A DNA stretch of 64,000 nt from an uncultured Candidatus Poseidoniales archaeon (GTDB lineage: Archaea; Thermoplasmatota; Poseidoniia; Poseidoniales; Poseidoniaceae), in NCBI GenBank assembly GCA_902605365.1, contig CACLCM010000001.1, forward strand, positions 82,595 to 146,594, read 5' to 3'. Shown here in pieces: positions 1-64,000 of the stretch; positions within the stretch are counted from its first letter, which is position 1, and the number at the start of each line of letters is the position of its first letter. The translations under genes and the position numbers were made by a program. Under the pieces are notes generated by a model. The model saw only the letters and a list, made by a program, of their open reading frames with translations. It was not told where the DNA came from and searched no databases.

Positions 1-816
1 GGGTCAGAGATTATGCAAACTGGAGACAGTTGTGAGATTACTAGAGATTTCATTGATGAAACAGGCCCTCGTTGGGACTTTGTAGGCACTAGGTCGATTA
101 TCGGTACACCATTCAAGGTCTTGGATTCTGATTACAAGTTGGATTGCAGTAACTGGCCAGCAGGTACCTACATCGTTAGCGAAACCTATCAAAATGGACT
201 AGGGCAAACCACTTCAGACACATTGGAATTAGTTATTGTTAACAAACCTCCTCCTCATTTTACAATTGAAATAAACGGTAACGATGCTTTGGTTGGAACT
301 CCATGTACCATTTCACACGTACAAGCAGCTGGCGAAAACCATGATGATTACACCAAAGATTGGATCATCACTCCATCCATAGGAATGGCTGCAAATGCAA
401 GTAGTTTGGACTGTTCAAAATGGGATTCTGGCGTTTACAAAATACTTCTCACTGTCACCAATGATGAGGAAATAAAAACCACTGGCGGAACTATGCTAAT
501 TAGAATGCCATCCCCTGATGTTACCACAGATGATGATGCTCCAGTACTATCCCGTGGTGAAGAAACTGAAACCTCAAATGTCGGAATTTTCGGAATCGGA
601 ATTTTGGCGCTTGTACTTGGAATTGCAGTATTTGTACTGATGATGAAGGGCCCTGAAGACGACCAAATGGGCAACATAATGCTAGATGAAATCGGCGAGC
701 CAGATGCAGAAGGATTACCAACTCACCTAGATGATAATGGAATGCTTTGGCGACGTCATGATGACGGTGAAATGGATTGGTGGGACCGTTCTTCTCTAAC
801 TTGGAAGAGGTGGTAA
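1..816 (+). CDS. Surface-anchored protein, 5' end cut by window edge; two Ig/PKD-like repeats, C-terminal TM anchor, Trp-rich tail
   Basis: The frame is open from nt 1 (GSEI precedes the first Met at 13). No signal peptide follows that Met. Internal repeat DCSNWPAGTYIVSETY / DCSKWDSGVYKILLTVTN. Hydrophobic helix IFGIGILALVLGIAVFVLMM is followed by a charged tail. Confidence 0.6.
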   Translation, partial: GSEIMQTGDSCEITRDFIDETGPRWDFVGTRSIIGTPFKVLDSDYKLDCSNWPAGTYIVSETYQNGLGQTTSDTLELVIVNKPPPHFTIEINGNDALVGTPCTISHVQAAGENHDDYTKDWIITPSIGMAANASSLDCSKWDSGVYKILLTVTNDEEIKTTGGTMLIRMPSPDVTTDDDAPVLSRGEETETSNVGIFGIGILALVLGIAVFVLMMKGPEDDQMGNIMLDEIGEPDAEGLPTHLDDNGMLWRRHDDGEMDWWDRSSLTWKRW

Positions 817-817
817 A

Positions 818-1678
818 TTGTTACGAGACATTGCGTTTTGGACAATGATTCTCAGCGGTTCAGCTCTCCTAATAATGTTCGTTAAAGCCATGTGGAGGCG
901 GTATGTAAACCTCCAATCCCAAATCCCGGGTTTAGAAAAGAACTGGGTTCCTGATAATGCGCACCACTGCATAGCATCTTACAAAGGCTCGAAAGTTTCA
1001 TTGAAAAATGTTAGAGACTTCACTTGGAGCGGTAAGAGAGATCACGATTCTAAATGGATAGACACCAGTGTTGATGTCGACGACATCACAGATGTCTGGT
1101 ATGTAATAGACCATTTCCACAAGATAAAGGGACTTGCACATACTATGCTAACGTTCGAATTTGGTGATGGACAATTTATCACATTCTCTTTCGAAACTCG
1201 TAGAGAGGTTGGAGAGAGATATGACCCGTGGCGAGGTTTGTGGCGTGCCTTTGAATTATACTTGCTTGTAGCTACAGAAAGAGACGCACTGCACCTGAGA
1301 ACTAACGGCAGAAAGCACAAGGTTCACCTTTTCAGAGTTCAGACTCCTCCCGGTAAAGACAAGGCATTGTTCAACGCTTTATGTGACCGATTAAATTCTC
1401 TTGGAGAAAAACCTGAATGGTACCACACATTTGGTAAAACTTGTACAACGTCTATTGTAGACCAAGTCAACCTAATCACTCCTGGTCGAATTCCAAATAT
1501 GTGGAGGACATTGCTTCCTGGGCATTCTGCTAGAGCGGCATGGAAACTCAAGTTGATTGAGGACTGGGGTGGATACGAATCTACAGTCGAAGCATCAAGA
1601 GTTGATGAAAGAGCAAGAACCTGGGATGGTAAAGAAGAGTATTCACGATTTATCAGGGCGCATTTGCCTCCCAAATGA
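818..1678 (+). CDS. Membrane protein, DUF4105 (Lnb N-terminal-like) family candidate
   Basis: 286-aa ORF with an N-terminal TM helix (FWTMILSGSALLIMFV). The core AHTMLTFEFGDGQFITFSFETRRE ... GKTCTTSIVDQVN resembles the DUF4105 pattern from memory. TTG start lies 1 nt after the upstream stop. Confidence 0.45.
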   Translation: MLRDIAFWTMILSGSALLIMFVKAMWRRYVNLQSQIPGLEKNWVPDNAHHCIASYKGSKVSLKNVRDFTWSGKRDHDSKWIDTSVDVDDITDVWYVIDHFHKIKGLAHTMLTFEFGDGQFITFSFETRREVGERYDPWRGLWRAFELYLLVATERDALHLRTNGRKHKVHLFRVQTPPGKDKALFNALCDRLNSLGEKPEWYHTFGKTCTTSIVDQVNLITPGRIPNMWRTLLPGHSARAAWKLKLIEDWGGYESTVEASRVDERARTWDGKEEYSRFIRAHLPPK

Positions 1679-2231
1679 ATAGTAAATCCCCCGACTCGCG
1701 AGATACTTTCACCACATCTTCAGTGACCCTGTTTCCGACTCCTTTACTACCGGTTTGAACATCCTCTCCTGCAAGTTCAAATTCTACACCTGAGATTACA
1801 ACATCCTTAACTTCTCCAAATGCCATAATAGAACAAATTGAACCCTTTTCTAATTCGATTTCAAGTCCTTCTGAACCGACTCTACATGCTCTCCAATTAT
1901 CGAAGTATAGAATCGCATCAGATTCAGTTTCGAATAAAGTAGTAAATGACGCGATTTGATGGTCCAGTCTACCTCCAGAAATACCTACCACTGCATCAAC
2001 ATCATACCTTTTCAAAGCCTTTGACAAGTCTGTATTTTCTTGGTCTTTATCTGCCTCATATTTTTCAGGATTTGAGATTGAATCGAGGTCTCCAACAACA
2101 ACATCCCATGATTCAAAACGGTCAGCAGCTCCGTCTAATGCTATGATGAAATCAGCGGTTCCGATTAGGTCATTCACCAAGGATTCATCTCCCCAATTTC
2201 CGTTCGCCACAACTAGCACCATGCCGGCCAT
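1653..2231 (-). CDS. Thiamine pyrophosphokinase
   Basis: VLVVANGNW...ADFIIALDGAADRF...VVVGDLDSIS...DQENTDLSKAL...GGRLDH matches the TPK catalytic-domain motifs (aDgGan, GDfDS, dqdxTDf, GgRfDH). Confidence 0.8.
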   Translation of the reverse strand: MAGMVLVVANGNWGDESLVNDLIGTADFIIALDGAADRFESWDVVVGDLDSISNPEKYEADKDQENTDLSKALKRYDVDAVVGISGGRLDHQIASFTTLFETESDAILYFDNWRACRVGSEGLEIELEKGSICSIMAFGEVKDVVISGVEFELAGEDVQTGSKGVGNRVTEDVVKVSRESGDLLFIWEANAP

Positions 2232-2284
2232 GATTAGGGGACAATATTCTCCGATTCAAGCGGTTCGCTCCAATTCAACTATTT

Positions 2285-2305
2285 CGGCCCCCTTAAAGGG
2301 GGCCG
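2285..2305. promoter_or_regulatory. Perfect 21-nt GC-rich palindrome in divergent intergenic region
   Basis: cggccccctt-a-aagggggccg: 10+10 nt are perfectly self-complementary around a central A. It lies between the TPK start (2231, minus) and the giant-protein start (2346, plus). Confidence 0.35.
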
Positions 2306-2345
2306 TGTAATCATCCCTTGGGAATAGTAATGTAGGACGGTAGAT

Positions 2346-5300
2346 GTGATGGAAGTTATGTCATGGAGAAACAAGGGTATACCCCTCGCGATTTTCGCTC
2401 TCTTTGTGATCCAAATTCTCGCCCCTATGGTCGCCCTTCCAACTCCTGAGTTGTCTTCGAAAAAGGCAACTCCGTCACAGTCTGTCGCATTTTCTAGTGG
2501 TTCAGGGCATGAATTACAAGGGGATTTAATCAGTATTGATGGCAAGAATTGGACAGTAAGAGGGGAATCTGTTCTAGATTATTGGGACTTGACTTCGCAT
2601 GATGTGGATGCTAACGTCTCAATGGACCTGATAGTTACCGAAGATGGTACAGGTTATGCTTGTTCAATCAATGGCACTGATGTAAACATGCATACCATTT
2701 CTCAGGACGGTAATTTTGAAACTCTCCTAGTCGAAACATTATCCGTTCAAGCCGATGAGTGTGCAATCGCAATAGGGATTCAACATCGAATTCAAATTGT
2801 GTACAATGTCGGTGATGACTTGCGATTGGCTAGGTTAGCAGAACCAAATGCAGTATATGCGGAAAGAACATGGCATTTGCGAACAATTGTTGAAGATGTA
2901 TTCAGTGGAGGACTAACCATTTCTCTAGATTCAGATTCAAAAACTCAAATCATATTCCAAGATGTCGATATGGCATTACATCACGTATGGTTCAACAGAG
3001 CGTACTGGAATAATACAATTCTAGACCAAGGGCCAGTCGATGACGACATAGAAGTCGAAATCGATTCCAATGGCATGTACCACATTCTCTACACAAACCC
3101 CTCTGAAGGTGAATTACGCTTGTTGAAATTCAATGATACAACTGAGACAAGACAAGTCTTAGCAAGAGGAAGTACGGTAACTTCTGCTATTGGTATGGAT
3201 CTTGATGTCAACGATATTGGGCAAATAACCTATTCGAAATCTGACGGATTAGGAAATAACACAATTTCACTACTGCGTAGTCTCGCTGGTAAGGATACTG
3301 GCAGAATTGACCCTGACCCAAAATGGCTCATCAATTATGATGATGATTCGGTCGAAGGAACCGTTGCAAGCGGTGATTTGAATGGCGATGGCAAGGACGA
3401 CTTGGTTTACACAGACCCTGAAGGAAATGGGACAATTTCAATTCACTACGGCTCTCCCGGCGGACCTGGAGCATTAGCTGACAGGATTTTGGTAGGTTCA
3501 TTTAGTGACTCAATGTTGGGCACTGGATTAGCGATTGGTGATTTCAATTGTGACGGGTTTGATGATATCGCTTCGAGTGAACCGGGCATGGCAATCAACA
3601 ACTCAGGCCACATCTCTATCAGGTTGGGCTCTTCCTCTGGAGTAGCCACCGATGCATGGTGGGAAATGAATGGTAGCGATGATGACAACCTTGGATGGTC
3701 TTTGACATCTTTAGGAGATGTAGAATCAGATGGATGTACTGACTTGGCAGTCGTTGCTGACAAATTAATCGAAGAGAATGCTCAAGCGACATTAACTAAG
3801 AATGGATTAGTAATGGTTCTCAAAGGAAATGCAACCTCTATGATTCACCATGGTAATGTAACACAATCTGAATTTGGTTCCATGTTTGGACGTCAAGTCA
3901 TTGGAAACGGTGACATAAATGGTGATGGTTTCCTAGATATGGTTGTCTCCAATACAGGTAGTCTAGATACTCCAACTGGATATTCTTCTGTAGAATTCTT
4001 CTTTGGCAATTCTACCGGTATTGTTCTCAATAGTACAGGCAATACGCATGCTCCACTCGATACGGGTAAGTTGTATGGTGTTGAAATGGCATTCATAGGG
4101 GATGTTAATGGCGATGGTTTTGATGATATTTTAATCAGCGAATTATATGCTCAAACAACACCTTTCCATTCAGGAAAGGTCCACATGTGGGCAGGCTCTA
4201 GTACAGGACCAATTGCCGGTACATGGAGTCTGAAAGGTAGCTATGCCAATCAATTATTGGGACAAACAATTTCTCCTGCAGGGGATATTAATGAAGATGG
4301 ATTTGATGATTTCTTATTGATGTCGCCATCTAGTGCCAAGTCAGGAAATATCGACCTTTACCTCGGTTCTTCCAATGGTCCTAGAACCGATACTCAATTA
4401 TTCGCTCAAGGCTCCAATGGTGAGAATGTCGGATTGAATATTCTTTCAGGCATTGACTTAGATGGGGATGGAATGGGAGAAATTCTTTACTCTTCTAGAA
4501 ACTTAACTCGTGGTGATGAGTTCGGCCCACTACTAACCATAATGTCAGAAAGGGATTGGGAGTACGTCGATTTCTCATTCGACAATCCAGTTGTTGGAAT
4601 CGATATGCATACTCCTCTTCGAGGTAGCCCTTCGATGATGGTAATGCTTTCAGATTCCAGTGTCAATCTTGTTGAAAATACCCTAGATGGAACTCCTTCA
4701 GGGCGATGGGTGACACGAGCACTAACTACAGCAAACGACGCTCACATGGGCATTTCTAGTTCAGGCAAACCGTTGTTCATTCTAATTACCTCAGATAGTT
4801 CACTTGCTACAATGACCGTTGAAGGAAACACAGGCCTAGATTATTCACTGAACTCGGGAACTGGACTGGGCAAATTAATGGGTTCAGATATCGATTCTAA
4901 CGGTTATCAGAGGATTGGCCATGCCTCTCCTGGATTCTCATCAATCTTCTACACCGAAGAGGGAGCAGATGGTTTCACAACCAGTACAATGCGTACAGGG
5001 ATTGATTTAATTCACCCAATCAATATGTTCGTCGATGGGGATGAACTGTCTAGAATGGTATACGTTGATGATGAGAATATGGTCACATTAGCTACCCTAG
5101 ATGGCACCTGGAGCGAAGAATCAATCCTCAATACAACAATTGGAGATGACTTCGACTCAATCTGGGTAGATGATACTCTTCTATTCATTCAAGTTGCGAA
5201 TTCTTCAAACTCTACAGCACTACAATTAGTTGAATATCATAATGGGACCTCTACGGTCACAGATATCGCCAATGCTTCGACTAGTGCTGAAATAGAAATC

Positions 5301-8300
5301 TCTGATGGAGTCGATGACAAGTTGGTAATATCACTAATGGATTCCAATCAGCTAACCGTTTATGAGAGGGAAAGGTTTGGAACAGGCGACAATTGGAGTG
5401 TTGCAAAACAAATAGGGTTGGTTGCTAGTGACAATTACAATATGGCAATGGCTGGGCAGATCATCATCTTCGATGCAAATAATTCCGCCTCTCAAGGAAT
5501 CATAATCGAGGATAGTGGTAATTGGAGTTTAAGTTCTCTAGAAGTTCCTGATAGCATGACTGAGTATTATTTGTCACAGACCCAAGAAAGGTGGCATCTA
5601 ACCACTACCGATTCCTCAAACCAATTGGTTTGGACAACAGGCACAGTAAATGAAACTTCAACTACTGGCATTCAAACCTCAACCGTATTCCCTTCCATTA
5701 CCACAGATTACGTCGTTCCAGTACTGGATGTAGAAGGAACTCTAATGATGGCTTATTCCCAATCTTCAACAGATGATTTCCTCCTGATGAGGATGGTTAG
5801 TGATTTAGATAGAGACCTTATTCCTGATTCCCATGATGACTTGCCAATGCTTGGCAATCAATGGCAAGATTCTGATTTAGATGGCTTTGGAGACAATTCA
5901 TTAGGACCATCATCTGATGAATGCCCATCTTCATTTGGATTATCGACCTATGACCGAAACGGCTGTGATGATTATGACGAAGATGGTTGGTCAGACATCA
6001 TAGATGACTGTGCAAACGATGACGGGACATCTTGGTGGGGTTACTATGGATGTGATGATTATGACCAAGATGGTTGGGCTGACAATGACGCAACATTCGT
6101 AGATGGAGATAGATATCCAACAAATTGGAAACAAGCTCTAGATTCAGATCGTGACTCTTTCGGCGATAACCATGGTCCTGATTGTTGTGATGTAACCGTC
6201 TTGGGCTCGGTAGAAAGCAGCGTTCCTGACCTATTCCCATACAACCGTATGCAATGGGAAGACAATGACAATGATGGTTATGGAGATAATTATTCGGATA
6301 TAGAATTTGGAGACAAGTGTTTCTGGATTCAAGGATTCTCATGGAGAGATCGACTTGGCTGTGTAGATACAGATGGTGATGGTGCTTCAGACCCATCTGA
6401 CATTGGAACAAGCAAAGAGTGGACTGAGGAAGATGGCGCTGATTGGTGGCCAAATGATAGTACACAATGGGCTGATAGTGATGGGGATGGATATGGAGAT
6501 AATTCATCAGATGGAGCAACTCTTCCAGATAAATTCCCTACAAACCCTTCAGCAGCAAATGATACCGATAACGATGGCTATCCAAATAATTGGACTGCAC
6601 TGGATAATGGTACTAATCGAGCAGGCCTTATGCTAGATAGTTGCCCTAATGAGGCAGGTAATTCTACTTCGTCAGTAGACTCATCTGGTCTGATAGTCTC
6701 CTACTATGGCTGTACTGATACAGATGGTGACGGTCGAGAAGACTCAGCAGATGCTTTCCCAGATGACCCTACACAAATGGCAGATACAGATGGTGACGGC
6801 TGGGGAGATAACCAGCAAGGAAGTGACCCTGATAGATGCCCGTATGACTTCGGTGTAATCAACGGAACCAATGGAGTAGGCTGTCCTATAATCGGTGAAG
6901 AAAGTGATTATGACCAAGATGGTGTATCTGATGATTTCGACGATTGTAATAATACTCAAGCCGGACAACCTGTTGATGAAATTGGATGTTCAGATTATCA
7001 AAAGGATACTGACCAAGATTATGTTTCAGACGCAGAGGATATGTGCCCAAGCACTCCTATCGGTGAAGATGTTGACAGTGTCGGATGTTCAGATAGCCAG
7101 AATCTAGTCGATTCTGATGAAGATGGAATCTTTGACCCCTATGACCTATGTCCAGACTCAAATCCGCAATTAACAATCGATGAAAATGGTTGTAACTTGG
7201 CTCAAAAGGATACTGATGGGGATGGAGTTAACGACCTGATGGATGATTGTCCAGGCACTGAAGCAGGCATACCAGTTCTGTCCGATGGCTGCTTAGATGA
7301 AGCTGCTTTAGCGGAAGATATCGATGGTGATGGCTTCAAAGGCCCTTACTCTTACAATCCAGATAATGAAACTCATGAAGGCGATGCTTTCCCACTAGAT
7401 CCTACTCAGTGGCACGATATGGATGGAGATGGATATGGAGATTCACAAGCACCTGGCGCCAACAATTCTGATGATTGTCCTGAAGAATGGGGCAATTCAA
7501 CAATGAAATCTCGCTTCGGATGTTTAGACACAGATGGAGATGGATATCACGACTATCTTGGAGATGACAAATTCCCTGCGGATGGTACGCAATGGGAAGA
7601 TAGAGATCTGGATAGTTGGGGTGATAACCCTGATGGAAATGATGCAGACCAATGTTTGAACACTAGTACTGCAGGGGACCGAACAGAACAAGCAAGAATC
7701 AACTTTGGTTGTGCAGATTACCAATCTGATAGCGACAATGACGGAGTAACCGATGATGCTGATGCTTGTCCAGGAACTGTAGCTGGAGCGGAAGTTTACC
7801 CTAGTGGCTGTAAGAAAGAAACACAGGCAGAACCTGAATCTGAAGATGATTTAATCATGGGTATGGATTCAATGACCTTCTTTGCTATTGTTGGAGGAGG
7901 AGGACTTGTCATCATTGTACTGATAGTTTTCATAATTTCTAGAGTCCGAGGCGGAGATGACTTTGACTTCGATGATGATGATTGGGATGAAGACGACGAT
8001 GACGACGATGATGACTTCATGTCAAATATTCTCGGAAGAGGCCAATCACGTGGACCTCCTAGTAATGCAGGTCCAAGTCGAGGCCCACCTAGCCAAGCAG
8101 GACCAAGCCGAGGCCCTGGTGGCCCTAGTAGAGGCCCCCCTAGCCAAGCAGGACCAAGCCGTGGCCCAGGTGGCCCTAGTAGAGGCCCCCCTGGTGGAGC
8201 GGGACCTAGTAGAGGTCTTCCAAGCGCTGCAGGGCCGAGTCGAGGCCCCGGTGGCCCAAGTAGAGGTCCAGGCGGCCCAAGTCGAGGCCCAGGAGGTCCG

Positions 8301-8543
8301 AGTAAAGGTAAGAAGGTCGCCAAGCGTAAACCAATTGGCGATGCTAATGCTCGAAAGGCAGTAGCAGAGATGGATCCTGATTTATTCGCTCCTCAAGAAT
8401 TAGATGATAGAACTGCAGCAATCGATTGGACAAAGGGTGCTTTGAAAGACGGTGAAACAGAACGAACAATCCTAATGCAACTCCAAACTACTGGTTGGTC
8501 TGCTCCACAATCCAGAGCAATCATTGATTTGTCCAAACAATGA
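2346..8543 (+). CDS. Giant single-pass surface protein (2065 aa): signal/anchor, FG-GAP beta-propeller, thrombospondin type-3-like Ca-binding repeats, TM helix, repetitive cytoplasmic tail
   Basis: Uninterrupted 6.2-kb ORF with N-terminal hydrophobic segment IPLAIFALFVIQILAPMVALP. It has seven DxNxDGxxD FG-GAP motifs and many DxDxDGxxDxxD motifs. TM helix FFAIVGGGGLVIIVLIVFIISRV. ATG at 2349 is an alternative to GTG 2346. Confidence 0.9.
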   Translation: MMEVMSWRNKGIPLAIFALFVIQILAPMVALPTPELSSKKATPSQSVAFSSGSGHELQGDLISIDGKNWTVRGESVLDYWDLTSHDVDANVSMDLIVTEDGTGYACSINGTDVNMHTISQDGNFETLLVETLSVQADECAIAIGIQHRIQIVYNVGDDLRLARLAEPNAVYAERTWHLRTIVEDVFSGGLTISLDSDSKTQIIFQDVDMALHHVWFNRAYWNNTILDQGPVDDDIEVEIDSNGMYHILYTNPSEGELRLLKFNDTTETRQVLARGSTVTSAIGMDLDVNDIGQITYSKSDGLGNNTISLLRSLAGKDTGRIDPDPKWLINYDDDSVEGTVASGDLNGDGKDDLVYTDPEGNGTISIHYGSPGGPGALADRILVGSFSDSMLGTGLAIGDFNCDGFDDIASSEPGMAINNSGHISIRLGSSSGVATDAWWEMNGSDDDNLGWSLTSLGDVESDGCTDLAVVADKLIEENAQATLTKNGLVMVLKGNATSMIHHGNVTQSEFGSMFGRQVIGNGDINGDGFLDMVVSNTGSLDTPTGYSSVEFFFGNSTGIVLNSTGNTHAPLDTGKLYGVEMAFIGDVNGDGFDDILISELYAQTTPFHSGKVHMWAGSSTGPIAGTWSLKGSYANQLLGQTISPAGDINEDGFDDFLLMSPSSAKSGNIDLYLGSSNGPRTDTQLFAQGSNGENVGLNILSGIDLDGDGMGEILYSSRNLTRGDEFGPLLTIMSERDWEYVDFSFDNPVVGIDMHTPLRGSPSMMVMLSDSSVNLVENTLDGTPSGRWVTRALTTANDAHMGISSSGKPLFILITSDSSLATMTVEGNTGLDYSLNSGTGLGKLMGSDIDSNGYQRIGHASPGFSSIFYTEEGADGFTTSTMRTGIDLIHPINMFVDGDELSRMVYVDDENMVTLATLDGTWSEESILNTTIGDDFDSIWVDDTLLFIQVANSSNSTALQLVEYHNGTSTVTDIANASTSAEIEISDGVDDKLVISLMDSNQLTVYERERFGTGDNWSVAKQIGLVASDNYNMAMAGQIIIFDANNSASQGIIIEDSGNWSLSSLEVPDSMTEYYLSQTQERWHLTTTDSSNQLVWTTGTVNETSTTGIQTSTVFPSITTDYVVPVLDVEGTLMMAYSQSSTDDFLLMRMVSDLDRDLIPDSHDDLPMLGNQWQDSDLDGFGDNSLGPSSDECPSSFGLSTYDRNGCDDYDEDGWSDIIDDCANDDGTSWWGYYGCDDYDQDGWADNDATFVDGDRYPTNWKQALDSDRDSFGDNHGPDCCDVTVLGSVESSVPDLFPYNRMQWEDNDNDGYGDNYSDIEFGDKCFWIQGFSWRDRLGCVDTDGDGASDPSDIGTSKEWTEEDGADWWPNDSTQWADSDGDGYGDNSSDGATLPDKFPTNPSAANDTDNDGYPNNWTALDNGTNRAGLMLDSCPNEAGNSTSSVDSSGLIVSYYGCTDTDGDGREDSADAFPDDPTQMADTDGDGWGDNQQGSDPDRCPYDFGVINGTNGVGCPIIGEESDYDQDGVSDDFDDCNNTQAGQPVDEIGCSDYQKDTDQDYVSDAEDMCPSTPIGEDVDSVGCSDSQNLVDSDEDGIFDPYDLCPDSNPQLTIDENGCNLAQKDTDGDGVNDLMDDCPGTEAGIPVLSDGCLDEAALAEDIDGDGFKGPYSYNPDNETHEGDAFPLDPTQWHDMDGDGYGDSQAPGANNSDDCPEEWGNSTMKSRFGCLDTDGDGYHDYLGDDKFPADGTQWEDRDLDSWGDNPDGNDADQCLNTSTAGDRTEQARINFGCADYQSDSDNDGVTDDADACPGTVAGAEVYPSGCKKETQAEPESEDDLIMGMDSMTFFAIVGGGGLVIIVLIVFIISRVRGGDDFDFDDDDWDEDDDDDDDDFMSNILGRGQSRGPPSNAGPSRGPPSQAGPSRGPGGPSRGPPSQAGPSRGPGGPSRGPPGGAGPSRGLPSAAGPSRGPGGPSRGPGGPSRGPGGPSKGKKVAKRKPIGDANARKAVAEMDPDLFAPQELDDRTAAIDWTKGALKDGETERTILMQLQTTGWSAPQSRAIIDLSKQ
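3360..4500 (+). other. Seven FG-GAP (integrin-alpha-like) repeats, putative 7-bladed propeller
   Basis: GDLNGDGKDDLVYTD, GDFNCDGFDDIASSE, GDVESDGCTDLAVVA, GDINGDGFLDMVVSN, GDVNGDGFDDILISE, GDINEDGFDDFLLMS, IDLDGDGMGEILYSS, spaced about 50-65 aa apart. Confidence 0.7.
5800..7790 (+). repeat. Thrombospondin type-3-like Ca-binding repeat region (coding)
   Basis: Recurrent W(x)DxDxDGxGDN and DxDxDGxxDxxDxCP motifs, for example QDSDLDGFGDN, ADSDGDGYGDN, DTDGDGWGDN, DSDNDGVTDDADACPG. Confidence 0.75.
8044..8307 (+). repeat. Coding tandem repeat: nine exact GPSRG units plus two variants (Pro/Gly/Arg-rich cytoplasmic tail)
   Basis: The translation reads GPSRGPPSQAGPSRGPGGPSRGPPSQAGPSRGPGG... It follows the TM helix and an Asp-rich run (DDFDFDDDDWDEDDDDDDDD). 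Confidence 0.9.
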
Positions 8544-8610
8544 GGAATTATTAGTAAGGCATCAGGCTCAATAAGTGCGGACAGTTGGAAGGGAAGAGGA
8601 GAGGGAATTC

Positions 8611-10071
8611 ATGAGTGACGATGTTGCCGATGTCTCGATGCCAGAGGGTATCGAAGTCGATGATGCCGCTGCTTATTTCGGAGTATTCGAATCATCAGAT
8701 GCCCTTCATCAGATGATGGAGATGTCTCGTGAAGATGCTTTTGAGAAATTCTTTGCTCTGTTGTCAGACCTTGTACTCAAACCAGGAGACTTCGATTTTC
8801 AACTAGCCAGCGAGAGACTATCTTGTGAAGGAGGAGAGATCTATTTCCTCGTGGCAGGACATCTTGGAGTTATGTCTTTGCCAGAACAACTTTCATTGGC
8901 CATTAGTGAAGGACAATTTTCTGATGATGATTCCAAGTTATTGAGCGAGATAGCAGATCCGATGCGATTGCTAAAATTATTCGCTATCGCTCAGCAGACT
9001 GGAGGAGAGGGTGAAGCGACAAAATATCTCAAAGGTGTCGAATCTTTGATGTCAAACCCAGCAGCGAATAAGGATGCTTTACTTTCACTAGCGAGTGAAG
9101 TACAAGCAGCATTCGATGTCGCAGGACATGTAACACCTATCGCTAGTTTGTCTAGCGGAAGTGCTATCGCCAAAGAAGTCGAAGCAGCATACGTTACACC
9201 AACTCCAAAAGTTGTAGAAACCAAGCCTAAGGTAAAGCCAAAAGCAATTGAGACAGAGCCAGTGATAGTACCTGAGCCTGAACCTGAACCAGTATCAGTT
9301 CCACTTCCAACGCAGCAGGAGACAGCTCCTGTGGTTAACGATGTACCAGTTCCACTTCCAGAAATAGAAAAACCAAAGGTGGAAGTTGATGTTCGCAAAG
9401 ACTCAGAGAAAACTGAAGATGCGTTCGCAGGAGCCTTTGGAATGGTTGAGGAAGAGCCCGAACCTGAACCTGAACCCGAACCAGAGCCGGAGCCAGAGCC
9501 AGAGCCAGAGCCAGAAATGGAGGCTGAACCTGAACCGACTCTTGATGATGCCTTCGAAGCAGCAGATACTAACCAAAGTGGTGGCCTATCTATTGAAGAA
9601 GTGGTTCAAGCGACTGGTTTAGATGTTGAAGAAGCTACCAAACTACATGCTGAAGCCGATATCGATGGTGATGGAGAAGTTACTCTTGAAGAATTAAAAT
9701 CTAAGCCAGAGGTTATCGAAAAGATGGCTTTGCCTAAACCAGTAAAACCGGTCAGGGCAGGAATTCAAAATCCTCAACCAGTTCAACCACAGCAACAGCA
9801 ACAACAGGCTTGGGCTCAACAGCAGCAGCAACAGCAGCAGCAACAGGCTTGGGCTCAACAGCAGCAGCAACAGCAGCAACAGGCTTGGGCTCAGCAGCAA
9901 CAGCAGCAGCAGGCTTGGGCTCAGCAACAGCAGCAACAACAGCAAGGATGGAACCAACCAGTTCAACCGATGCAGCCTACAATTCGTTCAGGAATCCATT
10001 GTAGGGGTTGCCGAATTGGAGTTGACCCTAACTGGCGTTTCTGCCCAGTATGTGGTACTCAAATCCGTTGA
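8611..10071 (+). CDS. Acidic cytoplasmic protein with PE repeats, paired EF-hands, poly-Gln (QnAWAQ) repeats and C-terminal zinc ribbon
   Basis: The ORF is open from GTG 8575. ATG 8611 is preceded by the purine-rich ggaagggaagaggagaggg. EF loops are DTNQSGGLSIEE and DIDGDGEVTLEE. The C-terminus is CRGCRIGVDPNWRFCPVCG. Confidence 0.8.
   Translation: MSDDVADVSMPEGIEVDDAAAYFGVFESSDALHQMMEMSREDAFEKFFALLSDLVLKPGDFDFQLASERLSCEGGEIYFLVAGHLGVMSLPEQLSLAISEGQFSDDDSKLLSEIADPMRLLKLFAIAQQTGGEGEATKYLKGVESLMSNPAANKDALLSLASEVQAAFDVAGHVTPIASLSSGSAIAKEVEAAYVTPTPKVVETKPKVKPKAIETEPVIVPEPEPEPVSVPLPTQQETAPVVNDVPVPLPEIEKPKVEVDVRKDSEKTEDAFAGAFGMVEEEPEPEPEPEPEPEPEPEPEPEMEAEPEPTLDDAFEAADTNQSGGLSIEEVVQATGLDVEEATKLHAEADIDGDGEVTLEELKSKPEVIEKMALPKPVKPVRAGIQNPQPVQPQQQQQQAWAQQQQQQQQQQAWAQQQQQQQQQAWAQQQQQQQAWAQQQQQQQQGWNQPVQPMQPTIRSGIHCRGCRIGVDPNWRFCPVCGTQIR
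9451..9537 (+). repeat. Coding (Pro-Glu)n dipeptide repeat
   Basis: EEPEPEPEPEPEPEPEPEPEPEMEAEPEP is encoded by gaacct/gagcca hexanucleotide repeats. A shorter PEPEPEP run lies near 9271-9290. Confidence 0.9.
9790..9948 (+). repeat. Coding CAG/CAA-rich repeat (poly-Gln blocks separated by AWAQ, four units)
   Basis: QQQQQQAWAQQQQQQQQQQAWAQQQQQQQQQAWAQQQQQQQAWAQQQQQQQQGW. At the DNA level, caacaggcttgggctca recurs. Confidence 0.9.
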
Positions 10072-11256
10072 TCAGGCGATGAATACACCGTCATCCAATA
10101 TTTTGGTGTCATCTAACCAAACAGATGGTTTGGAAATTACTCCAGGAATATGAATTCCAACAGCTGCACTTCCTCCAAGACTTGAATTGTCGCCTATCGA
10201 AAAGTAGCATGTTCCAAGTTGTTTTTCATCCTCAAGAACATGGCCGGTCATTCTAGCATTTGGATTCATACCGAAACCAAATTCAGCAACTGTCCAAACC
10301 ATTTCTCTGTCTTTTGAACGAAGTCTCGAGGCTGCTTCTCCAAACTGTTGTCTAATCTGTGCAGCAGTAGAGTCTCCCTTGATATCAATTACAATTCCAT
10401 TTTCAACAGTCAGTTCTAACGGTTCTTCCAGAAGTGTAGACTCCCATGTACCATCGATGAAAATAGTGCCGTTCATTGAACCTTCACGCGGTAGAACAAA
10501 CGCTTTACCTGCGGGTAAATTTGTGATCATTCGTGGCCTATTACAAATACCATTATCGTCTAATTTCCAATCTCTCCAAGATACTTCAAATTCGATATCT
10601 GTGCCGTTTGAATCTTTTACATGAATCAAACGCTTCCTCCGAAGTGTGCTAGATAATTCCGATAAATTCTTCTTAATCTGATTGAAGTCAGCAGTCATCC
10701 CCCCTTCTACGAACATTTCAGGAGTCATACCGGGCATAGTTGCAACTCTTGCCCCCTCTTTGACAGCACTCCTAATCGCTCTTGTATGCGTTAGAGAATA
10801 TCGTGTTGGAGCAATTACGATTTGTTGCTGTCGCATCAAATTAGCCACCGGGGAAGGGGGTTCCTCTCCGTGATGACGGCTTTTAGGCATAACAATCAGT
10901 AGTACTCTATCAGAACGCTCAGTCGCAGCCCGATGAAGCGCTTGTCCAATCTCTCCTGTAGTTGGGTCACAAACAATCAGGACATTCTCACCCCTTCGTA
11001 TGTCCATACATGTATGTGTTACACGTTTTGCGGATTCTAGTAGAGCAGCTTCAAGATCGAAATCCATTTTTTCTTCTTCAATAATTTCCTCTTCATCGAC
11101 TTCAGCTTCAACCACTTCATCGATTTCAAGGTCGTCCTCAATTTCGGGCTTTTCATCCTTCGACTTACGGCGGAAGGGTGAGACCATGTATAGCGCAAAC
11201 ACGCATACGCCTTCAAATTGTGCCCAATTCGTTATGAAATCTTGAAGAATAAGCAA
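10072..11256 (-). CDS. Aminopeptidase, M29 (aminopeptidase T/AmpS-like) family, with acidic N-terminal extension
   Basis: GENVLIVCDP..., VATMPGMT, FGFGMNPNA, LEDEKQLGTCYFSIGDN fit the M29 thermophilic metalloprotease layout. The true start may be Met at 11187 (MVSPFRRK), because 11256 leaves only 14 nt to the divergent gene. Confidence 0.7.
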   Translation of the reverse strand: MLILQDFITNWAQFEGVCVFALYMVSPFRRKSKDEKPEIEDDLEIDEVVEAEVDEEEIIEEEKMDFDLEAALLESAKRVTHTCMDIRRGENVLIVCDPTTGEIGQALHRAATERSDRVLLIVMPKSRHHGEEPPSPVANLMRQQQIVIAPTRYSLTHTRAIRSAVKEGARVATMPGMTPEMFVEGGMTADFNQIKKNLSELSSTLRRKRLIHVKDSNGTDIEFEVSWRDWKLDDNGICNRPRMITNLPAGKAFVLPREGSMNGTIFIDGTWESTLLEEPLELTVENGIVIDIKGDSTAAQIRQQFGEAASRLRSKDREMVWTVAEFGFGMNPNARMTGHVLEDEKQLGTCYFSIGDNSSLGGSAAVGIHIPGVISKPSVWLDDTKILDDGVFIA

Positions 11257-11270
11257 CTTTACGATGGTAT

Positions 11271-12758
11271 ATGGGCGAGCAAGAAGAATTCATGCTGAGA
11301 GTTAATGACTTATACCGATTTGAAGCAATTCAAGGCCACTTAGGGTGGGACCAAGAAACAATTATGCCTACTAAAGGAGCAAAGGCACGTGGTGAAATTC
11401 TAGCTTGGTTAGCCGGGCAGAGACATAGCCGACTAATCGACCCAGAGTTAGGTGAACTAATCTCATCACTCGAAAATAAGGAATTGGATGATTTCCTTAC
11501 AGCCAATGTCAAAGAGATGAGAAGGAAATATGATGAAGCGGTCAAACTACCAACTGAGTTTGTATCCTCTTTTACCAAAGCACGAAGTGAGGCTTTAATA
11601 TCCTGGCAAAAAGCTCGTAGTGATAGCGATTTTAGTCAATTCGCTCCACACTTGGAGAATATGGTGAAATTAACTCGCCAGAAAGTCGAGTACCTTGGTA
11701 GTGAATCGACACCATATGATGTCCTTCTAGACGAATATGAAGTCGGAATGACGGTCGCTGATTATGACCCACTATTCGCAGGATTGAAAGAAAGGCTAGT
11801 GCCTTTGTTGTCGAAGATTATGGAATCAGGGACTGAAATCCCTAGATTACCTGAAGATATGACATTCCCAATCGATTCTCAGGAGATGTTTTGCAACCAA
11901 GTTAGCAAAGCGATGGGCTTTGATTTTGAGGCAGGTCGTATGGATAGATCAACTCATCCTTTCTGTGCAGGACTATGGCCAGATGACACTAGATTCACCA
12001 CAAGGTTTGATGAAAAAGACCCATTTTCCTGTCTTTATGCTGTAATGCATGAATCAGGACATGGATTGTATGAGCAGGGTTTGCCTAGAGAGCACAGTTA
12101 CTCTCCAGTAGGCATGGCGGTTTCATTAGGTGTTCACGAATCACAAAGTCGATTCTGGGAGAATCAAATTGGAAGAACTGCAGCGTTTTGGAATGTAGCA
12201 ATGCCTTGGTTTAGAGAACAATTCCCAGATTGTCCAGACTGGAGTAATGAAACTTTAGATTTGGTGGCAAACGAAGTAAAGCCTGATTTCATTCGTGTTG
12301 AAGCGGATGAAGTAACTTATAATTTGCATATCATGATTAGATATGAGATTGAAAAGATGATTTTCAATGAGGGATTGGCTGTAGAAGATATTCCTGAAAC
12401 ATGGAATAAGATGATGAAAGATTGGTTTGGAATCGATGTGCCAAGTGATTCGCTTGGATGCTTACAAGATATCCATTGGTCTATGGGTGCATTCGGTTAC
12501 TTCCCAACATATACTCTAGGAAATTTATATGCGGCTCAGTTGCTTGAATCAATGGCTGATGAGTTAGGAGATATCGATGATATAATCTCATCAGGAGATT
12601 GGTCCAGCATGCTATCTTGGCTACGCTTACAAATCCACGATAAGGGGTCTGTTATCACTCCTTCAGAGCTAATTGAATCAGCAACAGGCAAAGCACCTAG
12701 TCCAGATGCATTCCTCAACTATGTTGAGAGTAAATATTCCAAGTTATACAACTTGTAA
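11271..12758 (+). CDS. Carboxypeptidase, M32 (Taq carboxypeptidase) family
   Basis: The family hallmarks are present: HESGHGLYEQG (HExxH), HPF, IRVEADEVTYNLHIMIRYEIE and DIHWSMGAFGYFPTYTLG. Confidence 0.85.
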   Translation: MGEQEEFMLRVNDLYRFEAIQGHLGWDQETIMPTKGAKARGEILAWLAGQRHSRLIDPELGELISSLENKELDDFLTANVKEMRRKYDEAVKLPTEFVSSFTKARSEALISWQKARSDSDFSQFAPHLENMVKLTRQKVEYLGSESTPYDVLLDEYEVGMTVADYDPLFAGLKERLVPLLSKIMESGTEIPRLPEDMTFPIDSQEMFCNQVSKAMGFDFEAGRMDRSTHPFCAGLWPDDTRFTTRFDEKDPFSCLYAVMHESGHGLYEQGLPREHSYSPVGMAVSLGVHESQSRFWENQIGRTAAFWNVAMPWFREQFPDCPDWSNETLDLVANEVKPDFIRVEADEVTYNLHIMIRYEIEKMIFNEGLAVEDIPETWNKMMKDWFGIDVPSDSLGCLQDIHWSMGAFGYFPTYTLGNLYAAQLLESMADELGDIDDIISSGDWSSMLSWLRLQIHDKGSVITPSELIESATGKAPSPDAFLNYVESKYSKLYNL

Positions 12759-13097
12759 TTATTCTTCTGCGTCGCTATCGTCACCGGTAATCTTTGCTTG
12801 TAGATTGTTAAGCATTCCAGTTAAATCGCTGATTGCGTCTTGCAAATCATTAGTTCTATCTTCTTCATTATCTGTACCGAATGATACACCTAACAAGGTT
12901 ATCATTGCACCAGATAGCATAATCACTGCAGATACGAAAAGATCCTTCAAATCAGTATCTTCGCCGTTAGCTAACATGACTCCCCAAAGGGCACCGGATG
13001 CGAATATTAGCAGTCCAAGTATAATCTGTTGATGTCCAGGTCCAAGTTTTTCTTCAAGTCCACTCATTGTGTTTCCCCGCTTGGAAGATATATCCAT
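12759..13097 (-). CDS. Small two-TM membrane protein with acidic C-terminus
   Basis: 112-aa ORF with helices IILGLLIFASGALWGVMLA and LFVSAVIMLSGAMITLLGVSF. It fills the gap between flanking genes. Confidence 0.5.
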   Translation of the reverse strand: MDISSKRGNTMSGLEEKLGPGHQQIILGLLIFASGALWGVMLANGEDTDLKDLFVSAVIMLSGAMITLLGVSFGTDNEEDRTNDLQDAISDLTGMLNNLQAKITGDDSDAEE

Positions 13098-13141
13098 CAG
13101 TTAAAATATTAGCGGATATTTTTTCTATTTGGGTTTGAAAA

Positions 13142-14545
13142 TTAATTCCAAGGCAACATGACCAGAGGTTTTCCTGCTTGTCCAGCATCTACTAGACATT
13201 GCCCTTTTGGACCAGTGTCATCATTTCTTTCAAACACTGGAGTGCCCGCAACTGCGGTAAAAACCGGCCATCCGACCAATTTCTTTCCGACGAATGGATT
13301 CCATCCAACATTGGACCACGTATTCTTATCTTCAACAAGTTGTTCTTTCTTCATATCAACTAGAACAATATCTCCGTCATAGCCTTCTTCAAGCCTGCCT
13401 TTGCCGACCATTTGGTAGCATTCTGCAACATTGCTAGACATCCACTGAACAACTTGTTCGATTGTACACTCGCCCTTTGCAGCGTGAGTTAGCATAACTG
13501 GAAGTGATGTTTCTACACCAGGCATTCCACTTGGAGCGCTAGGGAATCCCTTTGCTTTATCTTCGAGTGTGTGAGGGGCGTGATCAGTTGCAATACAATT
13601 GATTGTACCATCTTGTAATCTCTTCCATAGCGTATCTTTGTCTTTTTGATATCGTATAGGGGGGTTCATCTTCAATCTGGTTCCTTGCACTTCAACATCT
13701 CTTTCATCAAGTGTCAGGTGTTGAGGTAGCGTTTCAGTTGTGACGTGTGCCTTACCCTCTATTCCATGTAATGACGTAACTTCGTTTAACCAATCGGCTT
13801 CAATTCCTGAAGTAAGGTGGAGGATGTGCAGGCGATGACCACTATCCTGTGCGTAATTAACCGCTCTCTTTGTCGCAATCAATGCAGTCTCGTCATCTCT
13901 CCACTCAGCATGGGCAGCCATATCTGTACGACCTTCGATACCCTTCTTTCTTTCATTCATTCGGTCTTCATCTTCAGCATGGACTGCGATCAGTCCTGCA
14001 GTATTGTCGAAAATAGTCTTGAGAGCACTTGATTCATTGACCAATAAATCTCCCGTTGATGAGCCCATGAATATCTTGATTCCACAAATACCGGGAATTG
14101 AGATCGGTGAATCAGGAGTGCCCACCGTCTTTTTCAATTCTTCAACATTTGATTCTGTAGCTCCGATAAAGAATCCATAATTTGTTATGCACTTATTTGA
14201 TGCAATTTCCAACTTGTCATGCATGGATTGTAATGTGGTTTGACTCGGTACATTGTTTGGCATGTCGAGGAAAGATGTCACTCCACCGCTAGCAGCTGCA
14301 CGTGAACCAGTGTATAGGTCCTCTTTTTCTGGTTGGCCAGGGTCTCTGAAGTGAACTTGCGGGTCAATAATTCCAGGAAGTAGATGTAATCCAGTTCCAT
14401 CTTGCAATAATTCACCATTACGTGGCTCAAGATTTGCATCAGTAGAAATTTCTGATATTACTCCATCAGTAATTCGTAAGTCACCAGTCACAGTTCCAGT
14501 AGGTAGTACCATTTTGGCTCCAGTAATCAAAATATTTCCTGCCAT
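13142..14545 (-). CDS. pyrC: Dihydroorotase / cyclic amidohydrolase
   Basis: PGIIDPQVHFRDPG and ATDHAPH metal-binding motifs are present. The ATG at 14545 (MAGNILITG) has GGTGA upstream and sits 4 nt after the mogA stop. The longer ORF to 14599 would overlap mogA. Confidence 0.8.
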   Translation of the reverse strand: MAGNILITGAKMVLPTGTVTGDLRITDGVISEISTDANLEPRNGELLQDGTGLHLLPGIIDPQVHFRDPGQPEKEDLYTGSRAAASGGVTSFLDMPNNVPSQTTLQSMHDKLEIASNKCITNYGFFIGATESNVEELKKTVGTPDSPISIPGICGIKIFMGSSTGDLLVNESSALKTIFDNTAGLIAVHAEDEDRMNERKKGIEGRTDMAAHAEWRDDETALIATKRAVNYAQDSGHRLHILHLTSGIEADWLNEVTSLHGIEGKAHVTTETLPQHLTLDERDVEVQGTRLKMNPPIRYQKDKDTLWKRLQDGTINCIATDHAPHTLEDKAKGFPSAPSGMPGVETSLPVMLTHAAKGECTIEQVVQWMSSNVAECYQMVGKGRLEEGYDGDIVLVDMKKEQLVEDKNTWSNVGWNPFVGKKLVGWPVFTAVAGTPVFERNDDTGPKGQCLVDAGQAGKPLVMLPWN

Positions 14546-14549
14546 CTTT

Positions 14550-15098
14550 TCACCTTCTTCTAGCATTTTTTGGACGGAAGGCATTGCATATATTATCATT
14601 CATGTCAATATATGGCCCACTCAATAAATCTATGCAGTACGGAACTGCCTTCCAAATTTCATCAATGGTTTCCCGTATTGCCTTTGGGCGTCCAGGCAAA
14701 TTGAAAATTAGACAATTGCCTCGAACCCCTCCGACTTGTCTAGAAAGTATTGCCGTAGGCACAAATTCCAAGGAAACGGCTCTCATTTGTTCCCCAAAGC
14801 CAGGAAGTATTCTGTCACATACAGTTTCAGTTGCTTCTGGAGTGACGTCTCTTAGGGCAGGTCCTGTCCCTCCGGTTGTAACTACCACATTACAACCTAA
14901 TTCGTCAACCATCTCAATCAGGGCTTCAGAAATCAATTCTAACTCGTCGGGAACTATTCGATAGTGGTGAGTCCATTGTGAGGCAACAGCCTCCTCGAAA
15001 AAGCCCAGTATTGCAGGGCCTCCCTCATCTTCGTATTCTCCAGAATGCGCTCTGTCAGAGACGGTAAGTATCCCAAATATAGCGGGGTCTCCAACCAT
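14550..15098 (-). CDS. mogA: Molybdenum cofactor biosynthesis protein MogA/MoaB family
   Basis: TVSDRAHSGEYEDEGGPAI and TTGGTGPALRDVTPEAT motifs are present. Confidence 0.8.
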   Translation of the reverse strand: MVGDPAIFGILTVSDRAHSGEYEDEGGPAILGFFEEAVASQWTHHYRIVPDELELISEALIEMVDELGCNVVVTTGGTGPALRDVTPEATETVCDRILPGFGEQMRAVSLEFVPTAILSRQVGGVRGNCLIFNLPGRPKAIRETIDEIWKAVPYCIDLLSGPYIDMNDNICNAFRPKNARRR

Positions 15099-15107
15099 CC
15101 TTACACC

Positions 15108-17222
15108 TCACTCATTGCCGTACTTGTCACGTATATCGGCATGGAATGAATCTAGAAGTGTATCTTCGAATAACTCTGCTTGTCTCCTCGTCTTGGTAGA
15201 ACGCATGTGAAGGAATGCCATTCCAATGAATGCGATAATGGCTATAGGTATTGCAGCTTCAAGTTTGTACTTGTGCATCACAGTAACGATGCCTTCAGCA
15301 GTATACGCCCATGTTAGAGAAGCAACGGCTCCTCCTACGAATGTAGCCCACAGTACACGCATGAATTTCATACGCGACAATAATCCTAGCATTGCTCCAA
15401 CCAAAACTCCCGAGGCCATGAACGGGATCCACACAAACACGATCAATCCCCAGAATCCCCATTTGTTAATCATCTCACGCTTTTCATTAGCAGTATACTC
15501 TACCGTCGAAAGAATATCTCCGAACAATTTGGTTTGAAGGACACGGCCGCCTAAACCGTCTTGTTTAGCAACAGCAGCAACTCTGGAATCCTTGTCTCCC
15601 TTTGAGGAGAGTGTTTCTACACGCCCTGCTCCTGAGCGGTCCGCAAGAGTTGAAACTAGATTACGGCCCTTGACGATCAATTCTTGCGTACCTACCAATT
15701 CTGGATTCTCTCTCGAGATGTACTTTCGCAAATGTTTCTCAATTTCAGAATTAGAGTCCTTGAATCTGAAGAAAGCAAATCTCTGGTTTGGCTTGTAAGC
15801 AACTCTTACGAAAATGATGGAGTCTTCACTGGTTACAGTTGCCATCTGCAAAATTAAGTCATTTTTAGAGCGGAAGTAACCCTTGACCGATTCTCTAACT
15901 TCATCTTCAACCTTAGATAGCATGTGTAGGTCACGGAAGAACGAGGTGTAATCTTGGTCTTCCATATCCTCTCCTTCTACCATTCCACTTCCCACACCAA
16001 CTCCTGTTTCGAAGTCGATAGCCTGATTGTCACCAATCGAGCGTACTGTTAGTTGAACTGGTTTGAAAACTCTGAATAGTGCGAATTCCTCTAGCACTTC
16101 TTTCAAAACATCTGATCTAACATCTGCAACATCGGAAAATGTTCCATCTGTATTGGAATATGGCACCATGATGTCGATTGACAAATCCCGAACCTCTATT
16201 TTGTAAAGGTCCCAGTCTATCTTGATATGAAGCCGCCTCTCAGTATTTCGTAATACATCAGCAACCACCTTTCTAATGTGGGTTCTAGATAGCATATCGT
16301 CAGTTTCCTGATGGTATAATTTGTACATTACAGGATAAGCCAAAAACAGGGAAATAACCGACAAGGAAAGAGAGATGAAAGCCATCCACCATGCAGGTAT
16401 GCCAGCAGCTCCTCCCGTCAGCATTGCAGTTTCACGACCACCGCCAAGTTCAGCCCCCATCAGAACGAATCCCCAGTTTCCAAGGTCGGTTACAGACCAG
16501 CAAGAACGTGGACCATCTTCAACGATATGCCCCTCTCTCTTAACTTCAGAATCTACGAATGGCAGGAATGACAGAGCATTTTCAGAAGTACTAATCTCGA
16601 ATTCAAATTCCTTAGAAATCCTCTCAGTGTCGTTCTTTCTCAACTCATCTCTATTCTCATCCGTGATATTTTCATATACAACATCCTTAGGATACATGTC
16701 GATGAAAATCACAACTTGATACATTCCAGTTTCCCATTCAGAATAGTCAATTTTCACATTACGCTTCTCGACTTCATCCCCACTGGGTTCGGGTGTAGAT
16801 GAATCTTCATCTGCTAATACAGTCCAATTCAGGATTGCCATACCTTCTCCAAGGTTTCTGCCTGAGATTTTCAAAACTTCAGCATCATTGTCTGGGTATG
16901 CGTGGATCCAGGGAGTGTCAAGAACCTCTTCACATTGTTCTCCGCTATCTAGAATAGTGCCACTAGCCCAGTGATCGAGACTTGTTGCTTCGCCAAATAC
17001 TCCTCCTGACATTCCAAATAGCAAGAGTGCGTAAAGTGCGCCATATCCTAATCCCATCAGTAAAGTCCAGTCTTCAATGGCTGAGGGAAAACGCCTTTTT
17101 GAATCCGTGTTACGGCGTTTTCTAATTCCGGCGAGTTCCTTAGAAATCTTGTCGATAGGTTTGGTTTCCTCAACCTCTCCGGCCAAAGCGTCCATATCAG
17201 AATCGATATTGTTGGACGCCAT
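15108..17222 (-). CDS. Multi-domain membrane protein; C-terminal region resembles small multidrug-export (COG2426-like) membrane domain
   Basis: Long ORF with several TM helices. The C-terminal KWGFWGLIVFVWIPFMASGVLVGAMLGLL... resembles that family from memory only. Met at 17222 (MASNNID) is preferred over 17249 (MCLCPVGAH). Confidence 0.6.
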   Translation of the reverse strand: MASNNIDSDMDALAGEVEETKPIDKISKELAGIRKRRNTDSKRRFPSAIEDWTLLMGLGYGALYALLLFGMSGGVFGEATSLDHWASGTILDSGEQCEEVLDTPWIHAYPDNDAEVLKISGRNLGEGMAILNWTVLADEDSSTPEPSGDEVEKRNVKIDYSEWETGMYQVVIFIDMYPKDVVYENITDENRDELRKNDTERISKEFEFEISTSENALSFLPFVDSEVKREGHIVEDGPRSCWSVTDLGNWGFVLMGAELGGGRETAMLTGGAAGIPAWWMAFISLSLSVISLFLAYPVMYKLYHQETDDMLSRTHIRKVVADVLRNTERRLHIKIDWDLYKIEVRDLSIDIMVPYSNTDGTFSDVADVRSDVLKEVLEEFALFRVFKPVQLTVRSIGDNQAIDFETGVGVGSGMVEGEDMEDQDYTSFFRDLHMLSKVEDEVRESVKGYFRSKNDLILQMATVTSEDSIIFVRVAYKPNQRFAFFRFKDSNSEIEKHLRKYISRENPELVGTQELIVKGRNLVSTLADRSGAGRVETLSSKGDKDSRVAAVAKQDGLGGRVLQTKLFGDILSTVEYTANEKREMINKWGFWGLIVFVWIPFMASGVLVGAMLGLLSRMKFMRVLWATFVGGAVASLTWAYTAEGIVTVMHKYKLEAAIPIAIIAFIGMAFLHMRSTKTRRQAELFEDTLLDSFHADIRDKYGNE

Positions 17223-17334
17223 GTGTGCCCCTACGGGGCATAGGCACATGAAGGCTATGCTAAATCATAAGTGAAATCGCTCAAATGACCAAGTATTCTC
17301 AGAATGCAAACACGAAGTAAACTAATTCAGATTA

Positions 17335-17410
17335 TGGTGGGTTAGGCCGGACTTGAACCAGCGACCTCGGCATCTTCAGTGCCGCGCTCTCCCAACTAAG
17401 CTACTAACCC
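17335..17410 (-). tRNA. tRNA-Phe (GAA), CCA encoded
   Basis: The reverse complement is GGGTTAGTAGCTTAGTTGGGAGAGCGCGGCACTGAAGATGCCGAGGTCGCTGGTTCAAGTCCGGCCTAACCCACCA. Acceptor stem is GGGTTAG/CTAACCC and the anticodon loop is CTGAAGA. A GTTCAAGTC T-loop is present. Confidence 0.9.
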
Positions 17411-17457
17411 GGGATAACCTCGCCACAGGCATCAGCATTTCAAGCCTTACGGCTCAA

Positions 17458-18282
17458 TCACTCGATGTCTTCTAGCACGACTAACTGCATATCAGCTAAT
17501 TGTGCAAGTCCATGCCGTGACATGTCTAGTAATGCCTGAAGTTCATCATAAGAGAATGTAGATTCTTCTCCAGTACCCTGAACCTCGACAAATTTACCAT
17601 CAGATGTCCCCACTACATTCATGTCAACATCTGCATTTGAATCAAGAATATAATCCAAGTCGAGGAATACATCATCGCCGATTAAACCAACAGATATTGC
17701 TGATAGGTCATGTGGGATTACCTTGTTTTCGTGATTACGTGCTTCTGTTTTTGATAACTGAGGGGGTGTCCAGCCATTTTCACGGTCATCACGAGATGGA
17801 CGTAGGTCTATTGGCAAACAATCTCCGCTAGCGATCAGTCTTCGAACCGCTAGTCTTAGAGCGATATTTGCTGCTGTAATGGATGCACAACGTGTTCCAC
17901 CGTCTGCATTGAGAACATCACAATCTACTGTAAGTGCAATTGGGCCTAATGCTTCGAGATCGATTGCACCTCTTAGAGAGCGGGCAACCAGCCTTTCAAT
18001 TTCCTGAGTACGGCCCTTCGCTCCTCTTCTTTCTCGACGGAATCGAGAATCGGTGGAACCAGGAAGTAGAGAGTATTCTGCATGAACCCATCCCTTAGTA
18101 GCGTCACGAGGGAACCATCCAGGTAGTCTGGATTCTTTGGTTACACAACATAGGATGTGGGTGTTGCCTTGGCGGTATAGGATACTCGCAAGAGCATTAG
18201 GGGTGAAATCGATTTCAACCTCGATATTTCTCATTTCATCTTTAGGACGGTCGGTCTCAATGCCGGTCTTGAACTTGGCCAT
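17458..18282 (-). CDS. rph: Ribonuclease PH
   Basis: GWVHAEYSLLPGSTDSRFRRERRGAKGRTQEIERLVARSLRGAID and CDVLNADGGTRCASITAA match RNase PH motifs. ATG 18282 (MAKFKTG) is preferred over GTG 18300. Confidence 0.8.
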   Translation of the reverse strand: MAKFKTGIETDRPKDEMRNIEVEIDFTPNALASILYRQGNTHILCCVTKESRLPGWFPRDATKGWVHAEYSLLPGSTDSRFRRERRGAKGRTQEIERLVARSLRGAIDLEALGPIALTVDCDVLNADGGTRCASITAANIALRLAVRRLIASGDCLPIDLRPSRDDRENGWTPPQLSKTEARNHENKVIPHDLSAISVGLIGDDVFLDLDYILDSNADVDMNVVGTSDGKFVEVQGTGEESTFSYDELQALLDMSRHGLAQLADMQLVVLEDIE

Positions 18283-18359
18283 GCTTCGGCGAGTAACCAC
18301 TACACAAGAACACTTCCCTCAACGCACAGGTTGAAGAATCAAGCCCCATTGGGCCGTTC

Positions 18360-19505
18360 ATGCCTAGAGCGGTTATCTGCGGTGTTGCACGAACTCCAAT
18401 CGGTAAATTCCGGGGCAGCCTCTCTAATTTGAGTGCAGTCCAGTTGGGTATTCGTGCGGTAAAAGAGTTGTTGAATCGATGTGATATCGATGCATCTAGC
18501 GGCATAATTGACGAGGTTCTTTTCGGTCAAGTCTTACAGGCAGGTGCGGGACAAGCGCCTGCTCGTCAGGTTGCTTTAGGAGCTGGACTTCCTAATTCTA
18601 CAGCGGCTACAACAATCAACAAAGTCTGCGGCTCTTCTCTCAAAGCGGCAATGATGGCTGCAAATAGTATCAAGGCTGGAGAATACAAGGCCATTGTAGC
18701 AGGTGGAATGGAGAGTATGACAAATGCTCCTAAGTTCGAGAAGCGAAATGGCGAAGAAAAAGAAATGGTTCCAACTATGGTTCATGACGGACTATGGGAT
18801 GTCTACAACGATGTTCACATGGGCAATACAGGAGAAATCGTTGCCAATGAATGTAATATTTCACGAGAAAAGATGGATGCTTTTGCCGCACGTTCCCAAA
18901 ACAAGGCAGCACAAGCAGAAGCTAACGGCTGGTTTGCTTGGGAAAGATTCGACATGCCTGAACTTTCAACCGATGAAGGAGTACGTGTAGGAACTACTGC
19001 AGAGAAACTTGCAGGTCTAAGGCCAGTATTCCAAGAAGATGGCATGGTTACTGCAGGAAACGCATCTACTCTCAATGACGGTGCTTCTGCAATTTTGGTT
19101 GCTGATGAAGATTTTGCTAAGGAAAATGGCTGGGAAATAATTGCAATTATTGAGGACTACTGCACCGCAGGTGTAGAACCTCACCGTGTAATGTATGCGC
19201 CAGTTCCAGCGATCAAGATGTTACTAGAAAGGGCTAACCTGGGCGTTATGGATATTGATGTTTACGAACACAATGAAGCCTTTGCAAGCGCATCATGTGC
19301 AGTTGCTCAAGATGTAGGAATTCCAGATGATAGATTCAATCTTCATGGCGGGGCAGTCGCTCTAGGCCATCCTCTCGGAAGCAGCGGAACTCGCTGTCTA
19401 ATTACAATGATTGGAGTAATGCGCAGACTTGAGGCTAAGAGTGGAATCGTGTCTCTTTGCTTAGGTGGCGGGAATGCCGTAGCAATGCGAATTTCCTGTG
19501 AATAA
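18360..19505 (+). CDS. Acetyl-CoA C-acetyltransferase (thiolase)
   Basis: NKVCGSSLKA (active-site Cys), NEAFA, GGAVALGHPLGSSG and CLGGGNAVAM are present. Confidence 0.9.
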   Translation: MPRAVICGVARTPIGKFRGSLSNLSAVQLGIRAVKELLNRCDIDASSGIIDEVLFGQVLQAGAGQAPARQVALGAGLPNSTAATTINKVCGSSLKAAMMAANSIKAGEYKAIVAGGMESMTNAPKFEKRNGEEKEMVPTMVHDGLWDVYNDVHMGNTGEIVANECNISREKMDAFAARSQNKAAQAEANGWFAWERFDMPELSTDEGVRVGTTAEKLAGLRPVFQEDGMVTAGNASTLNDGASAILVADEDFAKENGWEIIAIIEDYCTAGVEPHRVMYAPVPAIKMLLERANLGVMDIDVYEHNEAFASASCAVAQDVGIPDDRFNLHGGAVALGHPLGSSGTRCLITMIGVMRRLEAKSGIVSLCLGGGNAVAMRISCE

Positions 19506-19558
19506 TTCCAAATTTCTCCTACGGTAAGGTATATTTGTGATTGTTTCGACGGAGGTTT

Positions 19559-20236
19559 ATGCAGTTAAGCGATGATGGACAATGGATGTGGAACGGCACG
19601 GATTGGATTCCAGCCGGACAACCAGCAGTAGTACAACCTGCAGCAGCGCCCGTAATGCCTCAACCAGATTTTACAGGAGCCACATTTGGCGCACCTGCGC
19701 CTGCATCTATTTCGATGCCTCATATGAACCAACCACAAGTCGTATACGTTCAAGAAGAGAAGTCTTCCAAGAAAATTATTCCATGGATTGGAGTTGCAGT
19801 AATATTGCTGTCTCTCATTATGCCATATGTTTCATTCTTTGGTATCGTAGAGGTTTCAGGATTGGAGATGCTCGGATTTATCGGCGAAGTTGCTGAAGCA
19901 GCTAGCGAGGATAGTGGAGATGGTGGAGATGTTGGAAGTGGCGATTCATCAGATGATGATTTCAGTCTTGGTTCAGAAGGTATAGCGCTTATTATTGCGG
20001 CTTTCGTGTTTGTCTTTAGCCCTCTAGTATTCCTTCTCACGAGTATAACTTCAGCAATATTATTGCTGATGAAAAAGTCTACCAAAATCGTCGGTATTAT
20101 TCATCTAAGTTATGTTGGAATATTCTTTGTTGCTGCAATATTATCTCCATCGCTTGGTGAACTTTCGATATTCTCCATAATAGGCTTTGGATTCTATTTA
20201 GGCGCCTTCTCAGGCGGGGCATTATTAGCAAAGTAG
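19559..20236 (+). CDS. Membrane protein, unknown function (N-terminal WxWNGxxW motif, Pro/Ala-rich linker, 4 TM)
   Basis: The ORF is open from TTG 19541 and the first ATG is 19559 (MQLSDDGQWMWNGTDWIPAG). Several hydrophobic helices occupy the C-terminal half. Confidence 0.6.
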   Translation: MQLSDDGQWMWNGTDWIPAGQPAVVQPAAAPVMPQPDFTGATFGAPAPASISMPHMNQPQVVYVQEEKSSKKIIPWIGVAVILLSLIMPYVSFFGIVEVSGLEMLGFIGEVAEAASEDSGDGGDVGSGDSSDDDFSLGSEGIALIIAAFVFVFSPLVFLLTSITSAILLLMKKSTKIVGIIHLSYVGIFFVAAILSPSLGELSIFSIIGFGFYLGAFSGGALLAK

Positions 20237-20238
20237 TT

Positions 20239-21117
20239 TCATTGCGAGACATCTTTCCAGTTTCCAGATTCTATTTCACGATACGAGTCTAGAGATTGCG
20301 CATAGTGATAGACATAGGCCCATTTTTCACCTTGTTCAGTATTCACCTTTTGGATTGATTTAGAGAACAAGGGGTCGCTTCCTCCGCTCCCTTCAATCAA
20401 GTCTAAAGTCTGAATTACATCAAGCATATCTTCTGCTTGGAACACCTCTCCATAGACTGTTCTCTCTCCTGCTACGAGTCCAGGATAATTTCCTAAATCG
20501 TACAACTCTCCTTGAACAGTACCTTTGCAAATAAATTCACAACCTTCCTCTAATACGTTATGACGCAACATTCCTTTCATCAGTGTCCCATAAACAAATA
20601 CAAGGTCAAATTTAGGTTTCGGGATTTCTCTGATAGCTCCATTCAACCAATTAGTAGGCATTCCTAATCGGTTCAATCCATTTCTAATCAGATTCTCGTA
20701 TTCTTCATTTGGTGGGTGGAACGATTTTTCTCTGGTATGGTGAATGTACGTGTAGGCTTCATGCGATTGCCCATCAGGCGTGAAAACGGTTACTCTTTCC
20801 CTTCTGTAATATTTAGGGTTTGGATGACCTTCTTTTTTGTCTAGGATATCTCTTGTGTATTCATCTATTTCGAATAGAGCGCCTGGGGTGGCCGCTCTGC
20901 CTGAACCAAGGAATCTAAGATTCGCAGCTCCTGCTCCTCTAGTTACTGAAAAGTAGTTGAAATCTAGAACAAAACCATCAATCCAAGCAGGTCCAATTTC
21001 TTTCATGCCATCGTGCTTGAATCCTCTTTGCCTACACCATCTAGTCCAATCTTCTTTGTCGAGGTTAGAGCCATAACCAAAGTATAGCATTGGTTTAGAA
21101 TTGTTTCTTTTTTGCAT
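20239..21117 (-). CDS. Tandem gamma-glutamylcyclotransferase-like (GGCT/AIG2) domains fused in one protein
   Basis: The first half starts YFGYGSNL. The second half starts VFVYGTLMKG and continues ...GELYDLGNYPGLV...VYGEVF. These are the signatures of the two GGCT-fold subfamilies. Confidence 0.7.
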   Translation of the reverse strand: MQKRNNSKPMLYFGYGSNLDKEDWTRWCRQRGFKHDGMKEIGPAWIDGFVLDFNYFSVTRGAGAANLRFLGSGRAATPGALFEIDEYTRDILDKKEGHPNPKYYRRERVTVFTPDGQSHEAYTYIHHTREKSFHPPNEEYENLIRNGLNRLGMPTNWLNGAIREIPKPKFDLVFVYGTLMKGMLRHNVLEEGCEFICKGTVQGELYDLGNYPGLVAGERTVYGEVFQAEDMLDVIQTLDLIEGSGGSDPLFSKSIQKVNTEQGEKWAYVYHYAQSLDSYREIESGNWKDVSQ

Positions 21118-21161
21118 ATGGCAGAGTTATATTGGGGACTATTAAACCCTTAGATTTACAA

Positions 21162-22133
21162 TCATTTTTTCTTTCGCATTACTACGAATAAAATTAGAAG
21201 AAGGAGTATACCTCCTCCGCCTCCTCCATAGATCAGCAATTGATTATCAGATGTGCCTGAAATAATTTTGTCCGATTCACTCGCTTCTGCAAATACGGTA
21301 ATCGTAGTAGTTACTGTCTCAGTAAGGCAGTTACCTTCATTTTTACAACTGAAGTCACTTGTTGCAATGAAATCTAATTCGAATGTCATTTCATGCTGGC
21401 CTTCAGAATTAATTGGCCAATCTTCGTAACCAGTTGGAGTTCTCATTATTACACGAACTGTCATTGGTGCTACCATCGATTGTATTTCCACCTTAACCAT
21501 GGGTAAAGAGATGGAAAATCCAGCATTTTCCAAAACACGTAGAGAGTCATATTCCACTGCCAATAGAAACCTATCCATGCCATTTCCGAGGTTGTAAACC
21601 CTAAACTGTAGATTGTAATCTACTTTTGTTTGTAAAGTTATTAACGATTCAACAGCTTCCACTTGCAATCCTGAATATTGCATAATATTAACTATCATAT
21701 TAGCTTCAGATTCGGCAGTATTTGGAGGAGGAACTCCCATGGCTTCAGTAACAGTCGCTTTGACATTTAGGGTTCTGGTAGACATAGGCATACCTTGGTT
21801 GGCTTTAACTGTCACAACAAACTCTTCTTCTCCATTAGGCCCAAGTGTAATTGAACCAGGATGAGATACTGCTAATCCATCAGCTTGAACTTGGATTTCG
21901 ATTGTTTCTTGATATGAATTAGGGTTGCTAACAATACAATTTGCATGGCCTGTTAATGTAGCCCCTGGATATACTTGAATTGCTACGGCTCCATCACAGG
22001 TTATACTTACATCCGGGGCGCCAACTTGTGCTTCAACAGTAGGTACAGGCATTGCAGAGAGAAGGAAGATTAGAATTAGCACAGTCGCCTTCAGTCTCAT
22101 GCCTTCATGCGCTATTTGGTTGGTATTCAACAT
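21162..22133 (-). CDS. Secreted beta-rich protein with C-terminal Gly6-TM-RKKK sorting-signal-like end
   Basis: Signal-like LKATVLILIFLLSAMPVPTVEA at the N-terminus. The protein ends IYGGGGGGILLLLILFVVMRKKK*. Confidence 0.65.
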   Translation of the reverse strand: MLNTNQIAHEGMRLKATVLILIFLLSAMPVPTVEAQVGAPDVSITCDGAVAIQVYPGATLTGHANCIVSNPNSYQETIEIQVQADGLAVSHPGSITLGPNGEEEFVVTVKANQGMPMSTRTLNVKATVTEAMGVPPPNTAESEANMIVNIMQYSGLQVEAVESLITLQTKVDYNLQFRVYNLGNGMDRFLLAVEYDSLRVLENAGFSISLPMVKVEIQSMVAPMTVRVIMRTPTGYEDWPINSEGQHEMTFELDFIATSDFSCKNEGNCLTETVTTTITVFAEASESDKIISGTSDNQLLIYGGGGGGILLLLILFVVMRKKK

Positions 22134-22151
22134 TTCCCGGTTTTTTGGAAA

Positions 22152-22766
22152 TCATTTCTTCGATAAATGTAATCTCACTACGTGCGCTTGGCCTCTGTGT
22201 AAGTCGGATTCTTCTAATTCTACAGTTTCGACTTTAGCATGAATTATTGTGAAACCTTCACCAATTACTTCCATCACTTCATCGAGGTCCCAGAGTAAAT
22301 CAAGGCTCTTGGGACCACCACTTGTCATTTCTATTTGGCTGGTGTGGTATCCTTCACAAATGAATTCTCCACCCGGTTTTAGCGAAGAAAGCATACGCGG
22401 ATAATGTTCACAAAACATTGACCAAGGGACGTGAAACCAAGAACATGCGATCAAATCATATTCCTGTTTTGAAAAATCACGGATTGCCAAATCATCCACT
22501 TCATAGTGAACTTCAACACCTCTTTCTTTAGCCAATAAAGCACACTTCTCCTTTCCAACATCAGATAGGTCGAATACGGTGGTGTCGTATCCTTGAGATG
22601 CAATCCAAACCGCGTTTCTTCCTTCTCCATCTGCAGGAACAAGCGCCTTTCCTGAACCGGGTTTAATCCTCATCTCAAGCCAAGCGTTGGGCTCTTTTCC
22701 ATACGCCCAACCACTTCCTGAAAATCTAGCATTCCATGCTTCTGCACCGAACCTTACATTACTCAT
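22152..22766 (-). CDS. Class I SAM-dependent methyltransferase
   Basis: ALVPADGEGRNAVWIASQGYDTTVFDLS fits the motif I / post-I pattern. ATG 22766 overlaps the upstream NFACT gene stop by 8 nt. The ORF is open from TTG 22775. Confidence 0.7.
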   Translation of the reverse strand: MSNVRFGAEAWNARFSGSGWAYGKEPNAWLEMRIKPGSGKALVPADGEGRNAVWIASQGYDTTVFDLSDVGKEKCALLAKERGVEVHYEVDDLAIRDFSKQEYDLIACSWFHVPWSMFCEHYPRMLSSLKPGGEFICEGYHTSQIEMTSGGPKSLDLLWDLDEVMEVIGEGFTIIHAKVETVELEESDLHRGQAHVVRLHLSKK

Positions 22767-24831
22767 CCTTCTCAACCTTCTTGAATTTGATAAGCCCTAC
22801 ATCTTCGATAATTTCACAATTTCCTGGCAGTATGGGTAGGATGTCATCTACAGACAAGCCAGTCGATTTATAGATTCGATTCGCCACATTTTCCTTCTTC
22901 TCACGGCCGGGGGCGATCACGATATATCTGTTACAAATATCTGCAATGTGCTCAGGTGTTGAGGCCATTAGCATCGGAATTCCATTTATTGCAATTAGGC
23001 CGATTCCAAGTTTCAAATCGATGTCCTTGTACCAAGTTCTTTTCCCACGAATTATGAATGCGCCCTTACCGACATACTCTCCAGTTTCTGCAGATTTCGA
23101 AACTTGCCCTGGTTTGACCCAGAACACAGTTCCATGAGCTCCGCCTCCATTCCATGCTCTGCTCCAAGCAAGAGCCATTGTGGCTGCAATCTCTGTTGTT
23201 TCATCATCCAAATCGGCTTCTACTTTGTCGACTAAGCGGAAAGCCGGAATGTCTTCTCCAATGTGTGCAGGTGGCTGAGCATCAACGATGAATCCCTGAT
23301 TGTTTCGTAGTGAGCATGAAGGCGCTCCGTGTAAGTCTGCGTGGAGGTAACGGTCTCCCAGCGACAAATGCCTTTTGACAACCGAATCATTGCCTTTAGC
23401 ATCACGCCCACCAACCATCAAATGACCACTTGGAAGCATTGACCATTTGTGGTTTTCAAACCAAAGGCGTTTCGACCTTTTCACCCTTGCAATCTGTCCG
23501 CTAGCCTCTCTTTTAGCATGCTTCTTTTGAGCTCTTGCAAGTTCTAATTTCGTGTCCTTTAATGCTTGAATTGCCCCAGCAGACTTGTCTTTTTGCTTAC
23601 GGCCTGATTGGAAAAATCGTTGTGCGTTCTGATGGACAGTTTCATCGAGGTTTAGAGACACCTGTTTGCCAGGATTCCCTTCCTCATCAGGCAAGAATGC
23701 GATGAAACTCCTCTCCGCTGCATTAACTGAACTAATCCATTCAATTTCCTTTACCGCTTTCTTTACCCCATCCCAACCCAAAGTGTCTACAGCCTCTTTT
23801 ATTTGTGCTAATAATTGTTCAACATGAGTCCAGTTTTCTTGAATCATATGGCCTATTGCCTGTTGTTTCTCGACCTTATCTCCAAAACCTTCTAGCGATT
23901 TTTCCTGTTGTGCAAGACGCCTTTCTAGACGCTCTACATCTGTTGAATATCCTCTTCCAGGCGATGCAACATCTAGCGCTTCAGCCTCTCTCCTCGATAA
24001 TGCATGGGCGTCATGTAATCCCATCCACTCATCAACAGCCTCACACATAGTCGGGAAATCTTTCCTCTCTCTATCTTCTAGAGTTGAGAGAACTAATGGC
24101 CATGCTTGGTCCACTCCGCCTTCTTTTAGGAATAGATGACCTTTCCATTCACTTTGCAATAAGTTCTGTAATGAATCCCATACTTTCTGTAAATCAGTTT
24201 CTTTTATCTCTGCATTAGCATCATGTTTTGCATCCGCACAAACAGCAGTCGCCAATGCTCCACCAAGATTCAATCCTCCTCCTAGAGTTTTACCAAGTGT
24301 TCTTTCACTAGCATTCATCAATTCAGAAAATGAGTCAAAATCTAGGTCAAAAGGATTGGTTGCTGCAGGGGGTAAGGTGTATGCAACACCCTTCTTGAGA
24401 ACTCTATCTGCATATGATTTGTGAGTAAGAGGTTGGATGATTATGTCATCCTCATCGGTCAAAATGATATTACCGTCTCTGAATACTTCAACATAGAGAT
24501 GAAGCATTCCGTGCCCCTTTTCGAAAACAAAGCGCAAAACACGGTCAAATCCGATTTGCTCGATTACTTTGAGTCTGGCATTGGAAAGGGATTTTCTCAA
24601 TACCATTGCAAATGGTGCTGGTATTTGCGGCATTGGGCGGTCTCTTTTACTGGTGTAAATTCGCTTTCCACGAACCATTACCAGATCGGTATTTCCGCCT
24701 TCTTTGGACCTTAATCGTAGTACTACTTGCTCGTAGTGTGGCTGGTAGCACTTTCTGCAATGAGCACCGACCATTACTTGCAACTCGCTAACAACAGCGC
24801 GCAAGTCAAGTCCGCTCATCACATCCTTCAT
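22759..24831 (-). CDS. NFACT-family protein (RqcH/Rqc2/FbpA homologue; NFACT-N plus DUF814/NFACT-R)
   Basis: N-terminus MSGLDLRAVVSELQ...; coiled-coil middle; DRYLHADLHGAPSCSLRN (DUF814 motif). ATG 24831 forms an ATGA overlap with the upstream stop. Confidence 0.8.
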   Translation of the reverse strand: MKDVMSGLDLRAVVSELQVMVGAHCRKCYQPHYEQVVLRLRSKEGGNTDLVMVRGKRIYTSKRDRPMPQIPAPFAMVLRKSLSNARLKVIEQIGFDRVLRFVFEKGHGMLHLYVEVFRDGNIILTDEDDIIIQPLTHKSYADRVLKKGVAYTLPPAATNPFDLDFDSFSELMNASERTLGKTLGGGLNLGGALATAVCADAKHDANAEIKETDLQKVWDSLQNLLQSEWKGHLFLKEGGVDQAWPLVLSTLEDRERKDFPTMCEAVDEWMGLHDAHALSRREAEALDVASPGRGYSTDVERLERRLAQQEKSLEGFGDKVEKQQAIGHMIQENWTHVEQLLAQIKEAVDTLGWDGVKKAVKEIEWISSVNAAERSFIAFLPDEEGNPGKQVSLNLDETVHQNAQRFFQSGRKQKDKSAGAIQALKDTKLELARAQKKHAKREASGQIARVKRSKRLWFENHKWSMLPSGHLMVGGRDAKGNDSVVKRHLSLGDRYLHADLHGAPSCSLRNNQGFIVDAQPPAHIGEDIPAFRLVDKVEADLDDETTEIAATMALAWSRAWNGGGAHGTVFWVKPGQVSKSAETGEYVGKGAFIIRGKRTWYKDIDLKLGIGLIAINGIPMLMASTPEHIADICNRYIVIAPGREKKENVANRIYKSTGLSVDDILPILPGNCEIIEDVGLIKFKKVEKDE

Positions 24832-26333
24832 GGCCGCACCCATCCACCGTCAGTGCTTCTTACATTTCCACCCTTCTCATGGGATAGCAAGTGAGACAGT
24901 GTCTGGTCAACAGATAGTCCTGGGTGTGCATTAGGAGTATCAGAATAAGCGACTTTGGCAATTTCTTCTAGGACTGAATGACCTGCTTCAACAGCAGCTA
25001 ATACCTTGTCGTGTCTAATTGAGCGATGTCGAATATAATGTTCTAGAGTACGGTATGGAAGTGGTATAACTGGTCCATGAGAAGGGAACATTAGGTGGGG
25101 GTCCAAGTCCAGCAAACGCTCTAACTGCTCAATGTAAGTCACCATCTCGCCTTGATGTGGGGGGACTAGAATAGTTCCTATTCCGGCAACCATGTCTCCT
25201 GCAATCAATCCTGAATCAGAAATCAGGCAGAGATGTTCTGGATGGTGACCAGGTGTGTGAAGAACAGTCCATTCTTGGTTTCCTAATTTGAGAACTTCAC
25301 CATCTTTCAGTATTCTATCAGCAGTAGGTGCTGCTGACCAAATCGGTACGTCAAAAGCCTCTTTCAATAGCCCAGAATCTGCGATATGGTCTCCATGGCT
25401 ATGAGTATAGAATACGGCAACTAATTCGCCCTTGTGCCTCTCGACAGCCTCTGCAACATCTTCCATTCCTTCTCGATGTCTAAATGCGGGGTCTACTACA
25501 ATGAAATCCCCTTCTGGGTCTCCAACCAAGTAGCAATTCGTATGGTCAGCAGGAGGGAGAGTTGCAGTCTTTACAGGTACGACCTCAACTCCTTGAGCGA
25601 AAAGAATTGAGCGGCGACCTGGTTTACGTGCTTCTAAGTCAATAGCGACCCTTGTCATGTCCTGGTCCATCATCGAAAGGCATCTTTCTACTTCCATTAG
25701 AAGAGTTACAACCGGTGGTGCTACCTTGATTGCATTATTCTGCCATGCTCCGATTATGTCACGAGGACGCATCCATCTCGCATCTTCAAATTCAGTTTGA
25801 CCAACCAGTGAAAACTCATCATGTTCCTTGGAATGGATATGTAGGAATGTATTCTCAAACCTCATCGGCCCAAATGGCGGAGTAGTCCTCATCGATATGA
25901 TTCGCATACCGGTGGTATCAGATGGAATGTCACCGTCTAGTGCAAGAGGGAACCAATTCGCCTTGTCATCGACTACCATTCTTCTGAAATCTTCCTCTAC
26001 AGATACCAATTTACCGCCTTGAGGAGCCAGTCCTAATTCCTCGACAAGTTCTCGCAAAATCGCACAGTGTTGAACAGAAATTCCGATAACTTCACTCGCA
26101 GCTTTGTCAACACGTGAGACTCCACCACCTGGAAATGCCCAGTATCCGGGGAATGAGGGCATTGTTTCACAGCGCTGTCCAAGAAGGACTTCAACGCCAT
26201 CATCGCCATCTCGTGTTATCATTAGAGTCGCAGATGGACGGGGAGGTTTTCTCTCAAAATCTGGCAGTGACACACCGGACGGGACCTCGCTCATATTGCG
26301 GGCCAACACACAAATGGTTTCAAGACATAACAT
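24828..26333 (-). CDS. NUDIX hydrolase fused to MBL-fold metallo-hydrolase
   Basis: NUDIX box GYWAFPGGGVSRVD...ILRELVEELGL is present, as is the metallo-beta-lactamase motif YTHSHGDHIADSG. Alternative start at 26294 (MSEVPSG). Confidence 0.8.
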   Translation of the reverse strand: MLCLETICVLARNMSEVPSGVSLPDFERKPPRPSATLMITRDGDDGVEVLLGQRCETMPSFPGYWAFPGGGVSRVDKAASEVIGISVQHCAILRELVEELGLAPQGGKLVSVEEDFRRMVVDDKANWFPLALDGDIPSDTTGMRIISMRTTPPFGPMRFENTFLHIHSKEHDEFSLVGQTEFEDARWMRPRDIIGAWQNNAIKVAPPVVTLLMEVERCLSMMDQDMTRVAIDLEARKPGRRSILFAQGVEVVPVKTATLPPADHTNCYLVGDPEGDFIVVDPAFRHREGMEDVAEAVERHKGELVAVFYTHSHGDHIADSGLLKEAFDVPIWSAAPTADRILKDGEVLKLGNQEWTVLHTPGHHPEHLCLISDSGLIAGDMVAGIGTILVPPHQGEMVTYIEQLERLLDLDPHLMFPSHGPVIPLPYRTLEHYIRHRSIRHDKVLAAVEAGHSVLEEIAKVAYSDTPNAHPGLSVDQTLSHLLSHEKGGNVRSTDGGWVRP

Positions 26334-26347
26334 GGTCTGGCACCTCC

Positions 26348-26518
26348 ATGGTCACAATTGAGGAGGATCTCGAGATGTTGGCCACAGCTATTGACATGGG
26401 AATAGATCCGTTCCCTCCTCCAAGAAAAAAGAGACCTTGGGCAAAGTATGCTATCGCTTCTTTCATGTCGATTATGATGATCAGTTGGGTCTCCAAATTC
26501 CTAATGCGGTTCGCGTGA
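26348..26518 (+). CDS. Possible small membrane protein (56 aa)
   Basis: This is the only ORF in the 190-nt gap between two minus-strand genes. It reads MVTIEEDLEMLATAIDMGIDPFPPPRKKRPWAKYAIASFMSIMMISWVSKFLMRFA, with one C-terminal helix. There is no supporting homology. Confidence 0.25.
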   Translation: MVTIEEDLEMLATAIDMGIDPFPPPRKKRPWAKYAIASFMSIMMISWVSKFLMRFA

Positions 26519-26523
26519 AGAAA

Positions 26524-28185
26524 TCAAGCCTTGATGGACTCTAACTCTACAGGGTCTAATTTCAAACCTTTAGACATTTGAGTTCTTACGTATTCAGTCA
26601 CTTCTTTAGCGGTATCTTTTGATTCTTTAGTTCTCTTAGCAAGCGTTCGCATTGGCATTGCCATGCGATGATTTTTGGAGAAGTGAGATTGATTCTCCTC
26701 CAAGAAATTCCAATACATATCAGACATAGGACACGATTTTTTGAAGTGAAGTGAACAATCTCCACAGTAATCTCCCATTTTTTTGATGTAAGGAGTTCCG
26801 CTAACATATGGCTTAGTAGTCATCACATCACCTACAGCATAAGTCCCCATTGCTAGTACGTTTGGCTCGACTACCCAATCATAGGCATCAGTAAACATGG
26901 CCCAAAACCAGTCGGTTAATTCACGTGGATTAATTCCCAACAAATTACCGATATTAGCTAGTACCATCAGGCGAGGAATGTGGTGAGCATAACCTGTTTC
27001 AACAACATCAGAAACCGCAGTATCTAAGCACAGCATACCGCTTTTTTCTCCCCAATATGTTGGAGGTAAATCAAAATCGTTTCCAAGAACATTTGGTGTA
27101 ACTCTAGAGTTACTCCATTCACCTTCCCATCCGGCTCCACTGCGTGATGATAATTCTCCATCCTCAACTTCGAAACCATTGGTTAATTCGTGTACGTGAC
27201 GAACGAATTCCCTCCACCCAATTATTTGGCGTACGAATCCTTCTTTGGAGTTTAATGGAATGTCCAACTTCAATGTATCTTCAAGCAGATTTCTTGGCAT
27301 CAATCTGCCTAGGTTTAGCAGAGATGAAACAGTGGTGTGAAACAGTGTTTTGTGCTCTTTGGTCATAGCATCTTCATACGGGCCAAACCAGTGCATAACA
27401 GTTGATTTTGCCCAATCCCATAGGCGTGTAGAATCTTCATTGGATGCAGGTATATTCTCTTGGTTAATTTTCCCGGGATGATGTGAAAATTTGCTCTCAA
27501 CCATTTGTATTACTTCATTAGTAATCTGGTCTGGTTTGAAACTGGGCATCTGTGGTAGTTCAACCGCACTATCCCACGGTAGGCGATTCTGGTCATCTAA
27601 TGACCATGAACCACCTAATGGCTTACTATTTTCATCTAACAATATCGATTGGCTTTTCCTGATATGGCGATAGAATTTGTCCATTCTCCACGGAGGTTTA
27701 TCGCCCACGCTCGAGGTGAAATCTTCAGTTGTGGTTAACCATCCCTTGTGATTTAATAACTTGATTTTTCCAGTATCAATCAGATTTGAAATCGCTTTTC
27801 TCAAAGTAAGTTCAGCAGGCTTAGTTGCTGTAACCACTCCGTATTCATCTATTATTTCAGCAAGAACTTCAGAGTATCCTTTGTCGCTGAAAATGTACCT
27901 AATCGGGTGCCCAAGCCTTTGCATCTCAAGTGCGAAATGTCTCTGATTCGATAATTGCAGTACTAATTTCTGTTTGTGGTAGGGCAGTTGTTTTGCCTTC
28001 CAAGTAGTTTCAATAAATATCAGTCCAAGTTTACTAGCCTCAATTGCAGGAAGGAGTTCTTGATTCAGTTGGTCATATGTAACGAAGTGCCAGCGTTCCA
28101 CTCCGTTCGGAATGTCTAGTAAAGACGAAGCGAACGCTGACACATTACAAAGATTGTAGTTCTCCTTTTGAAAACTTGTTGCCAA
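26524..28185 (-). CDS. Cryptochrome/photolyase-family protein, COG3046 / FeS-BCP (PhrB/CryB-like) type
   Basis: The length and the motifs IIGWREFVRHV, GYAHHIPRLMVL and YDWVVEPNV fit. So does the C-terminal Cys cluster GDYCGDCSLHFKKSCP, typical of the Fe-S bearing prokaryotic (6-4) photolyase group. Confidence 0.75.
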   Translation of the reverse strand: MATSFQKENYNLCNVSAFASSLLDIPNGVERWHFVTYDQLNQELLPAIEASKLGLIFIETTWKAKQLPYHKQKLVLQLSNQRHFALEMQRLGHPIRYIFSDKGYSEVLAEIIDEYGVVTATKPAELTLRKAISNLIDTGKIKLLNHKGWLTTTEDFTSSVGDKPPWRMDKFYRHIRKSQSILLDENSKPLGGSWSLDDQNRLPWDSAVELPQMPSFKPDQITNEVIQMVESKFSHHPGKINQENIPASNEDSTRLWDWAKSTVMHWFGPYEDAMTKEHKTLFHTTVSSLLNLGRLMPRNLLEDTLKLDIPLNSKEGFVRQIIGWREFVRHVHELTNGFEVEDGELSSRSGAGWEGEWSNSRVTPNVLGNDFDLPPTYWGEKSGMLCLDTAVSDVVETGYAHHIPRLMVLANIGNLLGINPRELTDWFWAMFTDAYDWVVEPNVLAMGTYAVGDVMTTKPYVSGTPYIKKMGDYCGDCSLHFKKSCPMSDMYWNFLEENQSHFSKNHRMAMPMRTLAKRTKESKDTAKEVTEYVRTQMSKGLKLDPVELESIKA

Positions 28186-28233
28186 TCATAGAGTAATACA
28201 GACCTTATTAATTGAATTAGATTAGTGAAAGTT

Positions 28234-29058
28234 ATGCCTGAAGGACCTGAAATCCATCGTGCTGCGAATAGGATTCGCAAAGCACTGGAGGGCATGGTCA
28301 TCGAGGATGTTGAAATTACAATTCCAAGGTTCTCAGAATCTCATGAACAATTTCTTGGTAAGACGGTAAACCGAGTTGAAGCCCGTGGAAAGGCTATGCT
28401 GATCCACTTCGATAATTTCGTAATGTACAGTCACAATCAATTGTATGGAAGATGGACTGTTAACTTGAAGGATACAGCTCCAAAAAAATGGAATCGCGCT
28501 CTACGTGTTGCTCTTACAACAGAAAAGCACACTTGTAGACTGTGGTCTGCAACCGACATTTTGCTGATGGAGCCGTGGGAATTATCTGGCCATCCTTATC
28601 TTTCCAAACTTGGACCAGATGTCGTAATTCCTGAAACTACTGTAACTGAATTAGTTGAGCACATGAATGACAAGAGATTCCAGAGACGCCGATTGAAATC
28701 GCTATTACTAGACCAAGGTTTCTTTGCTGGAATTGGCAATTATCTACGCAGTGAGGTCTTATTCACTTCTGGCCTGCATCCCGATAGAACAGTTTCTTCA
28801 TTGAGCGATGAGGAAAAGAAAGTTTTAGCTGAGCAGGCACTCTTCTTATCTCGTCAATCATTCGATGTTCCTGGCATAACCGTCGACTTGGAAATGTATG
28901 ACAAATTACGTAGTTTTGGACAAACTAGAGGCCAGGCTAGGCATTGGGTATTCACTAGAAATGATATGGAATGCCATAACTGCAATTCCCTAATCATTCA
29001 TACCCGCCCTGGGGGCAGAAGGTTGGACTATTGTCCACAGTGTCAACCGGATTGCTAA
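28234..29058 (+). CDS. nei: Endonuclease VIII / formamidopyrimidine-DNA glycosylase family (Nei/Fpg)
   Basis: N-terminal MPEGPEI carries the catalytic Pro2/Glu3. The C-terminal zinc finger is CHNCNSLIIHTRPGGRRLDYCPQC. GTG 28225 would add three residues and bury Pro2. Confidence 0.85.
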   Translation: MPEGPEIHRAANRIRKALEGMVIEDVEITIPRFSESHEQFLGKTVNRVEARGKAMLIHFDNFVMYSHNQLYGRWTVNLKDTAPKKWNRALRVALTTEKHTCRLWSATDILLMEPWELSGHPYLSKLGPDVVIPETTVTELVEHMNDKRFQRRRLKSLLLDQGFFAGIGNYLRSEVLFTSGLHPDRTVSSLSDEEKKVLAEQALFLSRQSFDVPGITVDLEMYDKLRSFGQTRGQARHWVFTRNDMECHNCNSLIIHTRPGGRRLDYCPQCQPDC

Positions 29059-29163
29059 TGCAACAAGTTCAACCTACATTTTCCCATAAGAGGGAAGTAG
29101 CTACGAGCAGTAAATACATTTGATAATAGTACTTTGAATTCCAAACTGAAAAGATACAAGATG

Positions 29164-29184
29164 TTTTTTTAACCGGTTCTTTTT
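29164..29184 (+). terminator. Oligo-T tracts flanking AACCGGTT palindrome, possible archaeal terminator for nei
   Basis: tttttttaaccggttcttttt lies about 105 nt after the nei stop. Archaeal termination commonly uses oligo-T. Confidence 0.3.
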
Positions 29185-29194
29185 GGCGCAGGAC

Positions 29195-30196
29195 ATGAGG
29201 GTAACTGGTCCCACCTTTGCGGCGATTCTGTTGCTTTCTGCAACCTTATCTGGTTGTATTGGTTTTGGAGATGAAGAAGATTCAAATTCAAAAAATCAGG
29301 ATGCTAACGGAGAAGACATTTATTCCATCCATTGTCAAGAATACGATGATCTTGAGAGGTGTTGGAAACTGCTAGTTCCCAATAGCGTAGAGAAAGATAC
29401 TCTAGTACCACTTGTAGTTGATATTCATGGTTATACCCAAGACATGGATAAGCACAACAATGTGACTGGTTTTGCTGATTTAGCAATAGAACAGGGGTTC
29501 ATGGTAGTCTATCCAGATGGATATGAGAACTCTTGGAATGCGGGTGATATTTGTTGCGGAATAGCCTTTGAAGAGGGCATTGATGACATGAGTTTCCTCT
29601 TAGGAATGGTAGAGCACTTGATTGAAACACAACCTGTCGATGCAAATCGGGTATATGTCTCTGGATGGTCAAATGGCTGTTCGATGACACAAATGCTTGC
29701 AACTCAAGCCAGTGAAGTATTTGCAGCTGCGGGATGTATGGCGATGTATTTGATTACCGCACCATCTCCAGATTATTCACCGGTTCCATTCATGGAAGTA
29801 CATGGACTATTAGATGATCTAATTCTGTATGGTAATACTGGACCACTCTATATCTTTGGCCAAGAAGAAGGATGGGCGAAGGAAGGAGCGTTGCAGAATC
29901 TTGAAGACTGGAGAAAGATGAACAATTGCTCCGGCTTAGCTCCTGAAATGATAACAGTTGAGACAGATTATGATATTCGAGGATATTCGAATTGTGATAA
30001 CGGGGCAGAAGTTCGTCTCATGACTCTAAACTATGCAGGTCATAATCCGTATGCAAAAGACTGTCCTGACTATCAATTAGATTCTGCTGGCGACCTACTT
30101 TGGTCGTGCAGGAAGAATCCGACAGGGATAGAATCTACACGTATTCTGTGGGAATTCTTGAGTGGTTTTTCTAAAAGTGATGAAGAATCGTTCTAA
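29195..30196 (+). CDS. Secreted lipoprotein esterase, PHB-depolymerase/LpqC (COG3509) family
   Basis: Lipobox LSATLSGC. VVDIHGYTQ, YPDGYENSWNAGDICCG and the nucleophile elbow VSGWSNGCSM are present. The ORF is open from TTG 29183. Confidence 0.7.
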   Translation: MRVTGPTFAAILLLSATLSGCIGFGDEEDSNSKNQDANGEDIYSIHCQEYDDLERCWKLLVPNSVEKDTLVPLVVDIHGYTQDMDKHNNVTGFADLAIEQGFMVVYPDGYENSWNAGDICCGIAFEEGIDDMSFLLGMVEHLIETQPVDANRVYVSGWSNGCSMTQMLATQASEVFAAAGCMAMYLITAPSPDYSPVPFMEVHGLLDDLILYGNTGPLYIFGQEEGWAKEGALQNLEDWRKMNNCSGLAPEMITVETDYDIRGYSNCDNGAEVRLMTLNYAGHNPYAKDCPDYQLDSAGDLLWSCRKNPTGIESTRILWEFLSGFSKSDEESF

Positions 30197-30234
30197 CCCG
30201 ATTTAGTTTGTAATCTGGTTTCAAGAACATAGGC

Positions 30235-30245
30235 CACGGTGTGTC
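30235..30245 (+). repeat. Left direct repeat of islet (cacggtgtgtc)
   Basis: Exact 11-mer shared with 34839-34849. It lies 39 nt after the esterase stop and 41 nt before the DUF262 gene stop. Confidence 0.55.
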
Positions 30246-30286
30246 CTAGACCTATTTTAATCAAATTCAACTATCGAGTTTGTACA

Positions 30287-32605
30287 TCACTCGTATTCTT
30301 GCCACCTTGATAAAATCCATTTCGTGAGAAGTTTCGATCTTTCATCATGCGATAAATTGTCATATCCTAACGAATATTTTTCTGCTGTTAATTTTATTCT
30401 TCTGTACTTTGCCTGATTAGAATAATAGTACTGTTTACAGTTTTTCGGTTCCTCGGTCATACCAAATTTTGAATCCCAATCAAAATTACTCGCCTCACTA
30501 TTTTCATATGGTTGCAAAATTGTTAGATTCCCAATTGTGTTACTATATTTTTGATGCCACTTCTGATAATCTGGCTCTTCGCCTTCAAGGATTTTAATTT
30601 CATCAGAAAATTCCCATGTTTCCATTCTCGGAACCCATTTTGTATATGTCTCTGGGATGATATGTTCAATGGTGCTTTCAGTGTATTTTTCAATCACGTA
30701 ATCTTTGTGGCCCACCTTACTTCCAGACATTTCATATTCGTTCAATAAATACCTAGCCAAAGCTCTTTTTGAGTACATATTTGTTGATTTAAGTTCTCTA
30801 GTAACAGATTCATCGTCAGGATAATCATATCCAGATGTTGATTTTAACTTTCTAAGTAATGAGTTTGAATCTGGTTTTTCTCCACATGTCTTCCACATTC
30901 CTCTGAAAAAGTTTGTGAATCCTGCGTTTTGTAAACTACAGATGTTACGGCGTACTAGATATGATTCAATGACGTCCAAACACTTGGCAACCTCATCCTC
31001 TTGAGATTGAGTTCTTCTGTAAAATTGAAGTAATTCCATAAGGTACGGGAACGTCGTTGTAGGAGGATTATATCTTCGTAAACGAAGCAGCCGTTTCCAA
31101 ATCTTTTCACTTGTTCTAATTGGATCTGTTTTGCCACCATCGGCCTCCAATATTTCATTCTCTGGGAATTCTCGACAAAGAGAGATGTACACTGGGGCCA
31201 TTTCTTTTAATTCAGCAATCATTGCCGCTGATGTAGATTTTTTCGTTTTCCAATAATGTCTTAGTTGGACATACATCTTTCCTTTTGTGACATTTTCAAT
31301 AGGCCTAGTTAATGTAAAAGGAAAATAATAATCATCCAATTTCGATTTGACGTTGTTATTCGATTTGAATGAAAAGGATTCTTCATACTCTCGCATACTT
31401 CCTTCATAAAGATCATTAGCAGCTTCTGGCATATCTATTAGATTTTCAAAAATGAGGTTTCTGACTAAGTCTCCTGCTGATAGCTTTTTTCCAGTATTAT
31501 TCAAACGCTCGAAAATCATGTAAGGGTTTATTTCATTTGGAAGAATAATCATCGTGAAAAACAATCGATCTTTGATTATTTCAAACAAATATTCTAATTT
31601 TTCTCTGACTACATTTCCCTTTGAATCTCTAACCCTAGCTTTTACTCCCTTAATTAGATCGTTTTTCCAGGCATTGATTAATCTAACATTCTTACCTTTA
31701 TCCTGATTTAATTTTGGCTGTCCTAATGTTGGTATTAGATATTTTAGAATCTCGTTAAATTGTTTGGTATCAGAAATAGTTGGTACAATTGTGGGTGTGT
31801 TTTTTCTTGTCCCTGTTTTCACTGTCAAAGGGTCAGCAAAATTCTCTGCTATATCTCCAAACCCATTATCTTGGGCAACTTTGGTGATTGCACAAATTAG
31901 AGCATACAATGTGGTCAATCTTTGCTGCCCATCAATTACCCAATTTTCCTGAGTGCTTGATCCCGCTCCTGGCTTTGAGATACTAACCAAAATAGCGCCC
32001 AAGAATTGACTGTTTTCGTTGCCATGCCAAATATCATCGATATCACTCCATAGAGTGTCAAACTCGGTTTTTTCCCATTTGTAACGTCTTTGAAACATTG
32101 GCATTACGTAAATTTCTGTTCCATTAAGCAAAGTGCCTATAGTTTCTTGAGTTAAGGTAAGGTCTTCGCTTTTTGTATATATTCTATCTTCATTAGAACT
32201 TGGAATTGGATACTCCTCATATTGAATTACTGTCTCATTATCATTATCCAGATTATGCTCGATAGTCAGAGTTTTTTGCAGGATGAGACAAATTAAAACT
32301 TCCTCTTCTTCGTCATAATAAATCTCCATTTCATCATCTAGGTTTCCGAGATCTTTGATGTTAGAAATTCCAAATCGTCGATCACCTCTTGTTCTCGAAC
32401 GATAAATTGACATTTGTCCAATCTGTTTGGATTCTCCAATTCGAATTTGTATTGGCACCACAACTCCATTTTCCCTGCCATTTTTCATTTTTTCATAATC
32501 ACAGATTTCTAATTTACGAAGTAGTTTCCTGAGAGACGGTTTGGAATCAAATAGGTTCTTACCCCAGTTATTTGCAGTGAATACATACTTGGGTCTTTCT
32601 TCCAT
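30287..32605 (-). CDS. DUF262 (ParB-like NTPase) + DUF1524 (His-Me finger nuclease) protein, GmrSD/type IV restriction family, with unassigned N-terminal domain of about 145 aa
   Basis: VMPMFQRRYKWEK and VIDGQQRLTT are the DUF262 motifs. STIEHIIPE and IGNLTILQPYENSEASN are the DUF1524 motifs. The start is 4 nt downstream of the methyltransferase stop. Confidence 0.8.
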   Translation of the reverse strand: MEERPKYVFTANNWGKNLFDSKPSLRKLLRKLEICDYEKMKNGRENGVVVPIQIRIGESKQIGQMSIYRSRTRGDRRFGISNIKDLGNLDDEMEIYYDEEEEVLICLILQKTLTIEHNLDNDNETVIQYEEYPIPSSNEDRIYTKSEDLTLTQETIGTLLNGTEIYVMPMFQRRYKWEKTEFDTLWSDIDDIWHGNENSQFLGAILVSISKPGAGSSTQENWVIDGQQRLTTLYALICAITKVAQDNGFGDIAENFADPLTVKTGTRKNTPTIVPTISDTKQFNEILKYLIPTLGQPKLNQDKGKNVRLINAWKNDLIKGVKARVRDSKGNVVREKLEYLFEIIKDRLFFTMIILPNEINPYMIFERLNNTGKKLSAGDLVRNLIFENLIDMPEAANDLYEGSMREYEESFSFKSNNNVKSKLDDYYFPFTLTRPIENVTKGKMYVQLRHYWKTKKSTSAAMIAELKEMAPVYISLCREFPENEILEADGGKTDPIRTSEKIWKRLLRLRRYNPPTTTFPYLMELLQFYRRTQSQEDEVAKCLDVIESYLVRRNICSLQNAGFTNFFRGMWKTCGEKPDSNSLLRKLKSTSGYDYPDDESVTRELKSTNMYSKRALARYLLNEYEMSGSKVGHKDYVIEKYTESTIEHIIPETYTKWVPRMETWEFSDEIKILEGEEPDYQKWHQKYSNTIGNLTILQPYENSEASNFDWDSKFGMTEEPKNCKQYYYSNQAKYRRIKLTAEKYSLGYDNLSHDERSKLLTKWILSRWQEYE

Positions 32606-32609
32606 GTTA

Positions 32610-33908
32610 TTACTCGTAAGTTAATATTGATTTAATTCTTTCACCAATCGATTTCGCCATAAATGGAGGGACAGCGTTTCCAATTTGAGTGTATTTTGGA
32701 CACTCTCTTTCAAAAATACCCTCACTTGGTTTTCCCGCACGACGATCTCCACCAGTAGTTCTTGGCCCTAAGAATACATGATGATCTGGTAATGTTTGAA
32801 GACGAGCCCATTCTCTAACAGAATATGTCCTAGGAACTGAATAATGAACGTAATCATCTGGTATTGATTGACAAGTCATTGTAGGATTATTTCCCTTCCA
32901 TCTTCTTGGAGTAAACGATTGATTGTTTTTCTTAGTGCGTAAATGTTCAGGACAGTCTTTCATATTGCACTGATTATCAATCATGAATTGAAATCTCTCT
33001 TCAGTTGATGGACGATGATTTGAAAACTCGTGATCTGTAAGGAGATGCTTTCTCCAATTATCGCCTAACATGGCACGCATTTGTTTTTGGTACTCTGTTT
33101 TTGGTTTCTTACGATGCCTAGGTTTTTCTTCTATCCAACCTTGGAAATTTAAATCATCAATTGCATCAATGATGTCAGGAGGAATTAGTCCATTTCCAAT
33201 AGGAAATAATCCGCCATTGTTCCTTAATTCACCACTATAATTTGACTTTCCTCCCTGAAAGAACTTTTTTTGACGGGGATTAAATTTAATCATGTCGAAT
33301 TCGCCTTTCGAATAAACGTCATGCCTAACCCCCATGATCATGACACGTGGACGGTTTTGAGGAACTCCGAAATTGTACGCATGAAGTAATGTTGGTTGGA
33401 TTTTGTATCCTTCGATGCTCTCAAATTCTTTCCATACCCTCCTAAATACCTCTCCTTTCCTTGCTTTCTTTTTTTTCCATTTAGCTGTAAGTAAGCCTTC
33501 CACATTCTCAAATAAGAAAACCTTAGGTTGAAGTATATTGATCACTCTAATCATTTCTTGGAAAAGGTAACTTGTTGGGATATCTTTAGTTTCCACTTTC
33601 TGACTTCTGCGAACTTGACTACGTGAATATTCTTGACAAGGAGGGCCTCCACAAAGCAAGTCAAGTTTACCTATGCCTCCTAATATTGGTAGCAGTTCCT
33701 TTTTGATAATGTCATTGGATAACACATCGACTATGTTTCCTACAAATGGTATCGCATCAGGGAAATTGGCTCGAAAGGATGCTGCTGCATTCACATTTAC
33801 CTCATTGAAAGCTACGCATCTAAACCCCGCCCCTTCCAAACCTCTAGTTAATCCGCCGCACCCTGCGAACAAATCAACACTTGTCAGATTCCTTCGCTCT
33901 CCCATCAT
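32610..33908 (-). CDS. dcm: DNA (cytosine-5)-methyltransferase
   Basis: Motif I DLFAGCGGLTRGLEGAGF, motif IV GGPPCQEYS, motif VI LFENVEGL, motif VIII QNRPRV, motif X GNAVPP. Confidence 0.9.
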   Translation of the reverse strand: MMGERRNLTSVDLFAGCGGLTRGLEGAGFRCVAFNEVNVNAAASFRANFPDAIPFVGNIVDVLSNDIIKKELLPILGGIGKLDLLCGGPPCQEYSRSQVRRSQKVETKDIPTSYLFQEMIRVINILQPKVFLFENVEGLLTAKWKKKKARKGEVFRRVWKEFESIEGYKIQPTLLHAYNFGVPQNRPRVMIMGVRHDVYSKGEFDMIKFNPRQKKFFQGGKSNYSGELRNNGGLFPIGNGLIPPDIIDAIDDLNFQGWIEEKPRHRKKPKTEYQKQMRAMLGDNWRKHLLTDHEFSNHRPSTEERFQFMIDNQCNMKDCPEHLRTKKNNQSFTPRRWKGNNPTMTCQSIPDDYVHYSVPRTYSVREWARLQTLPDHHVFLGPRTTGGDRRAGKPSEGIFERECPKYTQIGNAVPPFMAKSIGERIKSILTYE

Positions 33909-33929
33909 TTGTTGTGTGCCAACACCTGG

Positions 33930-33936
33930 ATATAAA
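33930..33936 (-). promoter_or_regulatory. TATA-box-like element upstream of methyltransferase (would give a leaderless or near-leaderless mRNA)
   Basis: The minus strand reads gggTTTATATcc. The element is centred about 26 nt upstream of the ATG at 33908, matching archaeal TATA-to-TSS spacing. Confidence 0.3.
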
Positions 33937-33977
33937 CCCTGGCTTTAAACAATCAATTCACACCAATTAAAGCAGTT

Positions 33978-34696
33978 TTAGTAATTAGTTCTAACCAAAA
34001 TTCGACTGACTTGTTTGTGAGACCATTTTCCTCCTCGCTTGGCAGGAACGCCACACTCATTCAATTCTCTTGCAATCTCTGAAACCTTAATGCCGTCTTC
34101 GTGATACCTTGCATGGATGTATTCAATCCACTTCTGTTCCTCTTCATTCTCGATGAAGTTGTTGTCCTCATCCACATCCCAACCGTATTTATCGTAGGTG
34201 AATCGCTTTCCTGTATCTTTGAGATGCTGTAAGGCCATACAGGTTCGCTCGCTGATGAGATTCCTCTCCATTTCACCAAAGGCAGCCAAGATGGTAATCA
34301 GCATCCTGCCAACTGCTGAAGACAAATCAAGAGGTTGCCCTCCTGATTCACAGAATTGAATTCCTACTCCAAATTCATCTAATTCTTCTACTGTAGCAAG
34401 GCAATCGATGGTGCTGCGAAATAATCTATCCATTCTGTAAGCAAAAATGTGCTTAATTTTCTGCTTAAGGATGAACGCTTCATCTGCTTAGCAGCAGGTC
34501 TTGACCACAATGGCACCTTGGCACTCACTCCGTCATCGATGAAAATATTCTCATCAGGAAGCAGTAAATTACGAAATTCTGCGTTAGCTTTTCCTTTGGC
34601 AATTTGAGCATCTATGCTCACTCCATCCTCCGCTTGACGAGTTGTTGATACTCGAACGTAGAGAACGCATTCTTCTGCTTGTTTCTGCTTAGCCAT
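33978..34696 (-). pseudogene. Serine recombinase (resolvase/invertase type with recombinase/HTH C-terminal part), interrupted by a frameshift near 34472-34490
   Basis: The upstream frame gives MAKQKQAEECVLYVRVSTTRQAEDGVSIDAQ...DDGVSA...RPAAK. The other frame continues ADEAFILKQKIKHIFAYRMDRLFRSTIDCL...AAFGEMERNLISERT...GGKWSHKQVSRIL. The two halves are ORFs 34388-34834 and 33978-34433. Confidence 0.75.
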
Positions 34697-34838
34697 CAAT
34701 CTAGATTTATCCGGCTTGGTATTTACACTCACGCGACGGCCAAAAGTTCGGACACTGGGTTGGTGTGTCCGTCTTTTTCTGCTTGTAGAAGCAGAAGTAA
34801 AAGTGGATTTTCGGGTTGCTATATGGTCGGCCATACCG

Positions 34839-34849
34839 CACGGTGTGTC
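34839..34849 (+). repeat. Right direct repeat of islet (cacggtgtgtc)
   Basis: Exact 11-mer shared with 30235-30245. It lies upstream of the recombinase and 55 nt before the next plus-strand gene. Confidence 0.55.
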
Positions 34850-34903
34850 TTGAGGAGGATTTTCCTACGATTAGTTTATCACCTACATCCTTGAGTTTTG
34901 AGC

Positions 34904-36691
34904 ATGAAAGCCGTTTTCCTTTCGATACTTCTCGTTATTTCAGGAGCATTTGCAGGATGTCTGAATTATGAAGATGAAGATGAGGAACCAGAATTTTTTG
35001 GTGAAGTGTACTGGCAAGAAAATGGTGTAGCATTGATTTGGGTTGATGAGTGGTTGTATTATGGACTACCAAAAATCAATGGGGGTTGTGATGAGTGGAA
35101 TGTCATTTTAGATGATGAAATTGATTGGGATAAATTCACAGTCGTAGAAGGTCAGCCCATAGGTGATGTTTGTTTTGACGTAGCTAGAGATGAAAAGCAT
35201 GTATCAACTTACACTGGAGATTATTTTGAAATTTGTATTGTAGGAGATGAGGAAGATTTTTGCTACGACATACACCTAATCGACGGCGGCATAATTCGTT
35301 ATTATGATGGATATTATGTCATGTGTACCTTCTATGCAAGCGACATAAGAGAGCCAACTGGGGGGTACGAAACCACCCCTGTTCTCTTAGTAGATGATGA
35401 AGAGTGGCACGAGCAGTTTGCAGATTTTGTAAGGGATTCTCAAGATGCAGCAGAAGAAATTGGATGCCTGACACCATCATACGATAATTTAGATGTCCCT
35501 TCGGGACCATGGATTAGCATAGATGAGATTGATGAAGATGATGAGGAGGACTATCCTAGATGTGAATTGATATGGCCTGAAGATGCTTTCAAGGCAGCAA
35601 TATATTCCTTCATTGCAGAGTATGAACTACTCTATGGTGCTTCAGTTGGTTGTTTCTTAGATGATTATGCTGACCAAACCTACGAAGATGTTGCCTTTGA
35701 CTTGGAGGATAATTTCTTCTCCTCGGATGCCTTGGAATACGCCCAAAATTGGGTTGACACAAATGCCCAAGAATATGGACAGGAATCATTTAACTTATCT
35801 ACAGAATTCAACATCGCAGGTGGAGGATTAGGCCACATAAACGGAACAACTCAACCTGAGCCAGTAGAGTGTAGTGAAAGTGGAGATGAAACTCCTGCTC
35901 AATCTACAAACTCATCTATATTCACAATCCAAGAAAACCCTCACGTTAACCAATCTGGAATGGCTTGCTTCACCAAATATGTCGAAGTATTTGGATTAGG
36001 CGTGTATGCTGAATCAGGACTTAGTGACGAACAAGTACTGCATGCAGCTGATGTATTAGCAGAATTACTAGACAATGACGAAGATGGGGTTGCTGATGAC
36101 CAAGCCTTGCTGTCAAGGCTGCAAGACATGAATGCTCTTGTTCCGATGTTCAATTCTGAAGAAATTGCTGAATCTCCTGCTCTTTTGGATTTCGAGGAGA
36201 ATTACAATGGCAATGGCGTAGGTGCAGTATTATTTGCAAACGAAGTAGATCCTGAAAATCCAGGGCTTTGGGGCGCAGATGCAACTATCGAGGAGATAAT
36301 GCACACAATCAATCATATTGGTCATGTTCATTTGTATCCAGATGCTTTTGGTTTAGAACCTAATTCATCGTTGCTAAGTGATGCAATGGACGAAGCAAGA
36401 GGTGGTCAATTCGTTGAACATCCTGGCGAATATCCTGAGGATGCATGGTATCATTACGACGATGTAACGTGCGAATACGATTGCATGGCTATCGAATACC
36501 TCTACTGGGCTCAAGTCGCAAATATGGGCTTACTGAATGATACTGAGACTTGTGATGGTATTGATGATGAATGGCAGCCATGCTCGAAGGAATTGTTGGA
36601 AAGTATGGATGTGCTAATCTATGCTCTAGTTACCGACCCACAGTATATGCTGCCTCAAATTGCGCCTGATGGTCAATATAATCCTGAATGA
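34904..36691 (+). CDS. Highly acidic secreted lipoprotein, unknown function
   Basis: Signal plus lipobox MKAVFLSILLVISGAFAGC. It is Asp/Glu-rich throughout and has a His cluster, EEIMHTINHIGHVH. The ORF is open from TTG 34898. Confidence 0.7.
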   Translation: MKAVFLSILLVISGAFAGCLNYEDEDEEPEFFGEVYWQENGVALIWVDEWLYYGLPKINGGCDEWNVILDDEIDWDKFTVVEGQPIGDVCFDVARDEKHVSTYTGDYFEICIVGDEEDFCYDIHLIDGGIIRYYDGYYVMCTFYASDIREPTGGYETTPVLLVDDEEWHEQFADFVRDSQDAAEEIGCLTPSYDNLDVPSGPWISIDEIDEDDEEDYPRCELIWPEDAFKAAIYSFIAEYELLYGASVGCFLDDYADQTYEDVAFDLEDNFFSSDALEYAQNWVDTNAQEYGQESFNLSTEFNIAGGGLGHINGTTQPEPVECSESGDETPAQSTNSSIFTIQENPHVNQSGMACFTKYVEVFGLGVYAESGLSDEQVLHAADVLAELLDNDEDGVADDQALLSRLQDMNALVPMFNSEEIAESPALLDFEENYNGNGVGAVLFANEVDPENPGLWGADATIEEIMHTINHIGHVHLYPDAFGLEPNSSLLSDAMDEARGGQFVEHPGEYPEDAWYHYDDVTCEYDCMAIEYLYWAQVANMGLLNDTETCDGIDDEWQPCSKELLESMDVLIYALVTDPQYMLPQIAPDGQYNPE

Positions 36692-36907
36692 AATTATTCG
36701 GAAATTGTCCAATCAAACACCTTGGCTACTTGCCCAGGTATACAAGATTCCACTCAATACACAACATGCATAGAAAACAGCCCTAATTGGATTGTACTTC
36801 ACGGCTTCAAACCAATACCTCGGATTCAACAGATACAACATGAGAGTTATTCTTACTTAGTCCATTGTAATACTATTGCTTGTAATTGTAGATATCAAAT
36901 AAAATAT

Positions 36908-38737
36908 CTACTCTTCACTGTCTTCTAATTGTGAATCGTAAATTTGTTCTAATTCAGCGGCTCTTTCTTCTGAAATACCAAATGTTTTAGCCTGGAATTT
37001 GAGCATTTTTCGCTCATCATCAGTAACAAACCGATCTTCCATTGCGATTCCATATGCCTCGGAATATGCATTTTCTTTATCCATGCGAAGAACTTCTGAT
37101 TCAGTCATCTGCGCTTGGATTTTAAATTCATCATATTGAATAAATCCATCTTGATTCAAATCAATTTCTTTGAAAAATTCAGACTGAGTTTCTGGAGGCA
37201 GTTTCGCAACTTCCGGAGATTGAGAAAATTCCTCTGGCGAAATTACTTCATCGTTATTTTTGTCCATTGATTCAAACGCCTCTTTGATTTCCCTCTCATC
37301 GATTGGTGCTAGACCAGTAGTTCCAAAGACACTCATCATATTTATCCCGCTTGAGCCATATTTCTCGGCTAGTCCTTCAGGAGTCTCGCGACCTTCTTCC
37401 AACTTGTCATACCATTCTTCAAGGTAAATTTTCTTCTCTTCATTAATCCCGTAAGCTTTCGCTTGGAGATCTAACATAGAACGTTCATTTACGGTAATCT
37501 TTCCATCCTTTTTTGCAAGAGAGTACATCTCAAGGTAACCTAATTCTTCCTTTGTGTGAGATTCAGGAAGAAGTTTTGACGAGATGATACCTATTGTCTT
37601 GATGATCGGTTTTCGCAGGATAATAAGTGGTAAACCAATTATTACGCCTCCAATCCAACCTTGGTCAAATATAGTTTCCATCACTTCAGTGCTTACTAAA
37701 AATAGAATTGCGCCCACTCCAGCGAAGATTGCAGTGCTGAATGTTTTCCGTAATTGTTCATCAATTCCAAACATGTCATTTTTGATAACTGCATATGTAA
37801 AAATGATACCTTCAAACAATGCAGCTAATACAACGGCGGTTGGCATCAGTGGAGCTAGTGCAATTAGGATTGCAGGGACATACTGGTCTGCATTGAAAGG
37901 ATTTGTACTCAGATTTGGCGATTCGCCGAGAATAGAAATAATCGTAAATAGAATCATAGTTGTCACAATTTGTAAAGTAGTCTTGCCAATGAATCCTAGT
38001 CGAACTGCACGCACTTCTCCAATGAGGTTTGCATTTCCTTCTGAATTTATTCTCTTCTGCGACTTTCCTACTGCGATTGTTGCAATTATTGCCCCAATAA
38101 GCGGGATGAAAAGTAGAACCTGTGTTAGTGGGCCAAGTGCGACATTAGAGTATGTCAAGGGATATACTGATGCATATTTTTCAGGACATGTAACTTCAAA
38201 GGGCAAGGGGTTGCCTGAAGCGGTAGTGCCTTGTCCAGCGCCTACTCCTTCACAGTAAATCCAGCCAATATCTCCAATCGCTACACTTGTTCCTCCCAAA
38301 AGGTGGCTTAAACCAATAATTAGTGTGAAACTGATTATCGGGAGAACGTATAATCCATGGAAACGGAAAAAGTCTTTAACTTTCTTAGCCCATTTCTTTT
38401 CACTGTAAAATGCGCCTGCCAAAATGTACAGAACAAATAATTGAAACGACATAGTGTAGTAAACTATTCTTGCAGGCTTTAGAACGCTCAGGAAACTTTC
38501 AGGCCAAGCATAGACCCAGAACAACATTGCTGTAGCGCATCTCAGTGCTTCAGTAAATAACATCAATGCCATAAATCGATTTTTAGCCTCTTTTGGACCT
38601 GCCTTCAATATAAGGTAAGAAAGGAAAATCAGGAAAACCGCTGCAAAAATACTGAAAATAGCAAGTAAGCCCCAGTATCCCAAGAATGAACCTGAAGCGC
38701 GCCAATAATATGAGAGTGGCGAGCCTACATCTGCCAT
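36908..38737 (-). CDS. Polytopic membrane protein with cytoplasmic C-terminal region carrying two EF-hand loops and two TerB-like/co-chaperone-like repeats
   Basis: About 10 predicted helices in the N-terminal 380 aa. EF loops are DKNNDEVISPEE and DLNQDGFIQYDE. Repeats are KDGKITVNERSMLDLQAKAYGINEE and EDRFVTDDERKMLKFQAKTFGISEE. Confidence 0.75.
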   Translation of the reverse strand: MADVGSPLSYYWRASGSFLGYWGLLAIFSIFAAVFLIFLSYLILKAGPKEAKNRFMALMLFTEALRCATAMLFWVYAWPESFLSVLKPARIVYYTMSFQLFVLYILAGAFYSEKKWAKKVKDFFRFHGLYVLPIISFTLIIGLSHLLGGTSVAIGDIGWIYCEGVGAGQGTTASGNPLPFEVTCPEKYASVYPLTYSNVALGPLTQVLLFIPLIGAIIATIAVGKSQKRINSEGNANLIGEVRAVRLGFIGKTTLQIVTTMILFTIISILGESPNLSTNPFNADQYVPAILIALAPLMPTAVVLAALFEGIIFTYAVIKNDMFGIDEQLRKTFSTAIFAGVGAILFLVSTEVMETIFDQGWIGGVIIGLPLIILRKPIIKTIGIISSKLLPESHTKEELGYLEMYSLAKKDGKITVNERSMLDLQAKAYGINEEKKIYLEEWYDKLEEGRETPEGLAEKYGSSGINMMSVFGTTGLAPIDEREIKEAFESMDKNNDEVISPEEFSQSPEVAKLPPETQSEFFKEIDLNQDGFIQYDEFKIQAQMTESEVLRMDKENAYSEAYGIAMEDRFVTDDERKMLKFQAKTFGISEERAAELEQIYDSQLEDSEE

Positions 38738-38881
38738 GATAATTCGTTTTGAACTCGGTACTTATTACTAGTCCCGGCAACAAAACCTCTAGTGTATTTC
38801 ATCGGTTTTTTTGTGGTCATGATTTGTTTTTTATTAGTAGACAGTCAGCAGATTGAATAAAACTGTACAGTTGGGGACTTC

Positions 38882-40078
38882 ATGGACAGACCACAACGCA
38901 GTGCTTTGGCTCATCATTGGACTCTTGATCCAACTTGTGTTTTTCTTAACCACGGTTCTTTCGGAGCATCTCCTAAGTTCATTATTGATGAACAGCGTAA
39001 GTGGCAAGATATTCTGGAGAATGAACCGGTCCGCTTCTTTGAAGAAACTCTGCATGGTGTGATGCTAGAAACTAGGAAATCCCTCGCTAAGATGCTAACC
39101 TGTGACCCTGAAGATTTGGCCTTAATAGAAAATGCAACATCGGGAGTAAATACGATTCTGCGTTCATTAAAATTTGCTCAGGGCGATGAGATACTCGTAC
39201 CCGACCATGCTTATCAGGCCTGTAAAAACACCATCGATTATGTGAGCGAAAAGTGGGGTGCAAAAGTGGTTACGTGCCATATTCCATTCCCGGTTGATAA
39301 CGCAGATGTTGCCTATGATGCAATCATGTCTGGTGTCTCTTCAAGAACAGTTCTTGCATTGATTGATACAGTTACTAGTCCAACCGGATTACTGATGCCT
39401 TTTGAGAAAATAGTCCACGACTTAGAATCCAAAGGTGTTCACGTCATGCTTGATGCAGCACATGGAATTGGAATGGTTCCACTTAATTTAGACCGTATGG
39501 GTGCTTCTTTCACCACGAGTAATTGCCACAAGTGGTTATGTGCTCCAAAAGGAACTGCTTTCCTCCATGTTCGCAAAGACCTACAACCTCAGATCCATCC
39601 TCTTACAATCAGCCATGGAATGAGTTTCCCATTAGGAGATACTACTCGCTTTAGGCATGAATTTGACTGGACAGGAACTCGTGACTTGACGGGCCATTGT
39701 ACTCTTCCAGTACTGATAGACGGAATGGCAAAATTAGTCGAAGGTGGCTGGCCTAGCATCATGAAGCGAAATCACGACCTAGCCATTGAAGGCAGGAATA
39801 TTCTGTGCCAACGCTTAGGAATTTCAGCCCCCTGTCCTGAAGATATGATTTCATGCATTGCAACTTTGCCTCTACCTAGCGGTTCAAGCGGTGGAATACC
39901 CTTGCATGAACCAGACCCACTTCACGAGACACTTCAGAAGAAATATGGCATCCAAATCCCAGTATGGTCGTGGGAATCACCTCAGGGACGTTATATTCGA
40001 ATCTCAGCTCAATTGTACAACCATGTCGATGAATATCATTACCTCGCAGATGCACTTGCAAACGAATTGAACATTTAG
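38882..40078 (+). CDS. Class V aminotransferase (isopenicillin-N epimerase / cysteine desulfurase-like, PLP-dependent)
   Basis: FLNHGSFGASP at the N-terminus and SNCHKWLCAPKG (PLP lysine context) are present, with the overall length typical of the family. Confidence 0.7.
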   Translation: MDRPQRSALAHHWTLDPTCVFLNHGSFGASPKFIIDEQRKWQDILENEPVRFFEETLHGVMLETRKSLAKMLTCDPEDLALIENATSGVNTILRSLKFAQGDEILVPDHAYQACKNTIDYVSEKWGAKVVTCHIPFPVDNADVAYDAIMSGVSSRTVLALIDTVTSPTGLLMPFEKIVHDLESKGVHVMLDAAHGIGMVPLNLDRMGASFTTSNCHKWLCAPKGTAFLHVRKDLQPQIHPLTISHGMSFPLGDTTRFRHEFDWTGTRDLTGHCTLPVLIDGMAKLVEGGWPSIMKRNHDLAIEGRNILCQRLGISAPCPEDMISCIATLPLPSGSSGGIPLHEPDPLHETLQKKYGIQIPVWSWESPQGRYIRISAQLYNHVDEYHYLADALANELNI

Positions 40079-40127
40079 TTCGTGGAACTAATCAAGATTC
40101 TATAAACCTCAGAATTAGTAGCGGGCT

Positions 40128-40769
40128 ATGAGGAGGCTAATGTTACCAATTTTGGTACTAACTCTCCTTAGTGTTACAGTTAGTGCAGAAACTTACATCA
40201 TTACTGGTAGAGCAACATATGCAGACAATTCTCAAGTCCAACTATACGACATCACCATCGATTGTGAGCCAGGAGAAAGTAACTGTTTACAATTCAATGG
40301 GGCCACAACTCAGACCGACCGATATGGGAATTTCACCTTGGCTATTGGTGTTGATGAAAGCGATGACGGGACTAGGATTCTGTTGAAACTTAGAGGCGAA
40401 GAGTTCCCTCATACAATCGACCTCGACTTGCTAGAAGCATCAGGAGGATCAATCACCCAAGACATAAAACTCGAACAATATCCTACACCAGCAAGTTCAG
40501 GCTTTGGCTCAGGTTGTTGCCTGTTGTTATTTGTTATCATGGCCCTATACGCTATTACCAAGACTGCAAGAATGCTTTCCACACCTCAAGGAAGAATGGA
40601 ATTTAGAGGATTCAAACCCGCAAGGACTCTTGAGTGTCCAACATGTGGTGAGGTAGTTGCTCAGCATCAATTACTGAAACATCTGGTTGAAGTCCACGAT
40701 ATGGAATTGGTAGAAGCTGGAGAGTTAACCGGTAAAGCTATGCGAACTATTTGGTCAGAGGAAGAATAA
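40128..40769 (+). CDS. Single-pass membrane protein: extracellular CarboxypepD_reg-like beta domain, TM, cytoplasmic C2H2-like zinc finger
   Basis: Signal MLPILVLTLLSVTVSA, then YIITGRATYADNSQV. TM helix CCLLLFVIMALYAI. The finger is ECPTCGEVVAQHQLLKHLVEVH (C-x2-C-x11-H-x4-H). Confidence 0.65.
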   Translation: MRRLMLPILVLTLLSVTVSAETYIITGRATYADNSQVQLYDITIDCEPGESNCLQFNGATTQTDRYGNFTLAIGVDESDDGTRILLKLRGEEFPHTIDLDLLEASGGSITQDIKLEQYPTPASSGFGSGCCLLLFVIMALYAITKTARMLSTPQGRMEFRGFKPARTLECPTCGEVVAQHQLLKHLVEVHDMELVEAGELTGKAMRTIWSEEE

Positions 40770-40811
40770 GTTCTCGAATAATCAAAAGTAATAGGACCAT
40801 TTCAACGAAGC

Positions 40812-41171
40812 ATGGACAAAATCAATTTCTCAGAGAAATTGGCTAAATTTTCAGACCACTGGTCGCCTAAAGTAATCGCAGAAATGAACGATTATCAATT
40901 CAAATTAGTCAAGTTAGAAGGCGAATTCGATTGGCATGACCATTCCGATACAGATGAGGTTTTCATCGTCATAGAAGGGTCAATGAAAATCGAAATGGAA
41001 GACAAAGTAGTCGAACTAAATGCAGGTGAGATGTATGTTGTTCCCAAGGGCGTAACTCACAAACCTACAGCCGAAAAAGAATGCAAAATAATGTTGGTTG
41101 AGCCAAAAGGCGTGATCAATACCGGTGAGGCAGATAGTGATCTAACTGCAGAAAACGATGTCTGGATTTAG
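40812..41171 (+). CDS. Cupin domain protein
   Basis: GEFDWHDHSDTDEVFIVIEGSMKIEM...GEMYVVPKGVTHKP contains the two cupin motifs. Confidence 0.8.
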   Translation: MDKINFSEKLAKFSDHWSPKVIAEMNDYQFKLVKLEGEFDWHDHSDTDEVFIVIEGSMKIEMEDKVVELNAGEMYVVPKGVTHKPTAEKECKIMLVEPKGVINTGEADSDLTAENDVWI

Positions 41172-41476
41172 AATTCAAAATCTTGTCCACAACTTGGACA
41201 TTCATACAAATCGTCTTCATCAGTTCCTACATTGATTTCCGCTTCACAATGAGGGCAGATAACAATGATATCTTCTTGAGGTGAAGACTCACTTGCTACC
41301 ATGGAGTCAATCAGGGCATGATTGGCACTAATTATTGCTGTAAATATAGAACCCAGTATTGCGGTCATAATTAGTAAACCACCTACATAGCTCCAAATAT
41401 CGAACCCATCACCTAACACTAAAGCAATGAATAGTCCGAAGAGGGCCAGAATCCCCCATCTAGCGAACCAGTTCAT
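41168..41476 (-). CDS. Small membrane protein (2 TM) with C-terminal zinc ribbon
   Basis: Helices WGILALFGLFIALVLG and LLIMTAILGSIFTAIISA. The ribbon is CPHCEAEINVGTDEDDLYECPSCG. Confidence 0.65.
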   Translation of the reverse strand: MNWFARWGILALFGLFIALVLGDGFDIWSYVGGLLIMTAILGSIFTAIISANHALIDSMVASESSPQEDIIVICPHCEAEINVGTDEDDLYECPSCGQDFEF

Positions 41477-41541
41477 ATCTATCGAAATAAGGTCATTAGG
41501 AAAAATGTATCTCCTGAATTAATCACAGATTAATCTGAATT

Positions 41542-42447
41542 TTATTTGGGATTTATCCAAGTTTTTAGATTTCGCATTGAAGAGAAAACTCCTCTAAAGA
41601 AACCACTAAGCAAGAATGCACATAGAGCAATAGTCATCGCCCATCCCCAGACATTGGTTATCGCTTGCATCTCACCATCTGTAAGCATTAGAGACAGTGT
41701 AGTTGCTAAGCCAACTCCAATTGAAGTTTTGATTCGATTAGGTAATTCCATTGACAACAAGGTACCTGCTTTAGACTGGCTCGTGAGAAGGAATAGTGTC
41801 CAAATTGCAGTTCCTAATGGCCAAACCACCGCTTTGGTCTCCATTCCACTAAATTCAATTCCTCTATCTTGTAGCTGGAAATCAATGACTATCAATATCA
41901 CAGCCCAAAGTACTGAGAAACCTAGAGTTACCAGGATTTGATTAATTGAGTGATTAACTTCTCCACCTAATCCTCGCTCTACATTATCTGACTGTTTTTC
42001 TTCGGTCTCAGAATCTGAAGAATTTTCTACGGTTTCGGAATCATTGTCTTCCAGTTTTGTATTATTTTGAACTTTAATTTTTAGTTCCTTAACTTCCTTC
42101 TCAAGTGCTTGAATATCTTGAATTAATTTTTCATGTTCTTTAGTAGGAATTGTAACCATTGGAGGTAATTTCTCGTTATCGACGAGTATTTTTTTGTATT
42201 TGTCGTCCTCTTTGAGAGATTCCACAAACTCCTCCCTTTTCTTTTGCCGGTTCTCAATCATTTCATCCTTCTTTTGACTCGCCTTTACGGCCATCTCAGA
42301 TGTCCATTTTGAAGTGGCATCAATCGCTTTGCTTGTGCCGTCCACAACTTTCTTACCAGTTATTTCTAAACCCGATTTTATATTTTCAAGGTGTTGATTT
42401 AATTTAGAATCATTATCATTTAACGACTCTTGATTTTCATCTTCCAT
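41542..42447 (-). CDS. Membrane protein with N-terminal coiled-coil/acidic region and 4 C-terminal TM helices
   Basis: ATG 42447 (MEDENQESL) lies 11 nt after the upstream stop. The ORF is open from TTG 42474. A KELKIKVQ coiled-coil-like stretch is followed by hydrophobic helices. Confidence 0.65.
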   Translation of the reverse strand: MEDENQESLNDNDSKLNQHLENIKSGLEITGKKVVDGTSKAIDATSKWTSEMAVKASQKKDEMIENRQKKREEFVESLKEDDKYKKILVDNEKLPPMVTIPTKEHEKLIQDIQALEKEVKELKIKVQNNTKLEDNDSETVENSSDSETEEKQSDNVERGLGGEVNHSINQILVTLGFSVLWAVILIVIDFQLQDRGIEFSGMETKAVVWPLGTAIWTLFLLTSQSKAGTLLSMELPNRIKTSIGVGLATTLSLMLTDGEMQAITNVWGWAMTIALCAFLLSGFFRGVFSSMRNLKTWINPK

Positions 42448-42458
42448 CAACACAACTC

Positions 42459-43169
42459 CTACTCGGCGCACCAACTAGGTCTTTCTGTCTCGTATTTAGC
42501 AGAATCCTCTGAATATGAGTTTGAATCTTTCACAAGTAGAATACAGGTACCTTCAACCTCATCTGTTGAAGAATCATCTTCATCGATTTCTAGGCTGATC
42601 CAACTCATCCACATCGCTTTTTCATCATCACTAAATCCTTGTTTCAGTGTTTGCACGATTATGGTTGATTCACCATTACCATTGTTGATTTCACTTGTTA
42701 AGGTGACCACATCATCCTCAATTTCCCAAGTAGCATCATTTCCAGTTCCATCTTCAAATGTTCCATCGATATCAAAAGTGAATATTTGCCCATCAGCCTT
42801 AGTCCAAGAGCCTTCGATTGGATGGGTTGATGCAGGGATTTGGAACACAAGATAAACAACAAAAATTACGGCAACTAAGCCTAAAATTGAGAAAACGATT
42901 TTCTTATTTTCTTTGATGCTGACCTTGGTATTATCGTAGTACACTCCTGCTTTGAATATCATTCTATCAAAATTGAATGAATCAGTGTTCTTTCCAGCAG
43001 TTGATACCGGTTTGGAAGGTATCGCTTCATGGCCAGGAGGCGGGGCTGGGTCTGGCTTTCTGCCATCTAATGAGAACTCAGGGAAATATCTCAGCGTATG
43101 CTCAAGAGCTTCCTCTTCAGTGTACCCTTGTTCGATTAAATCATCATGATAAGCTAATTGATCTGACAA
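42459..43169 (-). CDS. Single-pass membrane protein, unknown function (cytoplasmic LIEQGYTEEEA motif, Pro-rich linker, extracellular beta domain)
   Basis: MSDQLAYHDDLIEQGYTEEEALEHTLRYF. TM helix IVFSILGLVAVIFVVYLVF. It abuts the flanking genes. Confidence 0.65.
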   Translation of the reverse strand: MSDQLAYHDDLIEQGYTEEEALEHTLRYFPEFSLDGRKPDPAPPPGHEAIPSKPVSTAGKNTDSFNFDRMIFKAGVYYDNTKVSIKENKKIVFSILGLVAVIFVVYLVFQIPASTHPIEGSWTKADGQIFTFDIDGTFEDGTGNDATWEIEDDVVTLTSEINNGNGESTIIVQTLKQGFSDDEKAMWMSWISLEIDEDDSSTDEVEGTCILLVKDSNSYSEDSAKYETERPSWCAE

Positions 43170-43718
43170 TCAATCACCTTCTAACATCTCTTCGATTGAT
43201 TCAGTTTCGGAAGTATCATTGTTCAGTTCTAGAATTTCACTTAGTTCGTGGTCTGAATCTTCTTTAGTCTCACTTTCTTCAACTTCAGAATCATTCATAT
43301 TCCAGTGAAGGAATCCACTAAGTCCAAGCATTCCCCATAATATTAGAGGTGGAGCTAGTTCAATATTCAGAGAGATACTGTAGATGAATGGAGGTGTCAG
43401 TTCTGCTTCAACCTGAAATCCGCCACCTTCTGCTACCATTCTTACCAAAATAATCCACAAGAAAACGCTTGTGCCTAGGAAAGCAGTCATTCTTGCTAAA
43501 GAGCGGCCACTGCTGAACAAATATATGCTTAACAGCATTACAGCAGTTACCAATCCGTAAGATGCTGCACTAAATTCAGTAGACGCATAACTTGTTTGAT
43601 ACATCGGTACTAGTGCGCCGAATAGAGTGTGAGGTATTGCTACAATTAACAACCAAAGGTTGGGGTTCAACATACTCTTTAGGTCGGTTTTTAAAACACG
43701 CTCTAATACTTCACCCAT
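43170..43718 (-). CDS. Four-TM membrane protein with acidic C-terminal tail
   Basis: 182-aa ORF with four hydrophobic segments. Its start shares nt 43718 with the upstream gene's stop. Confidence 0.65.
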   Translation of the reverse strand: MGEVLERVLKTDLKSMLNPNLWLLIVAIPHTLFGALVPMYQTSYASTEFSAASYGLVTAVMLLSIYLFSSGRSLARMTAFLGTSVFLWIILVRMVAEGGGFQVEAELTPPFIYSISLNIELAPPLILWGMLGLSGFLHWNMNDSEVEESETKEDSDHELSEILELNNDTSETESIEEMLEGD

Positions 43719-45325
43719 TATACTTCAACCTCCTTTTTTTCGTCAACATTTTCTTCAGATTGCCCTCTCTTGGCACGCCATAAGAAGCCCAGAGTTAGCA
43801 TAGATGATATTGCTAGTAGAATCAGTATATCTTGAATATCGATAGTAATAGTTCCTTCATCACTAGAGGACGAATCACTAGTCCTTGTATTGTCTGTGGA
43901 TGCAGGTTCTTGCCCAGGGTCGAGAGGCTTGGTATCCAAAGCATCGATAACGCCATCGCCATCATCGTCCATGTCCAGTTTATTGCCAACTCCGTCACCA
44001 TCTGTGTCACGCCATTCGGTGAAATCATTAGGGAATGCATCATCGATATTATTGACGCCATCTCCATCGATATCTAGGTCGATAGAATCAGGCAGGCCAT
44101 CCCCGTCTAAATCTGAAATATACGTTGAATTCAATGGGAATGCATCATCTTCATCCAATATTCCATCATTATCATCATCGGTATCTGCATTGTCACCCAA
44201 GCCGTCACCGTCGTTGTCATTCCATTCTGCTGTATTGAATGGGAAAGCATCTAGAGAATCGATTACGCCATCATTATCATCATCGATATCGGCATTATCT
44301 CCAACAGCATCTCCATCAAAATTGAATTGTTCTTGTGGGTCCAATGGGAATGCATCATTTACATCCAATACGCCATCTCCATCATCATCATCATCGTCAG
44401 AATCTGGAGTTCCATCTCCATCTAGGTCAACTATCACTTCGACATAATCTGTCTCAGAATCTTCAGAATCCGGAGTTCCATCATTATCGTCGTCAAGGTC
44501 AGCGTTATCTCCAATTCCGTCTCCATCATGGTCCGCGGATTCGGTTGGGTCTAGAGGGAATGCATCTTCTGAGTCGACGACTCCATCTCCATCATCATCC
44601 ACGTCTGCCGTGTTTCCTAATCCGTCATTATCGGTATCTTGCCACTCAGATGCATCTTTCGGGAAAGCATCATCTTCGTCAGGAACACCATCATTATCAT
44701 CATCAGGATCTGCATTATCTCCGATGCCGTCGTTATCATTGTTGTATTGCTCAGAGCTATCTTTAGGATATGCATCTTCACTATCGCTGACATTATCATT
44801 ATCATCATCACTGTCAGCATTGTCTCCTACACCGTCACCATCTGTGTCTTCATGCTCGTTTGGATTGTAAGGGAATGCGTCTTGTTGGTCGCTTACTCCA
44901 TCATTATCATCATCGGAATCGACATCATCATTTTGTCCATCATTGTCTGAATCTTGACCTGATGAGCCTCCGTTTCCTGAATTACCATTGCCATTGTTAC
45001 CATTCTCGTCGTCATCGTCGTCGTCGTCATCGTCGTCATCGTCGTCATCATCGTCGTCATCTTCCCGGCCTTCGCATTCACCAGGGTAATCACTGTCGTC
45101 AGGGTCGTCTTCATCATCCCATTCACATAGGCTGTCTGAATTACACGATGATTCAGAGCTGTAGGTTTCTTCACAATAATCATCATCGCCATCTCTTCCG
45201 GACGTGTCAAACAATTCATCACGAACATCTAATGAACTCATTTCCATAACAGAAATCGGTGCAGTAAAAAGTAAAATGATTAGAATCCAAATAGCGGCTA
45301 GATTTCTCATCATGAAGAATCCCAA
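43718..45325 (-). CDS. Secreted Ca-binding protein: signal, Cys-rich cap, poly-Asp run, ten thrombospondin type-3-like units, C-terminal TM anchor
   Basis: Signal NLAAIWILIILLFTAPISV. A run of about 19 consecutive Asp follows. There are ten units of the form DxDGDGxGDNADxDDDNDGxxDxxDAFP. TM helix ILILLAISSMLTLGFLW. Confidence 0.85.
   Translation of the reverse strand: MGFFMMRNLAAIWILIILLFTAPISVMEMSSLDVRDELFDTSGRDGDDDYCEETYSSESSCNSDSLCEWDDEDDPDDSDYPGECEGREDDDDDDDDDDDDDDDDDDENGNNGNGNSGNGGSSGQDSDNDGQNDDVDSDDDNDGVSDQQDAFPYNPNEHEDTDGDGVGDNADSDDDNDNVSDSEDAYPKDSSEQYNNDNDGIGDNADPDDDNDGVPDEDDAFPKDASEWQDTDNDGLGNTADVDDDGDGVVDSEDAFPLDPTESADHDGDGIGDNADLDDDNDGTPDSEDSETDYVEVIVDLDGDGTPDSDDDDDDGDGVLDVNDAFPLDPQEQFNFDGDAVGDNADIDDDNDGVIDSLDAFPFNTAEWNDNDGDGLGDNADTDDDNDGILDEDDAFPLNSTYISDLDGDGLPDSIDLDIDGDGVNNIDDAFPNDFTEWRDTDGDGVGNKLDMDDDGDGVIDALDTKPLDPGQEPASTDNTRTSDSSSSDEGTITIDIQDILILLAISSMLTLGFLWRAKRGQSEENVDEKKEVEV
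43935..44935 (-). repeat. Coding tandem array of ten TSP3-like units
   Basis: Nine units end in DA(F/Y)P(x)D and one in DSETD. The array produces many spurious repeat-shadow ORFs in other frames and on the plus strand. Confidence 0.85.
45005..45062 (-). repeat. Coding GAY trinucleotide repeat (poly-Asp)
   Basis: Plus strand reads ctcgtcgtcatcgtcgtcgtcgtcatcgtcgtcatcgtcgtcatcatcgtcgtcatc. Confidence 0.9.
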
Positions 45326-45403
45326 ATGGTACTGGTATATATTTAGGACTCCCTAAAATGAGTCATAAGATGATAGAGGATTTTCTTGATTAGAAGGTAG
45401 AAG

Positions 45404-45476
45404 TAGTCTCTCCCGGATTTGAACCGAGGTCTGCGGGACCAGAACCCACAATGATGGACCGCTACACTAAGAGACT
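45404..45476 (-). tRNA. tRNA-Gln (CTG), no encoded CCA
   Basis: The reverse complement is AGTCTCTTAGTGTAGCGGTCCATCATTGTGGGTTCTGGTCCCGCAGACCTCGGTTCAAATCCGGGAGAGACTA. Acceptor stem is AGTCTCT/AGAGACT with the A1:U72 pair typical of archaeal tRNA-Gln. Anticodon loop is TTCTGGT. Confidence 0.85.
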
Positions 45477-45525
45477 AGCAGACGAGCCAAAAGCCTCTCA
45501 TTCTTCAAGTAAGCGGTTTGAAATT

Positions 45526-46572
45526 TCAACCACGTAGTGCAGCAATAACATCTTCAAGTTGTTCAGGAGATGGCCTTAGTAGGTCTTCTCCCATTTCGAC
45601 TAGAGGTGTGTCGTGCAAATCTAAATCTACGTCAAGAGAGGGCTTTTCTCCATCGAAATAGAGTATGCCTGTGACGTGCTTTTTGTCTGCATCTGCTTTG
45701 TGAAGTGCGGATAAAGCTGCAACAGCATCAGATATATCGTGATCTTCTGAGATTGTTTCCAGCCTCATAGTTGAGCCATCGTGAAGAGTCACGTCTGTAT
45801 AAGAACCAGCAGGAACTTCTACTTGTTCTAGTGGTGAGAAGTGAGGTATATATCCCACAGAGTGTAATTCTGCTTGATTGTCCTTCACATATCCATACGA
45901 ACGCAAAGATTCATCATTATTGTTGAATGTAACACAAGGGCTGATTATGTCAATCAATGCGAACCCTTTGTGAGAAATTGCCGCTTTCATCAAAGCAGTG
46001 AGTTGTTTCTTGGAACCGCTAAAAGAACGTGCTACAAATGAGCACCCTAGGTTGATTGCCATGGCACACAAATCAATTGGCTGAGTTTCATTTACTGGTC
46101 CCTTCTTCTTTTTTGAGCCAACATCGGCTGTTGCTGAATATTGGCCTTTTGTTAGACCATAAACTCCGTTGTTTTCAACGACGTAAACCATATTCACATT
46201 GCGCCTAATCGCATGAATAAGTTGTCCAATACCAATCGATGCAGAATCTCCGTCTCCCGAAACTCCAATGTAAGTCAGGTCTTTGTTTACAACATTAGCT
46301 CCAGTTGTAACGGATGGCATTCTGCCGTGGACTGTATTGAATCCATGTGATTTCCCTAGGTAGTAGGCAGGAGTTTTACTTGAGCATCCAATTCCGCTCA
46401 TTTTAGCAATTCTATGTGGTTGTAATCCGTTATCCCACGCTGCGGTTACAATGACGTTTGAAATTTGATCATGCCCACAGCCGGGGCAAAGTGAGGATTT
46501 CCCTCCTGTGTAGGAGTCTTTTGGCTCGTTAATGACGTTGAGTTTAACGACCTTTACTCGCTTTTCACTCAT
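45526..46572 (-). CDS. korB: 2-oxoacid:ferredoxin oxidoreductase, beta (TPP-binding) subunit
   Basis: CPGCGH, IGVSGDGDSASIGIGQLIH (TPP motif) and VYVVENNGVYGLTKGQ are present. It overlaps the alpha subunit by 4 nt. Confidence 0.85.
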   Translation of the reverse strand: MSEKRVKVVKLNVINEPKDSYTGGKSSLCPGCGHDQISNVIVTAAWDNGLQPHRIAKMSGIGCSSKTPAYYLGKSHGFNTVHGRMPSVTTGANVVNKDLTYIGVSGDGDSASIGIGQLIHAIRRNVNMVYVVENNGVYGLTKGQYSATADVGSKKKKGPVNETQPIDLCAMAINLGCSFVARSFSGSKKQLTALMKAAISHKGFALIDIISPCVTFNNNDESLRSYGYVKDNQAELHSVGYIPHFSPLEQVEVPAGSYTDVTLHDGSTMRLETISEDHDISDAVAALSALHKADADKKHVTGILYFDGEKPSLDVDLDLHDTPLVEMGEDLLRPSPEQLEDVIAALRG

Positions 46573-48422
46573 ATCTCTGCCTCCTCAAGTACCTCTAATA
46601 TTCGTTCGGCATATAGTCTGCCCCTTGGAGGCATTCCATCGCTGTATGCTACGCTTAGCATTTTGCTAAGTAGGTGAAGTGGGTATTCTTTTCTCATAAT
46701 TCCATATAATTGTGCATCTCTATTGATTTCAACAACAATTATTTTGTCGTGTTTTTCCATAAATGCTTCAACTTCGCTGTGAAGTGGTAGCGCTCTAATT
46801 CTGCAAGTGCTGATTTTCTTCCCCGAGTTTTCTTCAACGATGTCTTCTATTTCATCAATTGTATTTTCCATTGAACCATAAAAAATTACGCCTAATTCCT
46901 GCTCTTCATCCTCTTTTATTATGGGGGCAGGCAGGTAATCCCTAGCTCCGTCGATTTTACGTCCTAGTCTTTGCATGAGTTTGTAGTAAACATCGGGCTT
47001 TTCGGAATATGTTCCGTCTTCGTCATGGCCAGTTCCGCGGTATAGGATTGGGTCTAAGCCAGATCCTGGTAGTGTTCTGTATGGGATTCCGTCACCATCG
47101 ACATCACGGTATCTGCCGTAGTTTTCGATAGAATCCATTTGCTCTTGTGTTAACACAACCTTTCCTCTGTCTATGGACTCGTCAGGATATTCAAATCCAC
47201 GGCAGGCCCATTTGTTCATTCCTAAGTCTAGATCTGAGAACCCAAATACTGGTGTTTGGTATTTTTCAGAGGCATCGAAAACCTTCCAGCCAAATTCGAA
47301 GCATTCTTCTACCGTTCCTGGAATAAATACAATGTGTTTTGTATCGCCGTGACTGCTCTCATAAACCATAGTTAAGTCTCCTTGTTGGGTTCTAGTTGGT
47401 AAGCCCGTAGATGGCCCAACTCTGTTAACATCCCAAAATACACAAGGCACTTCTGCGAAATATGCGAGTCCAATGAACTCTTGCATCAATGAAATACCTG
47501 GTCCGGAGGTTGCAGTAAGGCCTCTAGCACCTGCCCAACCAGCACCAATAATCATTCCAGCTGCAGCTAATTCATCCTCAGCCTGTATAACGGCGTAAGT
47601 TGCTTTTCCTTCATGGGTTCTGAGTTTCGGCAGCCACGAAATAATCCCTTCGGCTACGCTTGAGGAGGGTGTAATTGGATACCAACCCAGCATTTGTATG
47701 CCGCCAAACACTGAGCCTAATGCTATGGCCTCATTTCCTTCAATAAAGAATCCGCCTTCTTCAATTTCTCTTGATTCAACTGCATAATTGTCGCTCTTCG
47801 TCAATTCTTCAGCAAAATATGCTCTTCCCAATCTAGCAGCTTCTCCGTTAAGTTCGATGGCCTTTGCTTTTCCACCGAATTGCTTCGAGATTGCTGCTTC
47901 AAGAACTTCTTGATCCATGCCTAAAAGTTCAGCAAGAACTCCCACATAAACGACGTTGGCAATCATTCTAGCCAACTTTGGGTTGAGTTTCCTTGCGATT
48001 TTGGTCATCGGTACAGGATAGGAGATTACATCTTCCCGCTCCATTGGCATTTTAGAATCCATATTCCAGATAACTACCGTGCCCGGTTCTAGGGAAGCCA
48101 AATCTTCTTCCCAAGTTGCAGGGTTAACAAGAATTTGGATGTGAGTTCTATCGCCGGGAGCCTGATATCCCTTTTCTGATAGTCTAACAATATACCAAGT
48201 TGGAAGACCGGATATGTTTGAGGGAAACAAATTCTTGCCACTGACTGGGATTCCCATGTCGAAAAGAGTCTGCAGGAGGATTAGGTTTGCAGACTGTGAA
48301 CCGGTACCATTTGCCGTTGCTATATTTATGGTAAAATCATTTACAACTTGGTCCATTTCGGCTTGCCACCTCTGCGCCCCCCCTAACGGGGAGTCTTCCA
48401 CTGGCCCCTTGCGTTGGCCCAC
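46569..48422 (-). CDS. korA: 2-oxoacid:ferredoxin oxidoreductase, fused gamma-alpha subunit
   Basis: The N-terminus INIATANGTGSQSAN is the gamma-type domain. The alpha domain is GNEAIALG...YPITPSS...ATSGPGISLMQE. Possible later start at 48356 (MDQVVNDF). Confidence 0.85.
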   Translation of the reverse strand: MGQRKGPVEDSPLGGAQRWQAEMDQVVNDFTINIATANGTGSQSANLILLQTLFDMGIPVSGKNLFPSNISGLPTWYIVRLSEKGYQAPGDRTHIQILVNPATWEEDLASLEPGTVVIWNMDSKMPMEREDVISYPVPMTKIARKLNPKLARMIANVVYVGVLAELLGMDQEVLEAAISKQFGGKAKAIELNGEAARLGRAYFAEELTKSDNYAVESREIEEGGFFIEGNEAIALGSVFGGIQMLGWYPITPSSSVAEGIISWLPKLRTHEGKATYAVIQAEDELAAAGMIIGAGWAGARGLTATSGPGISLMQEFIGLAYFAEVPCVFWDVNRVGPSTGLPTRTQQGDLTMVYESSHGDTKHIVFIPGTVEECFEFGWKVFDASEKYQTPVFGFSDLDLGMNKWACRGFEYPDESIDRGKVVLTQEQMDSIENYGRYRDVDGDGIPYRTLPGSGLDPILYRGTGHDEDGTYSEKPDVYYKLMQRLGRKIDGARDYLPAPIIKEDEEQELGVIFYGSMENTIDEIEDIVEENSGKKISTCRIRALPLHSEVEAFMEKHDKIIVVEINRDAQLYGIMRKEYPLHLLSKMLSVAYSDGMPPRGRLYAERILEVLEEAEI

Positions 48423-48500
48423 GCTCTTTGAATGTGTTGATGGTATTTCACAATTTTAAGTAAGGGTAGGCCTCAAAACTGAAAGCAGTTTCGGGGTATC

Positions 48501-49571
48501 ATGGCCGATGAGTCAATTGCCCAAGCATGGAAAGAAGCAGAAGCTCTACTTGGTAAGGGTAAAACCAATGGTGCACTAGATCTTTTACGAAAGGCAGACC
48601 CAGATGGTAAAGAGGCAACTACGCTCCGTTTAGCAGGCCAAGCTGTGTATCTTCAAGCTGGTAAAAGTAATTCAAAATCTGATTACCGTAAGGCTGCAAA
48701 ATTACTTAGAGATTCAGTGAGTCTTAACCCTAGAGATAAGCAATCGAGCGCTCTTTACAATCAAATCCGCAATGAAATGCAAGATAAGCACATTTCTGAA
48801 ACATTGATTCCTCGTATGATGAATAACGGAACTCCAACTCCAGCTGGAATATTCGCCGTAGTTGTATCACTATTGCTAATTCTGGCCGCATTACAATTTG
48901 TAACCGGTAGTGACGAGTTTGAGGACGGAGAAGCAGTAATGACAATTTCCTGGACAAATAGCGTTGGCGAGGTACAAGTCGAGGAGATTACGATAGCCTT
49001 GCATCGTGCTGAGGCACCTATCCATGTTGAGAATTTTATCTTACTATCCAATTCGGGTAAGTACGACGATGTCTTGTTCCACAGAGTTATCGATGGATTC
49101 ATGATTCAAGGTGGCGACTTTGAGATGAATAGCGGTTCTGGTGGCTATACTGCTAAGTGGTATGGGTATTGTAACGGCCAGACTACGGATTCTTCAGGAG
49201 CAGATTACACTGCGGAAACATGTCAAATCAATCAGTGGTCACTTCCAGGTGAGCATGAAAATGGTCTCAAGCACAAGGGTGGATCTCTTGCTGCTGCACA
49301 TGCAGGATTGAATACAGATGGTTCTCAATTCTATATCGTGCCTAGTGATTCTGCTCCAACTTGGTTGGATTGGAATGAAGGCAAAGACTGTTCTCAAGAG
49401 TCTTGTCACACTGTATACGGGACAGTAACTGACGGCTTGGAATACATTGATGCGATTTCAAATGTTCAAACTAGTCAAGGTGACAAGCCAGTAGATGATG
49501 TAACACTTGTATCCGTTGAGATTACCGATGAGGGAATCGTCGATGACAAGCCATGGTACCAATTCTGGTGA
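48501..49571 (+). CDS. Membrane-anchored cyclophilin-type peptidyl-prolyl isomerase (N-terminal helical/TPR-like region, TM, extracellular PPIase)
   Basis: FHRVIDGFMIQGGDF and GSLAAAHAGLNTDGSQFYIV are cyclophilin motifs. TM helix GIFAVVVSLLLILAALQFV precedes the catalytic domain. Confidence 0.8.
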   Translation: MADESIAQAWKEAEALLGKGKTNGALDLLRKADPDGKEATTLRLAGQAVYLQAGKSNSKSDYRKAAKLLRDSVSLNPRDKQSSALYNQIRNEMQDKHISETLIPRMMNNGTPTPAGIFAVVVSLLLILAALQFVTGSDEFEDGEAVMTISWTNSVGEVQVEEITIALHRAEAPIHVENFILLSNSGKYDDVLFHRVIDGFMIQGGDFEMNSGSGGYTAKWYGYCNGQTTDSSGADYTAETCQINQWSLPGEHENGLKHKGGSLAAAHAGLNTDGSQFYIVPSDSAPTWLDWNEGKDCSQESCHTVYGTVTDGLEYIDAISNVQTSQGDKPVDDVTLVSVEITDEGIVDDKPWYQFW

Positions 49572-49621
49572 TTTGTTCTTTCTAGGCACATTGATATGAT
49601 TCGGCCTACCGCTGTCGCTCT

Positions 49622-52276
49622 ATGAGCGACTCGGGGCCCTTCTCTTCGAAGAGAGATTTCCCATTAGGTGGGATATATCATGCCCTAGATTCTTTAGATG
49701 AATCTGGACTCGATACCTCTTCGCTACCTTACTCGATTAGAGTTCTCCTAGAAGGTGCACTGAGGAATTGCGACGGCTTCTTAATCACCGAAAAAGATGT
49801 TCGTAATATCGCAGATTGGAAGGCGAATGGGGAACGTGGAGAAATACCTTTCAGGCCTTCAAGAGTAATCCTTCAAGATTTTACTGGCGTTCCGGCGGTA
49901 GTAGATTTAGCAGCATTGAGAGATGCGATGGTCGAGATGGGTGGAGACCCAGAAAAGGTAAATCCACAGGTGCCAGTAGACTTGGTGATAGACCATTCTG
50001 TGCAGGTAGATGTTTCAGGTTCTAACACACAAGCTCTTGAATTAAATTTGGATATTGAATATCATCGAAATATGGAGAGATATACCTTCCTAAAATGGGG
50101 TCAACAATCACTAGAAAACTTTCGTGCAGTTCCACCCTCAAGAGGTATTGTTCATCAAGTAAATCTTGAATGGATAGCAACGGTTGCTCGCCAAGAAAAT
50201 GGTGTATGGTTGCCTGATTCATTAGTGGGTACAGATTCACACACTACAATGATCAACGGACTTGGAGTCCTTGGCTGGGGAGTGGGTGGAATCGAGGCTG
50301 AAGCGGTTATGCTTGGACAGCCGATTTACATGCTCTCTCCAGATGTTGTAGGTTTCAGACTTAATGGAGCATTGAACTCGGGAGTTACTGCTACAGATAT
50401 GACTTTGAGAATCGTTGAGATGTTGCGTGAGCATGGAGTTGTTGGTAAATTCGTTGAATTCTTCGGGCAAGGAATGGCGGCACTATCGCTTCCTGACCGC
50501 GCAACTATTGCTAATATGGCACCTGAATACGGTGCAACGTGTGGTTTCTTCCCCGTTGATGATAACACCCTTGAATACATGCGATTATCTGGTCGAGATG
50601 ATGATGATGTAGCGAGTGTTGAAGCCTACTGCAAAGCCCAAGGGCTGTGGTATGATTCATCCTCTCCAGAAAAGAGTTACACCGCAGTTTTAGAACTCGA
50701 CCTTTCAACAGTTCAACCCGCTTTAGCCGGTCCAAAAAGACCTCAAGACAGGGTCGATTTGTCTAATATGGCACAACATTTCAAAGAATCTCTAACCCAT
50801 GAAGTAGGGCATAGCGGTCACGGTTTATCCGAATCTGATTTATCCAAATCTGCCCTAGTTGGTGATGAATACGACTTGAATCACGGCGATGTTGTAATTG
50901 CGGCAATTACCTCTTGTACCAATACTTCCAATCCAGGTGTAATGTTGGCTGCTGGATTATTGGCTCGTAATGCTAGAGAACTTGGGCTATCGGTCAAACC
51001 ATGGGTAAAGACATCATTAGCTCCTGGTTCCAGAGTAGTTACTGATTATTATGAGGCTAATGGATTAGATGAAGACCTTGCAGCATTAGGCTTCAACAAT
51101 GTTGGATATGGTTGTACTACATGTATTGGTAATTCAGGACCACTTCCAGAAGAAATAGAGGCTGCTATCGATGAGTCAGGACTTATCGTAGGTTCTGTCA
51201 TCTCTGGTAACCGTAACTTCGAGGGCAGAGTCCATCAGAAAGTCAAGGCTTCATATCTATCAAGTCCGCCATTGGTTGTAGCATATGCATTAGCAGGTAG
51301 TTTGAACGTTGATTTAGTAACTGAACCTTTAGGAATCTCTACCGATGGTAATCCAGTAATGCTTGATGATGTATGGCCTAGTGATGAGCAATTATCGGCT
51401 GCTTTGTCTAAAATAAATCCTGAAATGTTCCGTGAGAAATATTCCACAGTTATGCAAGAGCCAAGGTGGGATTCAATTCCTAGCGAAGCATCACCGCTAT
51501 ACCCATGGCAAGAAGATTCAACATACATTCGACTACCAAGTTTCTTCCAAGGCTTGTCAAAAGAGGCCGATCCAATTCAACCTATTGTTGGAGCAAAGGT
51601 CTTACTGAAATTAGGAGATTCAATCACAACTGACCACATCTCCCCTGCTGGAGCATTCCCCGCTGAGGGTCCAGCTGGTAAATGGCTGATAGAAAGAGGG
51701 GTCAATAAAGGAGATTTCAACTCATTTGGAAGTCGCCGTGGTAATCATGAAATCATGATGCGTGGGACTTTTGCAAATGTTAGAGTGAAAAATCAAATGG
51801 CGCCTGGAACAGAAGGAGGATATGCACTAAACCATGAAACTGGTGAAATAACCTCTGTGTTTGAAGCCGCTATGGCTAGCGATACTCCAATGGTGGTTTT
51901 GGCTGGCTCTCAATATGGAACTGGCAGTAGTAGAGATTGGGCTGCAAAAGGAACTTATTTGTTGGGTGTAAAAGCCGTAATAGCAACTTCCTTTGAGAGA
52001 ATCCATCGTTCTAATTTGGTTGGAATGGGTGTTTTACCATTGACTTTCAAGGAGGGCGAGAGTGCAGATACTTTGGGATTAGATGGCACTGAGTCATTCG
52101 ATATCCCGGTTATGGATGATGTCGAGGCACTCCAAGAATTGACAGTTACTGCCAACAAATCAGATGGTAGTACCGTGATATTTACTACTGATGTGAGACT
52201 AGATACTCCTGTTGAAGTTGACTATTATCGCAACGGTGGTATACTGCATACAGTTCTAAGAAAACTAGCATTGTGA
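49622..52276 (+). CDS. acnA: Aconitate hydratase (AcnA/IRP type)
   Basis: 884 aa. LQDFTGVPAVVDLA, VGTDSHTTM, ITSCTNTSNP and CTTCIGNSG (Fe-S ligand motifs) are present, with the C-terminal swivel domain. Confidence 0.95.
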   Translation: MSDSGPFSSKRDFPLGGIYHALDSLDESGLDTSSLPYSIRVLLEGALRNCDGFLITEKDVRNIADWKANGERGEIPFRPSRVILQDFTGVPAVVDLAALRDAMVEMGGDPEKVNPQVPVDLVIDHSVQVDVSGSNTQALELNLDIEYHRNMERYTFLKWGQQSLENFRAVPPSRGIVHQVNLEWIATVARQENGVWLPDSLVGTDSHTTMINGLGVLGWGVGGIEAEAVMLGQPIYMLSPDVVGFRLNGALNSGVTATDMTLRIVEMLREHGVVGKFVEFFGQGMAALSLPDRATIANMAPEYGATCGFFPVDDNTLEYMRLSGRDDDDVASVEAYCKAQGLWYDSSSPEKSYTAVLELDLSTVQPALAGPKRPQDRVDLSNMAQHFKESLTHEVGHSGHGLSESDLSKSALVGDEYDLNHGDVVIAAITSCTNTSNPGVMLAAGLLARNARELGLSVKPWVKTSLAPGSRVVTDYYEANGLDEDLAALGFNNVGYGCTTCIGNSGPLPEEIEAAIDESGLIVGSVISGNRNFEGRVHQKVKASYLSSPPLVVAYALAGSLNVDLVTEPLGISTDGNPVMLDDVWPSDEQLSAALSKINPEMFREKYSTVMQEPRWDSIPSEASPLYPWQEDSTYIRLPSFFQGLSKEADPIQPIVGAKVLLKLGDSITTDHISPAGAFPAEGPAGKWLIERGVNKGDFNSFGSRRGNHEIMMRGTFANVRVKNQMAPGTEGGYALNHETGEITSVFEAAMASDTPMVVLAGSQYGTGSSRDWAAKGTYLLGVKAVIATSFERIHRSNLVGMGVLPLTFKEGESADTLGLDGTESFDIPVMDDVEALQELTVTANKSDGSTVIFTTDVRLDTPVEVDYYRNGGILHTVLRKLAL

Positions 52277-52316
52277 GACCGGTGGGTTGATTTCCCCTCG
52301 CCCTTAGGGAGGCCAC

Positions 52317-52964
52317 ATGCAGGAGTTGAAGGGATACGTTCGCTACCGCTTCCGCAGTGAAGAGGAAGACATAGATGTCTTACTCGAAGGTGAGGCGGAT
52401 TGGGTTCGTGGCATTGTTGCTGAACTGGGCTTGAGAAAAGTTGGCTGGATGATGCCAATGGCTGTTGATAGCACAAAAATGACCTCTTCTGGAATTTCTA
52501 ATCAAGACACACATCTACCTTCTGGTAAACCAAAAGACATGGGTCCTGAACCCGATCCATCTCGAATACCAATCATTAGAAGGCCAATCGGTGAACTGAA
52601 TTTAGTTGCAAAACTTGTTGAGGCTGGTTTGGAAAAGCCGCAAAGGCCCACTTCTGACGAATTAAGGTTGCAACTCGAAGATATCGAGGAGCCACATCCG
52701 GCTCAGGGACCTATGGTCGTAGACCCTATGGCCGAATCTTGGTTGAAGGAATTGCTCAGAATAGTGGTCAGAGCCCATGGTGTCACGGCGATTTCTACCG
52801 AAACTATCGCTTTGGCTGCAAGTGATTATCTTGGAGATAGAGAAGGTCTCGAACTCGAACTATTCCTAGAATCTATGTTCAGGGCAGGTAAAATTGTCAA
52901 GGTCCACGGAGGAGATGCGACCGGTTGGGGTCCATCTCCGGCATGGTTATCTTCTGGATTGTGA
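52317..52964 (+). CDS. Hypothetical cytoplasmic protein
   Basis: 215-aa ORF following acnA. I recognise no motif. Confidence 0.5.
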   Translation: MQELKGYVRYRFRSEEEDIDVLLEGEADWVRGIVAELGLRKVGWMMPMAVDSTKMTSSGISNQDTHLPSGKPKDMGPEPDPSRIPIIRRPIGELNLVAKLVEAGLEKPQRPTSDELRLQLEDIEEPHPAQGPMVVDPMAESWLKELLRIVVRAHGVTAISTETIALAASDYLGDREGLELELFLESMFRAGKIVKVHGGDATGWGPSPAWLSSGL

Positions 52965-52987
52965 ATATTTAGTCCAATATTCGATAT

Positions 52988-53030
52988 TGGCGCTAATCGT
53001 TATACTAAGCGCCAGTTTATTTTAATTTCA
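52988..53030 (+). terminator. Hairpin (TGGCGCT-N13-AGCGCCA) followed by T-rich tract
   Basis: 7-bp inverted repeat at 52988-52994 and 53008-53014, then gtttattttaattt. It starts 24 nt after the stop at 52964. Confidence 0.35.
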
Positions 53031-53082
53031 AAACACACCTTCCCAAAGCAATTAAAGTGGTAGTTGAAGTCCGAAGAGACGA

Positions 53083-56000
53083 GTGATGATGATGTTTTTG
53101 AAGACTATGAATAACGACGGGCGTGCAAGAGCAATTTTGCTAGTCCTGATAATGTTACTTTCAACAACTGCCGCGAACCTAGTTTCTGCTTCGACTTCTC
53201 GTACCTATACGACTGATACAGACCCTGTTGATGTTGCATTGGGAGATTTCGATTGTGACGGAGACTTGGACATCGTAACAGCAAACGACAGAAGTACCAG
53301 AATTTCGGTTTTGTGGAATGAAAATGGACATTTCCAGAAGCGCACAGATATCTGGACTTCCGCTAACCCGAACCAAGATGCTGATTTCGAAGATCACTCA
53401 AACACTCAGCAGGTTGAAGTCGGTGAATTCACCGGTGACGACGCTATAGATATCGTAATCTATGCACGTAACAGGCCTCTACGCCAAGATGCAACAGGTG
53501 CGATTGTAGTCGATAAACCAGGTAACGTTACCATCGTTGAAAATGACGGCTGTAGCGTTGACACATTCACGATCAGACAACAATTCGATGTTGTTTGGAT
53601 GTGGGACCTTGCAGTAGCTGATTTGGACCAAGATGGCAACGACGATATCGTCACTCTAGAGTTGTTAGCTGACTTGAAGAATCAGCGTGTTGTCACATAC
53701 CGTGGACCAATCACTTCAAGCACTCAAGGACAAATCACAAGTCTAGGAGATTCTACTCAGAATGCATACAGGGAACTGGAATTAGGTGATTGGGGAGAAC
53801 CTAGTCAGACCAATCCGGTAAGCGGAAGTTGTGATGACAATGACCTTTGGTTAGTTCGCTCAGAAGGTGTAGATTACCTGACCGGCGCGGCAACTAATCC
53901 TGGTAAGTCTGACAACGTTACAGTAGTCGAATTTAATTGTCTTACCAACACTTTCCCTGCTACGATAACATGGAGTTCAACCGGAAGTGCAGGATTACAC
54001 GTTCATGCTTTAGGACCTGAATTTGGTGGTTTCGATATTGCAGACTTAGACAATGATGGAATCATCGACGTAGTTGCAATCAACGATGCAAATACTGAAA
54101 ACGTAACCTATGCAACAATTACGCAATCAACACACACCTACTCTCCTTCAAAGACAGTGTATTTCGGGCCATATATCGCTTGGGAAGTTACTGTTGGTGA
54201 ATTGAACGGTGACGGTGAACCGGATTTCGTTCATGCTGCTAAGTTCAAGCAATCCAACGCAACATCCTCTACAGGAGATACGACTACCAATTACTATCTG
54301 AACTTACCAACAAGCGTACAGGTTACTCTTTCAAACGGTAACGGTGGACATATGAATCCTCTAGAGTACTTTGGTGCAATGAGGCCAACCACTGTTGCAA
54401 TTGGGCAGGTTATTGGCGGGGCTAACAGTGCACCTGACTTGATTGTCGGTCACGGATCATACGACCAATTCACCTATGACGATAACTTTGGCTGGGATGG
54501 CTCATACGACCGAATCGTAGTTATCGAGATGGATAACAAAGACTTGGCGGTTTCAAATATCGATATTTCACCAACCGACGCATATGTTGGACTACTTGGA
54601 GAAGGTACTCGTGAAGTCGAAGTAACAGTAACCAATACTGGAATGGATATCCTAAACGGACAGGCTACTCTTGACGTTGAAATCAAGGAAGTAGACGAAG
54701 CAGCATCTAGCAATGTCACAGTTTATGCTATGGATTGGGATAACCCTGAGGACAAATCTGGGTGTGGCACAGGGTGTGGATGGACTACTGAAGCGTATTA
54801 TGGTGTAAGCCACTGGCACGAAGAAGTCGCTGCTAACAGTTCTGTTGGCCACACTTCTGGTAACAATGCCCCCGCACAGTCTGCTAACGCAAACAACCCA
54901 ACCGATTTCATGTGGTCTGGTGTCATGAAGACCAACTCAAGTGGAGACACTTGGTCCGGATATGAACCAAACTGGGATGAAGGACTAGTTCTGAATGACG
55001 TAGATTTGACAGGTGCAGACCGTGCTTGGATGAGTATTGAGATGTTCAGGCATCTCGGTCTAGCAGATCTTTACACTCAAGACACCAATGGATACGTTCT
55101 AGCTGAAGTTTGGGATGATGCAGCAATTATCGAAGTTTTCTCTGATGATGAAGGATGGGTAACCATCGCATGCCCAACAAGTGCTTACTTCGCAAACCAG
55201 TGTGCCTCGGGAGAGAGTTACTGGGGTGGCTATGACCAAGGAAGAGTTGAGAGTGAACAGAACACTGGCCTAGACGCTGCTATCTTCCGATATGGTGGAG
55301 CAATACCTGGTACACAATACGGCTGGGGTAACTTTACCGAAGATGACCTTGGTGCATTCGAACTATCTAGTTTCGCAGGAGACATAATCGATATTAGATT
55401 CCGCTTCAAGTCTGGATGGGAAGGTTCCTTAGGAACTAACGAATCTACTTGGTCTGGAAGAGATGGTTTCGCTATCGATAACGTAACAATCTGGAAACAG
55501 AATACAGCGTTCACATCAAATGTCCAAAATCAACAGTCAACTATCAATATGAACAACTTGGCTCCTAACGAGGACTACACTACTGCAATTACTGCTGATT
55601 TCATTAATGGAACAACATATCGCATATCTGCAGTCTTGAATTATGCACAAGATGAACAGCCAGCTAACGACGACATTGTTGGTTACATTACAGCATTCAA
55701 TATCTTTGACCCTGCTGTTATGAAGATAGATTCGTTTAATCCTGGTGGATTATATGCAGAAGGTAACTTCCCAATCGAAGTAATGGTTGAGCATCTTGGT
55801 AATACAAATGTCACATTCGACCTTGAAGCCAAGGTCTACAGTGCACTACCTACCGATGTATACTGCGGTTCCCCACTAGTCGTTTGTGAAGAAGGATTCG
55901 AAGGCGGCTCGTCTGGATTTAGATACACCGATGACAACAATGCAAACGGTGGAATTCTTGATGATTCAACTTGCGCTGAGAAGATTTTCGGTTCTCACGC

Positions 56001-59000
56001 ATACTGGTTCGGACACCCATGTAACACAGCAAACAGTTTCGGAGATGTGTGGGAGAATGAAACACTAACAATACCTGGTATCGATTTGACCAACATGTCT
56101 GGAGATTATGTTGCATTGAACTTCGAGTACTTTGCAGAGACATGGTTCGAAATCCAGCAATCTGGAGCAACTTCCTCTGTAAATGATTACGCAGCATTAA
56201 CCGCTGATTGGAACGTTGGAGGAACAGATTACGAAGGTGTAATCTACGGACAATGGATCGATTACAACGAAGATGGATTCTGTATCGTAGACGAAGATGG
56301 AAACGGTTTCATCGACCCTGTAAACGAGACAACGCTCGATAATACTGAGATTGATTACATCGGTGACCCATCTAACGTCAATGGTGGAGCAGGTTCTTAC
56401 AACGTGTTCTTCAACAGTGACGGATTGGTACAAAGCAGAAGTATTGACCTTACTCACTTGTATGTAGTCAATACAACCTCTCCAGATTCGAACTTGTGGA
56501 CCGATGAATGTATCAGTCTTGCAGGATCAGTCGTCGATTTGAATTTCGAATTCCAATCCAACGACGATGGACACAATGGTCAAAATGACGGTGTTCGTGG
56601 AGTTGCTTTCGATAACATCTCTCTTGAGGAGTTCACATTCAGCCAGGATGCATCTTACTCTACAACTGTAATTGACCTAGATGCTGAAGAGAACAGAACC
56701 ATTGCAATCTCAAACCATGACTTCGTATCTGGAGTTTACAAGATTGAGGTTGAATCAATATTCGACAACACAACCCAAGGAACAGCTTGGTACGGATTCG
56801 AAGAGATTTCCCTTGCTAACAACTTAGGCAGAGTGATCTTCTCAGTTGAGAGTGTAGATATCACCTTAGGAAAGCCAGATCAGATATCCTGTCTGTCAGA
56901 TGTTATCCTAGATTGTCACTTGCCAATTGATAGCGCCAAGATGCATGACTGGTCTCTATCTGCAACAAATGGTGTACTTCAAGGAGATTATACATTCCAT
57001 ATGACAGTAGTCGATGAAGCGGATGGCAGTACAGTTCACTCTACTACTGCAGGACCAAGTCAGACTCTATCTGCTCACGAGAGAACTTCGGTTTCCTTCA
57101 CTCCATGGAACGGTTGGATGGATGGTCATTCCTACAACATTAGTTACCATGCAACTTTACCTGACGGTAGTACTTCTGGAAATGTACGCTACTTCCATGC
57201 ATCATTCGCAGACCAAATCGATGTAGCAATTCTTTCGGGAGATTCTACTAGAGTCTCTGCAATTAAGGAAGACTTAGTTCTGCTTGGAATGTCATACACA
57301 CAGTATGATATCCTCGACTGGGATGATTATCTAGACCTTGGATGGATGACTCACTATGACAAGATAATCATGCCATGGCAAGATGTGAATATCGCTAAGC
57401 CTAGTGAAGAAGGCGGTAAAGGATACTTCGAGATAATTGGAAGCTCCTCAAACCAAAATGTGTTGAAGAATTTCATGTCGTCTGGTGGTACAGTACAAGT
57501 TCACTTGTCTGGTGCTACAGATTACTATGATTACTCATCGTCTACAGGAGAGAGCCTACTACCATTCGATATGGATATTCAGCCTCGTAACACTCCTGAA
57601 ACTCGAGTTACTTACAACAACATGGAAGTTGCTGACCCTTACCACCCAATTCTCGATGGTGTAGACTTAGCAGCCTTCCAAGGATTCGACCAATTCGGAA
57701 CAGTTACTGAAGCGATAATCAATACCAAGAGCGCTTCTGCAACTTCGATTCCACGTGCTTGTGGAGACTACTCTGAGGAAGGAGGTTCTTTCCAGCGACT
57801 ATTACAATCAGAAGCAGATTCTCAGGACACTGTTCTGGGAGTATGTAGCTATGTTGACGGTGGATTAATCGTTACTACAATCGATGTATCTAGCGTTTCC
57901 GATAGAGCAGATAGTACTACATTCCCACTATTGGGTAACATGCTATCCTACCACGTATCACCTTATCCAAATGGATTTGGAACACTTGGTAATGGTCTTG
58001 ATTTGACTATAAATGGCGAAGTACCATCTTTCGATCCATCTACAGGAGGATATGCTTACCATTACATGAAGAGTGACTCAGAAATCACATTTGGTCACAC
58101 TACCAGTACTTCTGAAGTGCTATCGACAGATTGGGTAATGAGCGGTCCTACCGATTGGGAAGGATCCTCAATGGCTAGTGGAAGCGACCACACAGATGTT
58201 GCAAACCCAACAGTCAATTTCTGTAAGGTAGACTTGTCATCCGCAACCGGATGTCTTCAAGGAGCAACATGGGAAGTCACTCTTTACCTGCATGACGATG
58301 CTGGACACTCACGTTCCATCAGTGTCACAGTAATGACCGATGATACTCGAGCAGACGAATTCCGTCCTGATGCTGATGCAATAATCGATATGCGGGAAGA
58401 ATACGCTGACCAAATAGAGGACCGTGGAGTCAAATCTGTATCCGGAATAGACTGGCCTCTAAAGAGAATCAACCTGGATGAATCAGGCTCTCTAACAGTA
58501 CATTTCGATGCAGGAAACTCTTCAGATGCTGATGCATTAACCGGTAACGGAATTGAAACCTATGAGTGGACTGTACTGTTCGACAAGCCTTACGATGAAG
58601 ATAATTACAAGTTGGAAGGGCACAATTTCATCACACCATCATCTAGTGATGGAGCTTGGGCTTACACATTCAGTAACGTTACTGTTGACCCAAGTGGACA
58701 AACAGAGTCTCTGATTCGTATCGAACTTGTAGTCTATGATCAGGCTGGAAAGAGTTCTGACAAGTACAAGATGTACTTCTCAGTAGTTCCTGAAGGATTC
58801 GGAGATGCAGAACCTACTGTACAAATCGACTTATCGATGAATGGCACAAAGGTTGTTGGTGATACAATCACTCTAACCGGAAACGTTGTTGATGGTGCAG
58901 AACAAGGCGATGTCTATGTTGAAGCAGCACTATTGGACACTACGTTCGATGAAACTGCAGTCGCAAAGTACACCCTACAACTAGAGGGCAAGTGGGCTAA

Positions 59001-59598
59001 ATCCCCTGCTCTTGGTGATGGAGATGGATTCGAATTAACTTTGAACATCGAAGAATTATTCGATAACATAACCAAGCAAGAGCGTGTATACCTGAAGGTG
59101 TATGAAGGAGATGACAAGCGTTGGCCTATCATCTACTACATTGAAATCACTCTACCTGAATGTCAGGGTCTAACAGTTCCTGTTGAAGTTCTTGACGCAG
59201 AGCCAGATGCATACTGGATTTGGGAGAATGAAGAGTGTGTATGGTCTGGAGATTACACTGACTCCGATGGAGATGGTGCACCTGACAAAGCCCCTGTTAC
59301 CGAAGGAGCAGAATCAGAAGATGACAATCTGATGCTGTATCTAGGAGGAGGAATCGGTCTTCTCATGATTGTTATACTGTCCTTATTCTTTGTACTTCGT
59401 GGAAACGACGAAGAAGATGTAATGGGCGATTCCCAGATGAGTGGAGACTTCTCTGCAACAGCTGCAGGATATGGCGGAGTTGCACAAATGGATCCAATGG
59501 AGCAATATGTTCAACAATTGATTGCTCAAGGATATCCAGAGGAAACAGCCAGGACATATGCTCAGCAATACGCTGGTCACTTCCAACAACAGCAATAG
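53083..59598 (+). CDS. Giant single-pass surface protein (2171 aa): signal, FG-GAP/VCBS-like repeats, long beta-rich region, TM, short Gln-rich cytoplasmic tail
   Basis: Uninterrupted 6.5-kb ORF. Signal ARAILLVLIMLLSTTAANLVSA. Motifs GDFDCDGDLDIVTAN, ADLDQDGNDDIVTLE, ADLDNDGIIDVVAIN and GELNGDGEPDFVHAA. TM helix LYLGGGIGLLMIVILSLFFVL. ATG at 53086. Confidence 0.9.
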   Translation: MMMMFLKTMNNDGRARAILLVLIMLLSTTAANLVSASTSRTYTTDTDPVDVALGDFDCDGDLDIVTANDRSTRISVLWNENGHFQKRTDIWTSANPNQDADFEDHSNTQQVEVGEFTGDDAIDIVIYARNRPLRQDATGAIVVDKPGNVTIVENDGCSVDTFTIRQQFDVVWMWDLAVADLDQDGNDDIVTLELLADLKNQRVVTYRGPITSSTQGQITSLGDSTQNAYRELELGDWGEPSQTNPVSGSCDDNDLWLVRSEGVDYLTGAATNPGKSDNVTVVEFNCLTNTFPATITWSSTGSAGLHVHALGPEFGGFDIADLDNDGIIDVVAINDANTENVTYATITQSTHTYSPSKTVYFGPYIAWEVTVGELNGDGEPDFVHAAKFKQSNATSSTGDTTTNYYLNLPTSVQVTLSNGNGGHMNPLEYFGAMRPTTVAIGQVIGGANSAPDLIVGHGSYDQFTYDDNFGWDGSYDRIVVIEMDNKDLAVSNIDISPTDAYVGLLGEGTREVEVTVTNTGMDILNGQATLDVEIKEVDEAASSNVTVYAMDWDNPEDKSGCGTGCGWTTEAYYGVSHWHEEVAANSSVGHTSGNNAPAQSANANNPTDFMWSGVMKTNSSGDTWSGYEPNWDEGLVLNDVDLTGADRAWMSIEMFRHLGLADLYTQDTNGYVLAEVWDDAAIIEVFSDDEGWVTIACPTSAYFANQCASGESYWGGYDQGRVESEQNTGLDAAIFRYGGAIPGTQYGWGNFTEDDLGAFELSSFAGDIIDIRFRFKSGWEGSLGTNESTWSGRDGFAIDNVTIWKQNTAFTSNVQNQQSTINMNNLAPNEDYTTAITADFINGTTYRISAVLNYAQDEQPANDDIVGYITAFNIFDPAVMKIDSFNPGGLYAEGNFPIEVMVEHLGNTNVTFDLEAKVYSALPTDVYCGSPLVVCEEGFEGGSSGFRYTDDNNANGGILDDSTCAEKIFGSHAYWFGHPCNTANSFGDVWENETLTIPGIDLTNMSGDYVALNFEYFAETWFEIQQSGATSSVNDYAALTADWNVGGTDYEGVIYGQWIDYNEDGFCIVDEDGNGFIDPVNETTLDNTEIDYIGDPSNVNGGAGSYNVFFNSDGLVQSRSIDLTHLYVVNTTSPDSNLWTDECISLAGSVVDLNFEFQSNDDGHNGQNDGVRGVAFDNISLEEFTFSQDASYSTTVIDLDAEENRTIAISNHDFVSGVYKIEVESIFDNTTQGTAWYGFEEISLANNLGRVIFSVESVDITLGKPDQISCLSDVILDCHLPIDSAKMHDWSLSATNGVLQGDYTFHMTVVDEADGSTVHSTTAGPSQTLSAHERTSVSFTPWNGWMDGHSYNISYHATLPDGSTSGNVRYFHASFADQIDVAILSGDSTRVSAIKEDLVLLGMSYTQYDILDWDDYLDLGWMTHYDKIIMPWQDVNIAKPSEEGGKGYFEIIGSSSNQNVLKNFMSSGGTVQVHLSGATDYYDYSSSTGESLLPFDMDIQPRNTPETRVTYNNMEVADPYHPILDGVDLAAFQGFDQFGTVTEAIINTKSASATSIPRACGDYSEEGGSFQRLLQSEADSQDTVLGVCSYVDGGLIVTTIDVSSVSDRADSTTFPLLGNMLSYHVSPYPNGFGTLGNGLDLTINGEVPSFDPSTGGYAYHYMKSDSEITFGHTTSTSEVLSTDWVMSGPTDWEGSSMASGSDHTDVANPTVNFCKVDLSSATGCLQGATWEVTLYLHDDAGHSRSISVTVMTDDTRADEFRPDADAIIDMREEYADQIEDRGVKSVSGIDWPLKRINLDESGSLTVHFDAGNSSDADALTGNGIETYEWTVLFDKPYDEDNYKLEGHNFITPSSSDGAWAYTFSNVTVDPSGQTESLIRIELVVYDQAGKSSDKYKMYFSVVPEGFGDAEPTVQIDLSMNGTKVVGDTITLTGNVVDGAEQGDVYVEAALLDTTFDETAVAKYTLQLEGKWAKSPALGDGDGFELTLNIEELFDNITKQERVYLKVYEGDDKRWPIIYYIEITLPECQGLTVPVEVLDAEPDAYWIWENEECVWSGDYTDSDGDGAPDKAPVTEGAESEDDNLMLYLGGGIGLLMIVILSLFFVLRGNDEEDVMGDSQMSGDFSATAAGYGGVAQMDPMEQYVQQLIAQGYPEETARTYAQQYAGHFQQQQ

Positions 59599-59618
59599 CA
59601 AGCATAGTTGGATAGGCT

Positions 59619-59636
59619 CTGCCCTCTCAAGGGCAG
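59619..59636 (+). terminator. Short GC hairpin after giant gene (CTGCCCT-ctca-AGGGCAG)
   Basis: 7-bp perfect stem with a 4-nt loop, 21 nt after the stop at 59598. No following T-tract, so function is uncertain. Confidence 0.25.
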
Positions 59637-59657
59637 GGTCCTGTGACCGATTGACAT

Positions 59658-60950
59658 ATGAGGTGCGCTCGCTCGCCTCAGTCCATGGACAAGGGTGACA
59701 ACTACACTGTAGCCGATTTGGAACTGGCGAGTGAAGGTGCTTTGCGAGTTGATTGGGCCCGCTCTAGGATGCCCGTCTTAGCTGCACTTCGCGCACAAGC
59801 TGAGATTGACCAACCACTTGCAGGAATGCGAGTTGCTGGTTGCCTCCACGTGACCAAAGAAACGGCTGTACTAATCGAAACCATTGAGGCAGCAGGAGCA
59901 AAAATATCCTGGTCTGGTTGCAATCCACTTTCTACCCAAGATGATGTCGCAGCATGGCTTGCTCGTGAAGGATATTCAGTCCATGCTTGGCATGGACAAT
60001 CTGTTGAAGACTTCTATTGGTGTATTGACAAGACTCTCGAATTCAAACCTACGTTGACCTTAGATGACGGAGCAGATTTGATTGTGCGAGTTCATGGCGA
60101 AAAGTCTGAGTTTGCAGAAACCGTAATCGGAGGAACCGAGGAAACAACAACTGGAGTACACCGTTTGCGAGCTATGGCTGCTGCTGGTGACTTGAAATAT
60201 CCAGTTCTTGCAGTTAATGATGCCATTACTAAGTGGGACTTTGACAATGTTTACGGAACAGGTCAATCAACAATAGATGGAATTATTCGTTCGACTAGTG
60301 TCCTGATTGCAGGAAAAACATTCGTTGTTGCAGGCTACGGACACTGTGGTCGAGGTTTAGCAATGAGGGCCCGTGGAATGGGTGCCAATGTCATCATCAC
60401 TGAAATCGACCCACTTCCTGGTCTTCGTGCAGTAATGGATGGATTTAGAGTAATGAAGATGGATGAAGCTGCTCCATTGGGAGACATATTCTGTACTGCT
60501 ACTGGTATGAAGGATGTAATAGTTGGAAGGCACATGGACATGATGAAAGACGGGGTACTACTTTCCAATACAGGTCACTATGATTGTGAAATTAATATTG
60601 CTGAGTTGAAAGAAAGGTCGGTTTCAATGCGCACTATACGCCCTGAAAACGATGAATACACTTTGGCGAATGGAAATACAATTCACCTGTTAGCTGACGG
60701 CCGACTAGTCAATCTAGCAGCAGCAGAAGGACATCCTTCAGAAGTTATGGACATGAGTTTTGCAAATCAGTTCTTATCGCTGTGCAGGCTTGCTGCTGAG
60801 AGCGATCAATTAGAGGCACAGGTCTACGATATCAGTCTAGAACAAGACATGGGTCTTGCCAAAACCAAACTCGAGACTCTTGGATTTTCAATCGATGAAC
60901 TAACTCAAGAACAGATTACATATTCTACAGATTATACTGCAGGTACGTGA
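59658..60950 (+). CDS. ahcY: Adenosylhomocysteinase
   Basis: DDGADL, GGTEETTTGV, the NAD-binding GYGHCGRG and NTGHYDCEI are present. An alternative, more typical start is at 59685 (MDKGDNYTVADL). Confidence 0.9.
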   Translation: MRCARSPQSMDKGDNYTVADLELASEGALRVDWARSRMPVLAALRAQAEIDQPLAGMRVAGCLHVTKETAVLIETIEAAGAKISWSGCNPLSTQDDVAAWLAREGYSVHAWHGQSVEDFYWCIDKTLEFKPTLTLDDGADLIVRVHGEKSEFAETVIGGTEETTTGVHRLRAMAAAGDLKYPVLAVNDAITKWDFDNVYGTGQSTIDGIIRSTSVLIAGKTFVVAGYGHCGRGLAMRARGMGANVIITEIDPLPGLRAVMDGFRVMKMDEAAPLGDIFCTATGMKDVIVGRHMDMMKDGVLLSNTGHYDCEINIAELKERSVSMRTIRPENDEYTLANGNTIHLLADGRLVNLAAAEGHPSEVMDMSFANQFLSLCRLAAESDQLEAQVYDISLEQDMGLAKTKLETLGFSIDELTQEQITYSTDYTAGT

Positions 60951-61982
60951 TTACTCTTCTTCATAAGAAGATAATTCTGAATCTTCTTCTTCTTCGATGA
61001 ATCCAATTTCATCATAGTGACTTTCGAAGTCAGGCATGTTTATCTTCCAATTCCTTGGAAGTTTCCTGTTTGCAGATATTATCTTCTCAAGGCGCTGTTG
61101 GAATGCAGGTGGGTGCCTTGAAAACAAGAACATATACAGTTTTGTTCCACGAATATCCTCTGGAATCACAACCTTTCCACTACTTGCTTCAAATTGAATC
61201 GCTCTCAACAAGTTGAATCCAGGTTTGTTCACTCTGTGGTATAGTTTACGAGTAAATGACATTCCAATAATTACTGTAACTAGAATTAGTAGACTTGTTA
61301 GACAGAATGCACCCCATCCTTCTCCAAATAACCATCTAGATGCAAATACTTCCATCATAAGAAATGGGATAGTAGTGAGCATGAAAAGCATATTCTCGGA
61401 AACAGGAGCCTTATTGGCTCTCATCTTAATTGCAGTCCAACCTCCATGGTTTTTTTGCCATGGTTTGAAATGGATTTTAGGGTCTTGTTCAGCAGACCTC
61501 TCCAGTGTGCGATGTAGTTGAGTAATTCTAGCGAGTTGAGAATTTGCAATGTCTAAATTATCTTCAAACAGAGAACTTAGACGGTCTCTTGCTTCTGCAT
61601 ACATTCCTAAATCAGACAGTATTGTTGCTTGTTCAACAATAGGTACTGATTCGAGAGGAGCGGCATCTCTACATCGTTGCCACCAATGAAGAGCATCTTC
61701 GTGCAACCCTAACTGGTCGACCATGATTCGACCACCTTTAATCCAAGCATCGACCCTTGATGGGTCAAGTTCAATCACTTTATTGCAAGCAACTAATGCT
61801 TTAGAAGCCTGGTCAATATCTGGGTATTTACCATCAGGAGACAATAGTTCGACGATCATCCACCAAGCATTCGAATGTTCGGGGTCGGCTTTTACTGCTA
61901 ATCTAGCATGCTCTAAAGCATCATCAAATTCGCCATTCTCTTCCGCTTCAATAGCATCAAGATAATGACTTTCACCGCTCAT
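60951..61982 (-). CDS. TPR-repeat protein with two C-terminal-half TM helices
   Basis: The N-terminal half has TPR-like helices (AWWMIVELL..., AWIKGGRIM...). Helices MLFMLTTIPFLMMEVF and AFCLTSLLILVTVIIGMSF follow. The start forms an ATGA overlap with the upstream stop. Confidence 0.65.
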   Translation of the reverse strand: MSGESHYLDAIEAEENGEFDDALEHARLAVKADPEHSNAWWMIVELLSPDGKYPDIDQASKALVACNKVIELDPSRVDAWIKGGRIMVDQLGLHEDALHWWQRCRDAAPLESVPIVEQATILSDLGMYAEARDRLSSLFEDNLDIANSQLARITQLHRTLERSAEQDPKIHFKPWQKNHGGWTAIKMRANKAPVSENMLFMLTTIPFLMMEVFASRWLFGEGWGAFCLTSLLILVTVIIGMSFTRKLYHRVNKPGFNLLRAIQFEASSGKVVIPEDIRGTKLYMFLFSRHPPAFQQRLEKIISANRKLPRNWKINMPDFESHYDEIGFIEEEEDSELSSYEEE

Positions 61983-63052
61983 TCACGATTCCTCCGCTCA
62001 CTACGACCATACTTTGCAGATTGTAGGGGAGGGGGGTCCTTCAGTTTCCTGTGGTGCCCTTTGTTTCTTGGTCCACCTACTCTTTTCGAGCGTCCACAAC
62101 TGAAACACTCGTTTCTCTTAGCGAAATTTGATTTTCCACATTGAGGACATTCCCAATCGCCAGCTCTTGGCTCAGGTGCTTCTCTCCTATCGCCAGGTCT
62201 GCGGTCATTACCTTCCCACTTTCTTGAATCTGGATTTCTTCTTCTGTCATCACGACCACTCCTGTCGTCACGACCTCTGCGGTCGTCACGTCCACGCCTG
62301 TCATCACGACCTCTGCGGTCATTTCCGCCTCTGCGATCATTACGCTGATTTGAGCCTCCTCCTCTTTTTGGCTCACCACAGCGGTTACATTCAGTTCTGA
62401 ATGCGAAGTTGGAATTATTACACTTTGGACATTCCCAATCGTTGTCCGAAAAATTACCGCGACCGTCTCTTCTGTCGTCACGACCTCTGCGGTCATCACG
62501 TCCACGCCTGTCATCACGTCCACGCCTGTCATCACGACCTCTGCGGTCATTACCGCCTCTGCGGTCATTACGCTGACTTGAGCCTCCTCTTTTTGGCTCA
62601 CCACAGCGTTTACATTCAGTTCTGAATGCGAAGTTGGAATTATTGCACTTTGGACATTCCCAATCGTTGTCTGAAAAATTACCGCGACGGTCTCTTCTGT
62701 CATCACGACCTCTGCGGTCTTCACGTCCACGCCTGTCATCACGACCTCTACGGTCGTCTCGGCCACGACTATCATCGCGTCCTCTTCGATTGTCATTTGA
62801 TTGCCGATTATCTCTTGGCCTTTTGGTACGAATAGTAATTTCTAGACCTACCATTTGACTGGCATTTGATTTTCTGTCAAGATGGGCGACATGAACTAGT
62901 GACTCGTTTAGATTACCAATTACTCCATCGACCTTGCCGATGTATGTTTCACCAGAATCGATCATTACTGAACCAAGGGCAGGGCACGCTCCCGAGTAAC
63001 TAACGAGCAATCCACCTTCGTGGCTGACTCTCTCTACCCTACCTTTGAACAT
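61979..63052 (-). CDS. Gar1-like beta-barrel fused to Arg/Asp-rich (RRGRDD)n arrays and three RanBP2-type zinc fingers
   Basis: The N-terminus KGRVERVSHEGGLLVSYSGACPALGSVMIDSGETYIGKVDGVIGNLNESLVHV aligns by eye to archaeal Gar1 (G.V......G.L.V.....P.L...V.......G.V..V.G). The three fingers are WECPKCNNSNFAFRTECKRCG, WECPKCNNSNFAFRTECNRCG and WECPQCGKSNFAKRNECFSCG. Confidence 0.8.
   Translation of the reverse strand: MFKGRVERVSHEGGLLVSYSGACPALGSVMIDSGETYIGKVDGVIGNLNESLVHVAHLDRKSNASQMVGLEITIRTKRPRDNRQSNDNRRGRDDSRGRDDRRGRDDRRGREDRRGRDDRRDRRGNFSDNDWECPKCNNSNFAFRTECKRCGEPKRGGSSQRNDRRGGNDRRGRDDRRGRDDRRGRDDRRGRDDRRDGRGNFSDNDWECPKCNNSNFAFRTECNRCGEPKRGGGSNQRNDRRGGNDRRGRDDRRGRDDRRGRDDRSGRDDRRRNPDSRKWEGNDRRPGDRREAPEPRAGDWECPQCGKSNFAKRNECFSCGRSKRVGGPRNKGHHRKLKDPPPLQSAKYGRSERRNRE
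62176..62850 (-). repeat. Coding tandem repeat with about 225-bp period (two near-identical zinc-finger segments plus a diverged third) and nested 15-bp RRGRD sub-repeats
   Basis: The segments around 62366-62470 and 62591-62695 are almost identical (ggctcaccacagcgKttacattcagttctgaatgcgaagttggaattatt...). Plus-strand shadow ORFs at 62401 and 62626 begin with the same peptide. Confidence 0.85.
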
Positions 63053-63088
63053 AACCCCGCCTCGGAGTACTCCTTTTCAGTGTGACGG

Positions 63089-64000
63089 TCAATCTCTACG
63101 GAGTAGAATTGCCGCTCCTAGCATGGAAAACATAGTAGCAAACATTCCAATTGAGGGTAGTCCGCTTTCTTCAGCCGAGCTATCAGTGTCTCCTGGTTCA
63201 ACAACATTTCCGGCATAAGGATCTGATACACTAACTTCGATAATTGAGATTTCACCAACAGAATCAGTCGCACTGAGAGTTACATCATATTGAGTCAATC
63301 CATCAGCAACACATTTTGCGATTGAAAGGCTAACATCCCAATTTGGTCTTTCTCCAGTGAAACTTGTAGTGGTTTCTCCACACATTGTAGCAGAGAGTTG
63401 TACATCACCGCCATCTGGGTCATACACTTCACCAGATAGTGTGAATGAGAACTGGTCTGAAGCCCAGGTTGCTTGTGAACCATCAATCTGGTCAGTTTCG
63501 ACTGTGATTACAGGTGGAGTATTGGTCTTTTCAAGAGACAGGTCAATCATTACATCCCAATCTAACATTCCAGTAGATGTTGCAGTAACATGAATCATGA
63601 ACGCACCGGGGGATATTCCTGAAAGTTGTACAGCATCAGTGGATGATGTAGAACCTAGATTGGTTTGTGTCACAGGGCCATCTCCTCCATCTTGAGATGC
63701 AGCAAGGCTAACTGCAAGGTTTTGAACCAATAATGATGGAGTAGATTCGATGTTTACCGAGTCACTGTAACTTGCAAGTTGGTCAGGTGCAGAGAAACTT
63801 GCCGGCTGTCCAAATCTCCAGGACTTTGTAGCATTATTTCTCTCGCCATACGGGTCTACAATTGCGCAATCCGCGGTTCCCGAATCTGAAACACCAGAAG
63901 TTACCAGAAGTTCTCCTGCTGAATTCATTCTACTCGACCAACCGTCCTCAGCGAAAGTACAATCCAATCCCCATGCATGGTTGTCACTAGCCCAATCAGC
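63089..64000 (-). CDS. Secreted surface protein with PKD/Ig-like domain, 5' end beyond window; ends in TM-RRD sorting-signal-like terminus
   Basis: The minus-strand frame stays open to nt 64000 (ADWASDNHAWG precedes the TTG at 63967). The protein ends GLPSIGMFATMFSMLGAAILLRRD*. A PKD-like stretch is SGEVYDPDGGDVQLSA...YDVTLSATDSVGE. Confidence 0.7.
   Translation of the reverse strand, partial: ADWASDNHAWGLDCTFAEDGWSSRMNSAGELLVTSGVSDSGTADCAIVDPYGERNNATKSWRFGQPASFSAPDQLASYSDSVNIESTPSLLVQNLAVSLAASQDGGDGPVTQTNLGSTSSTDAVQLSGISPGAFMIHVTATSTGMLDWDVMIDLSLEKTNTPPVITVETDQIDGSQATWASDQFSFTLSGEVYDPDGGDVQLSATMCGETTTSFTGERPNWDVSLSIAKCVADGLTQYDVTLSATDSVGEISIIEVSVSDPYAGNVVEPGDTDSSAEESGLPSIGMFATMFSMLGAAILLRRD

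What the first reader, a model, noticed from the sequence alone, without database searches (positions are those of the whole stretch)
30235..34849. 4.6-kb AT-rich islet bracketed by an 11-bp direct repeat, inserted between two unrelated secreted-protein genes
The exact 11-mer cacggtgtgtc occurs at 30235-30245 and again at 34839-34849. Both copies sit in the short spacers immediately outside a three-gene minus-strand block: a DUF262/DUF1524 nuclease, a C5 methyltransferase and a serine recombinase. The block is visibly more AT-rich than the flanking esterase and lipoprotein genes. An 11-mer recurring somewhere in 64 kb is unremarkable. Recurrence within about 50 nt of both outer gene ends of a recombinase-containing block is not expected by chance. 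Deleting one repeat copy plus the interior would leave a spacer of about 97 nt between the two plus-strand neighbours. That looks like an att-site duplication from integration of a small defence cassette at a non-tRNA site.
Basis: partly seen in the sequence, partly recalled or inferred. Interest (0 to 1): 0.75.

Follow-up and report, generated by a model that had tools for sequence, protein, structure and literature searches.

The report
Archaeal serine-recombinase defence island
The 4.6-kb AT-rich block is an integrated mobile element of marine Poseidoniales archaea that carries a DNA methylase and a nuclease, was probably inserted by its own small serine recombinase (now broken by a frameshift) at a short specific site, and belongs to a family of such elements I could not find described in the searched literature.

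Summary
CACGGTGTGTC occurs only at 30235 and 34839 (0.01 expected). It brackets a GmrSD-like nuclease, a C5 methyltransferase and a serine recombinase. Only the cargo is AT-rich.

Intact relatives of the recombinase (79-96% identity) lie in at least five other Poseidoniales contexts. In each, DNA conservation begins exactly at the 11-mer. Two complete elements end in the same element-side arm plus 11-mer, with unrelated flanks and different restriction-type cargo. A related contig (L080) has fpg, a single 11-mer and the lipoprotein gene, matching the window from the 11-mer onwards, so it acts as an empty site.

The repeat looks like nine bases of a shared 12-bp half-site plus a TG/CA crossover dinucleotide inside a 26-bp dyad site. 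It is not a target duplication. The 238-aa recombinase resembles a large serine integrase cut off before the zinc-ribbon and coiled-coil domains.

The flanking esterase and lipoprotein genes are themselves bounded by such sites in relatives, which suggests serial site-specific accretion. I rate this a new variant of a known kind. No circular form was seen.

The parts
30223..30248 (-). attL: 26-bp junction site. Read on the minus strand it is TAGGACACACCG|TG|GCCTATGTTCTT. The chromosomal half is 30223-30234, the crossover dinucleotide CA (TG on the minus strand) is 30235-30236, and the element half is 30237-30248. It contains the left 11-mer, 30235-30245.
30246..30261 (-). Distal element arm (P'): minus strand AAATAGGTCTAG plus core. 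The 24 bases AAATAGGTCTAGGACACACCGTGG are identical to the far end of the L073 element. Diverged copies follow the core in L001, L013 and L076.
30287..32605 (-). Cargo gene 1: 772-aa GmrSD-family (DUF262 plus DUF1524) nuclease. The ORF is intact, with DGQQR and HxxP...N motifs and an N-terminal ~150 aa that match no Pfam family. GC 0.354.
32610..33908 (-). Cargo gene 2: 432-aa C5 cytosine DNA methyltransferase. The ORF is intact, with motifs FAGCGG, PPCQ, ENV, QNRPR and GNAVPP. GC 0.390.
33978..34696 (-). Serine recombinase pseudogene. It is homologous to the intact 238-aa P0080 (93-96% identity in tblastn of P0080; 96% for the reconstructed protein). A 1-nt deletion near 34475/34476 splits it into ORFs 34388-34834 and 33978-34433. 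The probable true start is ATG at 34696 (MAKQKQ...).
34697..34838 (-). Recombinase-proximal non-coding arm (P), almost invariant among close family members. It holds half-site CGGTATGGCCGA (34827-34838), inverted repeat TTCTGCTT-N4-AAGCAGAA (34778-34797), palindrome GGACAC-N9-GTGTCC (34751-34771) and a TATA-like box GTAAATAC (34719-34726) 23-30 nt before the ATG.
34827..34852 (-). attR: 26-bp junction site. Read on the minus strand it is CAAGACACACCG|TG|CGGTATGGCCGA. The element half is 34827-34838, the crossover CA is 34839-34840, and the chromosomal half is 34841-34852. It contains the right 11-mer, 34839-34849.
29183..30196 (+). Left flank: secreted esterase gene. In L001 it lies between two direct core sites, and it is absent from L080.
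34860..36706 (+). Right flank: lipoprotein gene unit (ORF 34898-36691). It is 91% identical in DNA to a copy in distant Poseidoniales, where it lies between two direct sites.

Best explanation
Window 30237-34840 (4,604 bp) is an integrated mobile element of a Poseidoniales (Marine Group II) archaeon. I infer that a circular form carrying a 26-bp attP (TAGGACACACCG|TG|CGGTATGGCCGA) recombined with a chromosomal 26-bp attB (CAAGACACACCG|TG|GCCTATGTTCTT), catalysed by the element's own serine recombinase with strand exchange at the central TG/CA dinucleotide. attB and attP share the half-site bases GACACACCG next to TG, so both junctions carry the same 11-mer. The recombinase module (gene plus ~140-nt arm) is the conserved core of a family, and the cargo is exchangeable restriction or defence genes. 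Here the cargo is an m5C methyltransferase and a GmrSD-type nuclease, both intact, and probably a self-marking enzyme paired with a nuclease against foreign DNA. In this copy a 1-nt deletion has inactivated the recombinase. The islet is therefore a fixed, domesticated defence cassette unless it is mobilised in trans. Shown: the repeat, the gene content, the frameshift, the family, the coincidence of homology limits with the 11-mer, and a site with a single 11-mer in a relative. Inferred: the enzyme-site relation, the TG crossover, the circular intermediate, and the defence function.
For: (1) DNA homology between the window and L073, L074, L075 and L076 covers only 34849 down to about 34000. 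It begins exactly at the 11-mer at 34849 for L073 and L075, and two bases inside it (34847) for L074 and L076 (77-91% identity). (2) L073 (Ca. Poseidonia alphae) has recombinase, C5 MTase, a GmrSD_N gene, Z1 and DUF4420 bracketed by the same 11-mer at 9848 and 18739. Its far end, AAATAGGTCTAGGACACACCGTGG, is identical to the window's left end, and the outer flanks are unrelated. (3) L076/L077 carry different cargo (an Eco57I-type MTase) with an exact distal core and a 7/11 proximal core. L082 and L083-85 add further insertion contexts. (4) L080 matches fpg 28715-29063, then after 29 nt matches window 34839-36886 at 95%, starting exactly at the single 11-mer. (5) Dyad symmetry peaks at TG: attP scores 9, 8 and 7 of 12, the reconstructed L076 attB 10/12 and the L080 attB 7/12. 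The summed score is 52 against 39 for the next register. Hybrid cores differ from the consensus only at core positions 1-8 in L074 and L076 and at position 9 in L083-85, never at the TG. (6) A half-site matrix finds only these two sites in the window, 0.25 per shuffled window, and none in 62 unrelated loci. (7) The recombinase has the invariant serine-recombinase residues, and its fold matches large serine integrases. (8) The cargo is the compositional outlier.
Against: No circular attP junction was found; one viral-contig scan returned 0 hits, and read data are not available. L080 also lacks the esterase, so at least two events separate it from the window, and it is a single 2.5-kb metagenome contig. 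L001, L013 and L081 carry a P'-like arm after the esterase core, which needs the extra assumption that they hold other elements or scars. No recombinase activity is shown. Truncated 238-aa LSR-like proteins are not known to me to integrate DNA. This copy is frameshifted, and a sequencing error cannot be excluded. The TG crossover rests on symmetry and on a few hybrid cores. The window and L073 attB sites score slightly better one base to the left.
Confidence: 0.82

Rival explanations
1. The region is an ordinary flexible genomic island exchanged by homologous recombination in flanking core genes. On this view the 11-mer is a conserved regulatory or terminator-like motif downstream of genes, and the recombinase is a passenger (a resolvase or invertase for something else).
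For: The esterase to EF-hand interval differs wholesale between close strains: L001 has an unrelated 1103-aa gene there. The 11-mer also lies 3' of the esterase and of the lipoprotein gene in genomes without a recombinase nearby.
Against: Homology limits fall on the 11-mer in five unrelated contexts. The element-side arms are conserved while the outer flanks are not. The sites are dyad-symmetric about one dinucleotide. No terminator-like structure or Rfam family was found there. The repeats are direct, not inverted.
Confidence: 0.08
2. The islet is a transposon-like insertion whose 11-bp repeat is a target-site duplication made by staggered cleavage.
For: There are short direct repeats at both ends of a recombinase-containing unit.
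Against: The same 11-mer flanks independent insertions in different loci. An unoccupied site already contains it. In L076 the two copies differ at 4 of 11 positions. No DDE or HUH transposase is present, and serine recombinases do not make long target duplications (established knowledge).
Confidence: 0.02
3. The sites and the recombinase form a cassette-shuffling system rather than a single self-contained element. Any unit bounded by two direct sites (esterase, lipoprotein, defence genes) can be excised and re-inserted. On this view the three-gene block is only the recombinase-bearing member of an array.
For: L001 has three direct cores that delimit the esterase and an 1103-aa gene. In L066-type genomes the lipoprotein gene lies between two direct sites, one with a P'-like arm, and is 91% identical to the window's copy although the neighbouring genes are about 67% identical. 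L073 has an extra internal P'-core site bounding a recombinase-less module. L080 lacks the esterase.
Against: The same pattern follows from repeated integration at one hot spot followed by decay. The half-sites next to the passenger genes score poorly. No free cassette circles and no activity data exist.
Confidence: 0.35

Closest known systems
Staphylococcal cassette chromosome elements (SCC/SCCmec) moved by CcrAB/CcrC large serine recombinases
   Same: The recombinase belongs to the same clade: the best NCBIfam match is CcrB positions 6-227 (1e-26). Both integrate site-specifically at a short site just 3' of a gene, carry short direct repeats at both ends, and form composite or tandem arrays that include recombinase-less units bounded by the same repeats (PMC7029739 and PMC9430635 for SCC composite islands, which I identified from title and abstract only).
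   Different: The host is an archaeon. The recombinase is 238 aa rather than about 450-560 aa and lacks the zinc-ribbon and coiled-coil domains. There is one recombinase gene, not a pair. At least five different insertion loci are used rather than one. The sites are 26 bp with 12-bp half-sites. The cargo is restriction or defence genes.
Phage and IME large serine integrases (phiC31, Bxb1, TP901-1, SPbeta)
   Same: The catalytic domain, long alphaE helix and recombinase-domain fold match: Foldseek TMq 0.54-0.63 to Bxb1 and a further large serine integrase entry (9dxd/9dxh), and 33% identity to TP901-1 Int. A non-palindromic central dinucleotide and hybrid attL/attR junctions are also shared.
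   Different: Those enzymes use about 40-50-bp attP/attB sites read by the recombinase domain plus the zinc-ribbon domain, and they control direction through coiled-coil motifs and an RDF (PMC3783163, PMC5499577). This protein ends after the recombinase domain, and no RDF candidate is evident.
Small serine recombinases (Hin/Gin invertases, Tn3/gamma-delta resolvases)
   Same: They are similar in size, have one small DNA-binding domain, and use a 12+2+12-type dyad crossover site. They also have extra binding-site-like palindromes with altered spacing beside the recombinase gene, reminiscent of res subsites (established knowledge).
   Different: Those enzymes invert or resolve within one molecule and do not integrate elements. 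The sites here are direct repeats bounding a unit with variable cargo and variable location. The C-terminal domain matches the LSR 'Recombinase' domain (PF07508), and no other C-terminal domain family was matched.
Integrons
   Same: They are arrays of gene units separated by copies of a recombination site next to a recombinase gene.
   Different: Integrons use a tyrosine recombinase and folded single-stranded attC sites, and have an attI platform with a promoter. None of these is present here.
IS607-family serine transposons (the serine-recombinase elements previously noted in archaea; PMC6563490, PMC8371274)
   Same: They are serine-recombinase-driven mobile DNA found in archaea.
   Different: IS607 transposases have an N-terminal MerR-like DNA-binding domain. 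The elements are 1-2 genes long with little target specificity (established knowledge). Here the DNA-binding domain is C-terminal, the target is specific, and the cargo is several kb.

Membership tests
Serine recombinase superfamily | Resolvase-type catalytic domain with the nucleophilic serine and conserved Arg/Asp residues | tested here: met
   PF00239 matches both halves. The motif YVRVSTTRQ is present. In a 30-sequence alignment S17, R15, Q21, R66 and D90-R91 are invariant. The fold matches. The window copy is frameshifted.
Large serine recombinases (serine integrases) | Recombinase domain (PF07508) following helix E | tested here: inconclusive
   PF07508 matches positions 1-54 of 102 only. 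The AF2 model shows a beta-hairpin plus a three-helix domain that superposes on the LSR recombinase domain.
Large serine recombinases (serine integrases) | Zinc-ribbon domain with embedded coiled-coil, needed for att-site discrimination and directionality | tested here: not met
   Intact family members are 236-239 aa. Alignment to CcrB stops at 227 of 542 positions. Foldseek targets are 486-535 aa, of which only about half is covered. No Pfam zinc-ribbon hit was found.
Resolvase/invertase small serine recombinases | C-terminal HTH_7-type domain, with intramolecular resolution or inversion between res, hix or gix sites | tested here: not met
   Only PF00239 and PF07508 were returned for the recombinase ORFs, so no HTH_7-type domain is detected. 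The sites are direct repeats that bound units found in different loci.
Site-specific integrative element (genomic island) | Recombinase gene next to one end, with att-type repeats at both ends | tested here: met
Site-specific integrative element (genomic island) | The same element family at different loci, with conserved ends and unrelated flanks | tested here: met
   Five further contexts: L073, L074/75, L076-78, L082 and L083-85.
Site-specific integrative element (genomic island) | An unoccupied target with a single copy of the repeat in a relative | tested here: met
   L080: ttgattgaaaacactgcc CACGGTGTGTC ttgacgaggattttcc, joined to the lipoprotein flank. Caveat: L080 also lacks the esterase.
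Site-specific integrative element (genomic island) | An excised circular form, or demonstrated excision and integration | not testable with these tools
   No read data are available. The viral-contig scan for the junction gave 0 hits.
GmrSD-family Type IV restriction enzymes | DUF262 (ParB-like, DGQQR) plus DUF1524 (His-Me/HNH) domains | tested here: met
   PF03235 at 1.9e-32 and PF07510 at 2e-16. PADLOC Orf5 and HEC-06 models match at up to 1e-69. The motifs are visible in the translation.
GmrSD-family Type IV restriction enzymes | Cleavage that depends on modified (for example glucosyl-hmC) DNA | not testable with these tools
   Biochemistry is required. The pairing with a C5 MTase could mean a different logic.
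C5 cytosine DNA methyltransferases | Conserved motifs I, IV (PCQ), VI (ENV), VIII and X | tested here: met
   PF00145 at 1.9e-56 and TIGR00675 at 5e-48. The motifs are in the translation.
Integrons | IntI tyrosine recombinase with attI and attC | tested here: not met
   The only recombinase is of the serine type.

The most novel reading that the evidence does not exclude
The 26-bp site and its small serine recombinase may be the engine of a flexible genomic island in Poseidoniales. On this reading, gene units with no recombinase of their own (secreted esterase, lipoproteins, other surface proteins, defence modules) are each bounded by directly repeated sites, often with the P'-type arm. They would be captured, stacked, excised and passed between lineages by site-specific recombination. 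That would make this an archaeal, serine-recombinase counterpart of SCC composite islands or integron cassette arrays. It would also be carried out by a recombinase lacking the domains that give large serine integrases their directionality.
Probability: 0.33. Interest if true: 0.82.

Novelty: new variant of a known kind. Interest (0 to 1): 0.6.

Why it matters
Poseidoniales are among the most abundant archaea in the surface ocean and are uncultured. Almost nothing is known about how they acquire genes. Three full-text searches found no description of serine-recombinase integrative elements in them. A review states that archaeal serine recombinases have been seen only in transposons and were never fully investigated (PMC8371274).

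This locus gives a concrete and testable system. It has a 238-aa recombinase, a 26-bp site with a proposed TG crossover, defined attL, attR, attB and attP sequences, and natural variants with different restriction and defence cargo.

If the enzyme works as inferred, three things follow. It would explain a hypervariable surface-protein and defence locus in these archaea. It would show how a serine integrase-like enzyme without the zinc-ribbon and coiled-coil domains handles integration. It would also offer a compact recombinase and short site for genetic tools.

Tried and rejected
(1) Looked for the exact empty site (esterase, 11-mer, lipoprotein) by fetching esterase relatives from genome and metagenome collections. 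It was not found. The closest strains break contigs or diverge about 12-16 nt after the 11-mer, and one contig (L081) ends in adapter sequence.

(2) At first I took the L001 and L013 divergence point (30258-30262) to mean the boundary was not at the 11-mer. I rejected this once L073 showed that the same 12 nt after the core belong to the element.

(3) Considered that the recombinase starts at ATG 34834, inside the att half-site, with a 46-aa basic extension. The ORF stays open in relatives of at least 73% identity. However, substitutions there are spread 16:18:19 over the codon positions, against 8:7:25 in the catalytic part, and more distant homologues lack the extension. I therefore treat it as non-coding. 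The linked idea that a promoter is rebuilt on circularisation was dropped as unsupported.

(4) Scanned viral contigs for the attP or proximal junction: 0 hits.

(5) An exact look-up of the window's GmrSD protein found nothing on record.

(6) Scans for Rfam families and for terminators or promoters across the ends found nothing relevant.

(7) Searches of the phage and plasmid collections with the recombinase gave only distant relatives of at most 41% identity.

(8) A degenerate 8/11 core upstream of the lipoprotein gene in L066 (around 9851) was dismissed as within chance. The matrix-detected site at 9917 was kept.
Full report
OBSERVATION

The 11-mer CACGGTGTGTC is present exactly at 30235-30245 and 34839-34849 and nowhere else in the window. 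Shuffles give 0.01 expected. Relaxed copies are not enriched elsewhere. The repeat extends to 15 of 18 bases. Shuffling the two short spacers gives a shared direct word of at least 11 nt in 246 of 200,000 trials, about 1.2e-3.

The block between the copies encodes three genes on the minus strand:
- a 772-aa GmrSD-family (DUF262/DUF1524) protein;
- a 432-aa C5 DNA methyltransferase;
- a serine recombinase.

The recombinase is split into two overlapping ORFs. Alignment with the intact homologues in L073, L074 and L075 shows a single 1-nt deletion near 34475/34476.

AT-richness is real but belongs to the cargo. GC is 0.354 and 0.390 for the two cargo genes, 0.430 for the recombinase and 0.430 for the window. 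The lowest GC in the window is at 30-33 kb. In tetranucleotide distance the cargo falls in the top 0.7% of windows. No tRNA gene lies nearby.

HOST AND LOCUS

Relatives of the flanking esterase place the window in Candidatus Poseidoniales, the Marine Group II archaea.

- L013, a Tara contig, is 98% identical and collinear with window 22054-30257. It then diverges and ends.
- L001, a MAG contig at 93-94% identity, matches 29132-30261 and 36903-38780. Between those stretches it carries an unrelated 1103-aa secreted protein in place of the islet plus the lipoprotein gene.

The interval from the esterase to the EF-hand gene is therefore a hypervariable spot in this species.

THE ISLET BELONGS TO A FAMILY OF ELEMENTS

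A reconstructed recombinase finds intact 236-239-aa homologues at 79-96% identity in Poseidoniales contigs.

- In L073 (Ca. Poseidonia alphae) the gene order is recombinase, C5 MTase, a GmrSD_N gene, Z1, DUF4420.
- In L074 it is recombinase, C5 MTase, and so on.
- In L076/L077 the recombinase sits next to an Eco57I-type methyltransferase-nuclease.
- L082 resembles L073.
- L083-85 are a further context.

DNA similarity between the window and these loci is limited to 34849 down to about 34000, at 77-91% identity. It begins at the 11-mer, at 34849 for L073 and L075 and at 34847 for L074 and L076. The methyltransferases are only about 27% identical, and the nuclease has no detectable match.

L073 carries a second exact 11-mer 8.9 kb away. 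It lies inside the stretch AAATAGGTCTAGGACACACCGTGG, the same 24 bases as at the window's left end. The sequences outside both copies are unrelated to the window's flanks. L076 has the same kind of distal end, TTGAAATATGCCGAG followed by the exact core.

So the element consists of a conserved recombinase-proximal arm (P), exchangeable cargo and a conserved distal arm (P'). The 11-mer lies at both junctions.

SITE ANATOMY (INFERRED)

All sites below are read in the recombinase's orientation, which is the window's minus strand. Every junction fits 12 nt | TG | 12 nt.

- Reconstructed attP is TAGGACACACCG|TG|CGGTATGGCCGA, with 9 of 12 dyad matches.
- The attB reconstructed for L076 is AAAATCACAGGG|TG|CCCTTTGATTCT, with 10 of 12.
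- The attB observed in L080 scores 7 of 12.
- Summed over seven sites, symmetry is highest with TG at the centre: 52 against 39 for the next register.

The imperfect proximal cores of L074 (GGCACACAGTG) and L076 (ATCACAGGGTG) differ from the consensus only at core positions 1-8. That of L083-85 (GACACACCATG) differs only at position 9. The TG itself is never changed. This is expected if bases to the left of TG come from the target.

On this reading the 11-bp direct repeat is the half-site segment GACACACCG, which attB happens to share with attP, plus the crossover dinucleotide. It is not a duplication created on insertion.

A matrix built from the half-sites finds only these two sites in the 64-kb window. 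It finds 0.25 per shuffled window and none in 62 unrelated Poseidoniales loci.

EMPTY SITE

L080 is a 2.5-kb metagenome contig whose lipoprotein is 98% identical to the window's.

- It matches the 3' end of fpg (28715-29063, 93%).
- After 29 nt it matches window 34839-36886 at 95%.
- That second match starts exactly at a single CACGGTGTGTC.

L080 thus shows the target with one copy of the core joined to the window's right flank. It lacks both the islet and the esterase.

The esterase-bearing strains L001, L013 and L081 carry a diverged P'-type arm after the core, each followed by different sequence. They look occupied or scarred rather than empty.

THE RECOMBINASE

- The best family matches are the N-terminal 227 positions of CcrB, and XisF.
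- The best solved-structure sequence match is the TP901-1 integrase catalytic domain.
- An AlphaFold model (mean pLDDT 85) shows a catalytic domain, a long helix E and a small beta-hairpin plus three-helix domain.
- The model superposes on Bxb1 (9iu2) and a further large serine integrase entry (9dxd/9dxh) over about 240 columns of 486-535-aa targets.

The protein is therefore a large-serine-integrase-like enzyme that ends before the zinc-ribbon and coiled-coil module. That module is the part that reads the outer att sequence and sets direction in phage integrases (PMC3783163, PMC5499577). A single small DNA-binding domain fits the short 12-bp half-sites.

Phage and plasmid collections hold only distant relatives. 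The best are about 230-aa proteins on cyanobacterial plasmids at 41% identity.

THE ARM BETWEEN THE CORE AND THE GENE

An ORF could start at ATG 34834, four bases from TG, and it stays open in relatives. However, substitutions in these 138 nt are spread evenly over codon positions (16:18:19). In the catalytic part the ratio is 8:7:25. More distant homologues lack the extension.

The likely start is therefore ATG 34696. It is preceded at 23-30 nt by a TATA-like box (GTAAATAC here, GTATATAG in relatives).

The arm holds three inverted repeats, and it folds better than shuffles (z = -3.4). They include GGACAC-N9-GTGTCC, which repeats the core's GACACACC with a spacing one base shorter than at the crossover site. 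I suggest this is an accessory or autoregulatory binding site, by analogy with resolvase res subsites. That is inference only.

CARGO

Both cargo genes are intact and have their catalytic motifs. GmrSD-family proteins are modification-dependent (Type IV) nucleases and are often found on mobile elements (PMC4619093; PMC4437046 and PMC8565348, identified from title and abstract only).

A C5 methyltransferase followed by a DUF262-type gene recurs in L073 and L082, although the sequences have diverged. I take the pair to be a defence module: a self-marking methylase and a nuclease aimed at foreign DNA. Its specificity cannot be determined here.

Cargo that is intact beside a broken recombinase is the usual picture of a domesticated island.

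BEYOND THE ISLET

The same sites bound neighbouring genes.

- L001 has three direct cores: at 1-11, at 1118-1128, and at 4598-4608 with one mismatch. They delimit the esterase and the 1103-aa gene.
- The lipoprotein unit (34860-36706) is 91% identical in DNA to a copy in distant Poseidoniales whose neighbouring DPRP gene is only 67% identical. There it lies between two direct sites. One of them has a P'-like arm, tattgaagtatagcTAGGACAAACCT|TG.
- L073 has an internal P'-core site that sets off a recombinase-less module.

This fits repeated site-specific insertion at one hot spot, as in SCC composite islands (PMC7029739, PMC9430635). It might also reflect trans-mobilisable cassettes. The data do not separate the two readings.

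COMPARISON WITH THE KNOWN, AND VERDICT

The mechanism is that of a serine-recombinase integrative island. The closest parallel is SCC elements with Ccr recombinases.

The locus fails membership of the large serine integrases on the zinc-ribbon and coiled-coil criterion. It fails membership of the resolvase/invertase group on domain type and on behaviour.

Three full-text searches found no description of such elements in Poseidoniales. A review says archaeal serine recombinases were seen only in transposons and never investigated.

I rate it a new variant of a known kind, with interest 0.6.

Main caveats:
- there is no circular form and no activity data;
- the evidence comes from metagenome contigs;
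- L080 differs from the window by more than one event;
- the TG assignment rests on symmetry and on a few hybrid cores.

Noticed in passing
window 34860-36706; L066 9957-11773: The lipoprotein gene unit is 91% identical in DNA to copies in distant Poseidoniales whose neighbouring DPRP gene is only about 67% identical. This indicates recent horizontal transfer of a secreted-lipoprotein gene. In those genomes the unit lies between two direct recombinase-type sites (L066 9917 and 11799).
   Followed up: partly
L001 1-11, 1118-1128, 4598-4608: Three direct copies of the core (the third with one mismatch) delimit the esterase gene and an unrelated 1103-aa secreted-protein gene. The contig starts exactly at a core.
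   Followed up: partly
window ~29118-29140 (between fpg and esterase): Compared with a composite of L080 and L001, the window (like L013 and L081) seems to lack about 18 nt that would contain a core site upstream of the esterase. This would have fixed the esterase in place.
   Followed up: partly
window 38780-40811: About 2 kb is present in the window but absent from the close relative L001 (L001 6514-6572). This is another strain-level indel next to the EF-hand protein gene.
   Followed up: no
window 34697-34834 (minus strand): A 46-codon ORF extension upstream of the recombinase start stays open in all relatives of at least 73% identity, yet shows no third-position bias in substitutions. The DNA is nearly invariant among close relatives and holds three inverted repeats.
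   Followed up: yes
L073 17556 and 18739-20717: The L073 element has an additional internal P'-core site (GACATACCGTG) that sets off a 1.2-kb module (a 75-aa ORF plus a DUF7669/NucS_C protein). Further methyltransferase genes lie beyond its distal end.
   Followed up: partly
L081 1153-1223: This metagenome contig ends in Nextera adapter sequence (CTGTCTCTTATACACATCT...) immediately after the core, so it gives no information on what follows the site.
   Followed up: yes
window ~5.4-10 kb and ~53-59 kb: These are the other tetranucleotide-composition outliers in the window. GC rises to 0.49 at 8-10 kb. Their gene content was not examined.
   Followed up: no
window 30287-32605 (minus strand), residues 1-150: The GmrSD-like protein has an N-terminal region of about 150 aa with no Pfam or NCBIfam match, ahead of the DUF262 domain.
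   Followed up: no
L082 10001-16970: A long-read contig carries an L073-like element whose genes (MTase, GmrSD_N, Z1, DUF4420) are all fragmented. This is probably from uncorrected indel errors, so truncated recombinase entries from such assemblies should not be read as pseudogenes.
   Followed up: no

Follow-up and report, generated by a model that had tools for sequence, protein, structure and literature searches.

A C5-methyltransferase paired with a B3-like/GmrSD-type nuclease: a probable methylation-blocked restriction–modification system on a mobile islet of a marine euryarchaeon

The window analysed here, a 64-kb stretch of DNA from a marine (MGII-like) euryarchaeon, carries a gene for a C5-cytosine DNA methyltransferase (M) directly followed by a gene for a nuclease (R) in which an N-terminal B3-like domain precedes the DUF262 and DUF1524 domains of GmrSD-type enzymes. 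M and R form a tightly coupled, conserved pair, and they probably constitute a two-gene, methylation-blocked restriction–modification (R-M) system on a 4.6-kb serine-recombinase islet. The most likely reading is that the pair works as an R-M system of ordinary logic assembled from unusual parts. M would mark the host DNA, most likely at CCWGG, and R would bind the unmethylated site via its B3-like domain; this binding would license the DUF262 NTPase/DUF1524 HNH module, by which nearby DNA would be nicked or cleaved. The DUF262/DUF1524 part, a Type IV chassis found in GmrSD, BrxU, SspE and DndI, would here have replaced the usual MvaI/BcnI-type catalytic domain, and two CCWGG sites around a TATA-like box probably tie expression of the operon to the methylation state or to the binding of M or R. 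A first-pass annotation of this DNA had raised, as separate options, a nuclease repurposed as the restriction arm against DNA lacking m5C and a methylase that shields self; the two express the same logic, which is the best supported. The same annotation had taken the architecture to be undescribed, and no published description of it was found.

Organization of the locus and the islet

M (432 aa) is encoded at positions 32610–33908 and R (772 aa) at positions 30287–32605, both on the reverse strand, with M upstream of R. The junction reads GAG TAA taac ATG, leaving a gap of 4 nt, and the open reading frames and this gap are exactly as first annotated. The pair lies in a mobile islet of 4.6 kb (30226–34851) that contains a recombinase gene, M and R and no other genes, and that has a low GC content of 0.36–0.39 versus about 0.43 in the flanks. 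The islet is bounded by direct repeats with the sequence CACGGTGTGTC on the forward strand, which were located by a repeat search at 30235–30245 (right end) and 34839–34849 (left end).

A second copy of the islet was found in locus L065 (7758–12379), with 86% identity across 4647 nt and different immediate flanks, and the islet is thus present in two genomic contexts. The block of homology with L065 stops at the right-end repeat, and both repeats are supported by an alignment of the four junctions. In the L065 copy M, R and both promoter CCWGG sites appear to have been lost together. The serine recombinase of the window is encoded at 33978–34696 on the reverse strand by two overlapping open reading frames with Resolvase and Recombinase Pfam matches; it carries one frameshift and amounts to about 245 aa once reconstructed by comparison with the L065 copy. 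Truncation of the recombinase by insertion of the R-M genes was considered and rejected, since the L065 copy ends at the identical place, which makes about 245 aa the native length. Given the frameshifted recombinase, the islet in the window may be decaying. The six flanking genes that were checked encode a DPRP, an Fpg/Nei protein, an esterase, a product with no Pfam match, an EF-hand membrane protein and an aminotransferase; neither these genes nor the islet include phosphorothioation (dnd/ssp) genes, and no Vsr gene was found in the 64-kb window.

The methyltransferase

M matches PF00145 over its full length (E = 1.9e-56), TIGR00675 of the dcm superfamily (E = 5e-48) and the MTase_II model of PADLOC (E = 1.2e-78). 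All of its catalytic motifs are intact: motifs I, IV, VI, VIII, IX and X are present, with FAGCGG, PCQ, ENV, QNRPR and GNAVPP readable in the translated sequence. Judged from its sequence, M is an active-looking C5-methyltransferase. Its earlier description as 'Dcm-type' holds at the superfamily level but does not extend to orthology with Dcm or M.EcoRII, which was rejected because the identity is 29% and only the catalytic half aligns. No similarity was found between the target-recognition domains of M and M.EcoRII, and for this reason the prediction of CCWGG as the target derives solely from the promoter motif described below.

The catalytic core of the nuclease

From its N-terminus, R comprises a B3-like domain, an acidic linker, a DUF262 NTPase domain, a helical middle region and a DUF1524 HNH domain. 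The assignment of R to the DUF262/DUF1524 proteins, already made on first inspection, was borne out by profile searches. The ParB-like NTPase domain DUF262/GmrSD_N (31448–32140, reverse strand; residues 156–386) matches PF03235 with E = 1.9e-32 and contains FQR..W and DGQQR motifs, and the His-Me (HNH) nuclease domain DUF1524/GmrSD_C (30434–30823, reverse strand; residues 595–724) matches PF07510 with E = 2e-16 and contains the motif EHIIP...N693...N702. Both the DGQQR motif (D225–R229) and the His-Me motif EHxxP...N...N (H648, N693 and N702) are invariant in alignment A1. The function of DGQQR as an NTPase motif of DUF262 is taken from PMC11662687. R is probably NTP-dependent. DUF262 and DUF1524 are the sole Pfam domains detected in R, and a PD-(D/E)XK catalytic domain was not detected in it. 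The best match of R by sequence in the PDB is DndI (9jfl, E = 2.7e-8), followed by SspE; among the PADLOC models Orf5 fits R best, ahead of HEC-06 and SspE.

The N-terminal B3-like domain and its family

The N-terminal region of about 150 residues had been regarded as uncatalogued, and indeed searches of Pfam (E up to 10), NCBIfam and PDB sequences and profiles returned nothing meaningful for it. AlphaFold2 and Foldseek place a B3-like DNA-binding pseudobarrel at about residues 5–110 (32276–32593, reverse strand), followed by an acidic linker at about residues 111–150 (32156–32275, reverse strand) that is predicted to be disordered, with pLDDT below 50 at residues 114–150. The model of the domain has a pLDDT of 95.9 and a pTM of 0.86, and its best Foldseek matches are the plant B3–DNA complexes of FUS3, LEC2 and VAL1 (probabilities of 1.00, 0.99 and 0.95; TM-scores of 0.53–0.60), with modest E-values of 2.8e-3. 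The B3-like fold is thus predicted with high confidence, and the domain is predicted to bind DNA. Homology to EcoRII-N was rejected, as profile comparison with hhalign, using the authentic EcoRII gene taken from a plasmid record, gave a probability of 0.3%; the resemblance to EcoRII-N is one of fold only. The fold by itself does not reveal if the domain recognizes methylated or unmethylated DNA; McrB-N, which is a reader of m5C, is likewise B3-like in fold.

The family of this domain has 652 members, most of which are proteins of about 400 aa with an MvaI/BcnI nuclease (the architecture of UbaLAI); one member, P0137, matches the NsnA and PD-T4-2_A models. In a metagenome scan that used a narrow alignment of the N-terminal domain as the query, a C5-methylase was found within 2 kb of the B3-MvaI/BcnI gene in 75 of 80 loci, mostly adjoining it within 200 nt, and the remaining five loci are cut by contig ends, so that all 75 informative loci carry a C5-methylase. 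At least seven of these methylases align over their full length with M of the window, at 38–43% identity. The MvaI/BcnI relatives make up a large, uncatalogued family of m5C-linked restriction endonucleases. The first-pass annotation had seen a paradox in a Type IV-like nuclease beside a methylase; the juxtaposition is real, and the paradox is resolved by the B3-like reader, which R has in common with classical restriction endonucleases that are almost always found near C5-methylases.

Conservation of the gene pair

A survey of gene neighbourhoods upheld the suggestion that the linkage of nuclease and methyltransferase is conserved. In each of the eight distinct loci that make up the B3-GmrSD clade, a C5-methylase lies directly upstream of R on the same strand, the two genes being separated by −20 to +45 nt and R showing 34–76% identity. 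Two types of methylase, with 38% mutual identity, are shuffled against two clades of nuclease, and in every case R is paired with a C5-methylase; the B3 domains of one nuclease clade are only 29–30% identical to those of the other. As the linkage recurs in 8/8 distinct homologous loci, it goes far beyond chance. Among relatives of R without the B3 domain, a C5-methylase occurs within 10 kb in 5 of 51. A Vsr gene is present in one of the eight distinct B3-GmrSD loci, adjoining the pair in L146–L148. No full-length relative of R was found in 185,579 reference genomes, which contain only B3-less relatives with at most 36% identity.

The promoter and the predicted specificity

The core of the operon promoter (33925–33942, reverse strand), 21–34 nt upstream of the start codon of M, consists of a CCWGG site (33938–33942), a TATA-like TTTATAT (33930–33936) and a second CCWGG site (33925–33929). 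This CCWGG–TATA–CCWGG arrangement is kept at −35/−22 in the window, L002, L008 and L146, which are divergent loci, with W varying between A and T, and the promoters of L001 and L006 keep one CCWGG site. Pairs of CCWGG sites 10–16 nt apart occur once in the 64-kb window, in this promoter, and control loci totalling 590 kb contain four. From the conserved pair, the M–R system is predicted to be CCWGG-specific, and this specificity would have to be common to both nuclease clades despite the low identity of their B3 domains. A wider occurrence of the promoter pair throughout the B3-MvaI family was rejected, as none of 67 methylase starts of this family carries one. Avoidance of the motif by the host was uninformative as a test of specificity: CCWGG is slightly depleted in the window (O/E 0.77), and depletion is much stronger for GATC, AGCT and CGCG, presumably from other causes.

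Comparison with known systems

GmrSD is the textbook Type IV enzyme, which cuts modified DNA. The enzymes GmrSD, Eco94GmrSD and BrxU (Type IV) share with R the DUF262–helical–DUF1524 core and the DGQQR and His-Me motifs; however, they stand alone, attack modified cytosine DNA and have neither a cognate methylase nor a B3-like domain, whereas all members of the clade of R have a C5-methylase upstream. The requirement of the characterized GmrSD and BrxU for modified cytosines, with BrxU cutting m5C DNA, argues against a methylation-blocked reading. Extra domains known in GmrSD-type enzymes are DUF4268, DUF4357 and DNA_binding_1. SspE and DndI, the restriction arms of the SspABCD–SspE and DndBCDE–DndI DNA-modification systems, are DUF262–DUF1524 proteins. 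The mark in these systems is backbone phosphorothioation, which a multi-gene pathway installs and DUF262 detects with a hydrophobic pocket, whereas the mark of the window pair is predicted to be m5C from a single methylase, with a separate B3-like reader.

CglI and NgoAVII consist of a C5-methylase and a restriction protein that finds its site through a B3-like domain, together with a non-specific nuclease and an NTPase on which activity depends; methylation of the site blocks this activity (PMC4267653). The window pair likewise has a C5-methylase and an R with a B3-like domain, known here from the sequence and the model. The B3-like domains of UbaLAI and EcoRII (Type IIE) act on CCWGG (PMC5766183), which is also the site predicted here, and R resembles both in bearing an N-terminal B3-like domain, at the fold level. 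The UbaLAI architecture, B3 plus an MvaI-like domain, is that of the sister family of the N-terminal domain found beside m5C methylases. Unlike in UbaLAI and EcoRII, the catalytic part of R is DUF262 plus DUF1524 and not PD-(D/E)XK, MvaI_BcnI domains being found in the sister proteins and not in R; in addition, sequence comparison does not link the N-terminal domain to EcoRII-N, and M is not an orthologue of M.EcoRII or Dcm. In LlaJI-type systems, Type IV (McrBC-like) machinery is turned on unmodified sites when paired with m5C methylases (PMC12707154), but this machinery, unlike that of the window pair, is formed by AAA+ McrB and McrC in several subunits. Menshen NsnA begins with a B3-like sensor that is joined to a DUF262 ParB-like NTPase (PMC12065111); unlike R, it contains no DUF1524 domain, has NsnB and NsnC as partners and is not tied to an obligate methylase. 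As SspE, DndI, LlaJI and CglI/NgoAVII provide precedents for restriction arms blocked by modification, the window pair is not a new category.

Alternative explanations

In a further reading, which we regard as unlikely, the pair would be an m5C counterpart of the phosphorothioate-sensing Ssp and Dnd defences: R would sense m5C-CCWGG of the host to silence an NTP-driven, otherwise sequence-independent nuclease, and the two CCWGG sites around the archaeal TATA box would act as an epigenetic switch that renders transcription of the operon methylation-dependent and times M before R after transfer. If R were silenced by its own m5C in this manner, the modification dependence of GmrSD-type enzymes would be inverted and a methylation-controlled archaeal promoter would be involved.

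It also seems rather improbable that R senses a self-mark in the manner of SspE and DndI, reading the m5C of M through the B3 or DUF262 domain and nicking unmarked DNA with little sequence specificity, the contact with m5C modulating the NTPase such that the nuclease is kept off self DNA or lets go of it. The closeness of R to DndI (9jfl) and SspE by sequence and to the Orf5, HEC-06 and SspE models of PADLOC would fit this idea, as would the regulation of NTPase and nuclease activity by modification in DndI and SspE, and the shuffling of methylase types and nuclease clades would be easier if R read a generic mark. However, the B3 family is otherwise found on sequence-specific MvaI/BcnI-type restriction endonucleases beside C5-methylases, the conserved CCWGG promoter pair suggests a defined site, and the islet and the six flanking genes checked are free of phosphorothioation genes.

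An addiction module, as contemplated in the first-pass annotation, agrees with the travel of the pair on a small mobile islet but ranks below the restriction-arm and self-shielding logic. Here the pair would act selfishly by post-segregational killing to stabilize the islet, with defence as a by-product and the B3 domain perhaps mainly an autoregulator that binds the CCWGG pair of the promoter, which we judge distinctly unlikely. The compactness of the islet, its direct-repeat ends, its two different genomic contexts, the CCWGG pair straddling the TATA-like box and the apparent joint loss of M, R and both promoter sites in L065 are all in its favour; yet addiction is compatible with restriction, as Type II R-M systems do both, and in the sister family the B3 domain sits on bona fide restriction endonuclease catalytic domains at loci with no CCWGG promoter pair, which rules out regulation as the general role of the domain. 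It is very unlikely that R is a usual Type IV GmrSD enzyme, dependent on modification, and that the neighbouring methylase is independent or orphan and makes a mark that R does not recognize, for although all biochemically characterized GmrSD-family nucleases except SspE and DndI are modification-dependent and GmrSD homologues are common in defence islands near other R-M genes, the strict, near-overlapping same-strand synteny persists in eight of eight divergent loci and survives the swap of methylase type, the islet carries the recombinase, M and R alone, C5-methylases accompany the B3 family in 75/75 informative loci and only 5/51 B3-less relatives are linked to one.

Conclusions

If the reading of M and R as a methylation-blocked R-M system is true, the GmrSD chassis can be made to serve a classical methylase-protected system as its restriction arm, a conversion that would need just the addition of a B3-like site reader, the chassis being swapped in directly for the MvaI/BcnI catalytic domain. 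The boundary between Type II and Type IV systems would thereby be blurred, and annotation pipelines should not class proteins with B3-like and DUF262/DUF1524 domains adjoining a C5-methylase as Type IV. R is a potential NTP-dependent, CCWGG-directed enzyme. To our knowledge almost nothing is known of defence in Marine Group II-like archaea, and this analysis documents in these uncultured organisms a minimal mobile R-M islet together with a candidate methylation-sensitive promoter.

The methylase and nuclease genes

The first-pass annotation had described a C5-methyltransferase gene (M) followed by a DUF262/DUF1524 (GmrSD-type) nuclease gene (R), and its coordinates and domain calls agree with the open reading frames, Pfam domains and motifs found here. 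M (432 aa; 32610..33908, minus strand) is spanned end to end by PF00145 (E 1.9e-56), also matches the TIGR00675 dcm superfamily and PADLOC MTase_II (E 1.2e-78) and contains the full motif set (FAGCGG, PCQ, ENV, QNRPR, the motif IX block and GNAVPP); judged by its sequence, it is a complete C5-cytosine methyltransferase. R (772 aa; 30287..32605, minus strand) begins 4 nt past M at the junction …GAG TAA taac ATG…, and Pfam places GmrSD_N/DUF262 at residues 156–386 and GmrSD_C/DUF1524 at residues 595–724. The NTPase motifs FQR..W and DGQQR, as well as the His-Me nuclease motif EHxxP…N…N (H648, N693, N702), are invariant when R is aligned with its relatives.

The N-terminal domain of R

Residues 1–150 of R gave no match in Pfam, NCBIfam or PDB sequences, profiles included. 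AlphaFold2 modelled residues ~5–110 with a core pLDDT of >90 from seven sequences, and with a mean pLDDT of 95.9 and a pTM of 0.86 from a 41-sequence alignment, followed by an acidic disordered linker (residues 114–150). The best Foldseek matches of this domain in the PDB are plant B3 domain–DNA complexes, with TM scores of 0.53–0.60 and probabilities of 1.00 (FUS3), 0.99 (LEC2) and 0.95 and 0.80 (VAL1), the remaining matches being noise. On the basis of the model and these matches, the N-terminal domain is predicted to be a B3-like DNA-binding pseudobarrel, a fold that serves as the site reader or effector of EcoRII, UbaLAI, BfiI and NgoAVII/CglI (PMC5766183, PMC4267653). Sequence homology between EcoRII-N and the R domain was undetectable (hhalign probability 0.3%, using the authentic EcoRII gene). 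The model is also resembled by a viral stand-alone protein of 127 aa (BFVD A0A646QVF9; Foldseek E 9e-7, TM 0.74/0.67, 20% identity), which could be a decoy, an anti-restriction factor or a gene fragment.

When 1.84 billion representative proteins were searched exhaustively with a profile of the R-type B3-like domain, 652 matched at E ≤ 1e-3, of which 222 reached E ≤ 1e-10; no model of this family was found in Pfam or NCBIfam. The commonest architecture, of ~380–420 aa, joins the domain to an MvaI/BcnI-family PD-(D/E)XK nuclease (the B3-MvaI family), and this length class accounts for 62 of the 149 best matches. UbaLAI, which acts on CCWGG as a monomeric Type IIE enzyme, has the same combination of N-domain and MvaI-type nuclease (PMC5766183). 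Rarer partners are DUF262 only (P0137, which fits the NsnA and PD-T4-2_A models), TIR, Roc/COR and LRR (P0157) and HTH/sigma region 4 (P0229), while the 2195-aa P0123 has weak STAND/AAA NTPase matches under the Pfam cut-offs; the domain common to these four proteins seems to act broadly as a DNA sensor in defence proteins. Fusion to both DUF262 and DUF1524 (the B3-GmrSD clade) is rare, with three clusters at 50% identity, from marine samples throughout. Among the metagenome loci, a tandem ORF pair in L140 (4563–6671) carries a B3-like domain in both members, and a 300-aa ORF without a Pfam match lies between the methylase and the B3-MvaI enzyme in L064 (1755–2657).

Conservation of the methylase linkage

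The distinct loci of the B3-GmrSD clade are the window, L001, L002 (= L003–5), L006, L007, L008, L065 and L146 (= L147–149), and their nucleases are 34% to 76% identical to R, that of L065, which is partly broken, being higher still. Each nuclease gene is preceded directly, on its own strand, by a C5-methylase gene at a distance of −20 to +45 nt; the methylase of L007 is clipped by the contig end, its remaining 168 residues matching at E 5.8e-51. The methylase tree is discordant with the nuclease tree: type 1 methylases (window, L001, L006 and L008; 68–88% identity) are found with both nuclease sub-clades, and so are type 2 methylases (L002, L007 and L146; ~38% identity to type 1). The partnership has therefore been re-assorted, with a C5-methylase still the partner in all cases. 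In the B3-MvaI family, a C5-methylase is found within 2 kb in 75 of 80 metagenome loci, the other five being clipped by contig ends; it is mostly less than 200 nt away, upstream and on the same strand, and at least seven of these methylases can be aligned with M from end to end (38–43% identity). In contrast, a C5-methylase occurs within 10 kb in only five of 51 reference-genome loci of B3-less relatives of R (21–36% identity). Of the metagenomic B3-less relatives examined, however, the closest (P0011 and P0012) do lie inside larger m5C-associated clusters. A 736-aa C5-methylase and a McrB-like AAA_5 protein are encoded ~2.5 kb upstream of P0011 (650 aa) in L009 (5232–11953). A Vsr mismatch endonuclease gene stands beside the M–R pair in L146–L148; methylases that really place m5C on the host genome usually come with Vsr. 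Taken together, the clade synteny, the re-assorted partners, the B3-MvaI loci, the contrast with B3-less relatives and Vsr refute the possibility, raised in the first-pass annotation as counter-evidence, that homologues of the nuclease show no conserved linkage to methylases. The Vsr gene is accompanied by a conserved 153-aa ORF without a Pfam match (L146, 4236–5144; also in L147 and L148), both convergent to the B3-GmrSD gene and just downstream of it.

A mobile islet

M and R are located where GC is low (0.36–0.39, against ~0.43), and the same block occurs on a second archaeal contig, L065 (7758–12379), with 86% identity across 4647 nt and homology boundaries in the window at exactly 30226 and 34851. 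Its immediate flanks in L065 are unlike those of the window, although both copies occupy the same wider variable region. The 11-nt core GACACACCGTG is present at all four junctions, with one mismatch in one copy, and bounds the islet as direct repeats. The third gene encodes a short serine recombinase (~245 aa when reconstructed from both copies), which in the window consists of two overlapping ORFs split by one frameshift (33978–34834) and in L065 is frameshifted at another place. In view of the L065 copy, the end repeats and the recombinase, the islet is a minimal integrative element composed of recombinase, M and R. Both promoter CCWGG sites of L065 are mutated and its M and R frames are fragmented into several pieces; the cause is either degeneration of the entire system or an assembly error from long reads.

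Among the flanking genes checked, DPRP, Fpg/Nei, an esterase, an EF-hand membrane protein and an aminotransferase are housekeeping genes, and one further ORF has no Pfam match. Since neighbouring proteins are found in Tara Oceans 'Euryarchaeota archaeon' MAGs, the setting fits a Marine Group II-like host. The window also contains two giant ORFs, 2346–8543 (2065 aa) and 53083–59598 (2171 aa).

Promoter and predicted specificity

The 69-nt spacer upstream of M reads …aaagCCAGGgTTTATATCCAGGtgttggcacacaacaaATG on the coding strand and contains a TATA-like box ~22–28 nt ahead of the start codon, a distance consistent with an archaeal leaderless transcript. This box is flanked by two CCWGG sites 13 nt apart, and the −35/−22 pair recurs in L008 (CCTGG…CCTGG) and in L002 and L146 (CCAGG…CCTGG in each), loci in which the two methylase types and the two nuclease clades are all represented; CC..GG is constant and the central W alternates between A and T. 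One site is left in each of L001 and L006. Pairs 10–16 nt apart number four in 590 kb of control loci and exactly one, the M promoter pair, in the 64-kb window, and in the B3-MvaI family 67 methylase starts yielded none. This conserved and otherwise very rare pair provides good but indirect grounds for predicting that CCWGG is the recognition sequence of the system and that its expression is coupled either to methylation or to M or R binding. Autoregulation via sites in restriction–modification promoters is known in other systems. Depletion of CCWGG in the window is only mild (O/E 0.77, z = −2.3), and the variable region of M shows no similarity to M.EcoRII. Across positions 1–64000, several tetranucleotide palindromes are strongly below Markov expectation (O/E 0.26 for GATC, z −13.8; 0.48 for AGCT; 0.39 for CGCG; 0.74 for CATG), which suggests long-standing pressure of other restriction–modification systems on the archaeal lineage.

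Proposed mechanism

R combines four parts in one chain: the B3-like reader of DNA, a flexible linker, a ParB-like NTPase whose DGQQR motif is intact, and a His-Me nuclease that is likewise intact. A C5-methylase is obligately encoded beside R, whose reader is the domain used by a large family of methylase-partnered restriction endonucleases. The B3 domain would bind unmethylated CCWGG, the NTPase module would then turn the HNH domain on, and the DNA would be nicked or cut close to the site, whereas methylation by M would block B3 binding and thereby protect self DNA. Switching of the nuclease by NTP binding or hydrolysis is described for GmrSD, BrxU, SspE and DndI (PMC12707154, PMC11662687, PMC12065111). 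An addiction role for the pair is compatible with this restriction–modification model and would accompany rather than replace it. Sensing of the self mark, in the manner of SspE and DndI, draws on DndI being the best PDB sequence match of R and is considered unlikely. An independent Type IV enzyme beside an orphan methylase is strongly disfavoured by both the M–R synteny and the islet content.

Relation to known systems

Functionally, the closest systems are CglI/NgoAVII, which combine a C5-methylase, B3 recognition, a non-specific nuclease and an NTPase (PMC4267653), together with BfiI and UbaLAI (PMC5766183); the M–R system differs from these in having the GmrSD chassis in cis in R. In the literature, Type I restriction–modification genes dominate GmrSD neighbourhoods, and the extra domains reported for GmrSD are DUF4268, DUF4357 and DNA_binding_1. 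B3-like sensors occur in Menshen NsnA (PMC12065111), SspE and DndI are paired with phosphorothioation (PMC11662687), and the McrBC-like LlaJI is found with methylases (PMC12707154). Text searches of the literature yielded no description of a C5-methylase paired with a B3-like–DUF262–DUF1524 protein, in line with the earlier view that this two-gene architecture was unrecognised. The system is nevertheless a variation on known restriction–modification systems, B3-guided restriction endonucleases and the GmrSD chassis, and not a new category. With its function predicted computationally, it bears on both restriction enzymology and archaeal defence.

Follow-up and report, generated by a model that had tools for sequence, protein, structure and literature searches.

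We propose that the N-terminal domain of a 772-residue GmrSD-type nuclease, encoded in the 64,000-nucleotide stretch of archaeal DNA analysed here (the window), is probably a sequence-specific, methylation-sensitive reader that makes a Type IV-type GmrSD chassis the restriction subunit of a restriction-modification pair, a reading to which we assign a probability of about 0.6. In the proposed arrangement, a B3-like pseudobarrel of the EcoRII-N or UbaLAI-N type would be tethered by a flexible acidic linker of ~40 residues to an intact GmrSD-type core, in which a ParB-like NTPase (DUF262) is joined to a His-Me nuclease (DUF1524), and the protein would form a restriction-modification pair with a translationally coupled upstream C5 methyltransferase on a small mobile islet. 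The B3-like domain would bind a specific short DNA sequence only while its cytosine is unmethylated, as EcoRII-N does; this binding would anchor or license the NTP-dependent core, which would nick or cut nearby DNA, and the methylase would shield the DNA of the host. What the analysis itself shows is the fold prediction, the membership in the family, the intact motifs of catalysis and the strict methylase association; DNA binding, methylation sensitivity and coupling to the nuclease are properties that we infer.

The translated open reading frame at positions 30287–32605 (minus strand) is exactly the protein sequence quoted in the initial annotation of this locus. The DUF262 domain (GmrSD_N, ParB-like NTPase; PF03235, E 1.9e-32, 113 bits) covers residues 156–386 (31448–32140, minus strand), and the DUF1524 domain (GmrSD_C, His-Me/HNH nuclease; PF07510, E 2e-16, 61 bits) covers residues 595–724 (30434–30823, minus strand). 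Both Pfam domains pass the cut-offs and their motifs are present, which places the protein in the GmrSD family; the DUF262 signature VMPMFQRRYKW, previously estimated to begin at about residue 165, starts at residue 167. The FQRxxxW, DGQQR and EHxxP/H-N-N motifs show no variation across five homologues, and EHIIP and the downstream GNLTIL...ENSEASN residues in the DUF1524 part are unvarying among the homologues; the catalytic motifs of the nuclease are intact. The best PADLOC models for the protein are Orf5 and HEC-06 (GmrSD-like), and every match begins at about residue 150. The ATG at 32605 is the earliest start past an in-frame stop, lies 4 nt past the stop codon of the C5 methylase gene, and occupies a position common to four close homologues that are 54–63% identical across the N-terminal stretch. 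Conservation of the start and coupling of the genes led us to reject a misplaced start codon or non-coding sequence as explanations.

Residues 1–155 have no match in Pfam, NCBIfam or the PDB sequences, in agreement with the initial annotation, which left this region unassigned. The compact module of about 145 residues proposed there stands for residues 1–110 (32276–32605, minus strand), which are folded and conserved in six homologues, but residues 111–152 (32150–32275, minus strand) are a variable acidic linker. The AF2 model of the N-terminal domain, computed from a 52-sequence alignment with a pLDDT of 90.2 and a pTM of 0.80, contains strands at residues 6–8, 43–56, 59–69, 76–80, 92–98 and 103–109 and helices at 11–16, 23–31 and 83–86. 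The element order in this model, β1-(β2)-α1-β3-β4-β5-α2-β6-β7, is that of B3/EcoRII-N, whose pseudobarrel has seven strands and two helices; β2 is only a short bridge, a two-residue strand at 18–19, and the short helix at 11–16 is extra. In a Foldseek search against the PDB, ranks 1–4 and 10 were taken by the plant B3–DNA complexes of FUS3, LEC2 and VAL1, with FUS3 (6j9b) as the best match (E 0.011, prob 1.0, TM 0.52/0.59). The B3 matches are of moderate strength (TM 0.47–0.59 across 107–112 columns); among the 50 matches listed, all others reached a TM of ≤0.22, and EcoRII-N, UbaLAI-N and BfiI-C were absent. A PUA, SRA or YTH reader was rejected because neither these folds nor EVE were matched in this search. 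In the structure prediction and the fold search, residues 1–110 resemble the DNA-binding barrel of B3/EcoRII-N, one of the outcomes that the initial annotation had named as indicating a reader. It had also raised disorder and poor conservation among close homologues as signs against such a role; since residues 1–110 are folded (AF2 pLDDT ~90) and the region is kept among the close homologues, neither applies.

The likeness to the B3 fold lies in the predicted structure. No sequence similarity was detectable between the window domain and EcoRII-N or UbaLAI-N, none of the 52 members of the N-domain family matched any Pfam family at E < 10 (PF02362 and PF09217 included), the family profile gave no match against the PDB sequences, and hhalign of this profile against three EcoRII-N sequences from Enterobacterales genomes returned a probability of 0.1%. 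Low identity is usual in this superfamily, and UbaLAI-N and EcoRII-N themselves share only 18% (PMC5766183).

The two best-conserved blocks of the family are the putative DNA-contacting arms of the barrel. In the 52-sequence family alignment, the β-hairpin at residues 59–80 (32366–32431, minus strand) with its basic loop RSRTRGDRRF is the best-conserved block, in which Tyr68 and Arg77 are invariant and Gly74 and Asp75 occur in at least 90% of the sequences. This hairpin occupies the β4–β5 position, as does the C-arm in EcoRII-N and UbaLAI-N, and may therefore be the equivalent arm; the basic patch described previously is real, with six Lys/Arg against one Asp/Glu in residues 59–82. Residues 8–22 (VFTANNWGKNLFDSK; 32540–32584, minus strand), equivalent to the family motif T.T.L.KSI.DA, are another conserved block of the alignment and form a helix, a short strand and a loop at the same position as the N-arm described for EcoRII-N (PMC2770665); they are the candidate N-arm. 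Behind the barrel, the linker at residues 111–152 shows little conservation among close homologues, has a pI of 4.1, and falls to a pLDDT of <50 in the model from the 52-sequence alignment and of 22–24 in a full-length AF2 model, which was built from only five sequences and is too poor for use (pLDDT 42.8). This segment is probably a flexible tether.

A profile search with the N-terminal domain among 1.84 billion proteins recovered 57 representatives at E < 1e-3. Among the 55 representatives scanned, 17 carry an MvaI_BcnI nuclease domain, which lies C-terminal to the N-domain match in all six with coordinates checked, whereas GmrSD_N and an LRR-Roc-COR-TIR architecture (P0010) occur once each; one protein, P0014, consists of the N-domain and DUF262 only and may be of the Menshen kind. 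We located further family loci with a hand-made degenerate DNA pattern of the family motif, which is found in at least 120 species genomes, mostly of Bacteroidota. Fusions of the domain to an MvaI-like nuclease are present at 113 of these 120 species-genome loci, and a C5 methylase at 106 of the 120, mostly 0–10 nt away. The members of this previously uncurated family sit for the most part at the N-terminus of MvaI/BcnI-like restriction enzymes; as a widespread, predicted B3-like family outside Pfam and NCBIfam that marks restriction-modification nucleases, it could become a new curated model.

Across this family, the N-domain and a related methylase family co-occur with MvaI-like, GmrSD and GHKL-ATPase partners. 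Such a pattern would also be explained if the domain bound the partner methylase or another protein instead of DNA, so that domain and methylase would stay together through exchanges of the nuclease. We regard such docking as very unlikely: the domain is predicted to be a DNA-binding pseudobarrel, with its best-conserved blocks where B3 domains touch DNA, it also occurs on proteins without a methylase in the locus (for example L058 and the LRR-Roc-COR-TIR protein P0010), and UbaLAI acts on DNA as a monomer (PMC5766183).

The C5 DNA cytosine methyltransferase of the window (432 residues; 32610–33908, minus strand; PF00145, E 1.9e-56; NCBIfam TIGR00675) is encoded 4 nt upstream of the nuclease gene. 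It is 40–43% identical, over its full length and including the TRD, to the partners of the N-domain–MvaI-like enzymes. A C5 methylase lies directly upstream of all five domain-bearing GmrSD proteins (the window protein, P0006, P0005, P0063 and P0064), separated by a 4-nt gap or overlapping with the nuclease gene, but none of the three domain-less GmrSD homologues (P0065, P0094 and P0072) has one. A Vsr gene adjoins the P0063 system, a further point in favour of our reading. Against it, the methylases of close nuclease homologues are only 33% identical to one another, and the N-domain shows no matching shift. Of the window methylase, only the catalytic N-terminal half aligned with E. coli Dcm (27%), and likewise only this half with M.HaeIII or M.HhaI; its TRD gave no alignment, so this comparison yields no specificity.

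Because the domain-bearing nucleases sit beside a cytosine methylase, the reader probably aims a cutter of a normally modification-dependent kind at unmethylated foreign DNA. Binding of EcoRII-N is abolished by C5 methylation (PMC2770665), and this behaviour together with the methylase partnership therefore argues for a reader of an unmethylated target rather than of a modified base. The initial annotation had proposed a DNA or modification reader; the B3-like fold agrees with a reader, but the evidence favours an unmethylated target sequence as its object. On the other side, those enzymes of the GmrSD family that have been characterised are modification-dependent or modification-sensing, and DUF262 itself is regarded as the sensor (PMC12065111). 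The domain might accordingly bind 5-methylcytosine or a hypermodified base in a true Type IV or IIM enzyme, with the methylase serving another purpose or site, and the modification dependence of GmrSD and BrxU and the added reader domains typical of Type IV enzymes would fit. This seems to us distinctly unlikely given the tight C5 methylase coupling in five of five domain-bearing homologues, the methylase at the great majority of the mostly MvaI-type family loci, and the Foldseek result; moreover, the restriction-enzyme B3-like readers characterised so far recognise unmodified sequence.

A further alternative keeps DNA binding but shifts the choice of the cut: the N-domain would serve only as a Type IIE-style effector, whose binding to a second copy of the site lifts autoinhibition or tethers the enzyme, and the DUF262/middle core would pick the cut. 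EcoRII-N and UbaLAI-N do serve as an allosteric effector or handle and not as the sole specificity element (PMC2770665, PMC5766183), a role as DNA sensors has been ascribed to the DUF262 and middle domains of GmrSD and SspE (PMC12065111), and the long flexible linker fits a tether. However, the nearest domain-less relatives of the GmrSD core lack a methylase, so that specificity matched to methylation seems to have come in with the N-domain. To our knowledge, moreover, no GmrSD core is sequence-specific, and we consider an effector-only role unlikely.

Several known systems share some features with that of the window and differ from it in others. In UbaLAI (Type IIE, CCWGG; PMC5766183) and EcoRII, whose N-domain is known from PDB 3hqf and 1na6, a tether joins an N-terminal B3-fold domain to the nuclease and a cognate methylase accompanies it, as predicted for the window protein, and the B3-like plus MvaI-like architecture of UbaLAI (PMC5766183) is that of most relatives of the window domain. 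Their nuclease is of the PD-(D/E)XK type, however, whereas that of the window consists of the DUF262 NTPase and the DUF1524 His-Me finger; the catalytic module of the window protein has no PD-(D/E)XK domain, which sets it apart from Type IIE enzymes, in which the effector domain and a PD-(D/E)XK catalytic domain recognise one and the same site and two sites are required. In BfiI and NgoAVII, as proposed for the window, a methylase neighbours a non-specific nuclease that owes its specificity to a B3-like reader, but their reader is C-terminal and of another sequence family, and their nuclease belongs to the PLD type. GmrSD, BrxU and SspE contain the same core of two Pfam domains with intact motifs, and SspE is an example of such a nuclease acting as the restriction arm within a modification system of the host. 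The window N-domain is missing from all three. GmrSD and BrxU cut modified DNA and come without a cognate methylase; the signal sensed by SspE is phosphorothioate. A C5 methylase stands directly upstream in the window and in all domain-bearing homologues, which sets the system apart from Type IV enzymes, defined by cutting modified DNA only and by the lack of a cognate methyltransferase.

The LlaJI system combines a B3 reader and a McrBC-type engine within a restriction-modification system (PMC12707154). As we predict for the window, a modification-dependent (Type IV) chassis is there redirected to unmodified DNA by a B3 reader and paired with C5 methylases (PMC12707154). The LlaJI engine is an AAA+ GTPase with McrC, in contrast to the single-chain ParB-like NTPase with HNH of the window, and LlaJI has two methylases for its asymmetric site but the window locus has one. 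The DUF262 proteins of Menshen also bear B3-fold N-domains (PMC12065111); NsnA, with its PS-B3-1, PS-B3-2 or EcoRII-N sensors, places such a domain on a DUF262 NTPase (PMC12065111), as predicted here. The window protein, unlike NsnA, has its own DUF1524 nuclease and is coupled to a methylase, and its gene is not followed by genes for the ABC-ATPase NsnB or for NsnC, which rules out membership in the NsnA-NsnB-NsnC system.

Annotation routinely labels proteins of the GmrSD family as Type IV and modification-dependent. The domain-bearing clade suggests that the addition of a sequence reader and a methylase can turn the GmrSD engine towards unmodified DNA. Its likely origin is a UbaLAI-type system, with a B3-like reader, an MvaI-like cutter and a related methylase, in which a GmrSD cassette took the place of the cutter. 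Whether the window protein is the first of its kind, a single-chain, NTP-dependent GmrSD enzyme that attacks unmethylated DNA at or near a specific sequence read by a new B3-like domain family and was born by such an MvaI-like-to-GmrSD swap with reader and methylase retained, we judge to be evenly balanced. If the reading is true, the annotation of GmrSD-type genes in defence-island surveys should change, and the GmrSD chassis, like McrBC in LlaJI, would be able to switch between modification-dependent and modification-blocked restriction by reader exchange alone. The family also offers a tractable set in which to study DNA reading and the sensing of cytosine methylation by B3 barrels, and it may supply a new recognition module for enzyme engineering.

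The nuclease, the methylase and a split recombinase region form a 4.6-kb islet between two exact copies of an 11-bp direct repeat (CACGGTGTGTC), which lie at the left edge (30235–30245, plus strand) and the right edge (34839–34849, plus strand); 0.01 copies are expected in the window. The serine recombinase is split in two overlapping frames (33978–34834, minus strand) that each match one half of Pfam Resolvase; the second frame has a further match to Recombinase. The GC content is 35–37% within the islet against 41–46% outside, and the islet looks recently acquired. In the host genome, the sites GATC (0.28), AGCT (0.44) and CGCG (0.49) show strong depletion, and CCWGG (0.79) a mild one; such avoidance characterises whole genomes of the lineage, whereas the islet looks like a recent arrival, and it names no target. 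The next gene downstream of the nuclease is unrelated and lies on the plus strand beyond the islet.

The nuclease ORF of the window (772 aa) lies at 30287..32605 on the minus strand, and its ATG at 32605, the earliest possible start, is located 4 nt past the stop of the gene for a 432-aa C5 DNA methyltransferase (32610..33908). In Pfam, GmrSD_N (DUF262) spans residues 156-386 and GmrSD_C (DUF1524) residues 595-724, and the PADLOC GmrSD-like models Orf5 and HEC-06 start at approximately residue 150. Residues 1-155 go unmatched by Pfam (with the cut-off relaxed to E<10), by NCBIfam, and by the sequences of the PDB. The initial annotation had described an unassigned N-terminal region preceding a late DUF262 signature, and this observation is correct, since the ORF translation is identical letter for letter to the quoted sequence, the known domains start late (VMPMFQRRYKW begins at residue 167), and the three databases are blank over residues 1-155. 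All aligned homologues retain unchanged the DUF262 motifs FQRxxxW and DGQQR as well as EHIIP and, after it, GNL...EN...N of DUF1524; hence, the GmrSD core is probably active.

The N-terminal stretch is shared, at 54-63% identity and with the same start position, by four close homologues (772-776 aa) from marine metagenomes. In these proteins, residues 1-110 (hereafter the N-domain) are strongly conserved, such as in the invariant block GQMSIYRS.TRGD.RFGISN, and conservation collapses in residues 111-152, which are acidic (pI 4.1). A recognisable version of the N-domain is still present in the more distant GmrSD-type proteins P0063 and P0064 (core 40-42% identical), and it is absent from the next homologues out (~580 aa, 32-33% identical). 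AlphaFold2 modelled the full-length nuclease poorly from five sequences (pLDDT 42.8); from 52 aligned domain sequences, residues 1-112 reached a pLDDT of 90.2 and a pTM of 0.80, with low confidence beyond. Because residues 1-110 are conserved and confidently modelled, neither of the objections foreseen in the initial annotation, disorder and lack of conservation, applies.

Foldseek comparison of the model with the PDB returned DNA-bound plant B3 domains at ranks 1-4 and 10, with 107-112 columns aligned. The best match was FUS3 (6j9b; E 0.011, probability 1.0, TM 0.52/0.59), and further B3-DNA matches were LEC2 (6j9c) and VAL1 (6j9a and 6fas); the non-B3 matches listed each had a TM ≤0.22. The modelled elements run β1, β2 (2 residues), α1, β3, β4, β5, α2, β6, and β7, which is the canonical B3 order, as in the RAV1 B3 structure. 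The B3 core is a pseudobarrel of seven strands (Menshen paper, PMC12065111). We give a B3-like pseudobarrel as the predicted fold of the N-domain a probability of roughly 0.75-0.8; a B3-type fold was among the outcomes that the initial annotation took as indicating a reader role. Pfam B3 and EcoRII-N matched none of 52 family members, the domain profile found nothing among PDB sequences, and hhalign against three EcoRII-N sequences from Enterobacterales genomes was null. Low identity is usual in this superfamily, UbaLAI-N and EcoRII-N being only 18% identical (PMC5766183). The same predicted fold was seen in a 127-aa viral protein (BFVD entry A0A646QVF9; Foldseek E 2e-7, TM 0.65), which may be a free-standing viral copy of the reader, e.g., a decoy or regulator.

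A profile built from five close sequences gave 57 matches at E<1e-3 among 1.84 billion representative proteins, with the domain usually at residues 30-120. An MvaI_BcnI nuclease domain was present in 17 of the 55 matches scanned, and was C-terminal to the N-domain (~residues 160-400) in all six proteins with coordinates checked; the other scanned matches include one with GmrSD_N only, one LRR-Roc-COR-TIR protein, and many short sequences. The members with MvaI_BcnI share the architecture of UbaLAI, with an MvaI-like domain after the B3-like one; in that enzyme, the N-terminal domain is a handle on one CCWGG site and the catalytic domain nicks another (PMC5766183). The family motif LYRPxTKxGDPRxW, written as a degenerate DNA pattern and searched in a single genome for each species, yielded at least 120 loci, and every listed locus encodes the domain. 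Bacteroidota predominate among the hosts of the loci listed, which also include Proteobacteria, Akkermansia, Firmicutes, and a Methanobrevibacter. Domain-MvaI-like fusions account for 113 of the 120 loci listed, and a C5 methylase is encoded in 106 of the 120, usually at a distance of 0-10 nt from the nuclease gene; the listed cases without one are mostly at locus edges. Since the domain sits on many nucleases beside C5 methylases, it is a mobile module of restriction-modification nucleases. A newly delineated, widespread B3-like domain family, modelled by neither Pfam nor NCBIfam, thus underlies the finding.

In one locus (L105:3223-6132, minus strand, and neighbouring gene L141:1914-3365), the domain is joined to a 970-aa GHKL (HATPase_c_3) ATPase, with a C5 methylase directly beside it; this arrangement resembles a MORC-like restriction-modification variant built on the same reader. 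The N-domain also heads proteins of >1100 aa, L058:4639-7998 / L142 (Pseudoalteromonas luteoviolacea) and P0010, of which one is LRR + Roc-COR + TIR and one has no Pfam match. Locus L058 showed no methylase. On such proteins, the domain may be the DNA-sensing front end of an abortive-infection-type effector.

A C5 methylase is immediately upstream in all five domain-bearing GmrSD-type proteins (the window protein, P0005, P0006, P0063, and P0064) and absent for all three domain-less homologues (P0065, P0072, and P0094; seven loci). That the N-domain is a true modified-base reader of a Type IV enzyme is quite improbable, because the methylase coupling is invariable and a PUA, SRA, or YTH fold is absent from the matches. 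A methylase-docking module is very improbable, as the fold is of a DNA-binding type and the domain also occurs without a methylase. The window methylase is 40-43% identical to the methylases of domain-MvaI enzymes along its full length, including the target-recognition region, whereas only the catalytic half aligns with E. coli Dcm (27%); this full-length resemblance suggests that reader and methylase were inherited together from an MvaI-type system and that the cutter was replaced. The methylase partner of P0005 (core 66% identical to the window protein) has 386 aa and is 33% identical to that of the window, but 78% identical to the partner of P0063, a much more distant nuclease. Methylase partners are thus swapped among close nuclease homologues (loci L002 / L010 versus the window and L001). 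With methylases only 33% identical, the N-domains of these homologues show no matching change; either the divergent methylases have a common target, or the reader-methylase coupling is looser than proposed. In the P0063 loci (L010-L012), two genes lie just downstream of the methylase-nuclease pair: one for a Vsr mismatch endonuclease (very-short-patch repair), which usually accompanies 5-methylcytosine, and an unknown one of 153 aa. The P0065 loci (L013 / L014), with the closest N-domain-less GmrSD homologue, adjoin MksE/MksF (Wadjet-like) in a methylase-free defence-island context.

EcoRII-N contacts DNA via an N-arm, made up of a helix, a short strand, and a loop, and via a C-arm, the β4-β5 hairpin; its binding is abolished by C5 methylation of either strand (PMC2770665). 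The two best-conserved family blocks, residues 8-22 and 59-80, are located at these arm positions, and the basic patch RSRTRGDRRF pointed out earlier falls in the putative C-arm block 59-80. By analogy with EcoRII-N, we propose that the N-domain would read a short unmethylated sequence and that binding would, via the ~40-residue linker, anchor or license the NTP-dependent nuclease; DNA binding, methylation sensitivity, and target are all inferred. The specificity reader proposed in the initial annotation is supported by the B3-like fold and the methylase link, except that the domain probably reads an unmethylated sequence, not a modified base. It is rather unlikely that the N-domain is merely an effector or tether, with specificity in the core. 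No target sequence could be deduced from methylase similarity or host-genome site avoidance. LlaJI, a McrBC-type (Type IV) engine with a B3 reader and methylases, is aimed at unmodified DNA (PMC12707154). Its logic comes close as a precedent: a Type IV engine is re-aimed by a B3 reader and paired with methylases. For Menshen NsnA, DUF262 proteins with an N-terminal sensor domain of B3 fold have been described (PMC12065111); however, the window protein has its own DUF1524 domain, and NsnB and NsnC genes are absent from the locus. The system as proposed combines a B3-like reader, a GmrSD nuclease, and a C5 methylase.

The nuclease, methylase, and frameshifted serine recombinase genes form a 4.6-kb islet (window 30235-34849) with a GC content of 35-37% against 41-46% in the flanks; an 11-bp direct repeat, CACGGTGTGTC, stands in exact copies at its two ends. 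Across 40 related genomes (24 same-genus and 16 same-order), the nuclease is without a homologue, which gives the islet the look of a mobile cassette acquired recently. The recombinase (33978-34834, minus strand) consists of two overlapping ORFs, each matching half of Pfam Resolvase; the split reflects either a frameshift or an error of assembly, and the islet may have lost its mobility through it. Across the host genome, GATC, AGCT, and CGCG are strongly depleted (observed/expected 0.28, 0.44, and 0.49, respectively), which suggests past or present restriction pressure at these sites, unrelated to the islet.
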